Shown: piece by piece, positions 1-64,000 of the stretch | Layout: every line of letters begins with the position of its first letter | How positions within the stretch are numbered: position 1 is the first letter of the stretch | Source: Pseudomonadota bacterium | Lineage (GTDB): Bacteria; Campylobacterota; Campylobacteria; Campylobacterales; Sulfurimonadaceae | Direction of reading: 5' to 3' | Length of the DNA: 64,000 nucleotides | Assembly: GCA_043797085.1 (NCBI GenBank) | Contig: JAZDQA010000008.1 | Span: forward strand, 96,001 to 160,000 | Notes under the pieces: model-generated | What the model was told of the DNA's origin: nothing | Databases searched by the model: none | The model's input: only the letters and a program-made list of their open reading frames with translations | Position numbers and translations under genes: made by a program

Positions 1-1
1 T

Positions 2-139
2 CATGAGATTGAAACAATGCAAAAAATGGGAGCAAGTTTTTATTCTGAAAACCGTATTCTGATGGAAAAATCAGCCGGTATTGAAAAAGTATCGAAACTT
101 TTAAAAGAAGAAATTCTAATCCTGCAAAGAAGGAAATAA
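2..139 (+). CDS. 3' end of an upstream CDS (partial, function not assignable)
   Basis: Open frame from the window edge (HEIETMQKMG...LQRRK*), stop at 137-139, 4 nt before the next ATG. Confidence 0.6.
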   Translation, partial: HEIETMQKMGASFYSENRILMEKSAGIEKVSKLLKEEILILQRRK

Positions 140-143
140 TAAC

Positions 144-938
144 ATGGATGAAATAACTTTTTTAAGCCGTAAAATTTTAGATTTGAATAAACAACTCATC
201 GAAAGTGAAAAAGCAAAGTCACGGTTTTTATCCCTGATAGCCAATGAGCTTAACAATCCCATGACAGCGATTTTAGGAATGATACCTCATTTGGCACCTC
301 CTGTTGGGGATGCCAGAGAAGCTATTTTTGATTTAGCACACGAAGAGGTTCTACTGTTAGATTCTCGAATCCAAAATCTTGTTGCTGCTTCTGAAATAGA
401 GAGTGGAAAAATGGACACTACTTACGCACTGGTTGACCCAAAAGTTCTGATCGAAGAAGCACTGGAATCGTTTAAATATCGTATTAAAAATAAAAATATC
501 ACTGTTAAACTTCAGAGCAATTTGGAGGTAAAAATCGTCTCTGACCCCAAAAAACTTTATCTGATTCTCAAAAACGTTTTAGCCAATGCGTGCGATTACG
601 GAGAGGCTGGGGAAATTGTCAATGTTGATATTACACAAAACGATTCCAACCTTATTGTTGAAATCAAAAATCAAGGCACTCTTCCTCACGTAGAGTATAA
701 ACCTCAAATCTTTACCCGTTTTGCCAACGGTCCCCAAGGAGATCACGGTCTGGGTCTTGGATTAAGCATTGCTCGTGAGCTTTGTGAACGATTGGGTGGA
801 AATATCGATTATGATGCACAAGAATCGACAGTAACGTTTACCATGACGTTCCCTCTCCAATCAACACTTCCCGATTCTCAAGCCTGCGGTTCAAATGAAT
901 TTTTATTTGAATCCTTTGATGATGCAATAGAACTCTAA
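144..938 (+). CDS. HisKA/HATPase_c histidine-kinase-like protein; the phosphoacceptor His appears replaced by Asn
   Basis: H-box-like KSRFLSLIANELNNPM, N-box NVLANA, G2 box GLGLGLSI; sits in a che operon. Confidence 0.8.
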   Translation: MDEITFLSRKILDLNKQLIESEKAKSRFLSLIANELNNPMTAILGMIPHLAPPVGDAREAIFDLAHEEVLLLDSRIQNLVAASEIESGKMDTTYALVDPKVLIEEALESFKYRIKNKNITVKLQSNLEVKIVSDPKKLYLILKNVLANACDYGEAGEIVNVDITQNDSNLIVEIKNQGTLPHVEYKPQIFTRFANGPQGDHGLGLGLSIARELCERLGGNIDYDAQESTVTFTMTFPLQSTLPDSQACGSNEFLFESFDDAIEL

Positions 939-1420
939 TGATTCAAGGAACCTCTACCTTTATCCATGTCGGACAGATTCATGTGGACAGCTCACCCGCT
1001 GCGATTTCTACTGTTTTAGGATCGTGTGTTGCGGTATGTTTGTACGATGCTAAACTAGGTATCGGGGGGATGAATCATTATTTGCTCCCATTTTGGAACG
1101 GTAATGGTCTCCAATCACCGAAATTTGGAAATATATCGATTCCAAAACTGATCGAATCGATGTTTTCTCACGGATCGACGCATAGAACGATTCAAGCAAA
1201 AATATTTGGCGGAGCCTCGATGAATATCATGGCAACGGAAGCAATGATGATTGGACAAAAAAACATTTTGGTAGCTAAAGAGATTTTAGATGAGTACAAA
1301 ATCGCCATTGTGGCAGAAGATGTGGGCGGTCAAAACGGTCGAAAGATCCAATTTGATCTGGAACGGGGAAAAGTGCTGTTAAAGTACACTTCTCGCAGTG
1401 ATTGTGGAATAGGGGGATGA
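938..1420 (+). CDS. cheD: Chemoreceptor glutamine deamidase CheD
   Basis: TVLGSCVAVCLYD, GGMNHYLLP, AKIFGGA, EDVGG..GRKI motifs. Confidence 0.93.
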   Translation: MIQGTSTFIHVGQIHVDSSPAAISTVLGSCVAVCLYDAKLGIGGMNHYLLPFWNGNGLQSPKFGNISIPKLIESMFSHGSTHRTIQAKIFGGASMNIMATEAMMIGQKNILVAKEILDEYKIAIVAEDVGGQNGRKIQFDLERGKVLLKYTSRSDCGIGG

Positions 1421-1424
1421 TGGA

Positions 1425-2447
1425 ATGGCAATACGAGTATTGATTGTCGATGACAGTGCTACGGCTCGGGCAGTTTTAAGTGATATTCTAAGTGGCGATC
1501 CGATGATCGAAGTGGTAGGAACAGCGTCCGATGCTTATATCGCACGCGATAAAATCGTTGAGTTGCGTCCCGATGTCATATGTTTGGATGTCGAGATGCC
1601 TCGCATGGATGGGATAACGTTTTTAAAACGACTGATGCACTATATGCCCATTCCGGTGATTATGGTCTCATCGTTGACTCAAGCAGGAGCTAAGACGACG
1701 TTAGAAGCTCTCGAATCAGGAGCCGTGGATTTTGTCCCTAAGCCCCATTCTCATATCTATGACGGCAAAGATGAGATGCGGGATGAGCTGATAGCAAAGA
1801 TAAAAATTGCTTCCCGTGTAAAAGTAAAACAGCATATTCTTCGCAGCACCGCACAAGCCAACACCACTTCGCTTGCAGAAACAACCAATAAGATCTTGGC
1901 GATTGGGGCTTCTACTGGAGGTACCGAAGCACTCAAAGATGTGCTGATGGGACTTCCCCGCAATGCACCGGGCACGATTGTCGTTCAGCACATGCCCGCT
2001 AACTTTACAGGAGCGTTTGCCCAGCGTCTCAACTCACTGTGTGCGATGGAAGTTCGCGAGGCTTGCAATGGTGATTCGATTACGCCGGGATTAGTATTGA
2101 TAGCTCCGGGTGATTATCACATGGTAGTACGCCGTTCAGGTGCTCGTTACTATGTCGAAATCGGAAGTGGTGAAAAAGTATCGGGTCATCGACCATCTGC
2201 TGATGTACTTCTCAATTCGGTCGCTAAAATCGCTGGAGCCAATGCTATTGGCGTTATCCTAACCGGCATGGGCGGTGATGGGGCGAAAGGGCTTTTGGCA
2301 ATGCGCAATGCAGGAGCACGAACGATTGGTCAAGATGAGGCTAGTTGTGTCGTGTACGGTATGCCCAAAGTCGCGTATGAACTGGGAGCAGTCGAAAACC
2401 AACTTCCTCTCTCCAAAATAGCCAATGGTATTCTCGCTGTATTGTAG
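1425..2447 (+). CDS. cheB: Chemotaxis response regulator protein-glutamate methylesterase CheB
   Basis: N-terminal REC domain plus GASTGG, VVQHMP, HRPSAD, LTGMGGDGA. Confidence 0.95.
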   Translation: MAIRVLIVDDSATARAVLSDILSGDPMIEVVGTASDAYIARDKIVELRPDVICLDVEMPRMDGITFLKRLMHYMPIPVIMVSSLTQAGAKTTLEALESGAVDFVPKPHSHIYDGKDEMRDELIAKIKIASRVKVKQHILRSTAQANTTSLAETTNKILAIGASTGGTEALKDVLMGLPRNAPGTIVVQHMPANFTGAFAQRLNSLCAMEVREACNGDSITPGLVLIAPGDYHMVVRRSGARYYVEIGSGEKVSGHRPSADVLLNSVAKIAGANAIGVILTGMGGDGAKGLLAMRNAGARTIGQDEASCVVYGMPKVAYELGAVENQLPLSKIANGILAVL

Positions 2448-2548
2448 TATACTGAGACTGTTTTATGATTTTTATTATCTATGATATGCGTTAAAAATAG
2501 CGACTAAACGTTTTTATCATTTAAGATTTTTTAGAACAGGCAGGGGAC

Positions 2549-3598
2549 ATGATTACGATTAAAAATTTGCAGAAGTTTTCACTTCGATTAAAAATGTTGT
2601 ATGTAGAAGACAACGATTCAGTACGAGAAGAAACGGCCAAGGTCTTTAAACCACTTTTTCAGAGTGTTGATGTAGCTTCAAACGGCAAAGAAGGACTGGA
2701 AAAATACAATAAAGCCCTTTATGATATCGTTATTACCGACATCAATATGCCGATAATGAATGGTATAGATATGATCGAACGTATACGGGAAATAAATCCT
2801 GAGCAAAAAATCATAGCAATTTCAGCACACGACGAAACGACGATACTTCTTAATCTCATTCGCAAAGGGGTGAGCAGTTTTATCATTAAACCTATCAATC
2901 TTGATGACATGCTGACGGTACTTTATCCTGTTTGTCGAGATGCGGATGCACAAAATACGAATATTGAGCTTTTCAATGCACTTCAATCAGAGCGAAAAAA
3001 ACTCAAACAAATGGTTGGGGTGTTGACCTCGTATTTGCATACAGTCGACATCAAAAACGATCAATTGGGAGAACTCTCTACGCAAATGCATACGGAGGAA
3101 AAATCACAGCTTTTAGAAGAATATTTTGCCAACGATGAAGATCAAGGTGATGAAAAAGTTGTTTTCATTTTGGATGATTGTGAGGAAATAAGAGATTTAT
3201 TAAATGAAATTCCTGATGAACTCGCCAACTACACCCAAGATTCTCAGATGCATCATATTCATAGAGTACGTGATGCTATTTCCAAAATATCCAATATTTT
3301 GTTTCGGTACAGCCCATTTTTGGATCCTTTGGCGGAGAGCTTAGAGCGACTTTCCCGTCTTATCGCAGAAGAAAAAGATTTTATTCCAATGCTTGATAGC
3401 AAACCTGATCATATACTTAAACTTTTTGATTCGATTTGTATCGATTTAAGCATTTATGTAAAACGCTTTGCAACTGAGAGTATGGCGATGAAAAACATTC
3501 ACCATATCCATCAACCTACTACTATGAGCATTCAGCAAATTATCACACTTATTTCCCCTGATGAGAATGAGGAGGAGGGTGATATTGAATTTTTTTAA
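2549..3598 (+). CDS. Response regulator (REC plus uncharacterised helical C-terminal domain)
   Basis: LYVEDN, DIVITDINMP, ISAH, KP receiver motifs. Confidence 0.85.
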   Translation: MITIKNLQKFSLRLKMLYVEDNDSVREETAKVFKPLFQSVDVASNGKEGLEKYNKALYDIVITDINMPIMNGIDMIERIREINPEQKIIAISAHDETTILLNLIRKGVSSFIIKPINLDDMLTVLYPVCRDADAQNTNIELFNALQSERKKLKQMVGVLTSYLHTVDIKNDQLGELSTQMHTEEKSQLLEEYFANDEDQGDEKVVFILDDCEEIRDLLNEIPDELANYTQDSQMHHIHRVRDAISKISNILFRYSPFLDPLAESLERLSRLIAEEKDFIPMLDSKPDHILKLFDSICIDLSIYVKRFATESMAMKNIHHIHQPTTMSIQQIITLISPDENEEEGDIEFF

Positions 3599-6158
3599 AA
3601 AATGTGATCCTGTCAGCATAACAGTATTAATCGTTTTAATTGGCTTGCTGAGTTTTATTCGACTCAATGAAGGGTATTTGCCTTTTCATGTTATTGTTGA
3701 ATTATTTGCGGTTATTATAGGCATTATTATTGCGGTTATTGCCTATTATATGCATGCCTTTACCCGAAATAATTTCCTCCTATTTTTAGGTATTGGCTTT
3801 TTCTGGGTTGCTTTTTTAGATCTTTTCCACATGCTCAGTTATCATGGTATGAATCTGTTTTCGTATGTTTTGACACCAAATTCTGCAACAACTTTATGGA
3901 TTTTCGGTCGTATACTGTGGATCATAACAATTTTATTGGCTCCCTTTATTCTTTTTAAGAGAGTATCACCACGTTTTATTTTTAGTGTGATGGGTGCTCT
4001 ATCAATCACTATTTATGTAGCTACCTTTACGGACTCTATGCCACTTATGTACTCTTCGAAAGGGTTAACACCGATGAAAATCGGACTTGAGTACACTGTG
4101 ATATTCTTCTCACTGCTTGCTATGTGGATTTACTATATCAAGCAAAATATCTTTAATCCGATGATGTATCGTATGATTCAGTTATCGTTGATATTTGGGA
4201 TTGCGGCAGAGAGCTGTTTCACCCTCTACACGACTGATGTCTATGGCATTATGAATTTTACAGGACATATTTTCAAATTTCTTTCCTATTGGATGATATT
4301 TCAAGGAATTGTTGTTGCTGCACTCAAAGAGCCTTTTTCGGTGATGGCAAAAGCATCCAATACGTATGATACGATTCCCGTATCCGTTGTGGTTGCGGAT
4401 GCTGAGGGAATAGTCCGTCAGGTCAATCAGGCAACAAGTCGATGTTTTGCTAAATCGTCTGAAGATATGGTGGGACAGGATAATCATGATATTTTGCATC
4501 CTTCTGGCATCGATAAAGACCAGTGTGCCGTGTGTCGCGCCATTGCACTCAAAAAACAAACAACGGTGGAAGTTGCTTTTGGAAAGCAGCACAAACAATA
4601 CACGGTAAGTCCCATAGAAATAGAGGGAAAAGTAACAGGAACACTCCAAATTTGCACCGATATGACAGAGCGTAAAAAGTTTGAAGATGCTCTTTTACAT
4701 GAAAAAGAGACGGCACAAAATTATTTGGACATTGTTGATGTCATGTTACTGGTTATCGATACAGATAAAAAAGTTCAATTACTCAATCGCAGAGGGTGCG
4801 AAATCATCGGTTACGATTTTGATGAAGTTGTTGGTAAAAATTGGATTGAAAACTTTTTGCCTAAACGATTTCGTAATGAGGTAGTAGAAGTAAGCAATCA
4901 ACTTATGAAGTCGGACAAAGTAGCGAGTTACCATGAAAATCAAATTTTAAGAAAAAATGGGGAAGAGCGGCTAATCGCATGGAGAAACACACCTTTATTT
5001 GATCTTGAAAATAACTTTATTGGTATTTTGTGTTCAGGTGATGACGTTACAGACAGACGTAAAGAACAACAACAAATCAAAGAGAGTGAAGAGTTCTATC
5101 GAACCATTTTTTCGTCGGTCAATGAAGGCATTTTAATTCTACAGGATAATATCATCACAGACTGTAATGAGCCGGCATTGGAACTTTTCGAAAAAGAAAG
5201 AGCAGAGCTGATCGGTATGGATATTTTCGATTCGGCAGATAATATTGAGTGTCGTGATAAGAGTCTGGACTTTTACTTAGATACAGCTTATCACGGCTTT
5301 GACTCTATGGCAGAGTGTTCGCTGACATTGCATACAAAGGAAACAAAAGTAGTGGAGTTCACCCTCTCTGGTTTGGAAAATGAAACTGAAAACAAACTCG
5401 TTATGATCGCTCGAGACATGACTAAAAAGATTGAATCCGAAAGATTATTCAATCTTCAGACACGTCAAGCGCAGATGGGAGAGATGATTTCGATGATTGC
5501 TCATCAGTGGCGTCAGCCTCTCGCCATCATAAACGCCATTACCACTCAAATGCGCTTTAAAGAATACATGAATGGGTATGAAGATTCGGTCGAACAAAAC
5601 AATCTAATCAAAATTGAGGAACAGTGTACTCATCTCTCTCAAACCATTTCTGAATACAGAGATTTTTTCCGACCCGATAAACCCAAAGAATATTTTGAAC
5701 TCTCTTTACTTTTGAAGCATGCTCTCCATTTGATTGAACACACGCTCAAAAATCAGGGAATTGAAATTGAAGAAGTGATTCAGGACGATCCTAAGCTTTT
5801 CAGTTATCGAAACGAAATTTTGCAGGTCCTGATTGCTTTGTTAAAAAATTCATTGGATGCCTTTGAAGACAATGAGCTTGAGTACGGAAAAATAGTTATT
5901 ACCTTGAATAGTGATGATACCTACTGTATGTTAAGTATTCATGATAATGCAGGTGGGATTAAACCTGAAAATATGAATAAACTTTTCATCCCTTATTTTA
6001 CGACAAAAAATAAAAACGATGGAACAGGGTTGGGTCTGTATATGAGCAAGATGATTATTCAGGATCATTGTCACGGTATACTAGAGGTGTACACCCAAAA
6101 GAATGAAACAACATTTACCATAAAAATCCCTCATACAAAGGAAGCTCATGATGTTTAA
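3585..6158 (+). CDS. Membrane sensor histidine kinase (MASE3-like TM region, multiple PAS, HisKA-HATPase)
   Basis: Hydrophobic N-terminus with LDLFHMLSY; PAS repeats; MIAHQWRQPL H-box; DNAGG; GTGLGL. Start moved to TTG 3585 after a GGAGGG RBS (ORF track start 3561). Confidence 0.88.
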   Translation: MNFFKKCDPVSITVLIVLIGLLSFIRLNEGYLPFHVIVELFAVIIGIIIAVIAYYMHAFTRNNFLLFLGIGFFWVAFLDLFHMLSYHGMNLFSYVLTPNSATTLWIFGRILWIITILLAPFILFKRVSPRFIFSVMGALSITIYVATFTDSMPLMYSSKGLTPMKIGLEYTVIFFSLLAMWIYYIKQNIFNPMMYRMIQLSLIFGIAAESCFTLYTTDVYGIMNFTGHIFKFLSYWMIFQGIVVAALKEPFSVMAKASNTYDTIPVSVVVADAEGIVRQVNQATSRCFAKSSEDMVGQDNHDILHPSGIDKDQCAVCRAIALKKQTTVEVAFGKQHKQYTVSPIEIEGKVTGTLQICTDMTERKKFEDALLHEKETAQNYLDIVDVMLLVIDTDKKVQLLNRRGCEIIGYDFDEVVGKNWIENFLPKRFRNEVVEVSNQLMKSDKVASYHENQILRKNGEERLIAWRNTPLFDLENNFIGILCSGDDVTDRRKEQQQIKESEEFYRTIFSSVNEGILILQDNIITDCNEPALELFEKERAELIGMDIFDSADNIECRDKSLDFYLDTAYHGFDSMAECSLTLHTKETKVVEFTLSGLENETENKLVMIARDMTKKIESERLFNLQTRQAQMGEMISMIAHQWRQPLAIINAITTQMRFKEYMNGYEDSVEQNNLIKIEEQCTHLSQTISEYRDFFRPDKPKEYFELSLLLKHALHLIEHTLKNQGIEIEEVIQDDPKLFSYRNEILQVLIALLKNSLDAFEDNELEYGKIVITLNSDDTYCMLSIHDNAGGIKPENMNKLFIPYFTTKNKNDGTGLGLYMSKMIIQDHCHGILEVYTQKNETTFTIKIPHTKEAHDV

Positions 6159-7581
6159 AAGCAAGTTGGACCAAATTATAGAATATGCGAAAGGGATGTC
6201 TGTTTTGTACGTTGAAGATGAAGCATTGATACGTGAAAATAATAAATATTTATTGAATACCATTTTTTCAGATGTCCAAACCGCTTCCAATGGAGCTGAG
6301 GGTCTTAAACTTTATGAAAAAAAAGCATTTGATATCGTCATAACTGATATTATCATGCCTGAGATGAACGGTGTAATGATGGTGAAGAAAATAAAAGAGT
6401 TAAATCCAAAACAATCTATCATTATCACTTCCGCATCGGAAGAGAGCGCTCATTTATTAGAACTTATTAATCTAGGAGTAGCAGAATTTCTCCTAAAACC
6501 GATCAAGACTGAACAAATAATTTCGATTCTCAATGAAGTTGTGACCAATATCTACAATCAACGTAAAGTGGATGAGCTAACTGTCCATCTCAAACAAGAG
6601 CTTCTCCATCAAACTACTCTCTTGGAACAATATAAAGAGGTAGTAGACGTATCCACAATCGTGACCAAAACCAATATATATGGAAAAATAATTTACGCGA
6701 ATGATTTGTTTTGTCAGAAAACTCTTTACCGTCCAGATGAAATTATTTCAAAAAGTCATAGGGTTATCCGTCATCCGGAGATGAGTAAAGAGTTTTATCA
6801 AAACCTTTGGGAAACGATTTTAGACAAAAAAATATGGAACGGAAACATTAAAAATATCAAAAAAAATGGTGAAAACTACATTACAGAAACAACCATAAAA
6901 CCTATCTTGGATGAATTTGGATCTATTCTTGAATTTATCAGCATTAGCCATGATGTTACAGAATTGTATGACATTAACGATGAGATATGGCAAACGCAGC
7001 ATGAGATGCTCTCATTGTTAGGTGAAGTAGGGGAGACAAGATCGCAAGAAACGGGTAATCATGTACGGCGCGTGGCAAAATACTCCAAACTTTTAGGTGA
7101 ATTATACGGACTTGATGAGGAACAGATACGCTTGGTTTACAGCGCTGCTCCTATGCACGATATCGGCAAAATTGGAATTGCGGATGCCATTTTGTTAAAA
7201 CCGGGAAAATTGGATTTTAATGAATACGAAGTGATGAAAACGCACAGCAGTATCGGGTATGATATTTTGAAACACTCAACTCGTCCTTTGCTTCAAGCTG
7301 CGGCGATTATCGCCCTCGAACACCATGAAAAGTGGGATGGTTCCGGCTACCCAAATGCGGTGAGTGGCGACAAAATACATATTTATGGACGTATCATTGC
7401 CCTGGCTGATGTGTTCGATGCCTTAAGCTGTGAGCGTGTCTATAAAAAGGCATGGCCTATTGAAAAGATAATCGAGCTGGTTGTCTCTGAGCGAGGATGT
7501 CATTTTGACCCGACACTGGTGGATTTGTTTATGGATAATATAGAAAAGTTTACGGAAATAGCATTTAAATACAAAGATTAG
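6148..7581 (+). CDS. REC-PAS-HD-GYP c-di-GMP phosphodiesterase response regulator
   Basis: REC domain; PAS (HRVIRHP); MHDIGKIG and HHEKWDGSGYP. Confidence 0.9.
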   Translation: MMFKSKLDQIIEYAKGMSVLYVEDEALIRENNKYLLNTIFSDVQTASNGAEGLKLYEKKAFDIVITDIIMPEMNGVMMVKKIKELNPKQSIIITSASEESAHLLELINLGVAEFLLKPIKTEQIISILNEVVTNIYNQRKVDELTVHLKQELLHQTTLLEQYKEVVDVSTIVTKTNIYGKIIYANDLFCQKTLYRPDEIISKSHRVIRHPEMSKEFYQNLWETILDKKIWNGNIKNIKKNGENYITETTIKPILDEFGSILEFISISHDVTELYDINDEIWQTQHEMLSLLGEVGETRSQETGNHVRRVAKYSKLLGELYGLDEEQIRLVYSAAPMHDIGKIGIADAILLKPGKLDFNEYEVMKTHSSIGYDILKHSTRPLLQAAAIIALEHHEKWDGSGYPNAVSGDKIHIYGRIIALADVFDALSCERVYKKAWPIEKIIELVVSERGCHFDPTLVDLFMDNIEKFTEIAFKYKD

Positions 7582-7592
7582 AAAGGGCAACA

Positions 7593-8273
7593 GTGGCAAA
7601 ATTTAACGAATTTAAAAATCTATCTGTATTGTATGCCGAAGACAATACAGCCCTGCGAGAGATAACCGAAAAAACGTTACAGCTGGTAGTCGGTAAAGTT
7701 TACTCTGTAGCCGATGGGGTGCAAGCGTTAAATATCTATAAAAATAACCCCATTGATATTGTCATTCTTGACATACACATGGGCAGTTTCAGCGGTATTG
7801 AGGTTGCAAAAAAGATTCGTGAAGAGAATGATAAAGTACCCATCGTCATCGTATCAGGATCCATAGCAACTGAAGATTTACTGGCAGCATGCAAACTTAA
7901 TTTGGTTGATTATATTCATAAACCCATCGAGTTTAATGCCTTGGTAAAAGTACTCTATTCAGCCGTAGACAAGCTTCAATCTCACGGGCTACTTCTTGCA
8001 AAAATCAACGATAACGTATCGTACGATTATTTTGCCAAAGCTTTTATCAACTCAAAAGGGGTAAAAATACCTTTGACAAAAAATGAGATACATGCAATTG
8101 AATTGCTCCTCTCAAATCGCGGACAAATTATCCCTTATGAATCATTTTCTCAAGAGTTAGATGACGTAATAACAGACGGTGCATTAAAAAATCTCATTCT
8201 TAGAGTTCGTAAAAAAATGGGTGACGACAGTAATCTCATCAATTTATCCAAGATCGGATATTCAATAGTTTAA
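7593..8273 (+). CDS. OmpR/PhoB-family response regulator
   Basis: REC domain plus winged-helix C-terminus (LTKNE...LKNLILRVRKK...IGY). Confidence 0.85.
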   Translation: MAKFNEFKNLSVLYAEDNTALREITEKTLQLVVGKVYSVADGVQALNIYKNNPIDIVILDIHMGSFSGIEVAKKIREENDKVPIVIVSGSIATEDLLAACKLNLVDYIHKPIEFNALVKVLYSAVDKLQSHGLLLAKINDNVSYDYFAKAFINSKGVKIPLTKNEIHAIELLLSNRGQIIPYESFSQELDDVITDGALKNLILRVRKKMGDDSNLINLSKIGYSIV

Positions 8274-8292
8274 GAAGTGTGTTGAGTAGGGA

Positions 8293-8310
8293 TAGTACCA
8301 TAAGGTACTA
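8293..8310. terminator. Hairpin between convergent genes, possible bidirectional terminator
   Basis: TAGTACC-ATAA-GGTACTA perfect 7-bp stem. Confidence 0.35.
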
Positions 8311-8330
8311 CATTACTTATAATTCAATGG

Positions 8331-8726
8331 CTAGCTCGATGGTGTATCAACCGCCGTATAGAATGTATTGGTTTTAGACGTCGTTCGTGGTGCGGGTTGT
8401 GCTAGGGCTGTTTCATCTTTTTCTCCTGTACGGATACGTTCCACTTCCAGTACCGGTGTGACCCACATTTTACCGGCACCGTGACCCAAGTCTTGTGTGT
8501 GTGCTCGAATACATTCCATCGCAGTTGCTTTATGTGCATCATCAGAGACAACGATTAAAAGCATCACTTTTGGGAACAAATCGGGTGCGTTGTTTTTCTC
8601 CGCGATTCCCAGTGATCCTTTTCCGACAACATCCATGACGGTAACCCCTTCGATCTCATTATCAAAAAGCTCTCGTAATACATCATTAAGACAGTGACGG
8701 TTGAAAACGGCTGTAATTTGAAACAT
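8331..8726 (-). CDS. Atypical P-II family nitrogen regulatory protein
   Basis: GVTVMDVVGKG, PKVML.IVV, GAGKMWVTPV..VERIRTGE; short T-loop with no Tyr. Confidence 0.85.
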   Translation of the reverse strand: MFQITAVFNRHCLNDVLRELFDNEIEGVTVMDVVGKGSLGIAEKNNAPDLFPKVMLLIVVSDDAHKATAMECIRAHTQDLGHGAGKMWVTPVLEVERIRTGEKDETALAQPAPRTTSKTNTFYTAVDTPSS

Positions 8727-8762
8727 AGTAAATCCTTTAAAAATTCAAGATATTTACTTCCC

Positions 8763-8777
8763 TGCATATTTTGTTCT
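8763..8777 (-). promoter_or_regulatory. Non-canonical sigma54-like -24/-12 motif for the P-II gene
   Basis: AG-AACAAAATAT-GC-A, 36 nt before the ATG. Confidence 0.6.
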
Positions 8778-8838
8778 CAATGTTTTGTACGACAAAAATG
8801 TCGTTATATTACGCATTATTAAATAATCACACCGTTTT

Positions 8839-8912
8839 CGTCATTCCCGCGAAGGCGGGAATCCAGCTTTGCTTAGAGGAGATGGATCCCCGTGTCAAGC
8901 ACGAGGATGACG
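8839..8912 (+). repeat. CGTC-tagged composite palindromic (REP/dRS3-like) element
   Basis: CGTCATTCCCGCGAAGGCGGGAATCC...TGGATCCCCGTGTCAAGCACGAGGATGACG; inverted copy at 12765-12853. Confidence 0.85.
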
Positions 8913-8949
8913 AGCGATCAAGGTTGATGACGCTTGGTATTATTAGTCA

Positions 8950-8964
8950 AGAACACCATTTGCA
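8950..8964 (+). promoter_or_regulatory. Non-canonical sigma54-like motif for the nifU operon
   Basis: AG-AACACCATTT-GC-A, 36 nt before the ATG. Confidence 0.65.
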
Positions 8965-9000
8965 ATATGTCGGATAATATCATCCATCAAGGAGCAATCA

Positions 9001-9978
9001 ATGGCACGAGACACATTAATCGGCGGAGCATTATGGGAAGAATACTCATTAGAGGTTCAACGACGTATGAACGATCCTATCAATATGGGAGAGATCACTC
9101 AAGAAGAGGCGGATGCGGCTCAAAAACAACTTATTATTGCTGATTTTGGTGCGGAGAGCTGTGGGGATGCTGTACGGTTGTACTGGATGATTGATCCTAA
9201 AAACGATGTTATCATTAAAAGCCGTTTTAAAAGCTTCGGATGCGGTACTGCGATAGCAAGCTCCGATATGATGGCTGAACTATGTATGGATAAAACAGTA
9301 GATGAGGCGTTAAAAATCACCAATATCGATGTGGAAAAAGCGCTTCGGGATGAGGAAGATATTCCAGCAGTACCTGGGCAAAAAATGCACTGTTCGGTTA
9401 TGGCGTACGACGTTATCAAAAAAGCGGCATCCATCTACAAAGGGGTGGATATGTCAGAGTTTGAGACAGAATTTATCGTCTGCGAATGCGCACGTGTCAG
9501 TCTCGACACCCTCAAAGAGGTGATTAAACTCAACAAACTTGACTCCATCGAAGCCATTACCGACTATACCAAAGCGGGCGGTTTTTGTAAATCGTGTATC
9601 AAGCCGGGAGGTCATGAGAAAAAAGATGTTTATCTCGTAGACATGCTCGCAGAAATCCAAGGTGAACTTGCCAAAGAGGCAATCAGCAAAAAAATCAAAG
9701 AGGCAAAAGGGGATGGAAATTTCAATGCGATGAGTTTGGTTCAAAAACTCCGCAGTATCGAATCAATCCTCGAAGAGTACATTCGTCCAACACTTAAAGC
9801 CGATCACGGAGATGTCGAAGTCATCGATCTCAAAGAAGTAGAAGACGGCCATGAGCTTTACATCCAGTATAAAGGTGAATGTATGAGCTGTTCGATGAAC
9901 ACAACAACAACCCTTGCCGGAATGCAGGATATGTTGAACTTTAAACTCAAATCAAACTTGCGCGTGATGGTCGTCTAA
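9001..9978 (+). CDS. nifU: Fe-S cluster scaffold NifU (three domains)
   Basis: IscU-like ESCGD/FGCG/HCS cysteines; BFD-like CEC...CKSC; NifU_C DHGDVE...CMSC. Confidence 0.92.
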   Translation: MARDTLIGGALWEEYSLEVQRRMNDPINMGEITQEEADAAQKQLIIADFGAESCGDAVRLYWMIDPKNDVIIKSRFKSFGCGTAIASSDMMAELCMDKTVDEALKITNIDVEKALRDEEDIPAVPGQKMHCSVMAYDVIKKAASIYKGVDMSEFETEFIVCECARVSLDTLKEVIKLNKLDSIEAITDYTKAGGFCKSCIKPGGHEKKDVYLVDMLAEIQGELAKEAISKKIKEAKGDGNFNAMSLVQKLRSIESILEEYIRPTLKADHGDVEVIDLKEVEDGHELYIQYKGECMSCSMNTTTTLAGMQDMLNFKLKSNLRVMVV

Positions 9979-11099
9979 TGTCACACGCAACCAAAGAGGG
10001 AACGTTTGGGTATCTCAAAAAATTCGGGAAATATTCAAAAGATTTTTACCGCTTTAACGGAGAACTCTTTTTTCCCTCACTTGGAATTGGTACCTATAAA
10101 CCAGAACCGTACAAAGAAGAAAATTACATTATCAACTACGCTGAAGCGATAAAAATGGCACTGAGAAACGGTGTCAATTTCATCGACACGGCGATCAATT
10201 ACCGTTATCAGATGTCAGAGCGAGAAATCGGTGAAACGCTCATGGCAATGTTTGCTAGCGGGGAGATAAAACGTGATGAGGTGATCATTGCTTCGAAAGC
10301 TGGCTTTATACCTTTGGATTTCCCATTTCCTGAGAATCCGTACGGTTGGATTCAGGAAAATATGATTGAACCAAAATTAGCAACGGAAGAAGATATTATC
10401 ATCGATCAGCACTGTATGACCCCTGCATATTTACGCTGGAGTTGTGAGCAGTCGTTGAAAAATCTCTCACTTGAGACCATCGATATTTTTTTACTGCATA
10501 ATCCCGAAACCCAACTCGGATACGTTGAACAGGAAGAATTTTATGCTCGGATTGAAGCGGCATTTGAACTTTTTGAACAACTACGCTCTGAGGGTAAAAT
10601 CGTTGCTTACGGCATCGCGGCATGGAATGGATTTTTGTACGAAGAGGAGCATATGGAGTACATTTCGCTTACCAAAGTGATGAGCATTGCACGACGTGTC
10701 GGAGGTTTAAATCATGGATTCAAATACCTCCAAAGCCCGTTCAATATGGCAAAACCTCATGCGTACAGTTACGCTAATCAGCAGGGTGAGGATGGGCTGT
10801 ATTATTCTCTTATGGATGCCTGTGCCGGGTTTGGTTTGAGTTATTTAGGCTCATCTCCGCTGTTGCAAAAAAATCTTTTCAAACGTCCGTTTAGCACTAA
10901 AATCGGGGAACTTATGAATACAAGTGAGCTTACGGATGTGGCAAGTGCCTTGCAGTTTGCACGAAGTGCAGGAGCGATTACCGCAATTTTCGGTGCGGTT
11001 ACACCTTCTCATGTCATGGATAATACCATTTTGGCGTATGTACCAAGTGCTTCGAGTGAAGCCATGGCGAGTTTGATGCGAGAATCCTATGCTGTATGA
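9978..11099 (+). CDS. Aldo/keto reductase
   Basis: SLGIGTY, NFIDTAINY, IASKAGF, SLKNL..ETIDIFLLHNPE. Confidence 0.85.
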   Translation: MSHATKEGTFGYLKKFGKYSKDFYRFNGELFFPSLGIGTYKPEPYKEENYIINYAEAIKMALRNGVNFIDTAINYRYQMSEREIGETLMAMFASGEIKRDEVIIASKAGFIPLDFPFPENPYGWIQENMIEPKLATEEDIIIDQHCMTPAYLRWSCEQSLKNLSLETIDIFLLHNPETQLGYVEQEEFYARIEAAFELFEQLRSEGKIVAYGIAAWNGFLYEEEHMEYISLTKVMSIARRVGGLNHGFKYLQSPFNMAKPHAYSYANQQGEDGLYYSLMDACAGFGLSYLGSSPLLQKNLFKRPFSTKIGELMNTSELTDVASALQFARSAGAITAIFGAVTPSHVMDNTILAYVPSASSEAMASLMRESYAV

Positions 11100-12747
11100 T
11101 GTTGTTGTTGTTGGCAGTGGCATATCGGGATTGTACGCGGCACTCTATGCTCGTCGTGAAGGTTTAAAAGTCGCCCTTATCTCTAAAAGTACACCACTTC
11201 GCTCTAACTCTGCTGTTGCATCGGGAGGGATTAATGCGGTGCTAAAAACCACTCGTCACGACAGTTGCCGCGATCATATTGCCGATACGCTTAACGGAGC
11301 CGATAATTTGGGACGTTTTTCTGCGATTAGCGGGATGATTGTGGGTGCGGAAGCGATTATAGATGAGCTGCAAAAAATGGGGGTTGTTTTTGATACCGAT
11401 GAGAACGGTTCGATAGCACAGCGTCCTTTTGGTGGAACCAAAGCAAAGCGTACCTGTTACATAGCCGATAAAACCGGAGCCTCTATCACCCAAACTCTTT
11501 TGACACAATGTCGTAAAGAGGGGGTGAAGATGTTTTCAAATCACCTGATGCTCAGTATCGCGACATTTAATGAGAAGCTTTCGGGTATCACGATGCTTCG
11601 TCGCCGTGATTCACAGGTGATTGCTTTTGCGTGTAAATCGCTGGTTCTTGCAGGCGGTGGTTATGCGGGAATTTATCGAGGACATTCAACCAATTCACAA
11701 GAATCCAGCGGGGATATGTTAGCCCTTGCATTACGCGCCAAAATGCGTTTGGTAAACATGGAGTTTGTTCAGTTTCATCCGACCACACTGCTCAACAGCG
11801 GTACACTCATCAGCGAAGCGGCACGGGGTGAGGGGGCAACTATCGTCGATGAAACGGGTCACCGATTTACCGATGAACTCCAAACCAGAGACAAACTCTC
11901 ACGGGACATTGTTCGCCATCAGCTAGCGGGTCATAAAGTCTTTCTTGATTTTCGCCATTTAGGTGAAGCCTTGATCGATAAAAAGCTCCCTTCTGCCCGT
12001 AAAAATGCCCTCAATGGAGCAGGTATTGATATTGTCACCGAACTTCTCCCTATAACTCCATCTGCCCACTACACGATGGGAGGGATTTGGTCTCGTGATG
12101 ATGCTTCCAGCGACATTGATAACATTTTTGTCTGTGGTGAATGTGCGTATAGCGGTGTCCACGGTGCGAATCGTTTGGGTGGAAACAGTTTACTAGAGGG
12201 TGCTTATTTTGGGAAAGTTGCCGGAACCAATGCAGCAAAAGCAGCAAAAAAAGGGAAATTTCAGCCGATTGATTACGCACAAGTAGCAAAAGAACTACGC
12301 TACATTGACACTATTATAGAGGGTGAAAGCCGGTTTAACATCAATACGATGCGTCGAAATCTCGGAAATATTCTCTATAAAAATGCAGGAGTATTTCGCA
12401 ATCACGACTCTCTTGCAAATGCATTGGAATATATCCACTATTTGATGAAGATGTCTTCAGGTTTATCTTGTGTCAACAAAGAGCGCAGTGACAACGTAGA
12501 ACTGTTGTCGATCATCGAATTTCGAAATGCACTCACTGTTGCCGAAGCCATGGTGATGTCTGCATTGGGGCGTGAAGAGAGCAGGGGCGTCCATTTTCGC
12601 GATGATTTCCCCGATACGAATGATGTTGATTACAAAGTCGATACGATTATCCGCCGTCTAAGCGGGACGTTTTTACGAATCAGTTTTGAGGGGCATCTTG
12701 CCTCGGATTGGTTATATCGGATTCGGAAGTTTTTTCACGTCATGTGA
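11089..12747 (+). CDS. FAD-dependent oxidoreductase, SdhA/FrdA/NadB family (stand-alone flavoprotein)
   Basis: GSGISG, QFHPT, ISEAARGEG, AHYTMGG, HGANRLGGNSLLEG, REESRGVHFRDDFP. Confidence 0.85.
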   Translation: MLYDVVVVGSGISGLYAALYARREGLKVALISKSTPLRSNSAVASGGINAVLKTTRHDSCRDHIADTLNGADNLGRFSAISGMIVGAEAIIDELQKMGVVFDTDENGSIAQRPFGGTKAKRTCYIADKTGASITQTLLTQCRKEGVKMFSNHLMLSIATFNEKLSGITMLRRRDSQVIAFACKSLVLAGGGYAGIYRGHSTNSQESSGDMLALALRAKMRLVNMEFVQFHPTTLLNSGTLISEAARGEGATIVDETGHRFTDELQTRDKLSRDIVRHQLAGHKVFLDFRHLGEALIDKKLPSARKNALNGAGIDIVTELLPITPSAHYTMGGIWSRDDASSDIDNIFVCGECAYSGVHGANRLGGNSLLEGAYFGKVAGTNAAKAAKKGKFQPIDYAQVAKELRYIDTIIEGESRFNINTMRRNLGNILYKNAGVFRNHDSLANALEYIHYLMKMSSGLSCVNKERSDNVELLSIIEFRNALTVAEAMVMSALGREESRGVHFRDDFPDTNDVDYKVDTIIRRLSGTFLRISFEGHLASDWLYRIRKFFHVM

Positions 12748-12764
12748 CGATGAATTGGACCTTT

Positions 12765-12853
12765 CGTCATCCTCGGACTTCACGTGCCCTTTAGGGTAGA
12801 TCCGGGGATCCATCTTAATTAATAGTTGGATTCCCGCCTTCGCGGGAATGACG
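12765..12853 (-). repeat. CGTC-tagged composite palindromic element, second copy, with an 18-bp insert
   Basis: CGTCATCCTCGGACTT[CACGTGCCCTTTAGGGTA]GATCCGGGGATCCATC...TGGATTCCCGCCTTCGCGGGAATGACG. Confidence 0.85.
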
Positions 12854-12879
12854 GAGACTAAATAAAAAAGGAAGCTATT

Positions 12880-13092
12880 ATGGCAAAAGTAATGTTGCGC
12901 GTTGATTCAAAAAAAGAAATTTCTTTTTATTTCGCTAAAAAAGACATGGAAGAGACAATTGTAAAAGTAGAGTTTGATACGGATGAAAAATGGGGTGGCG
13001 AAGTGGAACTTGGCAATGGTGAAAGATGGTTTATTGAACCTGCTGCAAAGAAATTTCCCTCTGAAATGGTAGCAAAACGCTTGGGTGATTGA
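12880..13092 (+). CDS. nifT: Nitrogen fixation protein NifT/FixU
   Basis: 70 aa; KVMLR...YFAKKDMEETIVKVEFD...WGGEVELGNG..W signature. Confidence 0.88.
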   Translation: MAKVMLRVDSKKEISFYFAKKDMEETIVKVEFDTDEKWGGEVELGNGERWFIEPAAKKFPSEMVAKRLGD

Positions 13093-13194
13093 TAAAAATA
13101 GTCATTTAAAAATCTTTTTCCTTAATTGGCGGAATTTTACAAGACATTTGTGTCATTGTATCCTATGATTACCGCTCATTAAAGGATTTTTTGA

Positions 13195-14019
13195 ATGAAT
13201 ATTGTTTGTCATGATAGCGCTTATATTGATTCGATTTATCATGTCCCCGTAGAAACCTACAAAGAGGAGCATGACTTCCATTTTTTTGGTGCTCCTTCGG
13301 TACATGAACATATTATTTTAAATAATGATTGTGCCACAATTTGTTTTAATATTAATGGAAAAATTTATGAACATGATGGTCATATCGTCTGCGGTAAATT
13401 CACTCACGCTCCAAAAATAAAAATCATTTTTAAAAATACGGACAGAAGATTGACCATCATACGTCTAACGTCATACGGAATGTTCAAGCTGACGGATACC
13501 CCTATAGAATCCATGGTAAATCTTGTCGCTTCAGGGTCAATTATTGACATTGATACTCTTTGTGATGGAGACATAGAGAACTATATCCGTAAGATTGATG
13601 CACTTATGAGTGAAGAAAGTAACGATAAGTCTTACAATATGACGCGTGAAATCATCCGTTACGTTAATGCTAATTTTCTTCATCTGCCCAGTCATTCTTC
13701 TAAAACGGTAGCAAAAGAGTTTGGTATCTCAGAGAGTTCTTTACGTCGTTATTTTAAAAAATATCTTGGTATTAATCTCTCTACATACATTATTACGGTC
13801 AAGCGAAAAAAGATGATTCAAGCCATTTATGAAGACAATTATGATTCATTGAGTGTTCGGGAAAATGGTTATTATGATCAATCCCATTTTTTGAACGATT
13901 TTAAACGTCTTTACGGTGTGCCGCTCAAGGAATATTTCAATGAAATGCAAATAATGAAAGAACGTTCTCCCGATTTGATGAAATTTTTATATCATTGTAA
14001 TATAAAAAGCAGTGTCTAA
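13195..14019 (+). CDS. AraC-family transcriptional regulator
   Basis: C-terminal double HTH: VAKEFGISESSLRRYFKKYLG...GYYDQSHFLNDFKRLYG. Confidence 0.88.
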   Translation: MNIVCHDSAYIDSIYHVPVETYKEEHDFHFFGAPSVHEHIILNNDCATICFNINGKIYEHDGHIVCGKFTHAPKIKIIFKNTDRRLTIIRLTSYGMFKLTDTPIESMVNLVASGSIIDIDTLCDGDIENYIRKIDALMSEESNDKSYNMTREIIRYVNANFLHLPSHSSKTVAKEFGISESSLRRYFKKYLGINLSTYIITVKRKKMIQAIYEDNYDSLSVRENGYYDQSHFLNDFKRLYGVPLKEYFNEMQIMKERSPDLMKFLYHCNIKSSV

Positions 14020-14029
14020 AAGGGATGAA

Positions 14030-15004
14030 ATGATCGCACAATTGCACTCCATAACCCATTCAACACCCATCGGAAATCTTTTTAATAGCAACCATCAAAT
14101 AAGAGCATTTGAAAGCGATACACTTTTAAGTGAAATATTGGAGTACTTCTCGACCTGTTCCGCTGATGTGATTATTATAACCCAAAAAGCAATTTCCATT
14201 GGAATCTTTACACTTAAAGATATGATGCACTCTTTACGAAATTTTGAAAATCTTCTTCGTCCGATTAGAGAATTTATGACAGCTCCTTTGCATACATTTT
14301 CTGCCGTACAAAGTATCGCAGAAGTCCTTGATACAATGAGAGAGGTCTCTTTCAATAAAATTGTTGTAATGAATGAGGATAAAATTATTGGAGTGATCGA
14401 TCATCACCATCTATTATCCAAATGCTATACTCAGCTGGCACCCATAATTAAGCATGAATACAACCTGATTCACTCGATACTTGGTCTCGTAGGTGAGGGA
14501 CAACGGGGATTGCTCAAGCTTGCTACTACTGATGCTTTGACGGGAATTGGAAATCGACGGTTGTTTGAAGAGATTTTTCAAGCACATCAATCCCTTGAAA
14601 ATCGTTATGATGTAAATCTTTTTTTATTGATATTTGATATTGATGATTTTAAAAAGATTAACGATACATTCGGACATAATGCAGGGGATTCCGTTCTTAA
14701 AGAACTCGTTAAATTAGTGAGTAAATCCATTCGGAAATCGGACGTTTTTGTTCGCTGGGGGGGAGAAGAGTTCGTGATTCTCTTACGCTATCCTGATCCT
14801 TTAGGGGTGATGGATATTGCTGAACAAATTCGTAAGCGAATTGATGCTCACAGTTTTGAGGCGATTATGCACGTAACATGCAGTTTTGGATTAACCTCTA
14901 TTAACCCTAACGAAAGTGTTGAAAAAGTACTATCACGAGCAGATATGGCACTGTACCGAGCTAAAGCCGATGGAAAAAATACCATTCGCTTAGAGATGGG
15001 ATAA
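14030..15004 (+). CDS. CBS-pair GGDEF diguanylate cyclase
   Basis: CBS-like N-terminus; DALTG.GNRR, DIDDFK.IND.FGH, RWGGEEF. ATG 14030 chosen by RBS and alignment with the paralog. Confidence 0.88.
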   Translation: MIAQLHSITHSTPIGNLFNSNHQIRAFESDTLLSEILEYFSTCSADVIIITQKAISIGIFTLKDMMHSLRNFENLLRPIREFMTAPLHTFSAVQSIAEVLDTMREVSFNKIVVMNEDKIIGVIDHHHLLSKCYTQLAPIIKHEYNLIHSILGLVGEGQRGLLKLATTDALTGIGNRRLFEEIFQAHQSLENRYDVNLFLLIFDIDDFKKINDTFGHNAGDSVLKELVKLVSKSIRKSDVFVRWGGEEFVILLRYPDPLGVMDIAEQIRKRIDAHSFEAIMHVTCSFGLTSINPNESVEKVLSRADMALYRAKADGKNTIRLEMG

Positions 15005-15103
15005 TTTATTAATTTTTATTAACATTATAGATTAATTTACGCTATAATACTTTAAATAAATTTTTATTAACATAATTATGCTTTTCTAAAACGATGAGGA
15101 AAA

Positions 15104-16078
15104 ATGACTACAGAGATAGTTCCTATTACGCACGCAACACAAGTTGGTACCCTTTTTGATGAGAATTATGTGTGCGGTATTTTTGATGGTGATGTGATAC
15201 TGCAAAAAGTCTTAGAATATATTGCATACAACAGTTCGGATACGGTTATTATTACACAAAAGTCTTCTGCAGTAGGTATTCTGACACAAAAAGATATCTT
15301 ACGAGCACTTTGTAATTTTGATAATACCGGTCTTCCTGTTAAAGATTTTATGACTTCTCCCCTTCATACTTATGATGCGTCAATGAGTATTTCAGATGTT
15401 TTAGATGCTATTGACGTGACTGATTATAATAAAATTGTTGTCATAAAAGATAAACATATCATGGGTATAATCGATAAGCGTGATCTTCACTCTATATGTT
15501 ATGCTCAGTTGAACCCTTTAATCAAACACGAGTACAACATGATTCATTCATTGATGGATTTAGTCGGTGAGGGTGAGCGTGGATTGCTCAAAATGGCAAC
15601 AACGGATGTACTAACCGGAATCGGAAATCGACGATTGTTTGAAGAAATCATGCAAGCACATCAATCATTAGGTAATAGGTACGATGTGCCATTATTTTTA
15701 CTTTTATTTGATATTGATAATTTCAAAAGTATCAATGATACCTTTGGTCATAATGTAGGGGATTCTGTTCTAAAAGAATTAGTGGTTTTGGTGGAAAAAT
15801 CGATTCGTAAATCGGATATTTTTATTCGTTGGGGCGGGGAAGAATTTGCGATTTTGCTCCGTTATACGGAGCCAATGACGGTTATGAAAATTGCCGATCA
15901 AATTCGTAGTCGGATTGATAAAAATAGTTTTGAAACGATTGTTCACGTAACGTGCAGTTTTGGTTTAACATCGATTTTACCTAATGAAACTCTTGAAAGT
16001 ATATTTGAACGTGCCGATAAGGCACTTTATCGAGCAAAATCAGACGGTAAGAATGTCGTGCGAATGGAACTTCCTTAG
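15104..16078 (+). CDS. CBS-pair GGDEF diguanylate cyclase (tandem paralog)
   Basis: Collinear with the previous gene; RWGGEEF. Confidence 0.88.
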   Translation: MTTEIVPITHATQVGTLFDENYVCGIFDGDVILQKVLEYIAYNSSDTVIITQKSSAVGILTQKDILRALCNFDNTGLPVKDFMTSPLHTYDASMSISDVLDAIDVTDYNKIVVIKDKHIMGIIDKRDLHSICYAQLNPLIKHEYNMIHSLMDLVGEGERGLLKMATTDVLTGIGNRRLFEEIMQAHQSLGNRYDVPLFLLLFDIDNFKSINDTFGHNVGDSVLKELVVLVEKSIRKSDIFIRWGGEEFAILLRYTEPMTVMKIADQIRSRIDKNSFETIVHVTCSFGLTSILPNETLESIFERADKALYRAKSDGKNVVRMELP

Positions 16079-17703
16079 ACGTCTATCCCGTACTGCTTGA
16101 TCTTATACCCGATTTGTCGAGCTGTCATTCCTAGTAATCGTGCCGCTTTGGTCTGAATACCGTGTGAATCTATTAATGCCTGAACAATCGACTCTTTTTC
16201 CAATTCCAAAAGGCTCTTTTTGGTCATTGGTGCACCACTTTCGTGAGTGGGTTGCGGTGCAGGAGTTGTAATGTACACCGGTGGTGCTATCGTTGGTACT
16301 TCCGGCTGCATGTAGAGCTTTTGGTAGTTAAACGGCAATACATGATTGAGCATCTCCGGCTGAAGCTCTCCGTCGGGACAGATGAGAACGATTCGCTCCA
16401 TAGTATTTTGAAGTTCTCTGATATTTCCCGGCCACGGATATTCTAACAATACCTCCATAGCCCCTTTGGTAAAAGACATATTTTTGCGATGTTCTTTCAT
16501 AAAGCGGTGGAGATAGTGCTCAATGAGCAATTTTACGTCCTCATAGCGCTCACGAAGCGGAGGAAGATTGAGAGGGATGACGTTAAGGCGATAAAACAGG
16601 TCTTCTCGAAATTCACCTTTGCGTACCATATCTTCGAGATTACGGTTGGTAGCGGCAACGAGGCGGACGTTGGTTTTGATCGTTTTGTTCCCGCCTACAC
16701 GCTCAAACTCCTGCTCTTGCAAAATACGCAGTAATTTTACTTGGAGAGAGGGGGTAATGTCTCCGATCTCATCGAGAAACAGTGTCCCGCCATCGGCGAG
16801 TTCAAATCGTCCTTTTCTCAGTTCTCTCGCATCAGTAAAGGCTCCCTTCTCATGTCCGAAGAGTTCGGATTCGAGGAGTGTTTCGCTGATAGCAGCACAG
16901 TTGAGTTTGATAAACGGTCCGTTTTGACGACGGCTGAGATTATGAACCGCTGTGGCGATAAGCTCTTTACCCGTACCCGTTTCACCACGTATAAGAATAG
17001 TTGCATCAGTGGGTGCGACGGTATTGATCATCCCAAATACATGTTGCATTTTGGTACTTTTTCCGACAATATTTTCAAATTTGTAATCTTTTTGCATCTC
17101 TTCTTTGTAGTACGTTTTGAGTTCAGTGAGAGACTCTTTTTCTTTGGTAATGGTTTGCTGAACTTTCATCGAGCCTACGAAAAGTGTTCCGACTATGGTG
17201 AGCATTCGGACGATTTCGTCGAAATCCAAAGGGCTTTTTTTCCCGATATTCGCCGAAATAACCCCGATTACTTCTTCGTCTTGGAGTAGGGGAACCGCGA
17301 CGTAGGAGACCATTTGCGTCGAAATATGCCCCATTTTATTGAGATAATTGATGTTGTTATGGATGTTTTCGATCACGATAGGTTCACGGCTTTTCGCCGC
17401 TAATCCCGTAGCTCCTTCACCGAAACGGTAGGTTGCCATTTTCTTTTGATGCGATTCAAGGTCGATGGAAATGAGAAGCTCAAGCTCATCTTTATCCTCT
17501 TTCTTTTTGAAAAGAGCACACCGTTCGACATAGCCATGCTGTTTGAGTTTTCGCATAGATTTTTCGATACTTTCATGAATATCGACAGTACTCGTAAGAA
17601 TGACAGCGATTTCATACAGTAAATTAATCTCTTTGTACGCAAATGTCAGTGCACAGGTCTGACATTCTTCTCTATTAGGGATATTGGGGCTGTAAGTCAT
17701 CAT
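16075..17703 (-). CDS. nifA: Nif-specific sigma54-dependent activator NifA (GAF-AAA+-HTH)
   Basis: GAF (YRFGEGATG), GETGTGKE, ESELFGHEKGAFTDA, WPGNIRELQN, C-terminal QTKAARLLGMTARQIGYKI; nif context. Confidence 0.9.
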   Translation of the reverse strand: MMTYSPNIPNREECQTCALTFAYKEINLLYEIAVILTSTVDIHESIEKSMRKLKQHGYVERCALFKKKEDKDELELLISIDLESHQKKMATYRFGEGATGLAAKSREPIVIENIHNNINYLNKMGHISTQMVSYVAVPLLQDEEVIGVISANIGKKSPLDFDEIVRMLTIVGTLFVGSMKVQQTITKEKESLTELKTYYKEEMQKDYKFENIVGKSTKMQHVFGMINTVAPTDATILIRGETGTGKELIATAVHNLSRRQNGPFIKLNCAAISETLLESELFGHEKGAFTDARELRKGRFELADGGTLFLDEIGDITPSLQVKLLRILQEQEFERVGGNKTIKTNVRLVAATNRNLEDMVRKGEFREDLFYRLNVIPLNLPPLRERYEDVKLLIEHYLHRFMKEHRKNMSFTKGAMEVLLEYPWPGNIRELQNTMERIVLICPDGELQPEMLNHVLPFNYQKLYMQPEVPTIAPPVYITTPAPQPTHESGAPMTKKSLLELEKESIVQALIDSHGIQTKAARLLGMTARQIGYKIKQYGIDV

Positions 17704-17744
17704 CTTGTAATCTTTTTTATAAGTTATCCCTAATTGTAGTACAA

Positions 17745-17750
17745 ATTATA
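17745..17750 (-). promoter_or_regulatory. Possible housekeeping-sigma -10 box for nifA
   Basis: TATAAT on the minus strand about 40 nt upstream of the nifA start; no -24/-12-type motif seen for nifA. Confidence 0.35.
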
Positions 17751-17794
17751 CGAATTAGCATTCAGCATTATGGATAAAAAATAAGCAGTTAAAT

Positions 17795-17809
17795 AGAACA
17801 TTATTTGCA
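17795..17809 (+). promoter_or_regulatory. Non-canonical sigma54-like motif for the tpx-ankyrin-nitroreductase-ald operon
   Basis: AG-AACATTATTT-GC-A, 33 nt before the ATG. Confidence 0.65.
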
Positions 17810-17842
17810 TCCTATCCAATAAAATTCCGACAAGGAGAAGAA

Positions 17843-18391
17843 ATGAACATTACTGTCCATGGAGAAACAACATTATTAGAGGGCAAAGAGATGACCATCT
17901 GGCGTGAAGCTCCGGCAGCTCGTGTCACATCGTTAGATGGAACCCAAAACGTCATTGGGATGATTGCCCCGACTGCACAGTTGCTTATTGCTATCCCTTC
18001 GCTTAAAACCGAAGTGTGTTCATTGGGAGCTAAAAAGTTTAATGATCTCGTTAAACAGTTCAAAAAACTCAAAACCGTAATGATTACGACGGATGATATC
18101 GAATTTGTGAACGATTTTGTCACACGTGAGGGGATTGATGCAGCTGACATCGTTATCGATACCAATCGTGATTTTGCTAAACGTTATGGATTACTCATAA
18201 CCGAAGGGAAGTTAAAGGACCGTCTTGCACGTGCTGTATTTGTCATCGATCAGGAAGGTATGATCAGCTATAAAGAAGTCGTTCCTGAAATTACTGATGA
18301 AGTAGATTACGATAAATGCATTGAGGCAGTGGATAAAGCGGCTAACTTCAAGAAAAAAGGGCATGAACACGAAAACTGGATGGGTGTCTAA
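17843..18391 (+). CDS. tpx: Thiol peroxidase (Tpx-type peroxiredoxin)
   Basis: PSLKTEVCS peroxidatic motif; LARAVFVID; Y.E.VPEI..E.DYD. Confidence 0.8.
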   Translation: MNITVHGETTLLEGKEMTIWREAPAARVTSLDGTQNVIGMIAPTAQLLIAIPSLKTEVCSLGAKKFNDLVKQFKKLKTVMITTDDIEFVNDFVTREGIDAADIVIDTNRDFAKRYGLLITEGKLKDRLARAVFVIDQEGMISYKEVVPEITDEVDYDKCIEAVDKAANFKKKGHEHENWMGV

Positions 18392-18405
18392 CTAAGGAGC
18401 GTATC

Positions 18406-18840
18406 ATGGTAGAGCAATATTTGATGTGGTTAAATAATCATAATTTTTCAGGTGAAGATTTGGAAGAAAAAGGATTTAATGGTAATACCCCTTTGCTGTT
18501 AGCAGCCTTGGAAGGCAATGCCATGATGGTATCTCGTTTTATTGAAGCAGGTGCCAATTTGTATGCTATTAATGGTGATTTTAACGGGGTATTATTTAAT
18601 GCCTGTTATTCCAATTGTCCTGAAGTTATCCGAATTTTGATTGATGCCGGTGCAGATATTGATGATACCAATGAAGAGGGGACGACAGCACTTATGTATG
18701 CAGCATCCGCGTCACGCGTTGAGTGTGTGAGCATGTTACTGGCATTGGGTGCTAATACGCAATTGCACAATGAAGATGGATTCAGCGCGATCGAACTGAC
18801 GAGCAATCGTGATGTTTTTCGGCAACTTCGTAGTGCGTGA
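18406..18840 (+). CDS. Ankyrin repeat protein
   Basis: GNTPLLLAA, GTTALMYAA, GAD/GAN repeat ends. Confidence 0.9.
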   Translation: MVEQYLMWLNNHNFSGEDLEEKGFNGNTPLLLAALEGNAMMVSRFIEAGANLYAINGDFNGVLFNACYSNCPEVIRILIDAGADIDDTNEEGTTALMYAASASRVECVSMLLALGANTQLHNEDGFSAIELTSNRDVFRQLRSA

Positions 18841-20041
18841 ACAAACCCTTCTCACTCCCGAATGGGTAGCGCAAAAGGCGACCTTTTTGGATTGGGATTC
18901 TCAACCCTCACTTTTTAAACACTATCCACATTTTTGTTATCGTACTCCTTTAAGCAATCACCCATCACTTCAATGGTTAATGGAATCGAGATGCATAACG
19001 TCCCAGCAGATGGTTGCCCATAAACCCTATTATCGTCTTAATGTCCCCTCGGCAGGAAATCTACAGCCTATTGAAATCTATGTGCAGATTCGAAACCTCT
19101 CAGGTTTGCTGAGCGGACTGTATCATCTGGATATATTGACCCAAGAACTCGTTTTAATCACTGAGATAGGGGCAGCAGGAATTGAGCCCTACTTAGAACT
19201 GGATCATCGTTTTACTGGCTGCATTGTGATGCTGTCAGTCGTTCCTTTTCGCTCATCATGGAAGTATGGATTGCGAGCTTGGCGGTATCTCTATCTCGAT
19301 CTTGGACATCAAATCGGTGCGCTTTCTTCATCCGTACGACATTTTGGGCTTAATCTGACAAAAATGTTCACACTCGATACAGATGCGCTTAATCGTGTTA
19401 TGGGAATGGGTGAGGATGAACGAATCATGGCGGTCTATGGAGTCGGTGAAAAGTCAACGCGACTCGCAAAACGGCTAGAGGAACCATTGATGAGCGTACA
19501 ACCGACGGATTACACCATGCGTGATACTTTATTAGTAGACACCATTAAAGTAGCGCCTCTCTACAGTGAAATTCCTAACAGTATGAAGATGGATGATTTT
19601 CTGGCTCTTAACAGTACTCGCAGAAGTGCGCGGGGATTTAATGCCCATGCGATGAAGGATACAGATATTTTGGCATTGATGAGTATAAAAGCTCATGTGT
19701 CCCTCGAAGTCATACCAATCCTCTTGCAAGCACACAGTATGCAATTAGGTTTGTATCGAAACGGAGAATGTACCGTGAGTGGAAATTTTAATTCTGAAGT
19801 AGTTCATTTGCTTTTAGATCAGCGTTTTATTTCAGGATCAAATATGGTACTATTAATTTATGCGGTGGATTTTAAGGCGCACTCACATATAGAGGCTGGG
19901 ATTTATGCTCAGGAGATTTATACCGTGTGTGAGTATCATGGAGTCGGATGCAGTGGAATAGGGGCATTTTATGACAATATAGGCTCCCAATGGTCGAACA
20001 ATCCATTGCTGTATGCAGTGGCAATAGGAGGAAAATTATGA
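18833..20041 (+). CDS. SagB/ThcOx-like nitroreductase-family protein (two domains)
   Basis: LDWDSQPSLFK.YP, NVPSAGNLQP, WKYG.RAWRYLYLDLGH, GCSGIGAF. Start placed at GTG 18833. Confidence 0.8.
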   Translation: MREQTLLTPEWVAQKATFLDWDSQPSLFKHYPHFCYRTPLSNHPSLQWLMESRCITSQQMVAHKPYYRLNVPSAGNLQPIEIYVQIRNLSGLLSGLYHLDILTQELVLITEIGAAGIEPYLELDHRFTGCIVMLSVVPFRSSWKYGLRAWRYLYLDLGHQIGALSSSVRHFGLNLTKMFTLDTDALNRVMGMGEDERIMAVYGVGEKSTRLAKRLEEPLMSVQPTDYTMRDTLLVDTIKVAPLYSEIPNSMKMDDFLALNSTRRSARGFNAHAMKDTDILALMSIKAHVSLEVIPILLQAHSMQLGLYRNGECTVSGNFNSEVVHLLLDQRFISGSNMVLLIYAVDFKAHSHIEAGIYAQEIYTVCEYHGVGCSGIGAFYDNIGSQWSNNPLLYAVAIGGKL

Positions 20042-21126
20042 TTATCGGAGTTCCAAAAGAGATTAAAACCGACGAGTTTCGCGTAGGTATTACCCCATCG
20101 GGTGTGATGGAGTGCATCAAAGCAGGACACAGCGTATTTGTTGAATTCGGTGCAGGTGTAGGGAGCGGATTTACAGATGCTCAGTACAGTGATGCCGGTG
20201 CAGTTATTCTAAATACAGCGGATGATATTTATGCGAGTGCAGATATGATCTTCAAAGTCAAAGAACCGATTGAGGTAGAGTATGCGAGATTAAAAGAGGC
20301 TCAGATACTATTCACCTATCTCCATCTAGCAGCGGATAAGCGCTTAACTGAAGTGTTATGTGAGAAAAAAATCACGGCATTGGCATACGAGACGCTGAAA
20401 GTTGGGCGACGGCTTCCTTTGTTGGAACCGATGAGTGAAATTGCCGGACGGATGGCGACACTGTTTGGAGCAGTTCATCTGGGACGTTACAATGGCGGGA
20501 GCGGACGACTGCTTGGCGGTGCCGTTGGAGTGGAGACAAATCGTGTTGTGGTACTGGGTGCGGGAGTTGCGGGCAAAGCAGCAGCGGATGCAGCGGCCGG
20601 ATTAGGTGCTGAAGTGACCATGTTTGATATTAATATCGAACGCTTAACCTATTTACGTGATGTAATGAGCCCAAGAGTCTCGATGATGTACTCGACACAT
20701 GATAGCATATTAAATAGTATCAAAGATGCTGACTTGGTTATCGGTACAGTATTGCTCCCCGGTGCAAAAGCTCCTAAGCTCATTACCCGAGATATGCTAC
20801 GTATCATGAAAAAAGGGTCAGTTTTAGTCGATGTTTCCATCGATCAGGGGGGATGTTTCGAGACCTCTCATGCTACTGCGCACTCTCATCCGACGTTTGA
20901 AGTGGAGGGAATCGTCCACTACTGCGTCGCCAATATGCCAGGAATGTATCCGCGCACCTCGACGATTGCCCTGACGAATGCGACATTACCGTATGCACTA
21001 AAAATTGCTTCGACACCGTTGGAGAAATTGTTTGAAGATCCTTCTATGAAGGATGCTCTAAACACCTATAATGGTAAAGTAACGAATGAAGCAGTTGCAA
21101 TCGCCCATGGAATGCACTATGAATGA
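20038..21126 (+). CDS. ald: Alanine dehydrogenase
   Basis: MIIGVPKEIK..EFRVG, KVKEP, FTYLHLAA, PMSEIAGR, IDQGGCFETS, HYCVANMPG. Confidence 0.95.
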   Translation: MIIGVPKEIKTDEFRVGITPSGVMECIKAGHSVFVEFGAGVGSGFTDAQYSDAGAVILNTADDIYASADMIFKVKEPIEVEYARLKEAQILFTYLHLAADKRLTEVLCEKKITALAYETLKVGRRLPLLEPMSEIAGRMATLFGAVHLGRYNGGSGRLLGGAVGVETNRVVVLGAGVAGKAAADAAAGLGAEVTMFDINIERLTYLRDVMSPRVSMMYSTHDSILNSIKDADLVIGTVLLPGAKAPKLITRDMLRIMKKGSVLVDVSIDQGGCFETSHATAHSHPTFEVEGIVHYCVANMPGMYPRTSTIALTNATLPYALKIASTPLEKLFEDPSMKDALNTYNGKVTNEAVAIAHGMHYE

Positions 21127-21436
21127 AACCGATAAAGCACACGAAATATTAGCGATTTACCGTTTTTACAAAATGGACGGTAAGTTGTATCACTACGACG
21201 AAGATGATCGCCTCGATGAACTGTTTGATGCAGTTGTACATGCCATCAATGATTGCGGTATGCTCAAACCCCTCTTGCCTAGAGAAGAGTTTGTTGTCCC
21301 TTGTCGGGGGATACTGAACAAAGAGCGTGCATGGTTACAGCGGTTTGAACATCAAGACACAAAAGCTTTTTTTCTGAGTGATATTTATGACTTTTTGAAG
21401 CTGTTTACAGGGCGAACGAAGTTGCGAGTAGGTTAA
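21119..21436 (+). CDS. Hypothetical protein, translationally coupled to ald
   Basis: ORF overlapping the ald stop; no recognised motif. Confidence 0.65.
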   Translation: MNETDKAHEILAIYRFYKMDGKLYHYDEDDRLDELFDAVVHAINDCGMLKPLLPREEFVVPCRGILNKERAWLQRFEHQDTKAFFLSDIYDFLKLFTGRTKLRVG

Positions 21437-21438
21437 CT

Positions 21439-21453
21439 CGAACACATTATGCA
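21439..21453 (+). promoter_or_regulatory. Non-canonical sigma54-like motif for fprA
   Basis: CG-AACACATTAT-GC-A, 25 nt before the ATG. Confidence 0.6.
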
Positions 21454-21478
21454 TTAGAATCTGAAAGACTCTATAAGG

Positions 21479-22714
21479 ATGCTAATGCTCCCCGATATCG
21501 TTGAAATCAGAGACGGTGTCTATTTCACCGGTGCCTTTGACCCTAAAATCCGTACTTTTGACATCATTATGAAAACTGCCAATGGAAGTTCCTATAACAG
21601 TTATGTCGTTCGTGGAAGCGAAGGTGTTGCGGTTATGGATACCGTGAAAAAAGAGTTTTCAGATGATTTTTTTGCTCGACTTGAACGGGTATGCGATTAC
21701 GATGAAATTCGCTACATCGTCCTGCATCATCTTGAGCCTGACCACTCAGGAGCATTAATCGAGCTGATGAAGCGTGCGCCTGAAGCCCAGCTCATTATCT
21801 CAGGACGTGCGGTGATGATGCTTAAGGGAATTATTAAAACGGATATACCTTACGAGATTGCTACAACGGGAAAAATTATTTCACTGGGTGATAAAACTAT
21901 TGAGTTTTTAATGACGCCATTTTTACACTGGCCTGACACGATGAGCAGCTATTTACACGAAGAGAAGCTTCTTTTTAGTGGGGATGTGTTCGGAAGTCAT
22001 TATTATGACGAGCGTCTTTTTGACGATGATGTGGGCGATTTTATGTATGCTTTTCAATACTATTATGACCACATCATGCGCCCTTTTAAACAGCATGTGC
22101 TTAATGCCTTGGAACTGTATCGCAAGTTTGATATAGATATTATCGCACCCTTGCATGGACCCATTTTGCGTACGAATCCGATGAGTTACATCGATAAATA
22201 CGCTTTGTGGAGTTCTCAGTCCAAATTTCGTAAAAATGAACTGGGGATGAAAATGCTCTCGGTGTTTTATATCTCCAGCTATGACAATACGCATAAAATG
22301 GCGGAAAAAGTAACTGAAGGTGCGGATAGTGTTGCAGGAATACGGGCAAGTATGTATGATTTGGCATCATTGGATGAACACAATATGATCACACTGCTCG
22401 AAGAGTCCGATGCCATTATGATCGGTTCTCCTACGATTAATGGGGATGCTGTTAGACCTGCATGGGATTTATTGTCGTGTATGGCGTATTTGGAGAGCAT
22501 CGGTAAAATCGGTGCGACGTTTGGTTCTTATGGATGGACGGGAGAAGCTCCTGAAATGCTGCATGAACGGTTACGCGGGTTGAAATTTCGTGTGCCGTTG
22601 AAACCATTAAAAATCAAGCTGATCCCAACCGAAGAAGAGCTGGAAGGCTGTGTTGTATTTGGACGTGAGATTGCCGAGATTGCGATGGGAAAAATGATTG
22701 AGATAGACCTTTAG
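21479..22714 (+). CDS. fprA: Flavodiiron protein (FprA, A-type flavoprotein; O2/NO reductase)
   Basis: GSSYNSY, HLEPDHSG, PFLHWPD, GDVFGSH, PLHG; flavodoxin domain GSPT and FGSYGW. Confidence 0.9.
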   Translation: MLMLPDIVEIRDGVYFTGAFDPKIRTFDIIMKTANGSSYNSYVVRGSEGVAVMDTVKKEFSDDFFARLERVCDYDEIRYIVLHHLEPDHSGALIELMKRAPEAQLIISGRAVMMLKGIIKTDIPYEIATTGKIISLGDKTIEFLMTPFLHWPDTMSSYLHEEKLLFSGDVFGSHYYDERLFDDDVGDFMYAFQYYYDHIMRPFKQHVLNALELYRKFDIDIIAPLHGPILRTNPMSYIDKYALWSSQSKFRKNELGMKMLSVFYISSYDNTHKMAEKVTEGADSVAGIRASMYDLASLDEHNMITLLEESDAIMIGSPTINGDAVRPAWDLLSCMAYLESIGKIGATFGSYGWTGEAPEMLHERLRGLKFRVPLKPLKIKLIPTEEELEGCVVFGREIAEIAMGKMIEIDL

Positions 22715-24606
22715 TACTCAATAAACGTGAGTGATAGAACATCATTTTTATAGTTATCTTCTACTTTATATTCACGGTAGCCTTGAGATTGTGCAATACC
22801 TAAAAGATATTTTTTTCCGTCATAAGTGACAAAATGATGTGTTGTATTTTTGGAATTAAACCGTAAGATTTTCTCATCTAATTCCATTTTCTCCATAGGT
22901 TTAGCATTGAGATAGCTTGTGGATAATACAATTCCTTTGCGATCTATAAAACATGAAAAACCGCTTTTTTGTGATGGGAAGCTATCGTTTAATATTGCAT
23001 TAAATTGTGGAGCTGCATCGAAAACAATACCGATTCCCCCTAAAATTTTATTTTTATTTTGAATTGTTGCACTGTAGATATAGGTTGCTTCGTTCTTGTA
23101 AAATGGTGTATTTTCAAATGGACTGACAAAATAGTTTTGTGAAGAAGTATTGTTAAAGATTTTACTGATGTAGTCCCCTGAAACTTTTTTACCGATGAGG
23201 GTTGAATCGTTTGATGAAGCGATAATAGTTGAATGACTATCATAAATAAAGAGGTTCGTATATACGGTATAAAGGGAATTAATATACGCTAGAACGTCAT
23301 GCAGTCGTTGGCTGTCAGGAATGTCTCGTGAGAGTTCTTTTTCAAATATCGGAGTCATCGCCCACCATCGACAGTCATTTGCCCGTTCGTATAGATTTCG
23401 ATCCATAATTTCGATAGCAAGATTTGCGGATGCTTTTGCATCAAAAATAAGTCCATCCATGATGGTGTTTTCAAGATTAGTTACTGTGTCTTTAATCGTG
23501 GAAAGGATGGAAGAGCTGACGGTACGTAAATTATCCAGGACGGGTGTTAGGACATATACCCGTTCTTTGGATGCGATGAGCTCACCATTAATGATAACAT
23601 CACTCAAATCTTCAATCACATCATCCGCTTTTCGTATAATAGATTTAATGTTATCGTCCAAAGTGCTTTTTTGACTGATAGGGTCTTTTATAGGCGGATT
23701 TTGGGTACTTCTTTTGACATTGATATATGCAATACTATTCCAGGATGTGCCGTAGTATCCTTCGTAGCCTTTTGTTTTTGCTGATATAAAAAGATTCCCA
23801 TCATGATATGAAATTTCTGAATTAATCATTCCTTTTCGATACTCTTTTAATATTTGGTTCGATTCATTAGAAGAGGAGCTGATCACCTCTTTACCGTCGG
23901 TAAAAAAGATATGTTCATTCGGATTTAATAGGGATGAAAAAATACGATTCATCTCATCTTCAAAACGAAAACATAAAATTAAAACACCTATTGCTTGATT
24001 ATTATGAGTGATTTTTTGGGCGAATAAGAGTGTTTTATTTTGAGTTGAAAAAAGATCGCTATGGGCATATTGTTCAATGTATCCATCATTTTGTAAAGCA
24101 TTATTTATAATGGGATCGGAACTAGCGGTAATTGAATTCGTTTCATTAATATTGAGTCGAATGTTCCCTTGCGTGTCGGTGATGATTATTTCATTGTAGA
24201 CACTGTATTTCATCGTGTATTCAATCAAACGTTCTTGCAGTGCTTCTGAAGTGTTATTTTCATTTAAAAATTCAATTATGGCTGTATCGGTTGCTAAAAA
24301 GCCGACATCAGCTGTTCGTTCAAAGAGATTTCGGATTAGGATATCGATACTGATCTGGGCTTTAGCGCGGAGCTCTTCGGTATATTTTTTTAAATTTTCA
24401 CGAATCAGGAGCGGGATAAGCTCTGTTTTTAAATCACTAAAGGTCTCGATCGTTTTTTCGGTAAAAGAGAAAAGATTTGCCGCTTTTTCGAGAGCACAAA
24501 TTTTTCCTGTGAGAATAATTTTTTTTAGGAATCGGTTTTGATCATCGAGAAGTTTTACACTGTTTTCAATAAATGGAAAAATTGTTAAAAATTTTGAATA
24601 GTCCAT
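22711..24606 (-). CDS. Soluble Cache-like sensor protein with an internal duplication; no output domain recognised
   Basis: Paired motifs RNLFERTADVGFLA / RNLYERANDCRWWA and YSVY/YTVY; no TM segment seen. Confidence 0.6.
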   Translation of the reverse strand: MDYSKFLTIFPFIENSVKLLDDQNRFLKKIILTGKICALEKAANLFSFTEKTIETFSDLKTELIPLLIRENLKKYTEELRAKAQISIDILIRNLFERTADVGFLATDTAIIEFLNENNTSEALQERLIEYTMKYSVYNEIIITDTQGNIRLNINETNSITASSDPIINNALQNDGYIEQYAHSDLFSTQNKTLLFAQKITHNNQAIGVLILCFRFEDEMNRIFSSLLNPNEHIFFTDGKEVISSSSNESNQILKEYRKGMINSEISYHDGNLFISAKTKGYEGYYGTSWNSIAYINVKRSTQNPPIKDPISQKSTLDDNIKSIIRKADDVIEDLSDVIINGELIASKERVYVLTPVLDNLRTVSSSILSTIKDTVTNLENTIMDGLIFDAKASANLAIEIMDRNLYERANDCRWWAMTPIFEKELSRDIPDSQRLHDVLAYINSLYTVYTNLFIYDSHSTIIASSNDSTLIGKKVSGDYISKIFNNTSSQNYFVSPFENTPFYKNEATYIYSATIQNKNKILGGIGIVFDAAPQFNAILNDSFPSQKSGFSCFIDRKGIVLSTSYLNAKPMEKMELDEKILRFNSKNTTHHFVTYDGKKYLLGIAQSQGYREYKVEDNYKNDVLSLTFIEY

Positions 24607-24746
24607 GTTTCTCCATTTTATATATTTTACTAATAATTGTATTGTAAATAGTAATATAGCAGATAATTGGAATTTTTTTATACATGAAATAATTTTATTA
24701 ATGATTATTATTTAATCATCTACTGTTTTAGTTCTTATGGAAGAAT

Positions 24747-24761
24747 CGAACAATAATTGCA
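24747..24761 (+). promoter_or_regulatory. Non-canonical sigma54-like motif for the nifQ operon
   Basis: CG-AACAATAATT-GC-A, 30 nt before the ATG. Confidence 0.65.
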
Positions 24762-24791
24762 TTATTTGTACATATATATGGGAGGAATAGC

Positions 24792-25121
24792 ATGAGTGAA
24801 CTCGACATCTTACGTCATGAAGTTGAAAGCTATTTGAAAAAATACGCTATTAATGAGGAAGCACGGTATATTATTGCTCCCTTGATTGCTAGAAAATCAC
24901 TGGAAATGAATCACCTCTATCAAGATTTAGGCTTTAAAAGCCGCTCTCAGATGGGTGCGTATATGGCAGAGCATTTCCCTCACTTAGCCGAACTTAAACC
25001 CAAAGATAAACTCTGGAAAAAATTTCTCTATGATGCTATTGGCAAAGTAGCACCTGCGTGTGCGACGTGTAATGACCAAGAGCATTGCTTTACGTGTCTC
25101 ATAGCCGAGGCGAGCGCGTGA
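24792..25121 (+). CDS. nifQ: Molybdenum-processing protein NifQ (short form)
   Basis: NHLYQDLG...HFP.LA...WKKFLY and C-terminal CATC....HCF. Confidence 0.85.
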   Translation: MSELDILRHEVESYLKKYAINEEARYIIAPLIARKSLEMNHLYQDLGFKSRSQMGAYMAEHFPHLAELKPKDKLWKKFLYDAIGKVAPACATCNDQEHCFTCLIAEASA

Positions 25122-26131
25122 AGACACCATCAATCACGACCACAGAACTCTATCGTCATCTCGATACTCTGATCGCGGCTGATATTCCTGTATTTATTCA
25201 TGGCTCTCCGGGGATTGGAAAATCGTACATTGTTGCTGATATAGCAGTAAAGCATGGATTACAGCTTGTCGATGTCCGTCTCTCACAGATGGATCCGGTC
25301 GATTTACGTGGTGTTCCTGCAATTCGTGATGAGCAGACGGTATGGATGGCTCCCGTTTTTTTCCCGAAAGACCAAAATTCAAGCGGGATACTCTTCCTCG
25401 ATGAACTAAACTCTGCACCTCCCTCAGTGCAAGCGGCGATTTATCAGTTGGTATTGGATCGTAAGATGGGTGAGTATTCACTGCCAAAAGGGTGGCGTAT
25501 CATTTGTGCAGGGAACCGCATATCCGATCGGGGTGTCGTGTTTCGTCTCCCGACACCGTTAGCCAATCGGATGGTACATCTCAGTGTAGAAGCACGATTT
25601 GAGGATTTTAAACTCTTTGCAATTCGTGAGGGATTGCACTCGTTTGTGATTGGATTTTTAGGATTCCGTCCCGATTTACTTACCTCAGAACCCATCAGTG
25701 ATGATGACAGCAATCCTGCATTTGCAACACCGCGAAGCTACCATATGCTTTCACATATCCTCAAACATAATGAGAATACTGCGAACATTGCTCCTATTAT
25801 TTACGGTCTTATCGGTTACGGTGCAGGGATTGAGTTTTTATCGTATGTGAAGGTGTACGAAAAACTCCCCGATGTCGGGGCAATTTATCGAGGTGAATAC
25901 CCGAGTGTTGATAAAAGTGAACCGGCACTGCTGTATGCTCTCGTTTCGGCGATGGTGGAACTGTATCGTGGAAGTGCAGAGCAAACGACACATTTATTTG
26001 GTTTTGCTCAAAAATTGCCCACCGAATTTGGGGTAATGCTGATCAAAGATACCATTGTTAAAGATGAAAATATTGCAATGTGTTCTGAATTCGACGAGTG
26101 GATCGAGCGCTATGGCGACTACATCCTTTAA
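25118..26131 (+). CDS. MoxR-like/AAA_5 AAA+ ATPase (copy 1)
   Basis: HGSPGIGKS, DLRG.P, LFLDELN, AGNR, LANR, FATPRS; GTGA overlap with the nifQ stop. Confidence 0.88.
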   Translation: MKTPSITTTELYRHLDTLIAADIPVFIHGSPGIGKSYIVADIAVKHGLQLVDVRLSQMDPVDLRGVPAIRDEQTVWMAPVFFPKDQNSSGILFLDELNSAPPSVQAAIYQLVLDRKMGEYSLPKGWRIICAGNRISDRGVVFRLPTPLANRMVHLSVEARFEDFKLFAIREGLHSFVIGFLGFRPDLLTSEPISDDDSNPAFATPRSYHMLSHILKHNENTANIAPIIYGLIGYGAGIEFLSYVKVYEKLPDVGAIYRGEYPSVDKSEPALLYALVSAMVELYRGSAEQTTHLFGFAQKLPTEFGVMLIKDTIVKDENIAMCSEFDEWIERYGDYIL

Positions 26132-27263
26132 TGATCAACTCGAAAAAATACGGGTTCAGTTTCTCTTTGATCACCCTTTTTTAAGCGTCCTAGCTCTCTC
26201 GATTCCCCACAAATACCAGAGCAATCTTCACCTCCTTTTTGAGACGGATGGGGTGAGTATTCGTGTTGATGAGAACAAAACGATGGGCTATGATGATGCC
26301 CGTCTCAAATATCTCTACGCTCATGTACTGCTCCATATCCTCCTCAAACACCCTTTTCGGATGAAGGGTCGGGAGAAGCCGACATGGAATCGCAGTTGTG
26401 ACATCGTGATCGGATTACTCCTTAACGATTTTCAGCGGGTGGGTAGTGCGGATGAAGAGGCAATAGTGATTGAGTCGTTTCACGACAAAAGTGTCGAAGA
26501 GGTATACCACGCCCTCTATCGTGAGAGTAATGAAGGAGAAGGAAAGCAAAGCGAAGAGAATCCGACACAGCAAAAAATGGACATCGTCGAGCATGAAGGA
26601 GATACCAAGGTTGCAGAAGAAGAGATCGATGCCCTGATCATCCAAGCGATGGGTGCAGCGCGCAAGCAGGGGAATATCCCAGCATCGTTGCTGGAGATGT
26701 TCGATGAGATCACCAAGCCTTCTATTGATTTGCATACGCTCTTACACACCTACATGACAGAGAGTTTTTTCGATAAAGAGTCTGATTTCTCTCATCCGAA
26801 TCGCCGTTTTATCCATCAGGGACTTTATCTTCCCGGATACCGCTATGATCGCAACCGTTTGAGTTTTTTTATCTTTTTGGATCGCTCTATGAGTATTACG
26901 GGGGAAGTTTTTTCACGCTTTTTAGGGATTATCGACTCGATTGTTCGCATGAGCCATGATTTCGAGGTGAGTGTGATCCCATTCGATGAGAGGGTCTATA
27001 CGGAAGAAAAAAAGAGCTACGATGCACAGTCAATATTGCCTAATATTAACTGTGCAAAAGGGAACGGTGGAACGCAATTCGCTCCCGTATTGGAGTATCT
27101 GAATCTTCATGCAGGAGAAAAGAACCTCGCCATAATCTTAAGCGACGGTTATTTCACGGTGGAGAAAGCGCCTGCTATGCAGACCCTTTTTTTGCTCAGT
27201 GAGAAAAAAAATTTAAAAAGGTTTGAACGCTATGGAGACGCCGTCTACTTTGACTTATCGTGA
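26112..27263 (+). CDS. DUF2201-type metallopeptidase-like/VWA protein (copy 1)
   Basis: PNRRF...LYLP, MIDAS DRSMS, GGT, SDG; HExxH position reads HVLLH. Confidence 0.82.
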   Translation: MATTSFNDQLEKIRVQFLFDHPFLSVLALSIPHKYQSNLHLLFETDGVSIRVDENKTMGYDDARLKYLYAHVLLHILLKHPFRMKGREKPTWNRSCDIVIGLLLNDFQRVGSADEEAIVIESFHDKSVEEVYHALYRESNEGEGKQSEENPTQQKMDIVEHEGDTKVAEEEIDALIIQAMGAARKQGNIPASLLEMFDEITKPSIDLHTLLHTYMTESFFDKESDFSHPNRRFIHQGLYLPGYRYDRNRLSFFIFLDRSMSITGEVFSRFLGIIDSIVRMSHDFEVSVIPFDERVYTEEKKSYDAQSILPNINCAKGNGGTQFAPVLEYLNLHAGEKNLAIILSDGYFTVEKAPAMQTLFLLSEKKNLKRFERYGDAVYFDLS

Positions 27264-27945
27264 TCATATTGAAACTCTAAAAGACGATTTGGATTTCGAG
27301 GAGCAGGGTGATGCTATTTACTTGCATCATGAGGATGATGATGCACGACTGCTGTGGGCATTTCATCGTCCCAGCGGTTCCCATCCCGTCCAAGTGGGAG
27401 ACCCGAACACCGACGTAGCAATTATGGCGTTCAATCATTCACGACTAGGGGCATTTGAGCGTTTTACGCGTCTTAATCCATCTGTTATCAGCGATCCTGA
27501 TTTACGCCGTCATATCCGTAACCGTAGTCGAATGCTTTTTCGTGCTCTTGTGGATAACGATTTTAGCGAACTGTTGGAAGTATTGAATCTTTACCCTGTT
27601 TTTATCGATCAAGCGTGTGATCAGATGATTAACGGTCGTATTTGGAATGAGCATTATGCCTCACCCTTGCGTGCATCACAGTTTTTAGATGTAGCGAATG
27701 AACAGATACATGAGAAACTTGCCGAGGGAGTGATTCGCCGCCTACGACCGCTTAAACACCAAACATTTGATGAGGCGAAAGGTCTTTTATCCGAGTTGGT
27801 AAGTCAAGTACAAAAGTTGCATTCAGTGATCAAAGTGCACTATGTCAAAGAGTTTGAAACATGGATGAAGAGTGAGAAACTTCATCCGCTTCAAGTGATT
27901 GTACTGACGAAACAAATTGCCCTATTGAAGGAATCCCATGACTGA
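27232..27945 (+). CDS. Hypothetical protein in the nifQ operon
   Basis: ORF overlapping both neighbours; no recognised motif. Confidence 0.7.
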   Translation: METPSTLTYRDHIETLKDDLDFEEQGDAIYLHHEDDDARLLWAFHRPSGSHPVQVGDPNTDVAIMAFNHSRLGAFERFTRLNPSVISDPDLRRHIRNRSRMLFRALVDNDFSELLEVLNLYPVFIDQACDQMINGRIWNEHYASPLRASQFLDVANEQIHEKLAEGVIRRLRPLKHQTFDEAKGLLSELVSQVQKLHSVIKVHYVKEFETWMKSEKLHPLQVIVLTKQIALLKESHD

Positions 27946-28180
27946 AATGAAACTCAAAGTGATGAAAACGATCTTTAACCTCAGCGATGAATGGGAATAC
28001 AACATTTACGAATCCGATGATATCGCCGAATACGCTCAAATGGACAAAACCGAAGTTAAAAACATCATCTCAGAACTTTATGAGGAGGGATATTTGGGTG
28101 AGTGTATGACTGTGGGAGACGATGGATTCGATACTTTTTACCTCAACCGTCGCGGACGTGCAGTCATCGGGATAGAGTAA
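27938..28180 (+). CDS. Small acidic hypothetical protein, possibly winged-helix
   Basis: DIAEYAQMDKTEVKNIISELYEEGYL...YLN.RG pattern. Confidence 0.65.
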   Translation: MTEMKLKVMKTIFNLSDEWEYNIYESDDIAEYAQMDKTEVKNIISELYEEGYLGECMTVGDDGFDTFYLNRRGRAVIGIE

Positions 28181-28611
28181 TGAGGAAGCTCGTCGTGTTT
28201 TATGAGAAGCCTTTTTGTGCTGCTAATGCTAAACAAAAGCAGATATTGCGATCCAGTGGCTGTACCCTCATCGAGCGCAATCTTCTCGAACACGGATTGG
28301 ACGCAGAGGGACTTCGCAGTTTTATGGGGGATACACCAGTTATTGATTGGTTTAATCCTGCTGCCCCCGCGATTAAAAACGGTGAGATTTTTCCAAACGC
28401 TTTAGATAAAGCAGCGGCGATGGAACTGCTGATGAGCGATCCAATCTTGATTCGCCGACCATTGATGATTATCGGAACTGAAAAACTGTGTGGTTTTGAT
28501 GCGGTAAAAGTAGCTGAAATTCTCGATAGAACTGTCGAACCGATGCCAAAGATAAACTGTATGGAAAAAGGGTGCTTGGAGACTTCAGAATTAAAGAACA
28601 ATGGCAGCTAA
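28180..28611 (+). CDS. nifO: Nitrogenase-associated ArsC/Spx-like protein (NifO-like)
   Basis: FYEKPFC..N.KQK..L, WFNPAAP.IK.GEI, PILIRRPLM, GFD; ATG overlaps the upstream TAA. Confidence 0.75.
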   Translation: MRKLVVFYEKPFCAANAKQKQILRSSGCTLIERNLLEHGLDAEGLRSFMGDTPVIDWFNPAAPAIKNGEIFPNALDKAAAMELLMSDPILIRRPLMIIGTEKLCGFDAVKVAEILDRTVEPMPKINCMEKGCLETSELKNNGS

Positions 28612-28803
28612 TTGCTGATTGGATGATTATAAGAAATTATGGTTAATTAAGTTTGCTATAAAGGGTTCATTATATTCCAACAAAAAGGATTGAAGAGTCC
28701 CGTCGTTTTCAAAATTTGTAAACACAATTTTTTTTGTTATCTTTTTAAGAGTTTTCTGCTAGTATATTTATTATTTGTAAGACATCTTGAAAAAAGAAGT
28801 ATT

Positions 28804-31389
28804 ATGCGGAATCTTAATCTTACCAAACAGCTTTTTTTGATCATTAGTGCTTTTATTTTGTTTGCCGTCGTTTTTATGACGTTTCATCTCTATTATCAAA
28901 CTTCTTCACTCATTGAAAAACGTGCGATAAGCCGCTCGAAATCTCTTCAAACTTACTTTATGTCGATGCGGTACATTTATCATAATCAGTTTTTAAACAG
29001 CGGATTGGAGTTAAACGATTCTACGGTCGGTTTTTTACCCGCTCATGCGGCATCGTTTATCAGCGATGAATTTTCCAAACGGACCCAAGATGGTATTTCG
29101 ATACGCAATGTCTCTGACCGTCCTCGCAATCCTACCAATATGGCCGATTCGGACGAATTGAGAGCGATGAAAGCTTTCGAACAAAATCCTGAGCTCAAAG
29201 AGCGCTTTACGAACATCCGCCAAAACAATCAAGACTATTTTTTTTATGCCGCACCTATCAAAATCGAACCTTATTGCATTCAGTGTCACGGAAAAAAAGA
29301 GGAAGTTCTCCCCTACATCGCCGGTCGATATGAAACCGCATATAATTATAAGGTAGGAGATATTCGAGGCATCACCAGTATCAAAATCCCGAAACAATTA
29401 ATTGCAAAAGAGACACTATCGATCTTTTGGACAGAAACCATTCTCAATTTGGCAATCATAGCACTGCTATTGGGGATGATTTACTATGTAATTCGTTTGT
29501 TCACACGACGAGATATCGAATACAAGCATCTGTTAGAAGAAGAAGTTCGTAATCGTACCGCAGATCTCGAAGAGACTGCAAAGAAACTTGAAGAATCAAA
29601 TCGCTATCAGCAGCATTTATTCTCGATTCTCCGCACGGTTGCTGATAGCAACAAAATTCTCATCACAACTCAATCACTTGAAGAGCTAATCGAAAAAACA
29701 GCACAGTGTTTAGAAGAGAATCCCTCTTTCTCTATAGTTCGGATCTCTTTGCTGGAAAATGAACATTTGAATCTAAAGGTTTTATTCGGGCTTGAAGTTG
29801 ATTGGGATATCCTGCCGATTGAAAAGAGTGTTTTGAATACCAATCAGCCTTCAATAATCAGCGATTTTTCATCAACTGTATCCGAAACGTGTAGGGTAAA
29901 CGTAGAGAGATTTCAGATTACGGGAATGTATGTTTCACCGTTGAGAAAAGACTATTACGCATCTGAAGCGTTCGGTGTCATGATGATTTGCACGACACAA
30001 CCGGGCGGTTTTACGGATGAAGAGGGTGCAATGATCGATGAACTCTCCGGAGATTTAGGCTTTGCCATCAATTCCTTTTATCAACGAGAAGATATTGTCA
30101 AACTTTCTTATTTTGATCCATTGACCGATTTGCCAAACCGTAGGCTGTTTATTGAACGATTGACTCATGCTATGCTCACCAGTGCACGGACGTTACAATA
30201 CGCAGGTTTGCTATTCATCGATTTAGATCATTTTAAAGGGGTTAATGATTTAAAAGGGCACTATGCCGGTGATAGTGTTTTAAAAATGATGGCTCAGCGA
30301 TTGTTGAGTGTTTTACGGCAAAACGATATTATCGCACGTTTTGGCGGAGATGAATTTGTCGTATTGATAGAGAATTTAGGAAAAACACAACACGAAGCGG
30401 CATTATCAGTTCAAGCAACCGTGACAAAAATTCTTGAGGTATCCAAAGAACCATTTATAATTGACGATCAATTGTTTTATCTAAGTGCTAGTGTCGGTAT
30501 CGTGTTGTTTTATGATGATGAATATACGATGGATCAATTATTCACGTATGCAGACAGTGCTATGTATGCCGCAAAAAATAGTGGACGAAATACTGCCCGT
30601 TTTTATGATTCAGCGTTACAAGAGACGATGAGTGCACAAGTAAAGTTGATACAAGATTTATGTATCTCTATGTCTAATAATGATTTTTATTTAGTCTATC
30701 AAGAGCAGGTTAATAATGAAGGTGATACGGTTGGAGTCGAAGCGCTGATCCGATGGCAGCATCCAAACAAAGGGATCATATCGCCTCTTGAATTTATTCC
30801 GATTGCTGAAACTTCCGGATTAATCATTCCTTTGGGAGGGTGGATAATGCATCAAGCAATTTGGCAGCTTGTGAACTGGAAAAATGATCCGATTAAACAA
30901 CATTGGCGTATCTCAGTCAATGTCAGCCCTAAGCAGTTTGAAGAAGAGGATTTTGTTCCTAAACTGCAACGATTAATGGAAGAAATACCATTTACAGCAT
31001 CTCAACTCCGTCTCGAACTGACTGAGGGGTTGTTGATTCAAAATGCACAAAAAGCGATGGATAAAATCAACATACTTAAAAGCCTTGGGTATACATTATC
31101 GATTGATGATTTCGGAACCGGTTATTCGAGTTTATCGTATCTAAAAAATCTTCCGATTGATGAACTCAAGATCGATCAATCATTTATCAAAGCTCTCTCA
31201 ACCAGTGATTCGGATAAAACAATTGTACAAACGGTTATTACGATGGGGCATACATTTGGATTGGAAGTCATCGCCGAAGGGGTTGAAACGGCTGAGCAAT
31301 GTGAAATACTCAAAGCGATGGGATGCGATATTTACCAAGGCTATCTTTTCAGTCGACCTCAGAAAGCAGAATATTACAATGTGGTGTGA
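28804..31389 (+). CDS. DUF3365 (c-heme CxxCH) sensor-GAF-GGDEF-EAL protein
   Basis: Two TM segments; VSDRPRNP.N; CIQCH; RFGGDEF; VEALIRW; IDDFGTGYSSL. Confidence 0.88.
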   Translation: MRNLNLTKQLFLIISAFILFAVVFMTFHLYYQTSSLIEKRAISRSKSLQTYFMSMRYIYHNQFLNSGLELNDSTVGFLPAHAASFISDEFSKRTQDGISIRNVSDRPRNPTNMADSDELRAMKAFEQNPELKERFTNIRQNNQDYFFYAAPIKIEPYCIQCHGKKEEVLPYIAGRYETAYNYKVGDIRGITSIKIPKQLIAKETLSIFWTETILNLAIIALLLGMIYYVIRLFTRRDIEYKHLLEEEVRNRTADLEETAKKLEESNRYQQHLFSILRTVADSNKILITTQSLEELIEKTAQCLEENPSFSIVRISLLENEHLNLKVLFGLEVDWDILPIEKSVLNTNQPSIISDFSSTVSETCRVNVERFQITGMYVSPLRKDYYASEAFGVMMICTTQPGGFTDEEGAMIDELSGDLGFAINSFYQREDIVKLSYFDPLTDLPNRRLFIERLTHAMLTSARTLQYAGLLFIDLDHFKGVNDLKGHYAGDSVLKMMAQRLLSVLRQNDIIARFGGDEFVVLIENLGKTQHEAALSVQATVTKILEVSKEPFIIDDQLFYLSASVGIVLFYDDEYTMDQLFTYADSAMYAAKNSGRNTARFYDSALQETMSAQVKLIQDLCISMSNNDFYLVYQEQVNNEGDTVGVEALIRWQHPNKGIISPLEFIPIAETSGLIIPLGGWIMHQAIWQLVNWKNDPIKQHWRISVNVSPKQFEEEDFVPKLQRLMEEIPFTASQLRLELTEGLLIQNAQKAMDKINILKSLGYTLSIDDFGTGYSSLSYLKNLPIDELKIDQSFIKALSTSDSDKTIVQTVITMGHTFGLEVIAEGVETAEQCEILKAMGCDIYQGYLFSRPQKAEYYNVV

Positions 31390-31426
31390 TTTGGAAGTGT
31401 AACCTAAGAGAGTGTGAATAAGTTTC

Positions 31427-31460
31427 TCATCCCATACTTTATGCTAGATACGGGATGACG
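31427..31460. terminator. Hairpin between convergent genes, probably a degenerate CGTC-family element
   Basis: TCATCCCATA-N12-TACGGGATGA followed by CG; the end GGGATGACGGAG resembles GGGAATGACGGAG at 12844. Confidence 0.45.
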
Positions 31461-31467
31461 GAGGTGG

Positions 31468-32028
31468 TTATACAGCTCCGAAAGCAAGTTTTCCTTGAGC
31501 GGTTTGAGATGCTTTAATCTCTTCGTAGGTTTTATCGGCAAGACGAAGATTTGTACGTTTGAGCTCATTACAGACGGTATCGATTTTTTCTTTGTCTGAC
31601 AATTTTTTCAAATCACCTTTTGAGAGATCAGCGTAATCGATGACTTCATTCCAAACAGAGCTTTCATCGAGTGCATACATGTAGAAAGTGATTCCTTCGT
31701 AAACAATTTTACCTTTTCCATTAATATCAGAGATAAAGAGAAGATATTTTCCCTCTGGAGTCAAATACTCTTTGTATTTTGCAACAAATCCTTCGAACAG
31801 GTTAATCGTAGGGAGTTCACACGCTAAAAAGTCGATAGTGTCGCTGTTAGTAGCGAGCAAGACTTGTTTGACAATCTCTTTAGGAGGAAGCGTGTTTTCT
31901 GATGAGATCACTTTACCCTCAGTCACGATGAGGCATCCACGATAGGCGTAGTTGTACGATTCAGTTTTGCCGTTGAATACGATCATCCACTCTAATTTGT
32001 TTTCGGCGATATAGTCTTGAATTGACAT
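31468..32028 (-). CDS. Hypothetical protein
   Basis: ORF with AAAGGA RBS before ATG 32028; no recognised motif. Confidence 0.72.
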   Translation of the reverse strand: MSIQDYIAENKLEWMIVFNGKTESYNYAYRGCLIVTEGKVISSENTLPPKEIVKQVLLATNSDTIDFLACELPTINLFEGFVAKYKEYLTPEGKYLLFISDINGKGKIVYEGITFYMYALDESSVWNEVIDYADLSKGDLKKLSDKEKIDTVCNELKRTNLRLADKTYEEIKASQTAQGKLAFGAV

Positions 32029-32060
32029 GGGGGTCCTTTGGGTTTGTATAATCAAGTCAA

Positions 32061-32075
32061 TACAATTATTGTTCT
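32061..32075 (-). promoter_or_regulatory. Weaker sigma54-like motif (GT instead of GC at -12)
   Basis: AG-AACAATAATT-GT-A, 32 nt before ATG 32028. Confidence 0.45.
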
Positions 32076-32082
32076 AGCTTTT

Positions 32083-32097
32083 CGTATGATAATTGCA
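32083..32097 (+). promoter_or_regulatory. Non-canonical sigma54-like motif for AAA+/VWA pair 2
   Basis: CG-TATGATAATT-GC-A; nearly identical to 36546-36560. Confidence 0.55.
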
Positions 32098-32111
32098 TTC
32101 CTTTGATTGTG

Positions 32112-32145
32112 AACGCCATCGGAATACATCCCGATTGGCTACGCT
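32112..32145 (-). repeat. 34-bp GTAG-tagged palindromic repeat (REP-like)
   Basis: Reverse complement AGCGTAGCCAATCGGGATGTATTCCGATGGCGTT; 32/34 identical to 36637-36670. Confidence 0.8.
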
Positions 32146-32208
32146 TGCCGCTATGGCACTGAAGCTTGCCTCATTCGAGGCAGAATATTTTCTGTATGAA
32201 GGAATAGA

Positions 32209-33204
32209 ATGAACCCTCAAAGTGCCAAACGATCCCTTGCTCATCTATGTGAACGTAAAGTTCCCGTCTTTTTATGGGGACCTCCGGGAATCGGTAAATC
32301 CTCTATTGTCGCTCAGATTGCACGTGAAGCGGGGATCGGCTTTATTGATTTGCGTCTCTCACTCCTCGATCCGACTGATTTACGCGGTATCCCTTTTTTT
32401 AACGCCAAAAACGACACAGCGATTTGGGCACCTCCCGCATTTTTACCGGATGGTCGTGAGGAAAAAGGGATATTGTTTCTCGATGAGCTCAACACTGCCG
32501 CACCGATGGTTCAAGCCTCTGCATATCAGTTAATATTAGACCGTAAAATCGGTGAATACAGACTTCCTGATGGATGGGCGATTATCGCTGCAGGGAATCG
32601 TGAGAGCGATCGAGGGGTGGTATTTCGCATGGCGGCACCGCTAGCAAACCGTTTTGTTCATTTGGAGATGGAGGCAAATGTGGCGGATTGGCGAAAATGG
32701 GCGATAGGTGCAGGGATAGAGCCTTCGATTATTGCGTATATCTCCCACCGTCCGGATGCACTGTTCGTCTTTAACTCAGAGAGCCGATCGTTTGCAACTC
32801 CTCGAACGTGGGCGTATGTACATGATATCATGGCTTCCAATCCTGAGGAAGATTTGGTGATGCCGATGGTTTCGGGGGCGATTGGGGAAGAGCTTGCCGC
32901 CTCGTATCTTGGATTTCGTCTCGTTGCCTCACAGTTACCTGATTTGGATGCGATACTGGAAGGGACATGCAGTGATGTTCCCACTGACCCCTCGGCATTG
33001 CACATTCTCTCTACGGCACTTACTATGCGGGTTAATGATTACACGGGGAATAAGAAGCTCAACAACCTTATCACCTATACGTTGAAACTTCCCGGTGAGT
33101 TTGCTGTAATGATTATCCAAGACCTCAGAGCACGTAAAATCGAACTCGACCATGTTGAGAGCTGGCCGTTGTGGATGCGCCAGTTTAATACACTGCTACG
33201 ATAA
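32209..33204 (+). CDS. MoxR-like/AAA_5 AAA+ ATPase (copy 2)
   Basis: WGPPGIGKS, DLRGIP, LFLDELN, AGNR, LANRF, FATPRTW. Confidence 0.88.
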   Translation: MNPQSAKRSLAHLCERKVPVFLWGPPGIGKSSIVAQIAREAGIGFIDLRLSLLDPTDLRGIPFFNAKNDTAIWAPPAFLPDGREEKGILFLDELNTAAPMVQASAYQLILDRKIGEYRLPDGWAIIAAGNRESDRGVVFRMAAPLANRFVHLEMEANVADWRKWAIGAGIEPSIIAYISHRPDALFVFNSESRSFATPRTWAYVHDIMASNPEEDLVMPMVSGAIGEELAASYLGFRLVASQLPDLDAILEGTCSDVPTDPSALHILSTALTMRVNDYTGNKKLNNLITYTLKLPGEFAVMIIQDLRARKIELDHVESWPLWMRQFNTLLR

Positions 33205-34352
33205 TGTCGCACGAAGAACTTCTTTTACGGGCAAAAAGCCTTTTGAATGTGAAATATCCCTATTTCGGGATGCTGGCTTCACGGTTGCAACATGAACCAA
33301 GCGACACCGTATCAGGATATGCGAGTAATGGAAAACGGTTTATCTACAATGTCCAATTTTTGGAGCGTAGAAACGTCGAGGATGTGATGTTTATCCTCAC
33401 GAATGCCGTGATGCACCATGTCCTCTCCCATCAGCAGAGAAAACTCAATCGCAAAGGTAAGTTATGGCAGTTAGCGACCGACTACGCCATCAACAATCTC
33501 CTTTCCAAAAGCGGTCTGCATATCCCTATTGGGGCAAATTACAACAAAGAATACGAAGGTATGTACGCCGAAGAGATTTACGATGCACTTAAAAATGATG
33601 TAAATATTGGCGAGGGTGATGCCTTCGGTGAAAGTGGTGACAGTGCCCCCGAAGCTTCCACGATGGAGCAAGAGGATGATGACTCGTCAGGTTTTGCCAA
33701 TATTGACGGTATCGCGGATGAGCTTGACACCCAAGATGAATTGCAATGGCAATACGCCGCCTCGATCGCTCAGGAAGTAGCACAGCGTAAGGGATCTATG
33801 CCGTTGGGATTGGAGCGATTGGGGAAAAAGGTGAAGCCCAGCGATGTTGATTGGCGATTTGAACTTTATAATGCCGTCAACCGCCACATGCGCAACAACT
33901 ACGCCTTTATGCCTCCGAACAAAAAACATATCCATCGCGGAATAGCACTTCCATCCCTCACCAGTGATACTCTCAGTCTTTGTGTAGCCGTTGATACTTC
34001 CGGATCAATCGACGATCAGCTTTTGGGGGCATTTATGGAGGAGTTTAAAACCATCATGCAAAACTTTCCTTCCGTCAAAATCGAACTCATCATCGCCGAT
34101 GCCAAGGTGCATGCTCATCATACCTTCCAAGGGGGAGAACGGATGGATTTCGCGCTCAAAGGAGGAGGCGGAACCGATTATCGCCCGACGTTTGATTATG
34201 TCGAAGCGAATTTGCCGATGACGACAATGTTGTTGTATTTCACCGACGGGGAAGGGTCGTTTCCGCGTATTCCTCCAAATTATGAAGTGCTGTGGGCACT
34301 CTCACGAAAAGCAAAAGTTCCATTTGGACGGGGGATGGTAATTTTTAGTTAA
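33204..34352 (+). CDS. DUF2201-type metallopeptidase-like/VWA protein (copy 2)
   Basis: W.LATDYAIN, VDWR..L, MIDAS VDTSGSI, GGGGTDY.P, FTDG; HExxH position reads NAVMH. Confidence 0.85.
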   Translation: MSHEELLLRAKSLLNVKYPYFGMLASRLQHEPSDTVSGYASNGKRFIYNVQFLERRNVEDVMFILTNAVMHHVLSHQQRKLNRKGKLWQLATDYAINNLLSKSGLHIPIGANYNKEYEGMYAEEIYDALKNDVNIGEGDAFGESGDSAPEASTMEQEDDDSSGFANIDGIADELDTQDELQWQYAASIAQEVAQRKGSMPLGLERLGKKVKPSDVDWRFELYNAVNRHMRNNYAFMPPNKKHIHRGIALPSLTSDTLSLCVAVDTSGSIDDQLLGAFMEEFKTIMQNFPSVKIELIIADAKVHAHHTFQGGERMDFALKGGGGTDYRPTFDYVEANLPMTTMLLYFTDGEGSFPRIPPNYEVLWALSRKAKVPFGRGMVIFS

Positions 34353-34576
34353 AGATGATCGCTGTAATCGCAAGACCCATCGATCTCATGCATCTCTTTT
34401 ACTGATTTTTTCAAATCTGCTGCATATTGGGCCAAGAGCATGGCATCAACTTCACAATCCGCTGCGATAGCTATGATTTCGCTACTAGTGATGTCAGGGG
34501 AGCGTAGGCGTGCGAACTGATCGGCTGTGATGTTGATGTGAAATATTTTGTCGATGGAGTGAAGGGTGAGAATCAT
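34349..34576 (-). CDS. Hypothetical protein
   Basis: Coupled (ATGA overlap) to the upstream ORF. Confidence 0.6.
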   Translation of the reverse strand: MILTLHSIDKIFHINITADQFARLRSPDITSSEIIAIAADCEVDAMLLAQYAADLKKSVKEMHEIDGSCDYSDHL

Positions 34577-35058
34577 CCCTCCATGCTCCGTAATGCGGTG
34601 TTAATCTGCTCTAATGCCAGAGACTTGGCATTTTCTACCTCTTTGTTATCCCACCAGTATTCGATGATAGCGTGTTCAATCTGTTCGATTTGCTCCATAC
34701 GTAAGTTGACAAAAACTTCATTCGTGTTGATTTCATCGGGGCTGAGTCCTTTGGAAGCGGCAATTTTATTCAGCGTTTCGACGATGCTTTTTTCGAGCGG
34801 TTTTGGGGTGCTTTCTTCACGGGCGTGATCGATCCATGCGCGAATTTCGTCCTCTAGGTAATCATGTCCCCACACCTGATAACACAAAATACGATTTGGC
34901 GTATAGATGATAGTGTGATCTTCACTCAATACGTCAGAGGATTTGACATTTCCGTCGTAGATATAGACTTCCAGACGTTCATTGTCGCGCAGGGTGCAGG
35001 CTTGTTCAAAAGCCGCTCGGGCGTGTTTTAGCACTTCGCTTTTTAGATTTTCATTCAT
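34573..35058 (-). CDS. Hypothetical protein
   Basis: AGGAG RBS; 161 aa; no recognised motif. Confidence 0.72.
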   Translation of the reverse strand: MNENLKSEVLKHARAAFEQACTLRDNERLEVYIYDGNVKSSDVLSEDHTIIYTPNRILCYQVWGHDYLEDEIRAWIDHAREESTPKPLEKSIVETLNKIAASKGLSPDEINTNEVFVNLRMEQIEQIEHAIIEYWWDNKEVENAKSLALEQINTALRSMEG

Positions 35059-35067
35059 AGTGACTCC

Positions 35068-35289
35068 TTAAGATACTTTTGCATTATGATAGTCCCATAG
35101 CCGTTTGTAATGGCTGTCGAGCTCAGATAGGGTTGAATCGACGGTGATGAGTTCATTGGTACGATCAAATCGTTTATTGTTGGTCTCATACCAGTTTTCC
35201 ATCTCTATTTTGAGAACATTGCGCTTCGCAGCAGTTTGGGCGATGAGTTGACGTATCTCTTCCATCTCTGAGGTGATGATATATTCCAT
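35068..35289 (-). CDS. Hypothetical coiled-coil protein
   Basis: 73 aa helical ORF, first gene of a three-gene minus-strand unit. Confidence 0.68.
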   Translation of the reverse strand: MEYIITSEMEEIRQLIAQTAAKRNVLKIEMENWYETNNKRFDRTNELITVDSTLSELDSHYKRLWDYHNAKVS

Positions 35290-35324
35290 GTTGGACTCTT
35301 CGTGTATGTAATTAACAGCACTTA

Positions 35325-35339
35325 TGCATTTTTTATTCT
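35325..35339 (-). promoter_or_regulatory. Non-canonical sigma54-like motif for the three-hypothetical operon
   Basis: AG-AATAAAAAAT-GC-A, 35 nt before the ATG. Confidence 0.5.
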
Positions 35340-35346
35340 TTAGGTG

Positions 35347-35361
35347 TGAACAACAATTGCA
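35347..35361 (+). promoter_or_regulatory. Non-canonical sigma54-like motif for the Sel1-NifU_C/TOBE unit
   Basis: TG-AACAACAATT-GC-A, 37 nt before ATG 35399. Confidence 0.62.
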
Positions 35362-35398
35362 ATGGTTCTCTTAATAAGAGTAAAAATAGGGAGTGACC

Positions 35399-36127
35399 AT
35401 GGAAGAAGAGACATTGATGCAACAAGCGATTAAAGCCTACGATGCGAAAGATTTTATGAGTGCAAAAGCGATTTGGGAATCTCTTGGTGACTCTAACACG
35501 AATGCCATGGTCAATCTGGGAACAATGTATGTCAAAGGATTCGGGATGCCTAAAAACATCCATAAGGCATACGAGCTGTTTGAACGTGCGGCATCCTTGG
35601 GACATGAAACGGCTGCATTTTATCTGGGCGGCATGTATGAAAACGGCATCGGTGTCACTGCAAATTTGGAAGAATCGATTCGTCATTATACGGTAGCGGC
35701 AGAGGCCAATATGGCAACGGCACAGCTGAAACTTGGAATTTTACTCCGTAATGATGATGTTTTGAACTCGATGAAATGGATGATTAAAGCGGCACATGCA
35801 GGAGAAGCGCAAGCCCATTCACTGTTGACCTACGTGAGCAACCAAAATGAAGATAACGACATAAATGTCACATTTCGGATGATGGATCTCTCCTCTCAGC
35901 GTGCCAAAGTTGAAACCGTTATTAGTGAAAATCTCGGACCCATCCTTGCAAGCGACGGCGGCGGAGTCGAGTTGGTCAACTACGTAAGCGGTGATACTCC
36001 TGAAATATGGCTCCGATATTTGGGTGCATGTTCAGGATGTCATTTGGGACCAACCTCGACAGCGGGGATGATACTTGAGCAGTTTGAAAACGTTATCGAT
36101 AAAAGAATTGTTATTTATCTTTGGTAA
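35399..36127 (+). CDS. Sel1-repeat protein fused to a NifU_C/NfuA-type Fe-S carrier domain
   Basis: AMVNLGTMYVKGFG, AAFYLGGMYENGIGV repeats; PILASDGGGVELV...RYLGACSGC. Confidence 0.85.
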   Translation: MEEETLMQQAIKAYDAKDFMSAKAIWESLGDSNTNAMVNLGTMYVKGFGMPKNIHKAYELFERAASLGHETAAFYLGGMYENGIGVTANLEESIRHYTVAAEANMATAQLKLGILLRNDDVLNSMKWMIKAAHAGEAQAHSLLTYVSNQNEDNDINVTFRMMDLSSQRAKVETVISENLGPILASDGGGVELVNYVSGDTPEIWLRYLGACSGCHLGPTSTAGMILEQFENVIDKRIVIYLW

Positions 36128-36139
36128 TAGGAGTCTATT

Positions 36140-36592
36140 ATGAACTCATTTCCGGCATACGTGGAAGAGATAAAAAGTGATCAATTTTTTAGCTGCATCA
36201 CCGTTCGCACAAAAGAGACGGTCTTAAAACTTCTCAAAACCGAAGTACCTAAATGGCTAAAAATCGGTGATGAGGTGGAATGCCGTATCCAAGAAGCAGC
36301 GATTTCACTGTGTACGGGAGCCAAAGAGGGAAGTGTTTCGATTGAAAATCATCTCTCAGGTGAATTGCAACATTTTCGTAAGGGTTTGGTTTTGAGTGAA
36401 GTGAGCGTGGAAACACCTTGCGGGATTATGAATTCGCTTATTACCACGGATGCGTTTGATCGGATGGAGTTATGCGAGGGGTGCAGTGTAACATTGTTGC
36501 TTAAAGCGGTGGATATAAAACTTCTTCCCGTATTGGACTCCACCTCGTATGAAAATTGCAAAGACAAATTATATCAATTGAAAAATAGATAA
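36140..36592 (+). CDS. Tandem TOBE/Mop molybdate-binding-like protein
   Basis: VSIENHLSG.L, SLITTDA..RMEL.EG..V..L.KA.DI pattern. Confidence 0.75.
   Translation: MNSFPAYVEEIKSDQFFSCITVRTKETVLKLLKTEVPKWLKIGDEVECRIQEAAISLCTGAKEGSVSIENHLSGELQHFRKGLVLSEVSVETPCGIMNSLITTDAFDRMELCEGCSVTLLLKAVDIKLLPVLDSTSYENCKDKLYQLKNR
36546..36560 (+). promoter_or_regulatory. Non-canonical sigma54-like motif for the fdx-nifX-fdx operon (inside the 3' end of the TOBE gene)
   Basis: CG-TATGAAAATT-GC-A. Confidence 0.55.
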
Positions 36593-36636
36593 AGCACTTA
36601 AGTGCGCGGGCTCTCTGCCGAAGAGAACTTAGCGTT

Positions 36637-36670
36637 AGCGTAGCCAATCGGGACGTGTTCCGATGGCGTT
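36637..36670 (+). repeat. 34-bp GTAG-tagged palindromic repeat, second copy
   Basis: AGCGTAGCCAATCGGGACGTGTTCCGATGGCGTT. Confidence 0.8.
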
Positions 36671-36697
36671 TTATAAAAATATACCAAGGAGTCTATT

Positions 36698-37072
36698 ATG
36701 GCTGTAATGATTACTGATTTATGTATTAACTGTGACGCGTGTATCGACGAGTGTCCCGTAGCGGCAATCGCAAGTGAGGGTGATTCACCGCGTGATGATT
36801 GGGAATATACCTACGTCAAACCGGAAAAATGTATCGAGTGTGTCGGTCATGCTGAAGTTCCTGCGTGTGCAGCCGCCTGTCCTACGGAAGAGTGTATCGT
36901 GTGGGATATGCCGTATACGGCTGAGTTTAATGATTATTATGTGAACAGTTCGGATTATGCGATTGGTTCGAGCAAAAAACGAGGATTGCTTTCTCCGGAA
37001 GTCTCTCCTCAAACGTTCCGTGATGATATTTCGATTGAAATGCGTCAAGCACGTGAAGCGGTAGCCGTCTAA
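36698..37072 (+). CDS. 2[4Fe-4S] ferredoxin (FdxN/YfhL-like) with C-terminal extension
   Basis: CINCDACIDECP and CIECVGH....ACAAACP. Confidence 0.9.
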   Translation: MAVMITDLCINCDACIDECPVAAIASEGDSPRDDWEYTYVKPEKCIECVGHAEVPACAAACPTEECIVWDMPYTAEFNDYYVNSSDYAIGSSKKRGLLSPEVSPQTFRDDISIEMRQAREAVAV

Positions 37073-37453
37073 ATGTTAATCGCGTTCGCTTCATCGGATG
37101 GAATCTCTGTCAATCAACATTTTGGATGGTCGAAGAGTTTTGAGCTGTATCGTGTCACGCAAGAGACAGCCGAGTTTATCAAAACACTCGACAGCTCCCA
37201 AGACGCGATCGAAGACGAACACGAAAAGCTGGCGTACAAAATCGGGACGGTAAAAGAAGCAGATATCATGTTTTGCTCCCAAATCGGTCCGACGGCGTCG
37301 AAGATGGTGTTGGCTTCCAAAATTTATCCGATGCGTTCGGCAGAAAATGAACTTATTGAGGAAGCAATCAAAAAACTTCAAGAGTTATTATTGGGCAATC
37401 CGCCGCCGTGGTTGTTGCGAATTGTACACACAACAAAAGATAAGGAGATTTAA
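37073..37453 (+). CDS. nifX: NifX/NifB/NafY-family FeMo-cofactor-binding protein (NifX-like)
   Basis: IAFASSDG..VNQHFG, IG..A...V, LQELL.GNPPPWLLR. Confidence 0.75.
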   Translation: MLIAFASSDGISVNQHFGWSKSFELYRVTQETAEFIKTLDSSQDAIEDEHEKLAYKIGTVKEADIMFCSQIGPTASKMVLASKIYPMRSAENELIEEAIKKLQELLLGNPPPWLLRIVHTTKDKEI

Positions 37454-37455
37454 TT

Positions 37456-37851
37456 ATGTCAGTAATTATCGATGATACCTGTATCACGTGCGATGCGTGT
37501 TTACAACAATGTCCGGTCAATGCAATCTTAGATGATACCACAAGCCCGATGGGGAACAAACGTTATTACGTTGAACCGGAAAAATGTATCGAATGCGTCA
37601 GTGTGTATGATGATCCGCAATGTGCGGCGATTTGTCCGAGTATCGGATGTATTACGTGGGATATGCCTTTTACCAAAGAGTTCGATGCTCATTTTCTTAA
37701 TGAAGAGATCTATAAATTAGGGACAAAAAACGGTGTTCCAAAATCTCCCGCCTTTAGAGAGAAAAAATACCGCAAAGATATTCCTATCGAAATGCGTGGA
37801 GTAGGGCATATCGTCCAAGAAGAACCGGAAAACCTCGAAGAAGTGGGATAA
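37456..37851 (+). CDS. 2[4Fe-4S] ferredoxin, paralog of 36698-37072
   Basis: CITCDACLQQCP and CIECVS....PQCAAICP. Confidence 0.9.
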   Translation: MSVIIDDTCITCDACLQQCPVNAILDDTTSPMGNKRYYVEPEKCIECVSVYDDPQCAAICPSIGCITWDMPFTKEFDAHFLNEEIYKLGTKNGVPKSPAFREKKYRKDIPIEMRGVGHIVQEEPENLEEVG

Positions 37852-38192
37852 TGAACCCCATCAACAAAGTTGCCGCCAGACTCGACACTTTTGGCAGAGA
37901 TTGTGCGGTGACGGTCGCTTTGAAAATCAGCGATGATTCATGCAAGATGGATGAGGAACAGCGCTCTGTCTTTATGGCTCTTTACGATGCGCTTGAATCT
38001 TTTGAAAGTGAACTTTTTGATGAGAGTGTCAACACGCTAATTCATTCCGCCCGAACTGCTCCCTCCGCAACTCTTTATGCTCAGATCAAAAAAGAGCGTG
38101 AAATGGCAATGGCAATCATCACCCAAGAGAAGATGAAAGCGTTTAAAGCATCGGTTCGAGCCGCATTGCTGATCGCACAGTTAAATCAATAA
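37851..38192 (+). CDS. Hypothetical protein, last gene of the ferredoxin operon
   Basis: TAATG coupling; RDCAVTVALKI motif of unknown function. Confidence 0.7.
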   Translation: MNPINKVAARLDTFGRDCAVTVALKISDDSCKMDEEQRSVFMALYDALESFESELFDESVNTLIHSARTAPSATLYAQIKKEREMAMAIITQEKMKAFKASVRAALLIAQLNQ

Positions 38193-38239
38193 CCCAAAAT
38201 GCTCCCGTGCCGCAGAGGCATAATCTACATCACTTATCG

Positions 38240-38368
38240 TTATTTTTGTATCGCTTCGGATTCAGCGAAGGCTAACAGCTTTTTACCGATCCCTTTAGCT
38301 TGAAGTGATGGCTCAACCGTAAACAACCCGAAAGGGCTATCGTTTAGGGTGGCGTGTCTAAGAATCAT
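38240..38368 (-). pseudogene. Internally deleted GNAT acetyltransferase remnant (42 aa)
   Basis: MILRHATLND joined directly to FGLFTVEPSLQAKGIGKKLLAFAESEA (GNAT motif A, QxxGxG); below the ORF-track cut-off. Confidence 0.65.
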
Positions 38369-38439
38369 GATGGGATTTTAGCATAGGATTAAGGGTAAAA
38401 GAGTATTATAAGACAATAAAAAACATCAAAGGGGTGCAC

Positions 38440-38838
38440 ATGGGTGAGGGATTGGTACGATGCCGACAACGGATGGTCAACTACACCAAATCACTTGCTC
38501 ATCTACGTACTACAGTCGAAAAAGAGAGCCTCAACGAGATCGAAAAAGCGGGGTTGATTCAGTTTTTCGAGGTGGCATTTGAACTTTCGTGGAAAGTGAT
38601 GAAAGATTATCTCATCACTGAGGGTTATGATGTCAAAAGCCCACGTGAAGCGATCAAAACGGCGTTTGATTACGGACTGATAACAGATGGAGCCAAATGG
38701 CTCGAAGCTCTCGAAAAACGAAACCTCGCCGCCCACACCTATGATGAATCGATCCTCGATGAACTCGAAGAGTTGATAACTCACACCTATTATCCGATGA
38801 TGGAAGCTCTCAGAATCTCTCTCGAAGAGCGGCTATGA
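38440..38838 (+). CDS. HEPN / nucleotidyltransferase substrate-binding protein (HI0074 family)
   Basis: GLIQFFEVAFELSWKVMK, SPREAIK.AF, RNLAAHTY (RxxxxH). Confidence 0.9.
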   Translation: MGEGLVRCRQRMVNYTKSLAHLRTTVEKESLNEIEKAGLIQFFEVAFELSWKVMKDYLITEGYDVKSPREAIKTAFDYGLITDGAKWLEALEKRNLAAHTYDESILDELEELITHTYYPMMEALRISLEERL

Positions 38839-39128
38839 TCGGACTCTCACATTCGGAACTCCAAACACTCCGCGACGTTTTTTCCCGCTTTAGCGATATT
38901 TCCGAAGTGATCCTTTTCGGCTCCCGCGCACGAGGAACACACCGACCATCCTCCGATGTTGATCTCGCTCTCAAGGGGGGAAATCTCAGTATCGACACTC
39001 TCTCTAAACTCCGATATATCCTCGAAGAGGAGACCAATCTCCCTTATTTTTTTGATATTGTTGTTTATGATCGGGTGGAGAATGAGGCGTTGAAGAGGGA
39101 GATTGATGAGGATGGGGAAATAATATGA
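38835..39128 (+). CDS. Minimal nucleotidyltransferase (MNT) antitoxin
   Basis: LFGSRARG...SDVDLAL, LPYFFDIV. Confidence 0.9.
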   Translation: MIGLSHSELQTLRDVFSRFSDISEVILFGSRARGTHRPSSDVDLALKGGNLSIDTLSKLRYILEEETNLPYFFDIVVYDRVENEALKREIDEDGEII

Positions 39129-39922
39129 AAATAATTATTATTGGTAATGGATTTGATTTAAATTTAGGACTAAAAACAAGTTATAAAGATTTTATTGAAA
39201 GTGATTATTTTCAATCTTTAGCTGAGGAAAACAATTCATTGGCTGAATATTTAATGAGTAAATCTGATCTCAACAATTGGGTGGATATTGAAAAAGAAAT
39301 TACAGAATATTCTATACGAATTCAAAATACAGATCCCAATGTAAAAAGTCATTTTCAAGCATTAAAAGTAGCATTAGCTAAATACTTACTGGAAGCCCAA
39401 GAAACTGAAATTTATCAGGATTCTCAGGCCTTTAAGATGATTAAAGAAGAAATAGAAACAGCTGATAAAATTTATAATTTTAACTATACAAGTACAGTAT
39501 ATAAAGTTGCCGAAATATTAGGTATTGATATTTCAAATAAACACTCATATGTTCATGGTTCGATTAGCAATATGGATATTATATTTGGAGTTGAGGATAA
39601 AGCTAGAATTTATCCAAACCATATTTTTTTAAAAAAATCATATAATAAAAACTTTGGTGAATCGGATATTAGTCATTTTCTTAGACGTGAAAATGATGTA
39701 GTTCTATTTGGACATTCGCTAGGAATTACTGATAGTTCTTATTTTTCATCTTATATTTTTCAGCTTACTAGTGAATTTGATAATCCAGAATTGAAATTTT
39801 ACCATTACGGTGAAAGTGGCTATGATGAAATGATGATCATGCTTGATAATTACACATATAATAATTTAACAGAGTTTAAACATTATAATAATTTTATACC
39901 GATTGATTCATCTATCAAATAA
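39125..39922 (+). CDS. AbiH-family abortive infection protein
   Basis: IIIGNGFDLNLGLKTSYKDF, W.DIE, NFNYT, VHGS, FGHSLG.TD..YF; very AT-rich. Confidence 0.85.
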   Translation: MKIIIIGNGFDLNLGLKTSYKDFIESDYFQSLAEENNSLAEYLMSKSDLNNWVDIEKEITEYSIRIQNTDPNVKSHFQALKVALAKYLLEAQETEIYQDSQAFKMIKEEIETADKIYNFNYTSTVYKVAEILGIDISNKHSYVHGSISNMDIIFGVEDKARIYPNHIFLKKSYNKNFGESDISHFLRRENDVVLFGHSLGITDSSYFSSYIFQLTSEFDNPELKFYHYGESGYDEMMIMLDNYTYNNLTEFKHYNNFIPIDSSIK

Positions 39923-39964
39923 TTTTTTACTTTCTCACTTGAATTGAGGCGGTTTAGCACCTCT

Positions 39965-40426
39965 TTATATCACCTTGCTACTACGAAATTTAGAAGAATG
40001 GGCAAAGATGATTAGCCCGAAAAAGAGTGCGGAGATACCCCCTAAAATCAGAAGAAGCCATGTATCACTCGGATCAACTTCCAACAAAATGAGTTTTCGG
40101 ATGATAACGACAAATCCGATTTCAAGCAGTGTAAGCGCATACAAATAGCCGTTACGGATAAAGAGCGTTCGGACGATTGCCAGTACAATCAGCGTAAACA
40201 GCGCATCAGTCAAAATAATTTTCATATTTGCAAAGTCGAGGGCACCATGTTGCAAAGTCAAGTCGATGAGTGTGGTGGAGAGACCGATGAGACAGGAAAA
40301 AAGATAGACGATCATAATGGCGATAAAAAAGAGACGGAGAGCCTGAATACCTATTTGCATAAACTCTTCGATTTTATGTTCCCAAACAGGAGCCATTTTA
40401 GAAATAGGTTCAGTTGTGTCACTCAT
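39965..40426 (-). CDS. PsiE-like membrane protein
   Basis: Four TM segments; L.TLIVLAIVRT, LEIG.V..IRKLI. Confidence 0.7.
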   Translation of the reverse strand: MSDTTEPISKMAPVWEHKIEEFMQIGIQALRLFFIAIMIVYLFSCLIGLSTTLIDLTLQHGALDFANMKIILTDALFTLIVLAIVRTLFIRNGYLYALTLLEIGFVVIIRKLILLEVDPSDTWLLLILGGISALFFGLIIFAHSSKFRSSKVI

Positions 40427-40584
40427 TATAGGCTCTTTTGTAGAAATTTTTATGATTATAGTAATATCTCACTTCGAAAACAGTGAGGTTCTTTTATAAA
40501 CAATAATTGAGAAATCGTACAAGCGATTTAACTCTAAGTAAATAGGGGATAGACTTCCGAAAAACAATATCAAAGACCTATTTT

Positions 40585-41475
40585 ATGACTCAGTCAAATA
40601 CCACTGCACGCTATTATATCGGGATGATTGTTGCTATGCTCTTTTGGGGAGTTGCTTGGACGGCGGGCAAAGTTGCGGCTGAACATTCCAATGCTGAAGT
40701 AGCGGCATTTTGGCGTTATGCTATCTCGTTTATGACGATTATTCCTGTTATTTGGTATCTCAAAACACCGTTAAAAAGTGACAAAATTGGATATTTGTAT
40801 ATGCTTGCGGCTGGTGCCTTGACATCACTGTTTAACTACCTCTTTTTCGCAGGACTTTCACATGGTCAAGCGGGATATGGAGGGACGATGGTGACAGCAC
40901 TCGCTCCATTACTTACCTATTTTATGTCCATCGTAATTTTCGGGATAACAATAACAACGAGACAAATCATCGCATTGACCATCGGTATCTTTGGAGCGTC
41001 AATTTTATTGCGTATTCCATCCGAGGGATTTGCATTTTTAAATATTGAGAGTTCCTATTTTCTGGGATGTGCTTTGGTCTGGTCATTGGTAACGATCGTG
41101 TCTCAAAAAGCGACCAAGCGAGCCGATCCGATGTTTTATACCGTCATTGTTTTCGGTATTACGACGTTTATCAACATGCTCTTTGCCCTGCCGCACCATC
41201 CGTTTGATTTCGGTGCATATGATGTAGTATTTTGGTTGACGATCCTCTTTATCGGCGTGATTCCGGGGACATTTAGTACCGCGCTCTTTTTTCTCTCGGC
41301 AGGAAAAGTAGGGGCGCATCGAACGGGGGTGTTTATGTTTATCGTCCCCGTCGGAGCGATCGTATCGAGTTGGATCGTATACGGCGAAACGTTGGCAATC
41401 TCTACGCTCATCGGATGTCTGTTGGCATTTGCGGCTGTGATCTTGTTTAATGTGAAGAGATCAAAAAGAGTATAG
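40585..41475 (+). CDS. DMT/EamA-family transporter
   Basis: Ten TM segments, FWG..W, two EamA repeats. Confidence 0.88.
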   Translation: MTQSNTTARYYIGMIVAMLFWGVAWTAGKVAAEHSNAEVAAFWRYAISFMTIIPVIWYLKTPLKSDKIGYLYMLAAGALTSLFNYLFFAGLSHGQAGYGGTMVTALAPLLTYFMSIVIFGITITTRQIIALTIGIFGASILLRIPSEGFAFLNIESSYFLGCALVWSLVTIVSQKATKRADPMFYTVIVFGITTFINMLFALPHHPFDFGAYDVVFWLTILFIGVIPGTFSTALFFLSAGKVGAHRTGVFMFIVPVGAIVSSWIVYGETLAISTLIGCLLAFAAVILFNVKRSKRV

Positions 41476-41492
41476 ACTTTACAATAATCCTC

Positions 41493-43208
41493 TTACCGCG
41501 AAGCTACTTTATTCCTACCCTCATTTTTGGCGATGTAAAGAGCTTCATCGGCTCTCTTTAGTATGTTTTCTATGGTCGTGTCCTGAGAATGATCGATTTG
41601 GGATACGCCCAAACTGATGGTAAATTTAACGATTTGACGGTTTTCAAGAGTGATGCAGCACGATTCAATTTTTTCTCTAAACTCTTCGGCAATGAGCACT
41701 GCACTGTTTGCATCGGTTTCCGGTAATAAAATCACAAACTCTTCACCGCCGTATCGGCACATGAAATCACTCTTTCTCAGAGACGCTTGTAAAATATTGG
41801 CAAGTTCGATTAGGACTTTATCTCCGTTTGGATGACCGAAAGTATCATTGATATTTTTAAATTTATCGATATCAATCATAATGAGGGATAACGGTTTTTT
41901 ATTTCGAAGAGAAAGATTAAAAAGTGTGTTCGATGCATCGGAAAAATATCTTCGGTTATATAAACGAGTCAGCGGATCGGTGATGGAGAGAGACTTTAAC
42001 TCTTCTTGAGCGGCTTCAAGTTCATTAACGGAGACGCTGATGAGATGGGAGAGGGCTCGGATAGTCGTACTTTTGCTTTTCGTGGTTTGAAAAGTTATAG
42101 CTCGATCGTTGTATTTATCCGATTCACTTAAAGCCAATACCGTCATGCTTTGATTTAATAACTCTTTGGTGAAAAATTCGCCGTAGGTAAAAAAGCCGCT
42201 GGTTGGAGCGATTTTGTTGTACACGAGTGTCTCTTGTTCTATTTCCAAAGGGATAAACCTCCTTCGAGCCATGCATGAGTAGATAAAGACAGTCTCAACG
42301 GGAATGTTTGTGAAATGGTTAATATGATTTTGTGTTTCTGCGAGGATAATATCCGCATCCGCGTACCCGAATCGTACTTCGTCGCCATTTTTCAGATTTC
42401 CGGCGAAAATGAGTGAACCGTCGCTCTCTTTTGCTATCGGCGCTCTGGCGATATGGTTATCGTCTCTTTGGATAATCAGGGGAAACTCAATCCCTACAAA
42501 GGGAAGTTCTGCTCCGATCTCTTTTCCCAAATAATAGTTATAGGTCTCAATGGCACTTTTATCGTCTATCGTATAAACGCGGTTGTTTTTGGCATGGGTG
42601 ATTTTCAACGTTTTCCCGATAGGAAGCCAGTTAAAACTATAATCGCTGTAAACTTTTAAAGAGGATGAACTCAAAGAGACTCCGACCACACCCTCCGAAA
42701 CGATTGCTTCTTTGGTAAAAACATAGGTTTTGCTAAAAGTTGCGTTGTCTCCTGCTAACCCGCCTGCAATAGTGATGTCCGGATTGATAGTATGTATTCC
42801 GTTTAAAAACTCTTCACCATTGCCTCCTAAGCCATCGATAAAAGCAATAATGGCTTTGGTATCGTCTTGGATCACGGCTGATGCCAAATCGCTCCCCGCT
42901 TGATGATAGGAATCAAAGGTATCGGAGATATACGACTTCAGACGTACTGATTCAAAGGTTGAGAAACTAATGACGGTTTTATGGGTCGATACATAGCCGT
43001 CTTTTATCTCTCCATCCGTAGTGGTTCCGATGAGTGCAGAGAGGGGAAAATAGATCGAAAAAAAGTTTGTAAGTTTGGTAATAAATTTGAAATCATTTTG
43101 GGCAGTAAAAATTTGGATTAGAAGTTTGGAAGAATCTTGTAAATTATGATCCTCAATGAACTCGTTTAAAAGGGTATCGGAGGTGTAATAAGTGTTTAGA
43201 GTAATCAT
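41493..43208 (-). CDS. FIST-domain diguanylate cyclase
   Basis: GTTTDGEI, AGGLAGD, FIYSCMARR, GFFTYGEF; RYGGEEF. Confidence 0.9.
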   Translation of the reverse strand: MITLNTYYTSDTLLNEFIEDHNLQDSSKLLIQIFTAQNDFKFITKLTNFFSIYFPLSALIGTTTDGEIKDGYVSTHKTVISFSTFESVRLKSYISDTFDSYHQAGSDLASAVIQDDTKAIIAFIDGLGGNGEEFLNGIHTINPDITIAGGLAGDNATFSKTYVFTKEAIVSEGVVGVSLSSSSLKVYSDYSFNWLPIGKTLKITHAKNNRVYTIDDKSAIETYNYYLGKEIGAELPFVGIEFPLIIQRDDNHIARAPIAKESDGSLIFAGNLKNGDEVRFGYADADIILAETQNHINHFTNIPVETVFIYSCMARRRFIPLEIEQETLVYNKIAPTSGFFTYGEFFTKELLNQSMTVLALSESDKYNDRAITFQTTKSKSTTIRALSHLISVSVNELEAAQEELKSLSITDPLTRLYNRRYFSDASNTLFNLSLRNKKPLSLIMIDIDKFKNINDTFGHPNGDKVLIELANILQASLRKSDFMCRYGGEEFVILLPETDANSAVLIAEEFREKIESCCITLENRQIVKFTISLGVSQIDHSQDTTIENILKRADEALYIAKNEGRNKVASR

Positions 43209-43378
43209 TCAAGGGTTCTTTAATAAGATAAATTAATATAAAAGATTATAGCGTATATTATGTAGCTTATTTTTTTTGCTAAAATATTATTTATATTGAT
43301 AATTTTTTTATCTCAGTAACAATAACTGTTTCAGATTGCATGGTATGATTATAGACTAATGAGTTAACAGTGAGGAGA

Positions 43379-43687
43379 ATGAAGATGAACCCTTCTAAAG
43401 TGATCCGAGACAAAGTTACAAAACTCACCGATCTCCCAAATATCGGCAAGACGGTAGCCCATGATCTGACATTGATCGGGATTACCTCTCCTGAACAGCT
43501 CAAAGGGGAAGACCCTTATGATTTGTATATTCGTTTTTGCGAAGCATTCGGGGAGAGGCAAGATCCGTGTATGCTCGATGTTTTGATGTCGATCACCGAT
43601 TTTATGAACGGCGGTGAGGCTAGAGTGTGGTGGGACTATACCGCAGAGCGCAAAAAGCGGTACGGCAATGGGAGAATCGAAAATTAA
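43379..43687 (+). CDS. Helix-hairpin-helix 'pathogenicity locus' (Cdd1/McrB mitomycin-resistance-like) protein
   Basis: LTDLPNIGKTVA.DL..IGI, DPY.LY, QDPCMLDV, WWDYTAERK. Confidence 0.8.
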   Translation: MKMNPSKVIRDKVTKLTDLPNIGKTVAHDLTLIGITSPEQLKGEDPYDLYIRFCEAFGERQDPCMLDVLMSITDFMNGGEARVWWDYTAERKKRYGNGRIEN

Positions 43688-43726
43688 AAGCAGGTCTTTT
43701 CAAAATCGTTTCGCATCGCTAATTCC

Positions 43727-44317
43727 TTATTTTATATTTTGTTTTAAATGTTCATTCAATCCGTTAAGGACACTGTTTAGATCAAATTCTGATTTATAGA
43801 CATCATGGACACTGTAGCTTGGATAGGGTTGCGCACCACAAAATTGCAGTGTCTTATGTAGAGCAACATTAGCCTCATCGACGCTCATTCCCTCAAAAAA
43901 GCCTTTGGGATTATTGAACTCACTCTCGGGACAGTTATAGGTGAAACTGAGCATGTATCGCTTGCCCTCCATCAATCCTCCGCTTCCATAAGTCTTTGAT
44001 GGATCATTTCGACTGCGACCATCACTGGAATATGTGACCGTATTTACTCCGCTTGAGAAAATGTCATCAATGTATTTTTTACCTAGCCATGGTAATCCCA
44101 TCCAAAAAACGGGTGACTGGATAAAAAAGAGATCAGCCCATTGAAATTTTTCCAACTCAGATGCTGTGTTGTAGCCTTCGTCAATATTGGTTTCTTTTAC
44201 TTCATAGCCATTGTGTAGAAAAAAAGTTTTTGCTTCATTTAACAGATCTCTTGTTAAATTGCCGTTGGCAAAACCTTCATATTTTTGGTGTAGATTTAGT
44301 AATAGTACACGTTTCAT
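43727..44317 (-). CDS. mdaB: NAD(P)H quinone oxidoreductase, MdaB/flavodoxin-2 family
   Basis: P.FWMGLPW..KKYID, DGRSR.DPSK.YGSGG, YMLSFTYNCP. Confidence 0.82.
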   Translation of the reverse strand: MKRVLLLNLHQKYEGFANGNLTRDLLNEAKTFFLHNGYEVKETNIDEGYNTASELEKFQWADLFFIQSPVFWMGLPWLGKKYIDDIFSSGVNTVTYSSDGRSRNDPSKTYGSGGLMEGKRYMLSFTYNCPESEFNNPKGFFEGMSVDEANVALHKTLQFCGAQPYPSYSVHDVYKSEFDLNSVLNGLNEHLKQNIK

Positions 44318-44381
44318 TTATGCTCCTTAAAAGTAATCTTAGGTGAGATTTTATACAATACAGTGTTTTAAATCAAGAACG

Positions 44382-44412
44382 TACTAAAAAGTACTGTACA
44401 TACTAAAAGGTA
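44382..44412. promoter_or_regulatory. Candidate HxlR operator between the divergent mdaB and hxlR genes
   Basis: Direct repeat TACTAAAAAGTA (44382-44393) / TACTAAAAGGTA (44401-44412). Confidence 0.4.
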
Positions 44413-44420
44413 ACTATAAT

Positions 44421-44768
44421 ATGATTCAAGCTAACTTTAATTGCCATTTTGAGCTTACACTTGAATTGATAGGCGGAAAATGGAAAGGGCTTATCTTATG
44501 GCATCTGCTTGATAAAAAAGTTCTGCGTAACGGTGAAATGCTTCGTTTAATGCCGCGCATCACCCAAAAAATGCTGACTCAGCAACTGCGTGAGATGGAA
44601 GAGAATGGATTGATTTTGAGAGTGATTTATGAGCAAGTACCGCCCAAGGTAGAATACAGTCTAACGCCACATGGGACATCACTTCGCCCAATATTAGAAA
44701 TGATGATTGATTGGGGTGTGGATTACGCACAGGATAAAAATATCGTAATAGTTTGTAATAAAGGATAA
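44421..44768 (+). CDS. HxlR-family (MarR/DUF24) redox-sensing regulator
   Basis: C..E.TL.LIGGKWK, ITQKMLTQQLRE.E, VPPKVEYSLT. Confidence 0.92.
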   Translation: MIQANFNCHFELTLELIGGKWKGLILWHLLDKKVLRNGEMLRLMPRITQKMLTQQLREMEENGLILRVIYEQVPPKVEYSLTPHGTSLRPILEMMIDWGVDYAQDKNIVIVCNKG

Positions 44769-44770
44769 AT

Positions 44771-44998
44771 ATGGTTTCGGTTAAATATCTTCATGAGGTT
44801 CAAGCTGCATTGCTTTCAGGATTTATGAGTTTTATCATGTCAGGAGCGATTACGTTTATAAATCTTGGATTTGTTGATGGATTTATTGGGATATGGCTTC
44901 ATGCGTGGTTGGTTGCGTATGCCATTGCGTTTCCGACGATATTGCTAGTATTTCCATTTGCACGTAAGCTGGCGATGAAGATAGCAGCAAAACATTAG
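44771..44998 (+). CDS. DUF2798-like small membrane protein
   Basis: MSFIMSG..T..NLG...F...WL.AW..A..IAFP. Confidence 0.75.
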   Translation: MVSVKYLHEVQAALLSGFMSFIMSGAITFINLGFVDGFIGIWLHAWLVAYAIAFPTILLVFPFARKLAMKIAAKH

Positions 44999-45037
44999 GA
45001 CAGAAAAAATTATTGTTTTGATGATTAAAAAAAGAAG

Positions 45038-45114
<77 letters not shown>

Positions 45115-45286
45115 ACACTAGATGAAAGTATAGCAAAAAATCGAGGCATTTTTGATTGAATTGGTAGAATGTTTTCAATTTTGTCATGATTTGGCGTTTT
45201 TTCTAACAGTTTTTTCATAATCAAAATATGGTAACTCTATTGATTGTATGTTACAATTATTTACAATACACATAAAAGGCAAATGG

Positions 45287-46096
45287 ATGAAATTTTTTTT
45301 ACTAATGGTGATTAATATTCTTTTTTTAACCGCTCTTTTTGGAGAAAATCTTACATTTGGTGTCGTTCCGCAACAAAGTCCTATGAAACTTATGCAGGAC
45401 TGGAAGCCAATAATTGATTATCTTGAAAAAGCCACCGGGGATAAGATTACACTAAAAGTTGAACGTTCTATTCCGGAATTTGAAAAAGTTTTATACAGCG
45501 GCGGATACGACATCGCGTATATGAATCCGTATCATTATGTTGTTGCGCATAAAAAACAGGGGTATATCGCCAGTGTACGCGATGAAAAGAATTTAGTTGG
45601 GATTTTAGTGGTACGTAAAGAGAGCGGACTGCGTGATATTTCTATGCTCAAAGGAAAACAATTTCTTTTTCCTGCTCCGGATGCATTTGCAGCGACTTTG
45701 TTGACCAAATATGAGTTACTAAAAAAATACAATATCGATGTTGACCATAAGGAACAATTTCGTTATGTCAATTCTCATGATTCGGTTTATAAAGGTGTTG
45801 CTCGTGGAATCGGTGACGTAGGTGGGGGAATTCAAAGAACATTGGAAAATCTAAATGATCCAGAGGCAAAAGAAGCATTGATAATATTGTATAAAACAAA
45901 AGCCTATCCAAGCCATCCTTTTGCGATAAAACCATCAATCTCAGACAGAACAAAAGCAAAGCTAAGGAAAGCTCTTTTAGCCACACCTGAGGATCTTCTG
46001 GAGGATTTAAGCATAAAACATCTTATCAAAATTGAAGATTCTGAGTATGACAGTATCCGAGATATTGCAAAAGCTCTATCGCCGAATCAAGATTAA
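45287..46096 (+). CDS. Phosphate/phosphonate-type periplasmic binding protein (PhnD-like), paired with a kinase
   Basis: Signal peptide; FGVVPQQSP, DIAYMNPYHY, FP.P.AFAA, SHDSVY. Confidence 0.82.
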   Translation: MKFFLLMVINILFLTALFGENLTFGVVPQQSPMKLMQDWKPIIDYLEKATGDKITLKVERSIPEFEKVLYSGGYDIAYMNPYHYVVAHKKQGYIASVRDEKNLVGILVVRKESGLRDISMLKGKQFLFPAPDAFAATLLTKYELLKKYNIDVDHKEQFRYVNSHDSVYKGVARGIGDVGGGIQRTLENLNDPEAKEALIILYKTKAYPSHPFAIKPSISDRTKAKLRKALLATPEDLLEDLSIKHLIKIEDSEYDSIRDIAKALSPNQD

Positions 46097-46099
46097 AGG

Positions 46100-49000
46100 A
46101 TGAGACTACCATTCCGTTATCAGTTTATTCTCTCTTTTTTGAGCATCGAGATCGTTTTTATCTCTTTGATTGTTTTTTTTAATTTTACATCACTTAGTAA
46201 GTTGTCACATTCTCTGATTGAAGAAAAAATTCAAACAGCGACAAGCCTTTTTGGTGAGATGATAAAAACTCCAATGATTACCTACGATCTTGGAACACTG
46301 GATAATCAAGTAGAAAGCTTTACCAATATCAAAAATATTGTAGCGGTGAAACTCTTTGATAATCAAAACAAACTGCTCAGCAATATCACATCAGATCCTA
46401 AATTTACTGTAGATAGTTTTCCAGAAGCCACAGGTGATATTCAACAAGAAAATCGAATATTTAGGCTGGTGAATGTCCCTATTACGGTTGATGGTGAAAT
46501 ATTGGGTAACGCTAAGGTACTGTTTGAACTGACAGAAAGTCTACATACAATTGATAAAAATAGAAACTTGACTTTTTTACTTATATTTATTGAGATTACT
46601 CTTAGCTCAATCGCTGCTTACCTTATTGGTCGTAAGCTCACAGGTGCATTGAATCAGTTAACATCATCTGCAGAGCAGATAGCACAAAGTGATGATGTTA
46701 TCATTCCTGATGTAGGCAAAGAGGGTGATGAGATGTCACTTCTTTCTCATACACTGCATCTAATGCAAAAACGCATCGCCGAACGTAATAGTAAATTACG
46801 AGATGTTGTTGAGAAGCTTCAAGAAGACATAATTGAACGTAAAGAGCTTGAAAGTAAACTTCTATACGAGCGAAATTTCAATAAAGCGCTCGTTGATAAT
46901 GCAAATGCCATCATTGCGGTCATTGATTCAAATGGGGTGATGAATTCAATTAATCCTTATGGCGAAGACTTTAGCGGATATACACAAGAGGAGATCGCTT
47001 CAGAGCCCTATTTTTGGAAGAGATTTCTGCACCCTCAGATGCAAGAAAAAGTTTTTGGCATCATAGAGAATGCAAAATCCGGAAAAATTGTCAAAAGTTT
47101 TCAGAATTCATGGATTTCAAAAGAGGGGAAAGAAGGTTTTTTTGAATGGTCTAATATGTTGGTTTGTAAGCCTGACGGGTCAATGGATTATCTTGCGACG
47201 ATTGGGATTGATATTTCGGATCAAGAATGGCAAAAGATGGAACTGCAACGACAAAAAGAAGAATTTGAAACCATTTTTAATATCTCAAAAGATGGAATCG
47301 CAATTCTTGATATGGAATCAAACTTTTTGGATTTTAATGATTCATATTTAGAAATGACCGGATTTTCCAGAGAAGATTTACTTACTAAATCATGCATCGG
47401 ATTAAGTGCTCCTGAAGACGTTTCTCGATCAATTGAAGCATTGAAGATTGTTTTTGAAAAAGGTTCAATAAGCAATTATGAAAAAACATGTATTGTAAAA
47501 GACGAGAAGCGTGTTGTCATCAATATGTCAGTTTCATTGATGCCGGATAAAAAGAGAATACTCATTAGTACAAAAGATATTACGCACAAGAAAAAAATTG
47601 AAGAAGCTATCCTCTTGGCAAAAGAACAAGCAGAATATGCTAACAAAGCTAAAAGTGAATTTTTGGCAAACATGAGCCATGAAATACGGACTCCGCTTAA
47701 CGGTATTATCGGATTAAATGATTTGGTATTAAAAACTTCTTTAACGGAAATACAGCACGATTACCTGACAAAAACACAGCAGTCGTCTAAAGCATTGCTA
47801 AGTGTTATCAATGATATCTTGGATTACTCTAAAATTGAAGCAGGTAAATTGGAATTTGAGGAAAAAGTTTTTTCCATTGAGAACCTATTGCGAAATGTTT
47901 CAGATTTGTTTGAATATGCCATTTCGGGGAAATCTCTTGAGATGCACATTGATATTCACCCTGATACACCGAGAATGCTAAAAGGAGATTCTCTTCGCGT
48001 AGGGCAAGTATTTAATAACCTTGTCGGGAATGCTATTAAGTTTACAGAAAAAGGGGATGTCACCCTCCATGTGAAACCGATTGCTCAAACAGATACCCAT
48101 GTTCAGCTGCAATGCTCTATTACGGATACGGGTATCGGAATGAGTGAAGAAGAGCAATCAAGACTGTTTCAGGCATTTTCTCAAACCGATACTTCCAATA
48201 CTCGTAAATATGGCGGAACCGGTCTTGGGCTTACGATTTGTAAACAACTGATTGAGCTCATGGGTGGGGAGATTTGGCAAGAGAGTGTAAAAGGAAGCGG
48301 GTCAACATTTACGTTTACACTGCAGCTTAAAAAAGATGAATCCCAAGAGACAGTAGCATATAGCAGCAATTATTTGCGTGACCAACGCTTTTTAGTTGTT
48401 GATGATAATCAGCTTGAGCGCGAGCTGATCGGAGGCATACTCACTTCATGGGGTGCTAATCCAACATTGTGCGGAAGTGGTGAAGATGCAATTAATTTAG
48501 CAGAAAACCAGCCGTTTGATTATTTAATCGTTGATTGGCAAATGCCTGGTATTGATGGACTTGATGTTATTAAAACTCTTCAAGAGGGCTTGAATACTAA
48601 ATTTCCTAAAGTTATAATGGTGACGGCTCATCTTAAAGATGAACTTTTGAAAGTTGCGGCAGCTCGACATATCACGGTAGAAAAAATTCTTCATAAACCG
48701 GTGAGCCCCTCTATATTATTTGAATCCATTACGGAGACGGTAAAGTCTGAAATAGACAAAGAAACAATGTCCGAAAAACGTTTTGTTGCTCACGGTAATA
48801 TACTGGTTGTTGAGGATAACGAGATCAACCAATTGGTAGCAAGAGATCTGCTTGAATTTTTTGGACTGAATGTAAGTATGGCAAATAATGGGCAAGAAGG
48901 GGTAGAAAAAGTTAAAAATCAATCCTATGATTTAGTTTTAATGGATCTGCAAATGCCCATAATGGACGGTTTTGAAGCAACTCGTAAGATTCGTGAGTTT

Positions 49001-49750
49001 AATCAAGATATCCCGATTATTGCTTTGAGTGCTGCTGTGATGGATCATGATAAAAAACTGACAAGAGATGTCGGAATGAATGAGCATCTTTCTAAACCAA
49101 TCGACATGGAAGAATTACAGCATCTGCTTAGTAACTATCTTGAAACAGATTGGATAGCTGAAGATGTGATTGTTGAAAAAAGTGATGATGTTTATGGAAT
49201 CGATATGACAGATTTATCCAATAAACTGAAAAAACCTGAACAAATCGAACGTTTTCTAAAGCTTTTTGCCCATGGATATCGTGAATTTTCACAAAAGATC
49301 ATGAATGTTCCTATCGGAAGTGAAGAGTTTAAGCAGCTGATTCATGGTATCAAAGGAGTCAGCGGTAATGTATCGGCAATGATGGTCTATGCTATTGTCA
49401 AAGTAATCGATGAATGCGACGATGCGGACATTCAAAAAGAGCTGGTACCCTCTTTAATTGAGGAACTGGATCATGTGATAGCCTCAATCGACGAGCGGTA
49501 TCCCAAAACAGCTATTGCAGCATCCAAAAATACTGATGCAGAGACTATGCGTTTAATTATAGAAGACATCGTCTCCAAACTGGAGAACAAAGAATTTATT
49601 GATGATGATCAGCTGGAAGATTGCATAGGCAGGCTCTCACAATTTATAGACGAAGAAACAATTTCGAAAATCAATAATTCAATAGAAAATTTTGAGTATG
49701 ATACGGCAAAAAAATTATTTCAAAGCGTCAAGGAACAATTGAATGGATAA
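46100..49750 (+). CDS. Hybrid sensor kinase (TM-HAMP-PAS-PAS-HisKA-HATPase-REC-REC-Hpt)
   Basis: [27 protein letters not shown], two receiver domains, HGIKGVSGN. Confidence 0.92.
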
Positions 49751-50990
49751 GCCTAGTATTTTAATTGTTGATGATGAACCGCTTAATCTTAAGCTAGTAG
49801 CACAAAGCTTGAGAGAACGTTACTCTATATTTGTTGTTCGCAGTGGAGTAGAAGCCCTTGCTTTGTTGGTTGACCATAACATAAATTTAATTTTACTTGA
49901 TATAAATATGCCCGATATGGATGGGTTTGAAGTAGCTCATGAGCTGAAAAAACTACCAAATACTGCAAAGATCCCGGTCATCTTTTTAACGGCGGATAAG
50001 ACGCAAGAAACCATTGTCAGAGCATTTCAAGCAGGTGCGGTTGATTACATCACAAAGCCCTTTCAGCCTGAAGAGCTAAATGCTCGGGTAGACAATCATA
50101 TCCGAGCTAATCAACTCCAAAAAGAGTTAAAAAAAGCGTCGAAAAACAATATCCATTTGCTTGAGATTATTAATGCCTATGTCTCATTTATAAAAGTAGA
50201 TCCAAAAGGAATCATTCAAGAAATTAGCGACAATTTTTGTAAGCAGCTTGAATGTAATAAAGAATATATCATAGGTAAGAATATCAATATACTTAAGTCT
50301 GGCAATATGGATCATTCTTTTTATCAAGAAATATGGCAGAGGATACTTTCTGGGGAAACATTTTCATATGATATTGAAGACGGAAATTTTTCAGGAGGAA
50401 CCAATTGGTATCATGTTACGGTATCACAGGATTACAATCATAAAAATGAACTTATTGGATTTATCGCTTTTTATGAAAATATTGATGAAAAAATGCGTTA
50501 TATGTATGATGCTCAAACGGATAGATTAACGGGATTACTTAACAGAGCAAAAATAGATGATATTTTACAATCTGAAATCAAACGTGCCACACGCAATGAG
50601 TTTGCACTTTCTGTGATCCTTGTAGACATTGATTATTTTAAAGAGGTCAATGACAAATATGGCCATCAGACAGGTGACTTGATTTTGAGTGAGTTTGCAA
50701 CTTTATTGTCCAACAATATACGAGAAACAGATTTTATAGGACGATGGGGAGGAGAAGAATTTTTGATAATCTGCCCTCATACGGATTCTGATGGTACTTT
50801 TGCATTGGCAGAAAATCTTAGAAAAAGAGTAGAATCGACTACTTTTTCTGTAATTGGCAATAAAACATCAAGTTTTGGAATTGCTCAATTATACAAAAGT
50901 GATACGATTGAAGACATATTCAAGAACGTTGATTTTGCTCTTTATCATGCGAAAAAAATGGGAAGAAATCAAGTTCAGCGTTATAAATAA
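49743..50990 (+). CDS. REC-PAS-GGDEF diguanylate cyclase response regulator
   Basis: LILLDINMPDMDG; RWGGEEF. Confidence 0.9.
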   Translation: MDKPSILIVDDEPLNLKLVAQSLRERYSIFVVRSGVEALALLVDHNINLILLDINMPDMDGFEVAHELKKLPNTAKIPVIFLTADKTQETIVRAFQAGAVDYITKPFQPEELNARVDNHIRANQLQKELKKASKNNIHLLEIINAYVSFIKVDPKGIIQEISDNFCKQLECNKEYIIGKNINILKSGNMDHSFYQEIWQRILSGETFSYDIEDGNFSGGTNWYHVTVSQDYNHKNELIGFIAFYENIDEKMRYMYDAQTDRLTGLLNRAKIDDILQSEIKRATRNEFALSVILVDIDYFKEVNDKYGHQTGDLILSEFATLLSNNIRETDFIGRWGGEEFLIICPHTDSDGTFALAENLRKRVESTTFSVIGNKTSSFGIAQLYKSDTIEDIFKNVDFALYHAKKMGRNQVQRYK

Positions 50991-51018
50991 ACACAGAATC
51001 CACAATCCAATATAAATC

Positions 51019-51933
51019 TTAAATACCTCTTTTGAAAATCAAATTTTTAAGGCTTCGGTCTTCATTGCTTGCGGGGAAGCTCTTTAGATTCTCCAGTCTT
51101 TCAATATAACGAAATTCAGGGGCATTTTCTTTAAAAAGAGTTTTAATAAATTCAGGGTCCAATTCTGGAGCATTGAGTGCGGATAAAATAGTACATTCTT
51201 CTGACGCGAATTCATGAAGTCTACGGATGATTTTCTCATAGTCGCTGGTTGCTGCGAACGAGCCTTTTTGGAAGCTTGGTGGATCGATGATGATCAGGTC
51301 GTAAGGTCCTGATTTACGGATACGACTCCATGATTTTAGAATATTGTACGGCATAAATTCCACTTTTTTTGTGTCAAGTCCGTTTAGTCGATGATTTTCT
51401 CTTCCTATGCTGAGAACATTTTTGTTCATATCGACATTTACAACGGCCTTTGCTTCTGCTGCAATAGCTGCAACAGAGAAAGAACAGGTATAGGAAAAGA
51501 GATTTAAGACATTTTTGTTACTGGCATGAGCACGGACAAACGATCTTCCATTTTTCATGTCGGGAAAGAAACCAATATTTTGGGCATTGAGAAAATTGAG
51601 ATGATATTTGAGACCGTTTTCTGTGGCGAACGTCTCTTGGGGTAACTCTCCTGCAATCACCGTAGAGGGAGCCTGTGGAAGATAGCGTTGTTGGACGATC
51701 ATTGCGTCCCATTTTTGCTCATGATAATAGAAATCACTTAACATGGCAATAATCGTTTCTTCATCATCAGCCGCGTCAAATAATACGATAAATAATACCT
51801 TGTCCACACTGTCTACTGTGAGAAATCGATACCCCTCGTATACGTCGCCTCGTCCGTGAAATAATCGGGTATATTCTTCGGTTTTGTTTTGAGCGTTGAT
51901 GCTTATGAGCTGCTGTAAATCATTTAGGGTCAT
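51019..51933 (-). CDS. Class I SAM-dependent methyltransferase (RlmI/RlmK-like)
   Basis: QNIGFFPDM, VLNLFSYTCSFS, DLIIIDPPSF. Confidence 0.85.
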   Translation of the reverse strand: MTLNDLQQLISINAQNKTEEYTRLFHGRGDVYEGYRFLTVDSVDKVLFIVLFDAADDEETIIAMLSDFYYHEQKWDAMIVQQRYLPQAPSTVIAGELPQETFATENGLKYHLNFLNAQNIGFFPDMKNGRSFVRAHASNKNVLNLFSYTCSFSVAAIAAEAKAVVNVDMNKNVLSIGRENHRLNGLDTKKVEFMPYNILKSWSRIRKSGPYDLIIIDPPSFQKGSFAATSDYEKIIRRLHEFASEECTILSALNAPELDPEFIKTLFKENAPEFRYIERLENLKSFPASNEDRSLKNLIFKRGI

Positions 51934-52046
51934 ATTTATGTATCTTTTATATAAGTGGTGAAAGTATAGCAGGAGTTGGATGGATCGCTCAGAAGAGTTC
52001 AGGATGCAATATCATCGTGATATAATACCTCAAGCGAGGGAACGGC

Positions 52047-53306
52047 ATGGAAATAATGGATTACAGTGACCGTTCTAAAATAGAGTTTGGCTTAACTGAA
52101 AAAATAGCTTCCAAAACGATGCAGTGGGCAGTAAAAAAGTACCTTCATCTAAAAACAACTCAAAAAGTATTACCGACTGCACCTGATCAAACACTGCGTC
52201 TATTGTACATTCACATCCCTTTTTGTCTGACACTGTGCCCGTATTGCTCATTCCATAAATTCAGATTTGACGAGCCAAGCGCCAAACGATATTTTAAACT
52301 GTTGCACAAAGAGATGCAGATGATTCACTCTCTTGGGTATCGATTTGATTCGATTTATTTAGGAGGCGGAACGACGACGATTTTACCCTCAGAGTTGGGA
52401 GAGACAATCGATTTGGCTAAATCGATATTCGATATCCGTGAGGTGTCGTGTGAGAGCGATCCACAACATTTGATAGATTTGGAGGATGCAAATCTAATCG
52501 GTAAGATTGATCGTCTTTCTATAGGGATTCAGAGTTTTAATGATGATACTCTCAAACAAATTGGGCGATATAAAAAGTTTGGTTCTGCTGAAAACCAGTA
52601 TGCAAAAGTAGAACGTGCTATCCAGAATTTTCCGATCGTAAACATAGATATGATTTATAATTATCCGAATCAAAGCGAAGAAGCTTTGCACCATGAGATC
52701 GATACGATTCTCAAACTCCGCCCGCCACAAGTGACTTTTTATCCGCTGATGTATGCACCTGGAATTCGAGAGAGTCTCAGTAAGCGGTGGGGAGATCTCA
52801 GCGATACCAAGGAAGCAAAACTTTATCGTATCATCATGGAAAGGATGAACGGGATTTATACTCAGCGGTCGAGTTGGGCATGGTCATTGGAGAAAGAGGG
52901 CATTATCGATGAATACGTGATCGAGAGGAGTGAATATGTCGGGATCGGAAGCGGTGCATTTAGCTTTATAAGTGATACTCTCTACGCTAATACGTTTTCA
53001 TTGCCTGAATATGCAGAAGCATTAGCTGATAACCGATTGCCCATCACGTACGCGATCTCTTTCCCCTCACGTGCAATTCGTCAATATAGGATGATGGTGG
53101 AATTGTTTGGTTTCTCACCAGCAACAGAGCACTTATGGATAGAAAATACTCTTTTAAAACTGTTTGGTGGATACACAAAAGGGAAAGTAAATGCCAAAGG
53201 CTCTTATCTTTTTTCCGTCATGATGAGGGAGTTTTATAACGGAATGGATTACGTCCGCGAGACAATGCGTCATAATCTGACGAATAAAGATGGTTTGATC
53301 GAGTAG
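52047..53306 (+). CDS. mqnK: HemN-like class C radical SAM enzyme, probable menaquinone C8-methyltransferase MqnK
   Basis: LYIHIPFCLTLCPYCSFHK, YLGGGTTT, and QVTFYPLM (QxTxYPLM signature). Confidence 0.7.
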   Translation: MEIMDYSDRSKIEFGLTEKIASKTMQWAVKKYLHLKTTQKVLPTAPDQTLRLLYIHIPFCLTLCPYCSFHKFRFDEPSAKRYFKLLHKEMQMIHSLGYRFDSIYLGGGTTTILPSELGETIDLAKSIFDIREVSCESDPQHLIDLEDANLIGKIDRLSIGIQSFNDDTLKQIGRYKKFGSAENQYAKVERAIQNFPIVNIDMIYNYPNQSEEALHHEIDTILKLRPPQVTFYPLMYAPGIRESLSKRWGDLSDTKEAKLYRIIMERMNGIYTQRSSWAWSLEKEGIIDEYVIERSEYVGIGSGAFSFISDTLYANTFSLPEYAEALADNRLPITYAISFPSRAIRQYRMMVELFGFSPATEHLWIENTLLKLFGGYTKGKVNAKGSYLFSVMMREFYNGMDYVRETMRHNLTNKDGLIE

Positions 53307-53452
53307 AAATATACTTTGAAACCGTTAAGTGAGCGAAAAAGTAATGATTTTTTTTATGGACTTCAAAATAAAGATTAATATTAAACTTTAAAATAAAAAT
53401 ATATTTTGCTACAATAGTTATATAAATTTGAGATTTATGCAGGATGATACGT

Positions 53453-56400
53453 ATGAAAAGAACAACATTGGCCTCGATATTAACTAAAAATGTAACCACA
53501 CTTTCCATTGATGTCACGGTATCGTATGCCATGGAAGTGATGACTCTTGGTAACCTCAGTTCTTTAATTATTGTTGATGCTGATAATAGACCGATAGGAA
53601 TTTTCACTGAACGAGACAGTTTAAAAGTAATTTCAGGAAAAATAGCCTTAGACTCTCATTTAGGTGATGCGATGAGCCAGGGGGTTTATACAGTACATCG
53701 GGATGATGAGATCCATGACACCTACGCCATTATGTCTGACAAAGGTTTTCGGCATTTGGTTATCGTAGATGATGAAGGAAGGCTAGAAGGAGTAGCGACC
53801 CAAGGCGATTTCCTTCGTCATATCGGTTTTGACAATATGACGTATAGCAAAAATATTACGACAGTAATGACCAAATCGGTTGTGATGCTGAATCGTGATT
53901 CAACTATCACCTATGCAGCTTCTTTGATGGCAGAGCATCATAGTGACTATGCTGTCATTACGGAGGGTACGATTCCGGTTGGTCTTATTACTGAACGGGA
54001 TATTTTGCAGTATGCTTCAGCTAAAAATGAATTCGGTGATGATCCGATTTGGAGTGTCTATCAGAGTGATTTTCCTGTGTGCACAGAAGAGACATCTTTG
54101 TCTGAAGCGGCTTCACTTATGGAGCATCATGGTGTTCATCAACTGATTATTGCGGATGATGATGGGAATCTCGTCGGATTATTGACGCGTTATGATCTTT
54201 TACAGGCATTGCATGGGAGTTATTTTGAGTTTTTGATTCGCCAAGTTGATAGCAAAAGTACAGCTTTGACTGAACTCAAAGATGTATATGCTAAGCTGGT
54301 ACAAGACCAAGATGATTTGAGCAAAAGTGAAGAAAAATTCCGAACGTTATTTGACATGCTTCCTGATGGGGTTGTGCTTGTAGATCCTATTACCCATCAA
54401 ACCGTTGATTTTAACAGTGTTGCTGCACAGCAATTGGGTTATACGGCAGATGAGTTTTTAGAGATCAATATAAGTGATTATGAAACGATTGAAACAAAAG
54501 AAGAAACAAATGCACATGTTCAAGCGATTCTTCATGATGGACAACATGAATTTGATACGGTTCACCGTCGAAAAAATGGATCATTGATGGACGTTCGTGT
54601 GACTGTTTCTGGAGTGACTATTCGAGAAAATCCCTATCTTTTAGCCTATTATCGTGATATTACAGATAAAAAAAGACAAGCGATTCGTTTACAAGCACAG
54701 TTAGATCTTTTAGGGATAATAGCTACAAATATACCGATGCAGGAATTGCTTGAAACGATCTCATTATTTGTTGAAAAGCAATGTAATGGAATCAAGTGCT
54801 CGATTTTATTGGCTGACGATAAAACACAGACGCTTCAAAATGGTGCGGCACCGAGTATTCCTTTATCGTATACAAATTCAATTATTGGAGTGCCTATAGC
54901 GCAAGGAAATGGTTCTTGCGGAACTGCGTGTGCGACTAGATTGCCCGTTGTTGTGAGTGACGTCTTAACTGATCCTCTTTGGCATCAGTATCTTTCGTTG
55001 ATTAAACCGTATTCATGGCTTCGTGCATGCTGGTCAACACCATTTTTTGATCAAGACAAAAATTTACTTGGTACATTTGCCCTTTATGCCGATACCCAGA
55101 GAAATCCTGATGCCAATGAACAAGAACTAATGACGTATTCCGCGTCACTTGCGGGTATGGTAGTAGAACGCTTTTCACGGCAGGAAGCATACGCTCAGCA
55201 AGCCGTATTTTTACATACACTGATCAATACAATTCCCGATTTAGTCTGGGTGAAAGATATGGCAGGAGTATATCTCGCGTGTAATGAGATGTTTGAACGT
55301 CTTTATAATGCCAAAGAGCTAGAGATTATAGGTAAAACAGATTTTGATTTTGTAGATTCTGAGCTTGCGCAATTTTTTCAAGATCATGATCGAGCAGCCA
55401 TAGCAGCAGGGGGATCAAAAACCAATGAAGAATTTTTAAAATTTGCCGATGGAAGCTATGAAGGGTTGTTTGATACGATCAAAACACCCATGAAAGATGC
55501 AGAGGGTACTATTATCGGAGTACTTGGAATTGCCCGTGATATTACCGATCGAAAACGTTATGAAGAGCGACTCGAGACGTTGGCAAACTATGATACATTG
55601 ACAGGCTTAGCAAATCGTGCATTATTCTCTTCACATCTGCAAAGCTCGATTGAAAAAGCTAAGCGTCACAAAACTCAAATTGCTGTATTAATGTTTGATT
55701 TAGACCGCTTTAAAGATGTTAATGACAGCTTCGGGCATGCAGCAGGAGATGAGCTGCTTCAGCAAGTAGCACAGCGGTTTGATGTGAGATTACGCGATGG
55801 AGATATTATCAGCCGTTTGGGCGGAGATGAGTTTGCTATTGTCTTGGAACATCTTAATCGTCCAGAAGATGCGGGTAGGATCGCAAAAGAAATGATCGAT
55901 GCACAAAATGCTCCCTATAAACTGATCGGCGGCGCACTAGTGCATATCGGGATGAGTGCCGGGATTGTTCTTTTTCCTGATCATGGAGAGAGTGCTTCTG
56001 AGTTACTTCAGCATGCTGATGCAGCTTTGTATAAAGCGAAAGGGGAGGGGCGAGGTATCTATCGCTACTATACCGATGAATTAACCGATTCCGCACGTCA
56101 ACGGATTGAATATGAAACCTGTTTGCGTCGAGCAGTTACGAATAATGAATTTGAGGTGTATTATCAGCCACAGGTTCATATCGCAACCGGAAAGATTGTT
56201 GGTGCTGAAGCGTTGGTACGCTGGAATGATCCTGAGAAAGGGATAATCTATCCTAGTCTGTTTATTCCTATCGCTGAGGATACGGGTCTGATTGGTGCAA
56301 TCGGTGAATGGGTACTAAACGAGACGTGCCGACAGGGAAAAATTTGGCTGGACGGCGGGCATCGACTGACGCTTGCGGTCAATCTCTCTGCGCATCAAGT

Positions 56401-56860
56401 ACGTCACCAGAATATTCCGGCAATGGTTGAATCAGCTCTTAAAAAGTCAGGATATCCGGCAGATAAGCTCGAGCTCGAACTCACAGAAAGCGCTCTTATG
56501 CAAAGGGAAGAGGAGACGGTGGCAATGCTTCATATGCTTCGTGCACAGGGGATACGACTTGCCATTGATGACTTCGGTACTGGATATTCGTCACTCTCCT
56601 ATCTGAAACGGTTTCCGATTGATGTATTAAAAATTGATAAAAGTTTTGTGGATGATCTTCCGTTTGATGCAGATGATATGGCGATTGTTACGGCCATTAT
56701 CGCTATGGGGACAGCACTTGGTTTTCAGATTTTAGCGGAGGGAACAGAGCGTATCGAGCAGATTGAATTCTTAAAAGAGCGTGGATGTACAATGTATCAA
56801 GGGTATTATAAAAGTCCGCCACTACCTGCAAAAGAGTTTTTTGAACTGTTATGCAAATAG
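53453..56860 (+). CDS. 4xCBS-PAS-GAF-PAS-GGDEF-EAL protein
   Basis: GIFTERD/GLITERD CBS motifs; GSCGTA GAF; RLGGDEF; AEALVRW; IDDFGTGYSSL. Confidence 0.92.
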   Translation: MKRTTLASILTKNVTTLSIDVTVSYAMEVMTLGNLSSLIIVDADNRPIGIFTERDSLKVISGKIALDSHLGDAMSQGVYTVHRDDEIHDTYAIMSDKGFRHLVIVDDEGRLEGVATQGDFLRHIGFDNMTYSKNITTVMTKSVVMLNRDSTITYAASLMAEHHSDYAVITEGTIPVGLITERDILQYASAKNEFGDDPIWSVYQSDFPVCTEETSLSEAASLMEHHGVHQLIIADDDGNLVGLLTRYDLLQALHGSYFEFLIRQVDSKSTALTELKDVYAKLVQDQDDLSKSEEKFRTLFDMLPDGVVLVDPITHQTVDFNSVAAQQLGYTADEFLEINISDYETIETKEETNAHVQAILHDGQHEFDTVHRRKNGSLMDVRVTVSGVTIRENPYLLAYYRDITDKKRQAIRLQAQLDLLGIIATNIPMQELLETISLFVEKQCNGIKCSILLADDKTQTLQNGAAPSIPLSYTNSIIGVPIAQGNGSCGTACATRLPVVVSDVLTDPLWHQYLSLIKPYSWLRACWSTPFFDQDKNLLGTFALYADTQRNPDANEQELMTYSASLAGMVVERFSRQEAYAQQAVFLHTLINTIPDLVWVKDMAGVYLACNEMFERLYNAKELEIIGKTDFDFVDSELAQFFQDHDRAAIAAGGSKTNEEFLKFADGSYEGLFDTIKTPMKDAEGTIIGVLGIARDITDRKRYEERLETLANYDTLTGLANRALFSSHLQSSIEKAKRHKTQIAVLMFDLDRFKDVNDSFGHAAGDELLQQVAQRFDVRLRDGDIISRLGGDEFAIVLEHLNRPEDAGRIAKEMIDAQNAPYKLIGGALVHIGMSAGIVLFPDHGESASELLQHADAALYKAKGEGRGIYRYYTDELTDSARQRIEYETCLRRAVTNNEFEVYYQPQVHIATGKIVGAEALVRWNDPEKGIIYPSLFIPIAEDTGLIGAIGEWVLNETCRQGKIWLDGGHRLTLAVNLSAHQVRHQNIPAMVESALKKSGYPADKLELELTESALMQREEETVAMLHMLRAQGIRLAIDDFGTGYSSLSYLKRFPIDVLKIDKSFVDDLPFDADDMAIVTAIIAMGTALGFQILAEGTERIEQIEFLKERGCTMYQGYYKSPPLPAKEFFELLCK

Positions 56861-56880
56861 GAAGCTCTTCTTTGTATGAA

Positions 56881-58074
<1,194 letters not shown>

Positions 58075-58100
58075 TCATGTGTCGTTATTATAAGGACTAA

Positions 58101-58115
58101 TGCAAGATTTGTTCG
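58101..58115 (-). promoter_or_regulatory. Non-canonical sigma54-like motif for nifS
   Basis: CG-AACAAATCTT-GC-A, 35 nt before the ATG. Confidence 0.65.
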
Positions 58116-58130
58116 AGAAGGAAGGTCACT

Positions 58131-60038
58131 CTACTTGATCCACTCCGAGTGTGAACGCCAAGTAGCTAACCAATCAGGTAACTCATGCGCTGGCATTGGG
58201 CGAGCGATGGCGTAGCCTTGTGCACATTCACATCCCATTTTTAATAACAGTTCTCCGTGCGCTATGGTTTCTACCCCCTCAGCGATTATATTCAAATGAA
58301 ATGCATCAGCAAGGCTGATAATCCCTGATAAGATTGCAAGATCATTGGGATTATTAAACATATCGCGAATAAAGCTTTGATCAATCTTTATCGTGGCGAT
58401 GGGTAACTGCTGGAGATACGTGAGAGAGGAATAACCGGTACCAAAATCATCAAGCGAAAATAATACTTCGAACTCTCTGCACGATTGTATGATTTTAGAG
58501 ATTCGGCTCATGTCTTCTAGCTTACTGGTTTCCAACACTTCCAGTTCTAAATGAGCAGGGTTTATGTCCGGATGTAATGCTAAAATCTCCTGCAAACGGT
58601 TGACGAAATTATCTTCTTGAAGCTGTCGGGCACTAATATTAACGCTTACGTGAACATCGACTCCCTCGTGATGCCAAAGTTCCATTTGGGTTAAGGCAGC
58701 ATTGATAACCCACTCTCCTAGATCAATTGAGAGTGGATGATCTTCGATCATAGGTAAAAAGTGGGCTGGTTGTAAGAGACCGTTTTGGGGATGTTGCCAT
58801 CGAATCAGCGCCTCTACTCCAATAACGACACCTGTTTTCATATTGACTTTTGGCTGATAATAGAGGAGAAATTCAGATAATTGCATTGCTTTATGCATAT
58901 TTTCTATAAATTCATATCTTTCTCGAAGAAGTGTATCTTGCTGTGTATCAAAAACATGATAGCGATTTCTGCCGGCTAATTTGGCTTGATACATTGCTTG
59001 ATCTGCTTGTCGCAAGAGTAAATCTGTATCTATTTTTTGAGCTTGCGGGTAAAAAGTGACCCCAAGACTTGCAGTGATTTGTAATAATAGATTATCGACA
59101 TTTAATGGCTTGGAAGTTGCCTCTAAAAGACGGATAATCATAGGAATAGCATCTTCGATAGTATTCAAATCAAGTAAAAGTATAACGAACTCATCTCCAC
59201 CTATTCGAGCGATGGTATCCCCCTCTCGAAGGGTTTGTTTCATTTGATTAGAGAGGGTAATGAGGACATGATCTCCTACTTCATGACCATGAGTATCATT
59301 GACTTCTTTAAATCCATCCAAGTCGAGATAAACAACGGCCAAAGGGAGTCCATGACGTTGGGACTGAGCCATCCCTTGACTGAGGCGATCGGATAGCAGT
59401 ACACGATTGGGAAGATTGGTCAGTGCATCGTATTGGGCAATTCGGTTTAATTCATTTTCGTATATCTTTTTTTCGGTAATATCGCTCATTACTAAGCGAA
59501 CGACGGAAATGTCATCACTGTTTTTTGTAACAGTCGTCACTAGATGTGCCCAAAAAGGGGGATTTTCTTCACGAAGCAAACGTAATTCAAAAGAGAATTT
59601 TTCATCCGATTTAAAGAATTTTTTGCGGTACAGATAGTAGTTGTTTTGATCTTCTTTGTGGACAAATTCAGACATGAGCCGTCCAACTAGCTTACTTCGA
59701 CTAATCCCAAACAGTACAGCAGCGGTTAAGTTGGCTTCTAAAATTAATCCCGTCTCAGAAAGAGTACAATAGCCTACAGGCGCCAGGTCATAGAGATCAA
59801 AATAACGCTCACGTTGGGCATCAAGCTCTATTTGCGTTTGACGTAATTCCTCGTTTTGCATTTCCAATTCGATTTGATGAACACGTAATTCATGCAGTAT
59901 ACGACCGATTTCTTCGGGCAACATTTTTTCTAAGTTTTCTCGTGACTCATCCATGTTTTCGCGAGCGATTCTTTCGGCTTGCAAACGTAAGTTTTTTGGT
60001 AGGATGTCTACGTCTTTAAAGTTTCCATCCATAATCAT
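58131..60038 (-). CDS. PAS-GGDEF-EAL protein with an N-terminal coiled coil
   Basis: HELRVHQIELEMQNEEL; RIGGDEF; VEALIRW; LDDFGTGYSSL. Confidence 0.9.
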   Translation of the reverse strand: MIMDGNFKDVDILPKNLRLQAERIARENMDESRENLEKMLPEEIGRILHELRVHQIELEMQNEELRQTQIELDAQRERYFDLYDLAPVGYCTLSETGLILEANLTAAVLFGISRSKLVGRLMSEFVHKEDQNNYYLYRKKFFKSDEKFSFELRLLREENPPFWAHLVTTVTKNSDDISVVRLVMSDITEKKIYENELNRIAQYDALTNLPNRVLLSDRLSQGMAQSQRHGLPLAVVYLDLDGFKEVNDTHGHEVGDHVLITLSNQMKQTLREGDTIARIGGDEFVILLLDLNTIEDAIPMIIRLLEATSKPLNVDNLLLQITASLGVTFYPQAQKIDTDLLLRQADQAMYQAKLAGRNRYHVFDTQQDTLLRERYEFIENMHKAMQLSEFLLYYQPKVNMKTGVVIGVEALIRWQHPQNGLLQPAHFLPMIEDHPLSIDLGEWVINAALTQMELWHHEGVDVHVSVNISARQLQEDNFVNRLQEILALHPDINPAHLELEVLETSKLEDMSRISKIIQSCREFEVLFSLDDFGTGYSSLTYLQQLPIATIKIDQSFIRDMFNNPNDLAILSGIISLADAFHLNIIAEGVETIAHGELLLKMGCECAQGYAIARPMPAHELPDWLATWRSHSEWIK

Positions 60039-63000
60039 GAGTCTACTCTCTTCATATTGATTTTTGATTCAATCATCCGTTCCGTGGTGGCTACTGCATA
60101 GATATTACCGCTTTCGTTTACTAAAGCAGTAGCCGTCAACCAGACTTCTACTATTTGAGCGTCTTTTCTCATTCGTTGCGTAAATAATGGCTCCAAAATT
60201 TCAGCTTGGCTCAACTGATGTACTCGCACTAGCGCTTCTTCTTGGAGAGCTTTTGGTATGCGGTCGCATACATTCATTTTTAGCGCTTCCTCTTCACTCC
60301 AACCATACATTTTCACGGCTCCGGGATTCCAGGCAAGAATCGTACCATCCAAGCTTTGAACGGTAATGGCATCATGCGCATCACGTACAACTACGGCTAA
60401 ACGGAGTAACTCATTGACTTTGAGCTGTGCTTCTGCTGCTTCTTTGCGAGCCGTATTGTCTGTACCGATGAGTAAGTAGCCGATAATCTTCTCTTTATCG
60501 TCACGTAAAGCCGTCACAGAAACGACTGCGGGGAAGCGACTGCCATCTTTACGAACATACGTAAGCTCATAAATATCCTCGATCTCACGGGAAGCTTTAA
60601 ACACCAATGCTTCAAAGCCCGGGGCTATGGGTGTGTTGAATTCCAAACTTAAACTTTCAGCCCTCTGGATGATTTCTGTCGGATCAGAAATATCCGCCGG
60701 TGTGATTTTGTTCATCACCTCCGTGGCGGCATAGCCTAACATTTTCTCTGCACCAACGTTGAAAATTTGAATAACTCCCTTTTTATCGGTAGCAATACTG
60801 GAGAAATTAGTACTGTTAAAAATAGCTCTTTGAAGCGTTCCTGCTTTATAGAGTGCGGCTTCGGCTTCTTTACGGGCGGTATTGTCTATAAAAGTAATGA
60901 CAGCACCCTCTATGACGTTGTCAATCGTTCGGTAGGGGAGGATACGCATCGTGTACCATTTACCAATCACGGTTTGGACATCCAACTCTTTTGGCATCAA
61001 GGTATCCAGCACCGCCTGCACATCATCCACTAGGTTACTATAGCCGATTAAGTTGGAACCAATATGAGAGACAGGTCTTCCTTCATCGCCGGATATAAGG
61101 TTGATTATCATTTTAGCTTCAGGAGTGAAACGGAGAATACGCAGTTGGTGATCCACAAAAACCGTACCAACCCCCGTACCCGCGAGTAAATTGTTCATAT
61201 CATTATTGGCAAGGGATAAATCAGAGACTTTGGTTTGCAGTTCGATATTAACGGTCGCCAACTCTTCATTCGCGGATTGCAACTCTTCTTTCGACGTTTC
61301 AAGCTCTTCATTGGTCGATTGTAACTCTTCGTTTATGGATTGCATCTCTTCGTTTGAGGATTTCAGCTTTTCATTGGAGCTTTCCATCTCTTCATTGGCA
61401 ATTTGAAGATATTCTTCTTTCGCCCACAACTCTTTTTTCAATAGCTCAATACTAAAATGCTCTTCTTGATTTGATCCATCTTCTTGTGATAATGCTTGGA
61501 GGGCCTTTTTTTGAGCTCTTTGTACCTCTATAATCGGTACTTCTTCAAGAATAATCAAGTACAAAGGCGACTCAGGTGTTACCGTAGGATCGACAGAAAC
61601 CACTACGGGGCGGATGGTGAGATTGATGGTATTGAAATGGCCATTAACATTGATGCTCAAACTAGAGTAGCGAACAATCTCTTTTGAGGAGACGGCTTTA
61701 TGCAAAGCAATCGTCAAATCACGCTGTAAGCCTTCACGTGCCATTTTTAGAATATTAATACGGCTGGTTTCACCCACAGGTAATTCCAGATACATTCCCA
61801 TACGCCCATAAAGATAGAGAATGTCACCTTTTATAGTTACAAGTGCTCCTGCGGGTGCAATTTGCTGTAAGAGTGCCTGTTCGGTTAGCTCGCGAAGGGG
61901 TAGTTTTCGCTCAGAGGGCTTTCCTGCTGGCTGAGAAATGACCGTGCGAATGGTGCTTATAGAGGGAAGGAGCTGTTTTATATTAGTCCGTTTTACTCCA
62001 TAGAGCTGTTCTTTTCGTTGGTAAATTTTTGCTTTTCGATCCATTACCGAAAATAGGTCGGTAAAATCGCCGATGCATTCGGAGGTGCCTAAAAAAAGGA
62101 TACCATTGGAATTAAGTGCATAATGAAATAATGGAAAAAGTTTTTTTTGCAACTCTGACCCCATATAAATGAGAAGATTGCGGCAGGAAATGAGGTCCAG
62201 CCTAGAGAAGGGAGGATCTTTAATAATATTATGCTCTGAAAAAATCAGCATATCACGAATATTTTTATGGATTCGATACATACTGCCATCGGGCTCAGCT
62301 GTAAAAAAACGTCCCAGTCGTTCTGCTGTAACATCAGTTGAAATACTGGATGAAAATAGCCCTGTACGGGCTTTTGCTATTGCTTGAGCATCGATGTCCG
62401 TAGCAAAGATCTGAACCACATGGTGCAATTTCATGGCTTCCATATACTCTGACAAAAGTATTGCTATGGAGTACGCTTCTTCGCCCGTAGAACATCCCGT
62501 CGACCAAATTCGAATGACACTTCCTTCGGGTTTAGCGATAAAAAGTTTGGGAATGATATATTCTTCAAGTAGCTTAAATGCTTCTGGGTCACGGAAAAAA
62601 TTGGTGACACCAATTAACAAGTCACGAAACAATGCTACTATCTCGGTCGGTGTATTTTGTAAATATTTAACGTATTTGCCTATCTCATCAATTTGGTGAA
62701 CCACCATGCGTCGTTCAATACGACGATAAATGGTACTAGGCTTATAGAGAGAAAAATCATGACTAGTTTGGGCACGAAGAAGGATAAAAATTTTCTTGAG
62801 CGAATTTTCATACTGTAATGTTGGAGAGGTGGGAGTGCGTGGCAGAGTTCCAAACGCATGGGTCACATAGTCTATCAGTTTGAGGGGCATTTCAGAGGGC
62901 GTAAGCTCGTAATCCACAAGTCCTGTTGCAATGGCACTGCTAGGCATTCCATCGTACTCAGCAGAATTGAGGCTTTGAGCCATCACCATTCCACCTTCTG

Positions 63001-63508
63001 CCTTAATGGCTTGTATTCCTAATGTTCCATCACTGCCAGTACCGGTCAAGATGATAGCGATAGCTTTTTGTGCCTGATCTTGTGCCAAAGAACGAAAAAA
63101 GTAATTAATGGGTAAACGATGACCATGCAGTTCAGTAGGCTCAAAAAGTTGCAGGATTCCATTTAAAATAGCCATATCCTGACCTGGTGGAATGACATAA
63201 ACACAGTTGGGCTGTACCGCCATACCATCTTCAACTTCGAAAACTTTCATACTGGTATAGTGGCTGATGAGTTCTGTCAGGATACTTTTATGCTCGGGAG
63301 AAAGATGCTGAACGAGCACATACGCCATTTCAGAATCAACATTAGCGGGCAAACCTGAAAAGAAAGCCTCAAAAGCCGCTAAACCTCCAGCGGAAGCACC
63401 TATGCCTACAATGGGAAAATTTAATTGGGTATCAGTATCGTAAGGTTCAATGGTATTTTTGGTTTCAGAGAATTGGTCTGGTTGAGCATTCTCCGTTATT
63501 ACTGTCAT
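60035..63508 (-). CDS. CheB/CheR fusion protein with coiled coil and PAS domains
   Basis: GIGASAGG, QHLSP, GTGSDG (CheB); VTNFFRD, GCSTGEEAYS, DLISCRN (CheR); NEELQSTNEELETSKEEL. Confidence 0.92.
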   Translation of the reverse strand: MTVITENAQPDQFSETKNTIEPYDTDTQLNFPIVGIGASAGGLAAFEAFFSGLPANVDSEMAYVLVQHLSPEHKSILTELISHYTSMKVFEVEDGMAVQPNCVYVIPPGQDMAILNGILQLFEPTELHGHRLPINYFFRSLAQDQAQKAIAIILTGTGSDGTLGIQAIKAEGGMVMAQSLNSAEYDGMPSSAIATGLVDYELTPSEMPLKLIDYVTHAFGTLPRTPTSPTLQYENSLKKIFILLRAQTSHDFSLYKPSTIYRRIERRMVVHQIDEIGKYVKYLQNTPTEIVALFRDLLIGVTNFFRDPEAFKLLEEYIIPKLFIAKPEGSVIRIWSTGCSTGEEAYSIAILLSEYMEAMKLHHVVQIFATDIDAQAIAKARTGLFSSSISTDVTAERLGRFFTAEPDGSMYRIHKNIRDMLIFSEHNIIKDPPFSRLDLISCRNLLIYMGSELQKKLFPLFHYALNSNGILFLGTSECIGDFTDLFSVMDRKAKIYQRKEQLYGVKRTNIKQLLPSISTIRTVISQPAGKPSERKLPLRELTEQALLQQIAPAGALVTIKGDILYLYGRMGMYLELPVGETSRINILKMAREGLQRDLTIALHKAVSSKEIVRYSSLSINVNGHFNTINLTIRPVVVSVDPTVTPESPLYLIILEEVPIIEVQRAQKKALQALSQEDGSNQEEHFSIELLKKELWAKEEYLQIANEEMESSNEKLKSSNEEMQSINEELQSTNEELETSKEELQSANEELATVNIELQTKVSDLSLANNDMNNLLAGTGVGTVFVDHQLRILRFTPEAKMIINLISGDEGRPVSHIGSNLIGYSNLVDDVQAVLDTLMPKELDVQTVIGKWYTMRILPYRTIDNVIEGAVITFIDNTARKEAEAALYKAGTLQRAIFNSTNFSSIATDKKGVIQIFNVGAEKMLGYAATEVMNKITPADISDPTEIIQRAESLSLEFNTPIAPGFEALVFKASREIEDIYELTYVRKDGSRFPAVVSVTALRDDKEKIIGYLLIGTDNTARKEAAEAQLKVNELLRLAVVVRDAHDAITVQSLDGTILAWNPGAVKMYGWSEEEALKMNVCDRIPKALQEEALVRVHQLSQAEILEPLFTQRMRKDAQIVEVWLTATALVNESGNIYAVATTERMIESKINMKRVDS

Positions 63509-63658
63509 AGGTATTTCCCTGTTGTATAAACTTATTACTTATTGATCATAATAAGCTTATACATATTAACTGGCTACCCTTAAGATTGAGCGTAATTGTA
63601 TACTTTGACAGACAAAGCATACAAAAGAGTGAATTCTCTACGGTGATGATACAGAAGC

Positions 63659-64000
63659 TTACGCCTGTACGCTCTCTTCTTTATAAACATAGATAGGTTC
63701 GTTACTCGAATCTTCGATCACCGCTTCGGTGATGGTGAGGCTTTGTAGATTCTTTTTTGACGGACAGCTAAATTGCAACGGCAACATTGCTTCTTCGATA
63801 ATACTGCGTAATCCGCGTGCTCCGACACCACGATCGATTGCTTTTTGGGCAACGGCATCGAGGGCTTTGGCTTCAAAGTTCAGCTCGATACCGTCCATAT
63901 CAAACAGCGCTTGAAACTGTTTGATGAGGGCATTATCCGGTTCTTGGAGAATCTGAACCATTTGCTCTTTGGTTAGCTCGGTTAGCTGTGCAACGACGGG
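63659..64000 (-). CDS. clpX: ClpX ATPase, C-terminal part (partial; runs off the window)
   Basis: PVVAQL.EL...MV.IL.EP.NALIKQFQALF.MDG.EL.F...A.KAI.R..GARGLRSIIE. Confidence 0.85.
   Translation of the reverse strand, partial: PVVAQLTELTKEQMVQILQEPDNALIKQFQALFDMDGIELNFEAKALDAVAQKAIDRGVGARGLRSIIEEAMLPLQFSCPSKKNLQSLTITEAVIEDSSNEPIYVYKEESVQA

Follow-up and report, generated by a model that had tools for sequence, protein, structure and literature searches.

Two gene pairs, each consisting of a MoxR-like AAA+ ATPase gene and a DUF2201 gene (pair 1, 25118-27263; pair 2, 32209-34352), sit among the nitrogen-fixation genes of a Sulfuricurvum genome, which raises the question of what such modules do there. 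The window, by which we mean the whole stretch of 64,000 nucleotides analysed, contains the following features in and around the pairs:

24748..24761, + strand: nif-type promoter-like motif GAACAATAATTGCA, about 45 nt 5' of nifQ
24792..25121, + strand: short NifQ (109 aa), Cys-rich C-terminal domain only (PF04891)
25118 (GTG start)..26131, + strand: AAA1, MoxR-like AAA+ ATPase (337 aa), AAA_5, AAA_3 and AAA above Pfam cut-offs
26112..27263, + strand: VWA1, DUF2201_N plus VWA/MIDAS protein (383 aa), PF13203 and PF09967 above cut-offs
27232..27945, + strand: hyp240, predicted all-helical protein (237 aa), conserved third component of the cassette
27938..28180, + strand: hyp80, small conserved ORF 3' of hyp240
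28180..28611, + strand: ArsC/Spx-like 'nitrogenase-associated protein' (TIGR01616)
31468..32055, - strand: hyp195, divergently transcribed neighbour of pair 2
32115..32144, + strand: REP-like intergenic repeat upstream of AAA2
32154..32169, + strand: TGGCAC-N6-TTGC, candidate pair-2 motif, with a GG..GC spacing of 11, not 10
32209..33204, + strand: AAA2, MoxR-like AAA+ ATPase (331 aa), AAA_5 and AAA above Pfam cut-offs
33204..34352, + strand: VWA2, DUF2201_N plus VWA/MIDAS protein (382 aa), PF13203 and PF09967 above cut-offs

The best explanation appears to be that the nitrogen-fixation regulon of Campylobacterota has taken up MoxR-class AAA+/DUF2201 pairs in an accessory role. Judged from gene content and context, both pairs probably work for nitrogenase, possibly for its Mo/FeMo-co branch, as an ATP-driven remodeller under NifA control. 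Since their close relatives occur almost only in related carriers of nitrogenase genes, the pairs look like an undescribed nitrogen-fixation helper system; an earlier note on this DNA knew of no MoxR-like ATPase/DUF2201 pair described as a nif factor, and our literature search likewise found none.

Pair 1 forms part of a chain in which every junction overlaps. The nifQ stop and the AAA1 start share GTGA, in agreement with the translational coupling claimed earlier, followed by overlaps of 20 nt (AAA1/VWA1), 32 nt (VWA1/hyp240) and 8 nt (hyp240/hyp80), and by TAATG at 28180, where the hyp80 stop overlaps the ATG of the ArsC-like gene. The chain thus runs, as had been described, through two hypothetical genes to a gene that the earlier note called nifO and that matches TIGR01616 (nitro_assoc) with 129.9 bits (cut-off 109; E 5.2e-38). 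NifQ scores 70.9 bits against PF04891 (cut-off 27; E 2.2e-19) over profile positions 60-158 of 159. In pair 2, the AAA2 stop and the VWA2 start overlap in ATGA.

Comparison across genomes shows AAA1-VWA1-hyp240 to be a conserved cassette with pair 1 as its core; in Sulfurimonadaceae it is flanked by nifQ on one side and by hyp80 and the ArsC-like gene on the other. Where at least 7 kb of upstream sequence was available (49 species loci), VWA1 was found in 48, AAA1 in 47 and nifQ upstream in 42, a conservation of neighbourhood that the earlier note had proposed to check. Further downstream, hyp240 directly follows the VWA1 orthologue in 67 of the 71 loci with enough flank, hyp80 follows hyp240 in 69/78 loci with at least 400 nt downstream, and the ArsC-like gene lies 3' of hyp80 in 48/68 loci. 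In support of the cassette as a unit, a genome of the same genus (G195) carries nifQ-hyp80-ArsC-like without AAA1-VWA1-hyp240, a natural indel; against the proposed reading, an insertion of 0.6 to 4.5 kb separates AAA1 from VWA1 in 11/80 loci. The operon order in Sulfurimonadaceae is Redoxin-(Ank)-Nitroreductase-AlaDH-hyp116-FDP-NifQ-AAA1-VWA1-hyp240, with the cassette as its distal part and the flavodiiron protein (FDP) gene immediately 5' of nifQ in 28/54 loci with enough flank.

The third component, hyp240, had been overlooked by the earlier reader, as had a third, non-nif ATPase/VWA pair in this genome. The hyp240 protein matched no family in Pfam, NCBIfam, PHROG or PADLOC, its alignment holds 34 invariant columns (43 sequences), and its AF2 model is all-alpha (pLDDT 93.1) with no convincing structural relative (best Foldseek E 0.059; VIA Z < 8). 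For hyp80, a sub-threshold wHTH-type match was the only family match. Estimates of dN/dS range from 0.04 to 0.09 over the cassette genes (AAA1 about 0.05, VWA1 N domain 0.05, VWA1 VWA domain 0.04), and AAA1, VWA1 and hyp240 are all under strong purifying selection.

The ATPases retain the Walker A, Walker B and LANR arginine motifs attributed to them, and GxPGIGKS, ILFLDELN and PLANR show no variation across the three ATPases of the genome. Full-length matches to phrog_1297 ('ATPase') were obtained for AAA1 (E 1.1e-92), and AAA2 matched the same family (E 3e-96); AAA1 also matched phrog_249 (phage 'porphyrin biosynthesis', CobS-like) weakly (E 3.1e-11), and its best solved relatives by sequence are the AAA domains of midasin (E 4.4e-12) and NorQ (E 2.8e-4). 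VWA1 and VWA2 score 84.6 and 105 bits against PF13203, and 43.1 and 79.8 bits against PF09967, respectively, and both preserve the reported MIDAS DxSxS (DRSMS and DTSGS). The description of the modules as twin paralogous pairs holds for the presence and positions of two pairs, but not for their closeness: AAA1 and AAA2 are 40 % identical, VWA1 and VWA2 only 22 %, and a third pair exists. In phylogenetic terms, pairs 1 and 2 are distant paralogues out of two separate clades, the VWA1 type (SH-aLRT 100) and the VWA2 type (SH-aLRT 100), the latter nested among generic Campylobacterales DUF2201 proteins.

Both VWA proteins lack HExxH, each in its own way (HVLLH and NAVMH), as had been noticed; the motif is typical of the family, being kept in 121 of 147 aligned rows, with MIDAS in 147/147. 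VWA1 reads H-V-L-L-H-x4-H, so that the zincin-like Glu is lost and three His are kept, and all 13 VWA1-type representatives share with it H-x-[LI]-L-H and no Glu. HExxH is also missing from all 26 generic Campylobacterales homologues compared, most of them non-nif; its loss is not peculiar to the nif-linked pair 2.

Known ATPase/VWA systems offer a frame for these proteins. NorQ/NorD, a MoxR AAA+ ATPase with a VWA protein, equips nitric oxide reductase with its non-haem FeB, and class I chelatases (BchI/BchD, CobS/CobT) and CoxD/CoxE (Mo-Cu cluster of CO dehydrogenase) are ATP-driven AAA+/VWA units enabling metal insertion. Like the pairs here, NorQ/NorD is a unit of two genes, for an ATPase and a VWA/MIDAS protein, that adjoin those of their metalloenzyme target. 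In the VWA1 model (AF2, pLDDT 78.7), the C-terminal part resembles VWA folds including NorD of the NorQD complex (9qhd_G, Foldseek E 2.1e-4; 9qh8_G, VIA Z 9.6, rmsd 5.0, 173 aligned), and the VWA domain of BchD is also among its structural matches (2x31_A: Z 9.9, rmsd 3.1, 134 aligned). However, the N-terminal domain of VWA1 is a DUF2201_N, degenerate zincin-like, unlike that of NorD, and the similarity of AAA1 to NorQ is limited to about 100 residues; the context here is nif, not nor, and an extra conserved helical protein (hyp240) is present. In contrast to chelatase and Cox systems, neither a BchH/CobN-like catalytic subunit nor Cox genes were found near the pairs. By Pfam cut-offs and PHROG matches, both pairs belong with the DUF2201 plus MoxR-like ATPase modules (COG 'predicted metal-dependent peptidase'), whose generic members have helicases as neighbours, both in phages and in the present genome, rather than nif genes. 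No characterised DUF2201 family member was found in the literature searched. According to two reports, the MoxR/VWA pairs characterised so far act on enzymes and cofactors (PMC9976466, PMC13036017), and the working model for NorQ/NorD has the ATPase ring pull on its VWA partner (PMC13036017).

Phylogenetic profiles tie both types to nitrogenase at clade level, with few orthologues outside nifD-bearing genomes. In an order sample of 201 genomes, 44 of which have full-length nifD, the VWA1 type (at least 35 % identity) occurs in 16 genomes over eight families and the VWA2 type (at least 54 %) in 10; every one of them carries nifD (16/16 and 10/10). In a family sample of 151 genomes, some common to the order sample, nifD is present in 64, the VWA1 type in 58 (52 nifD+) and the VWA2 type in 56 (52 nifD+); such counts overstate the number of events because related genomes are not independent. 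The seven nifD+ genomes of genus g80 are its seven VWA1+ genomes. Of the six VWA1+ genomes that lack nifD, all assembled in 70 to 350 contigs, five still have nifE/N-like genes. Decay also appears to be joint: nifD and NifA are broken in G109 alongside AAA1 and VWA1 fragments, and G278, which is without any nitrogenase-family gene, has AAA1 cut to 128 aa. On the other side, G278 retains VWA1, hyp240 and an intact VWA2-type gene, which speaks against the proposed reading. The VWA1 type is missing from 28 and the VWA2 type from 34 of the 44 nifD+ genomes of the order sample, and 9/64 nifD+ genomes of the family sample have neither; both modules are accessory, not essential to or general among nitrogen fixers.

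Promoter motifs point in the same direction for pair 1, whose operon stands behind a -24/-12-type motif common to nifH, nifB and nifU. GAAC-N4-WTTGCA, defined post hoc after inspecting the sequences, occurs four times in the 64-kb window against 0.47 expected (0/100 shuffles reach 4), always on the + strand and just 5' of nifU, the redoxin operon, nifQ and Sel1-NifU; it also precedes nifB and nifH in L010, and a relaxed GAAY-N4-AWTGCA lies at the equivalent position in 8/8 Sulfuricurvum loci with a hyp631 insertion. GG-N8-TTGCA, likewise post hoc and expected about 1 to 2.6 times per 17-20 kb on both strands, was found within 150 nt upstream of 7/7 checked copies unlinked to nif, and the G180 and G106 genomes each encode only one Sigma54_activat protein (E<=1e-20), beside nifD.

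These promoter and co-occurrence data are equally compatible with modules in the NifA/sigma-54 regulon whose client is another diazotrophy protein, not nitrogenase or its cofactor. Candidates would be the enzymes of oxygen/ROS defence from the same operon (flavodiiron protein, redoxin, nitroreductase-like protein) or else a protein of nitrogen assimilation or regulation. The distal position of the cassette behind Redoxin...FDP-NifQ would suit such a client, but the genes next to the cassette and translationally coupled to it are nifQ and the ArsC-like gene, and the unlinked cassettes of G023 and G106/G145/G192 keep company with small genes of the nif cluster (a hyp113-like gene and a homologue of the ArsC-like nitrogenase-associated gene), not with FDP or redoxin. 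We regard a client of this kind as unlikely.

If the modules do serve nitrogenase, the client most likely sits in the Mo/FeMo-cofactor branch, from NifQ to NifEN/NifDK, because the cassette is placed between two Mo-handling genes; nitrogenase protection or repair under oxygen would be the second choice, given the genes for a flavodiiron protein, a redoxin and a nitroreductase-like protein in the operon upstream. If NorQ/NorD and chelatase motors are a guide, a ring of AAA1, perhaps with AAA2 mixed in or working beside it, would pull on the VWA protein, whose MIDAS site would grip the target. The VWA1 N domain would bind or hold rather than cleave, since the three-His metal site is kept and the catalytic Glu lost, and hyp240 might be an adaptor or a client. 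Maturation, Mo insertion or repair, all suggested earlier, are mechanisms that we infer. AAA1 and AAA2 may be heteromeric, given the 53 genomes with both types and the adjacency of the two pairs within one gene string in four (G162, G216, L183, L121).

The wider family complicates this picture. It comprises 8489 representative clusters (E<=1e-3), with full-length homologues in at least 500 phage records and full-length PHROG families for both partners (phrog_1314 and phrog_1297), and a general, non-nif function is therefore ancestral; the expected tie of orthologues to nif holds for the two clades, nearly confined to nifD+ genomes, but not for the family, common in non-diazotrophs and phages. 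The pairs might accordingly be a generic phage- or mobile-element-derived AAA/DUF2201 module riding a horizontally moving nif island, with a function unrelated to nitrogen fixation, such as a replication-linked or conflict-related one. Such an origin would fit the gene order of Vibrio phage D505 (ATPase, DUF2201, small ORF, Dda-like helicase, three ORFs, DNA polymerase), the PIF1-like helicase that comes next after the third pair (contig C1), the SF1 helicase between both pairs in G162, and the nesting of the VWA2 type within generic homologues. It would also fit the distant VWA1-type loci, which have mobile or defence-type genes beside them; among the adjoining genes are those for an integrase, a PD-(D/E)XK transposase, an AAA_15+DUF3226 pair and a restriction-modification pair. 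A canonical nif gene adjoins none of the six annotated ones (G180, G021, G023, G007, G192, G014), and the VWA2-type loci of G106 and G180 are not linked to nif genes. Yet hitch-hiking would leave unexplained why the nif-unlinked copies (G023, G106, G145, G192, G180, G021, G007) do not occur outside nifD+ genomes, why they have sigma-54-type promoters in single-activator genomes, and why decay is joint with nif; moreover, the PADLOC defence models gave no match and hyp240 has no phage family. Such hitch-hiking seems quite improbable.

That the modules instead regulate nitrogen fixation as an ATP-driven switch, for example by remodelling NifA, PII or nitrogenase so as to inactivate or reactivate it, is very improbable: the GAF-type NifA nearby with no NifL-type partner found in the region, the weak winged-helix-type match of hyp80 and the signalling-rich surroundings would suit it, but no regulatory domain was found in AAA1, VWA1, hyp240, AAA2 or VWA2, and the characterised pairs cited above act on enzymes and cofactors.

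For pair 2, the nif-type motif of its own that had been proposed finds no confirmation in this genome: TGGCAC-N6-TTGC has a spacing one base too long, is absent 5' of the G195 orthologue (89 % identical) and abuts the REP-like repeat, and no GAAC-N4-WTTGCA precedes AAA2. The divergent hyp195 matched no family, and its homologues adjoin AAA2 orthologues in G195 (90 %), G176 (38 %) and many Sulfuricurvum loci. The repeat at 32115-32144 has an inverted second copy at 36638-36667 (2 mismatches) and occurs in five copies in the genome at up to 5 mismatches; many metagenome contigs end at it.

The two ATPase-VWA pairs lie in a 2.4 Mb host genome whose closest protein relatives are labelled Sulfuricurvum, and the window (contig C8, 96001-160000) is a section of a dispersed nif neighbourhood. 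Pair 1 comprises AAA1, a MoxR-like ATPase, and VWA1, a DUF2201_N protein with a VWA/MIDAS domain, whereas pair 2 comprises AAA2 and VWA2. Behind VWA1 follow hyp240, a 237-aa helical protein that completes the AAA1-VWA1-hyp240 cassette, and the small ORF hyp80.

Features of the window and its surroundings (window coordinates unless stated; strand where recorded)
9001-9978, NifU
13195-16078, GGDEF/EAL gene or genes
16075-17703, minus strand, GAF/sigma-54 activator, NifA-like
22711-24606, minus strand, 631-aa gene between the flavodiiron gene and nifQ
25118-26131, AAA1 (AAA_5/AAA_3/AAA matches)
26112-27263, VWA1 (DUF2201_N and DUF2201 matches)
28690-31389, GGDEF/EAL gene standing between pair 1 and pair 2
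32115-32144, plus strand, REP-like repeat
32209-33204, AAA2 (AAA_5/AAA_3/AAA matches)
33204-34352, VWA2 (DUF2201_N and DUF2201 matches)
34349-35289, minus strand, hyp161 followed by hyp75
36638-36667, minus strand, REP-like repeat
36698-37851, NifX-like and ferredoxin genes
38434-39922, HepT/MNT-type toxin-antitoxin pair and AbiH-like gene
41493-43208, 49743-50990, 53444-56860 and 58131-60038, GGDEF/EAL genes
3.6 to 13 kb past the window end, nifB, nifV and nifHDK
upstream of the window and on contig C3 of the same genome, nifN-like and nifE-like genes

Pair 1 belongs to an overlapping gene chain, as the earlier note had read it: the order is nifQ-AAA1-VWA1-hyp240-hyp80-ArsC-like, with every junction overlapping. 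The terminal ArsC-like gene, named nifO in the earlier note, scores above the curated TIGR01616 'nitrogenase-associated protein' cut-off. Judged from sequence, AAA1 and AAA2 are predicted MoxR-class AAA+ proteins, each a single module with the class motifs and with matches above the family cut-offs (AAA1: AAA_5 33.0 bits against a cut-off of 22 and AAA_3 30.0 against 27; AAA2: AAA_5 35.6 bits against 22). The motifs GxPGIGKS, ILFLDELN and PLANR are unchanged across the three ATPase paralogues of the genome, and the closest solved relatives of AAA1 in a sequence search were midasin AAA domains and NorQ. Each ATPase gene overlaps that of its partner (20 nt for AAA1/VWA1; as ATGA for AAA2/VWA2), and the pairing is retained in all 15 fetched orthologous loci of pair 1 and all eight of pair 2.

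The modules are co-inherited with nitrogenase. In an order sample of 201 Campylobacterales genomes from 26 families, full-length nifD (76-100 % identity) was found in 44 genomes, alongside a nifD fragment in G137 and a broken nifD in G109. VWA1-type proteins, the orthologue clade of VWA1, were cleanly separated from generic matches (at least 35 % vs at most 29 % identity) and occurred at 35-100 % identity in 16 genomes of eight families; VWA2-type proteins (54-100 %; generic at most 47 %) occurred in 10 genomes, and all 16 and all 10 carriers have nifD. A partly overlapping family sample of 151 Sulfurimonadaceae genomes contained nifD in 64, VWA1-type genes in 58, VWA2-type genes in 56 and both types in 53, with nifD present in 52/58 and 52/56 of the respective carriers. 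This profile bears out the linkage to nif proposed earlier, the sampled genomes being interrelated and many of them fragmented metagenome bins. In genus g80, nifD and the VWA1-type gene coincide in the identical seven of 16 genomes.

Six VWA1-type carriers lack nifD, all of them assemblies split into 70 to 350 contigs; four have nifE- and nifN-like genes and one has two adjoining nitrogenase-family genes. The sixth, G278, has no nitrogenase-family genes and an AAA1 reduced to a 128-aa piece, and retains VWA1, hyp240, hyp80 and a VWA2-type gene. G109 has a decaying nif region (L092 = G109:C1:1410600-1430599), in which NifA, the flavodiiron gene, nifD, AAA1 and VWA1 persist only as fragments. 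Conversely, of the 44 nifD-positive genomes in the order sample, 28 are devoid of the VWA1-type gene and 34 of the VWA2-type gene, and 9/64 in the family sample have neither type, which argues against the modules being essential. In G195, of the same genus as the host, the chain reads nifQ-hyp80-ArsC-like, with exactly AAA1-VWA1-hyp240 missing and the flavodiiron gene gone as well; the cassette is therefore delimited as a three-gene indel.

A pattern scan of 185,579 species genomes with the hyp240 alignment returned 124 relatives. The best 80 of these 124 are all Campylobacterota, a set biased towards close relatives because it was ranked by likeness to the query. Among the 49 of these loci whose upstream flank reaches 7 kb or more, VWA1 (48/49), AAA1 (47/49) and nifQ (42/49) stand on the same strand; hyp80 follows hyp240 in 69/78 of the best-80 loci, and the ArsC-like gene comes next in 48/68. 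An insertion of 0.6 to 4.5 kb separates AAA1 from VWA1 in 11 of the 80 loci (L109, at 5675-9000, L110, L113, L120, L127, L131, L132, L146, L157, L166 and L175). Two of these loci, L109 and L113, have a VWA1 match that falls short by about 40 residues at the N terminus, and an Rfam scan of the insertion in L109 gave no family.

Farther away, none of six distant VWA1-type loci (about 40 % identity) has a canonical nif neighbour, and their neighbours are varied, some being of mobile or defence type. These cassettes still carry hyp240, a hyp240 paralogue of about 190 aa directly 3' of it, and small genes of the nif cluster, such as an ArsC-like homologue (38 %) in G023 and a hyp113-like gene in G106, G145 and G192. 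In G106 and G180 the VWA2-type loci, too, show no linkage to nif genes. Pairs 1 and 2 adjoin directly in G162, G216, L183 and L121. A conserved ORF of 62 to 64 aa precedes AAA1 in G023, G192, G106, G145 and G162 (L083:8193-8388, and just 5' of AAA1 in L085, L086, L090 and L080); in G023 it is itself preceded by TTGGCATAACTTTTGCAT, and the window yielded no counterpart. Many relatives also have an operon of hyp73, the hyp240 paralogue of about 190 aa and hyp161, divergent from Sel1-NifU (as in L078:2038-3414); at the corresponding place in the window the paralogue is absent and hyp75 follows hyp161.

The regulatory evidence differs between the two pairs. The motif GAAC-N4-WTTGCA occurs four times in the 64 kb window against 0.47 expected, and none of 100 shuffles reached four; all four copies are on the plus strand just upstream of a gene or operon, and two more lie within the next 20 kb. 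The motif was defined after these regions had been viewed, so that the counts demonstrate its specificity and are not an independent discovery.

Copies of GAAC-N4-WTTGCA
window 8951, plus strand, upstream of nifU
window 17796, plus strand, upstream of the redoxin operon
window 24748, plus strand, upstream of nifQ
window 35348, plus strand, upstream of Sel1-NifU
L010 3499 and 8978 (fetched locus), ahead of nifB and nifH

The putative nif promoters of the host read AGAAC, CGAAC or TGAAC before N4-WTTGCA, the canonical sigma-54 -24 'GG' having its first G replaced; GGAAC-N5-ATGCA stands ahead of nifH in other genera of the order. A relaxed form, GAAY-N4-AWTGCA, is found about 45 nt 5' of nifQ in all eight Sulfuricurvum loci with the insertion of the 631-aa gene, while the exact form (GAAC-N4-WTTGC) precedes nifQ in one of the seven other such loci and in one of 11 among the rows listed. 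The 631-aa gene itself, which has no Pfam match, is present in some Sulfuricurvum species and absent in others; contigs in three runs fuse position 22704 directly to 24792, and its homologue in G096 (36 % identity) has dCache and CheW-like domains.

For pair 2 the promoter claim was not confirmed in the host. The proposed nif-type motif TGGCAC-N6-TTGC is one base too long, is absent in G195 and adjoins a REP-like repeat, and GAAC-N4-WTTGCA was not found upstream of pair 2 in the host. The pattern TGG-N8-TTGCW had four matches in the window against 4.68 expected, none of them upstream of the modules, and a loose GG-N10-GCW scan of locus L093 stayed at chance level. The pattern GG-N8-TTGCA, set post hoc, lies within 150 nt upstream of unlinked cassettes in seven of seven cases from four lineages (the AAA2 orthologues of G106, G145, G192 and G180, AAA1 of G180 and G021, and the 62-aa ORF heading the G023 cassette); in shuffles it turns up ~1 to 2.6 times per 17-20 kb, both strands counted. 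G180 and G106 each encode one Sigma54_activat protein (E at most 1e-20), 12 to 16 kb from nifD; because it is the single such protein, the presumed NifA would be the sole available activator there if these promoters work. Expression data were scarce: RNA runs covered shares of 0.00 to 0.12 of the window, three RNA-labelled runs of the four mapped being probably DNA (contigs of relatives), and a metatranscriptome yielded a lone 255-nt contig, which lies on AAA1 with a depth of 2.1, too sparse to speak either way.

Both VWA proteins are secure members of their family (DUF2201_N/DUF2201: 84.6/43.1 bits for VWA1 and 105/79.8 for VWA2, cut-offs 23.2/26.4), and the MIDAS DxSxS reads DRSMS in VWA1 and DTSGS in VWA2. 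In a family alignment that combines VWA1, VWA2 and 145 representatives no shorter than 300 aa, DxSxS is retained in all 147 rows, HExxH in 121 and HxxxH in 23, the latter including VWA1 and 13/13 VWA1-type representatives; the second His alone remains in three. The HExxH site reads HVLLH in VWA1 and NAVMH in VWA2, and the catalytic Glu is missing in 15/15 VWA1-type genomes, 10/10 VWA2-type genomes and 13/13 VWA1-type cluster representatives. On the defining motif of zincin metallopeptidases, an HExxH with its catalytic Glu, neither VWA1 nor VWA2 is predicted to belong to that class. Campylobacterales VWA1-type proteins share H[VTIS]LLH-x4-H in 15/15 genomes, and VWA2-type proteins N[AC]VMHH in 10/10. 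The dead peptidase motifs of the earlier note are thus real in both proteins, and in VWA1 the loss of Glu defines the clade with three His retained, but the loss in VWA2 is not special, being common to non-nif relatives: none of 26 generic Campylobacterales homologues has HExxH. Two phage homologues retain it, as HELLH and HETWH.

The wider family is very large. A phmmer search with VWA1 against 1.84 billion cluster representatives matched 8489 proteins at E at most 1e-3 and 19 at E at most 1e-30; the VWA1-type comprises 13 full-length representatives (36-59 % identity, 215-502 bits), the next matches reaching at most 140 bits. Full-length VWA2 homologues occur in at least 500 phage records, and each partner has a full-length PHROG match (phrog_1297 and phrog_1314), the 'HNH endonuclease' label of phrog_1314 appearing to be wrong. 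Vibrio phage D505 encodes, in this order, the ATPase, DUF2201, a small ORF and a Dda-like helicase, with the DNA polymerase three ORFs on; the ATPase-DUF2201 unit is a phage module as well. No PADLOC-DB 2.0 defence model matched AAA1, VWA1, hyp240, hyp80, AAA2, VWA2 or hyp195 at E at most 0.001.

The description of the pairs as twins had to be abandoned, since they are not close and fall into separate clades. AAA1 shares 40 % identity with AAA2 and 41 % with a third ATPase of the genome, while VWA1 is 22 % identical both to VWA2 and to the third VWA protein, which shares 41 % with VWA2. This third AAA-DUF2201 pair (AAA3 7237-8241 and VWA3 8235-9320 on contig C1, locus L012:5984-10563) is flanked by a 420-aa gene of unknown kind and a PIF1-like helicase, with nif genes absent nearby; its ATPase-DUF2201-helicase order matches the replication region of Vibrio phage D505 (L106). 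In a quick maximum-likelihood tree of 55 rows, with SH-aLRT support only, the VWA1-type forms a single clade on a long branch (SH-aLRT 100) and the VWA2-type a single clade (SH-aLRT 100) within the generic Campylobacterales homologues, which otherwise cluster by taxonomic family.

A structure model of VWA1 (pLDDT 78.7, from a 41-sequence alignment) places a VWA fold at residues ~205-383, and VWA matches fill both structure searches. Foldseek returned an integrin I domain (E 1.2e-4) and NorD of the NorQD complex (9qhd_G, E 2.1e-4), whereas VIA aligned the model with factor B (Z 12.2, rmsd 2.9, 154 aligned) and NorD 9qh8_G (Z 9.6, rmsd 5.0, 173 aligned). The likeness to NorQ/NorD extends to the VWA fold of VWA1 and about 100 residues of AAA1, and no further; in contrast to NorD, the N domain here is DUF2201_N, and no nor genes are among the annotated genes of the window. 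The hyp240 model (15 helices, pLDDT 93.1) gave a best Foldseek E of 0.059 against the PDB, to HEAT-like repeats and not convincing, and reached at most Z 7.9, over 62 residues, in the wide VIA-align search, so that its fold is not assignable; scores in the protein atlas were at most 0.85, to unnamed clusters, and no family was found in Pfam, NCBIfam, PADLOC or PHROG. Across 43 hyp240 sequences, 34 columns are invariant, with many His, Asp, Glu, Arg and Ser and no Cys. Median dN/dS values (Nei-Gojobori, against 7 or 8 Sulfuricurvum orthologues) were 0.05 for AAA1, 0.04 for VWA1 (N domain 0.05, VWA domain 0.04) and 0.09 for hyp240, figures that are rough because dS is near or above 1. The putatively de-catalysed domain of VWA1 is, on these codon comparisons, under conservation as strong as the remainder of the protein.

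Nitrogenase assembly is among the best-studied metalloenzyme pathways, and MoxR/VWA motors are needed for other difficult metal sites, including those of nitric oxide reductase, chelatases and CO dehydrogenase. To our knowledge, the accessory set of nitrogenase (NifB, EN, Q, X, Y, Z, W, M etc.) contains no MoxR/VWA motor, and no description of MoxR/VWA/DUF2201 proteins as a nif factor was found in a literature scope with most subscription journals outside it. The pairs probably serve nitrogenase or its cofactor. That the cassette lies between nifQ and the ArsC-like gene speaks for the Mo/FeMo-co branch, and the oxygen-defence genes upstream speak for protection or repair. A narrower proposal, that AAA1-VWA1-hyp240 together with AAA2-VWA2 forms a NorQD- or chelatase-like insertase, driven by ATP, for a metal or cofactor of the nitrogenase pathway, is speculative and rather unlikely.

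NorQ is reported to act on NorD (PMC13036017). By analogy, a putative AAA1 ring may act on VWA1, with a client held by the MIDAS site, the VWA1 N domain binding instead of cleaving, and hyp240 serving as adaptor or client. Under the insertase proposal, a metal species would be bound at the three-His zincin site of VWA1, which is no longer catalytic, and docking to NifEN or NifDK would fall to the MIDAS site. The short NifQ would supply molybdenum, which the motor would pass into FeMo-co or a precursor of it; alternatively, the motor might open the apo-MoFe protein for cofactor entry. If true, the insertase would be the first known energy-dependent chaperone step of such kind for nitrogenase. 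A conserved, strongly selected cassette with a nif-type promoter and confined to diazotrophs would bring a new type of player to nitrogenase assembly and would provide a first lead on the function of DUF2201, a very large and uncharacterised family. It also offers candidate helper genes for diazotrophy under microaerobic conditions and for efforts to transfer nif clusters.

The surrounding nif neighbourhood has further features of its own. The REP-like repeat is a 30-nt intergenic element with an internal hairpin, present in five genome copies when up to five mismatches are allowed, at which metagenome contigs accumulate and end. The neighbourhood also contains a toxin-antitoxin pair of the HepT/MNT type together with an AbiH-like gene, and GGDEF/EAL signalling genes are unusually dense in and around the nif region.
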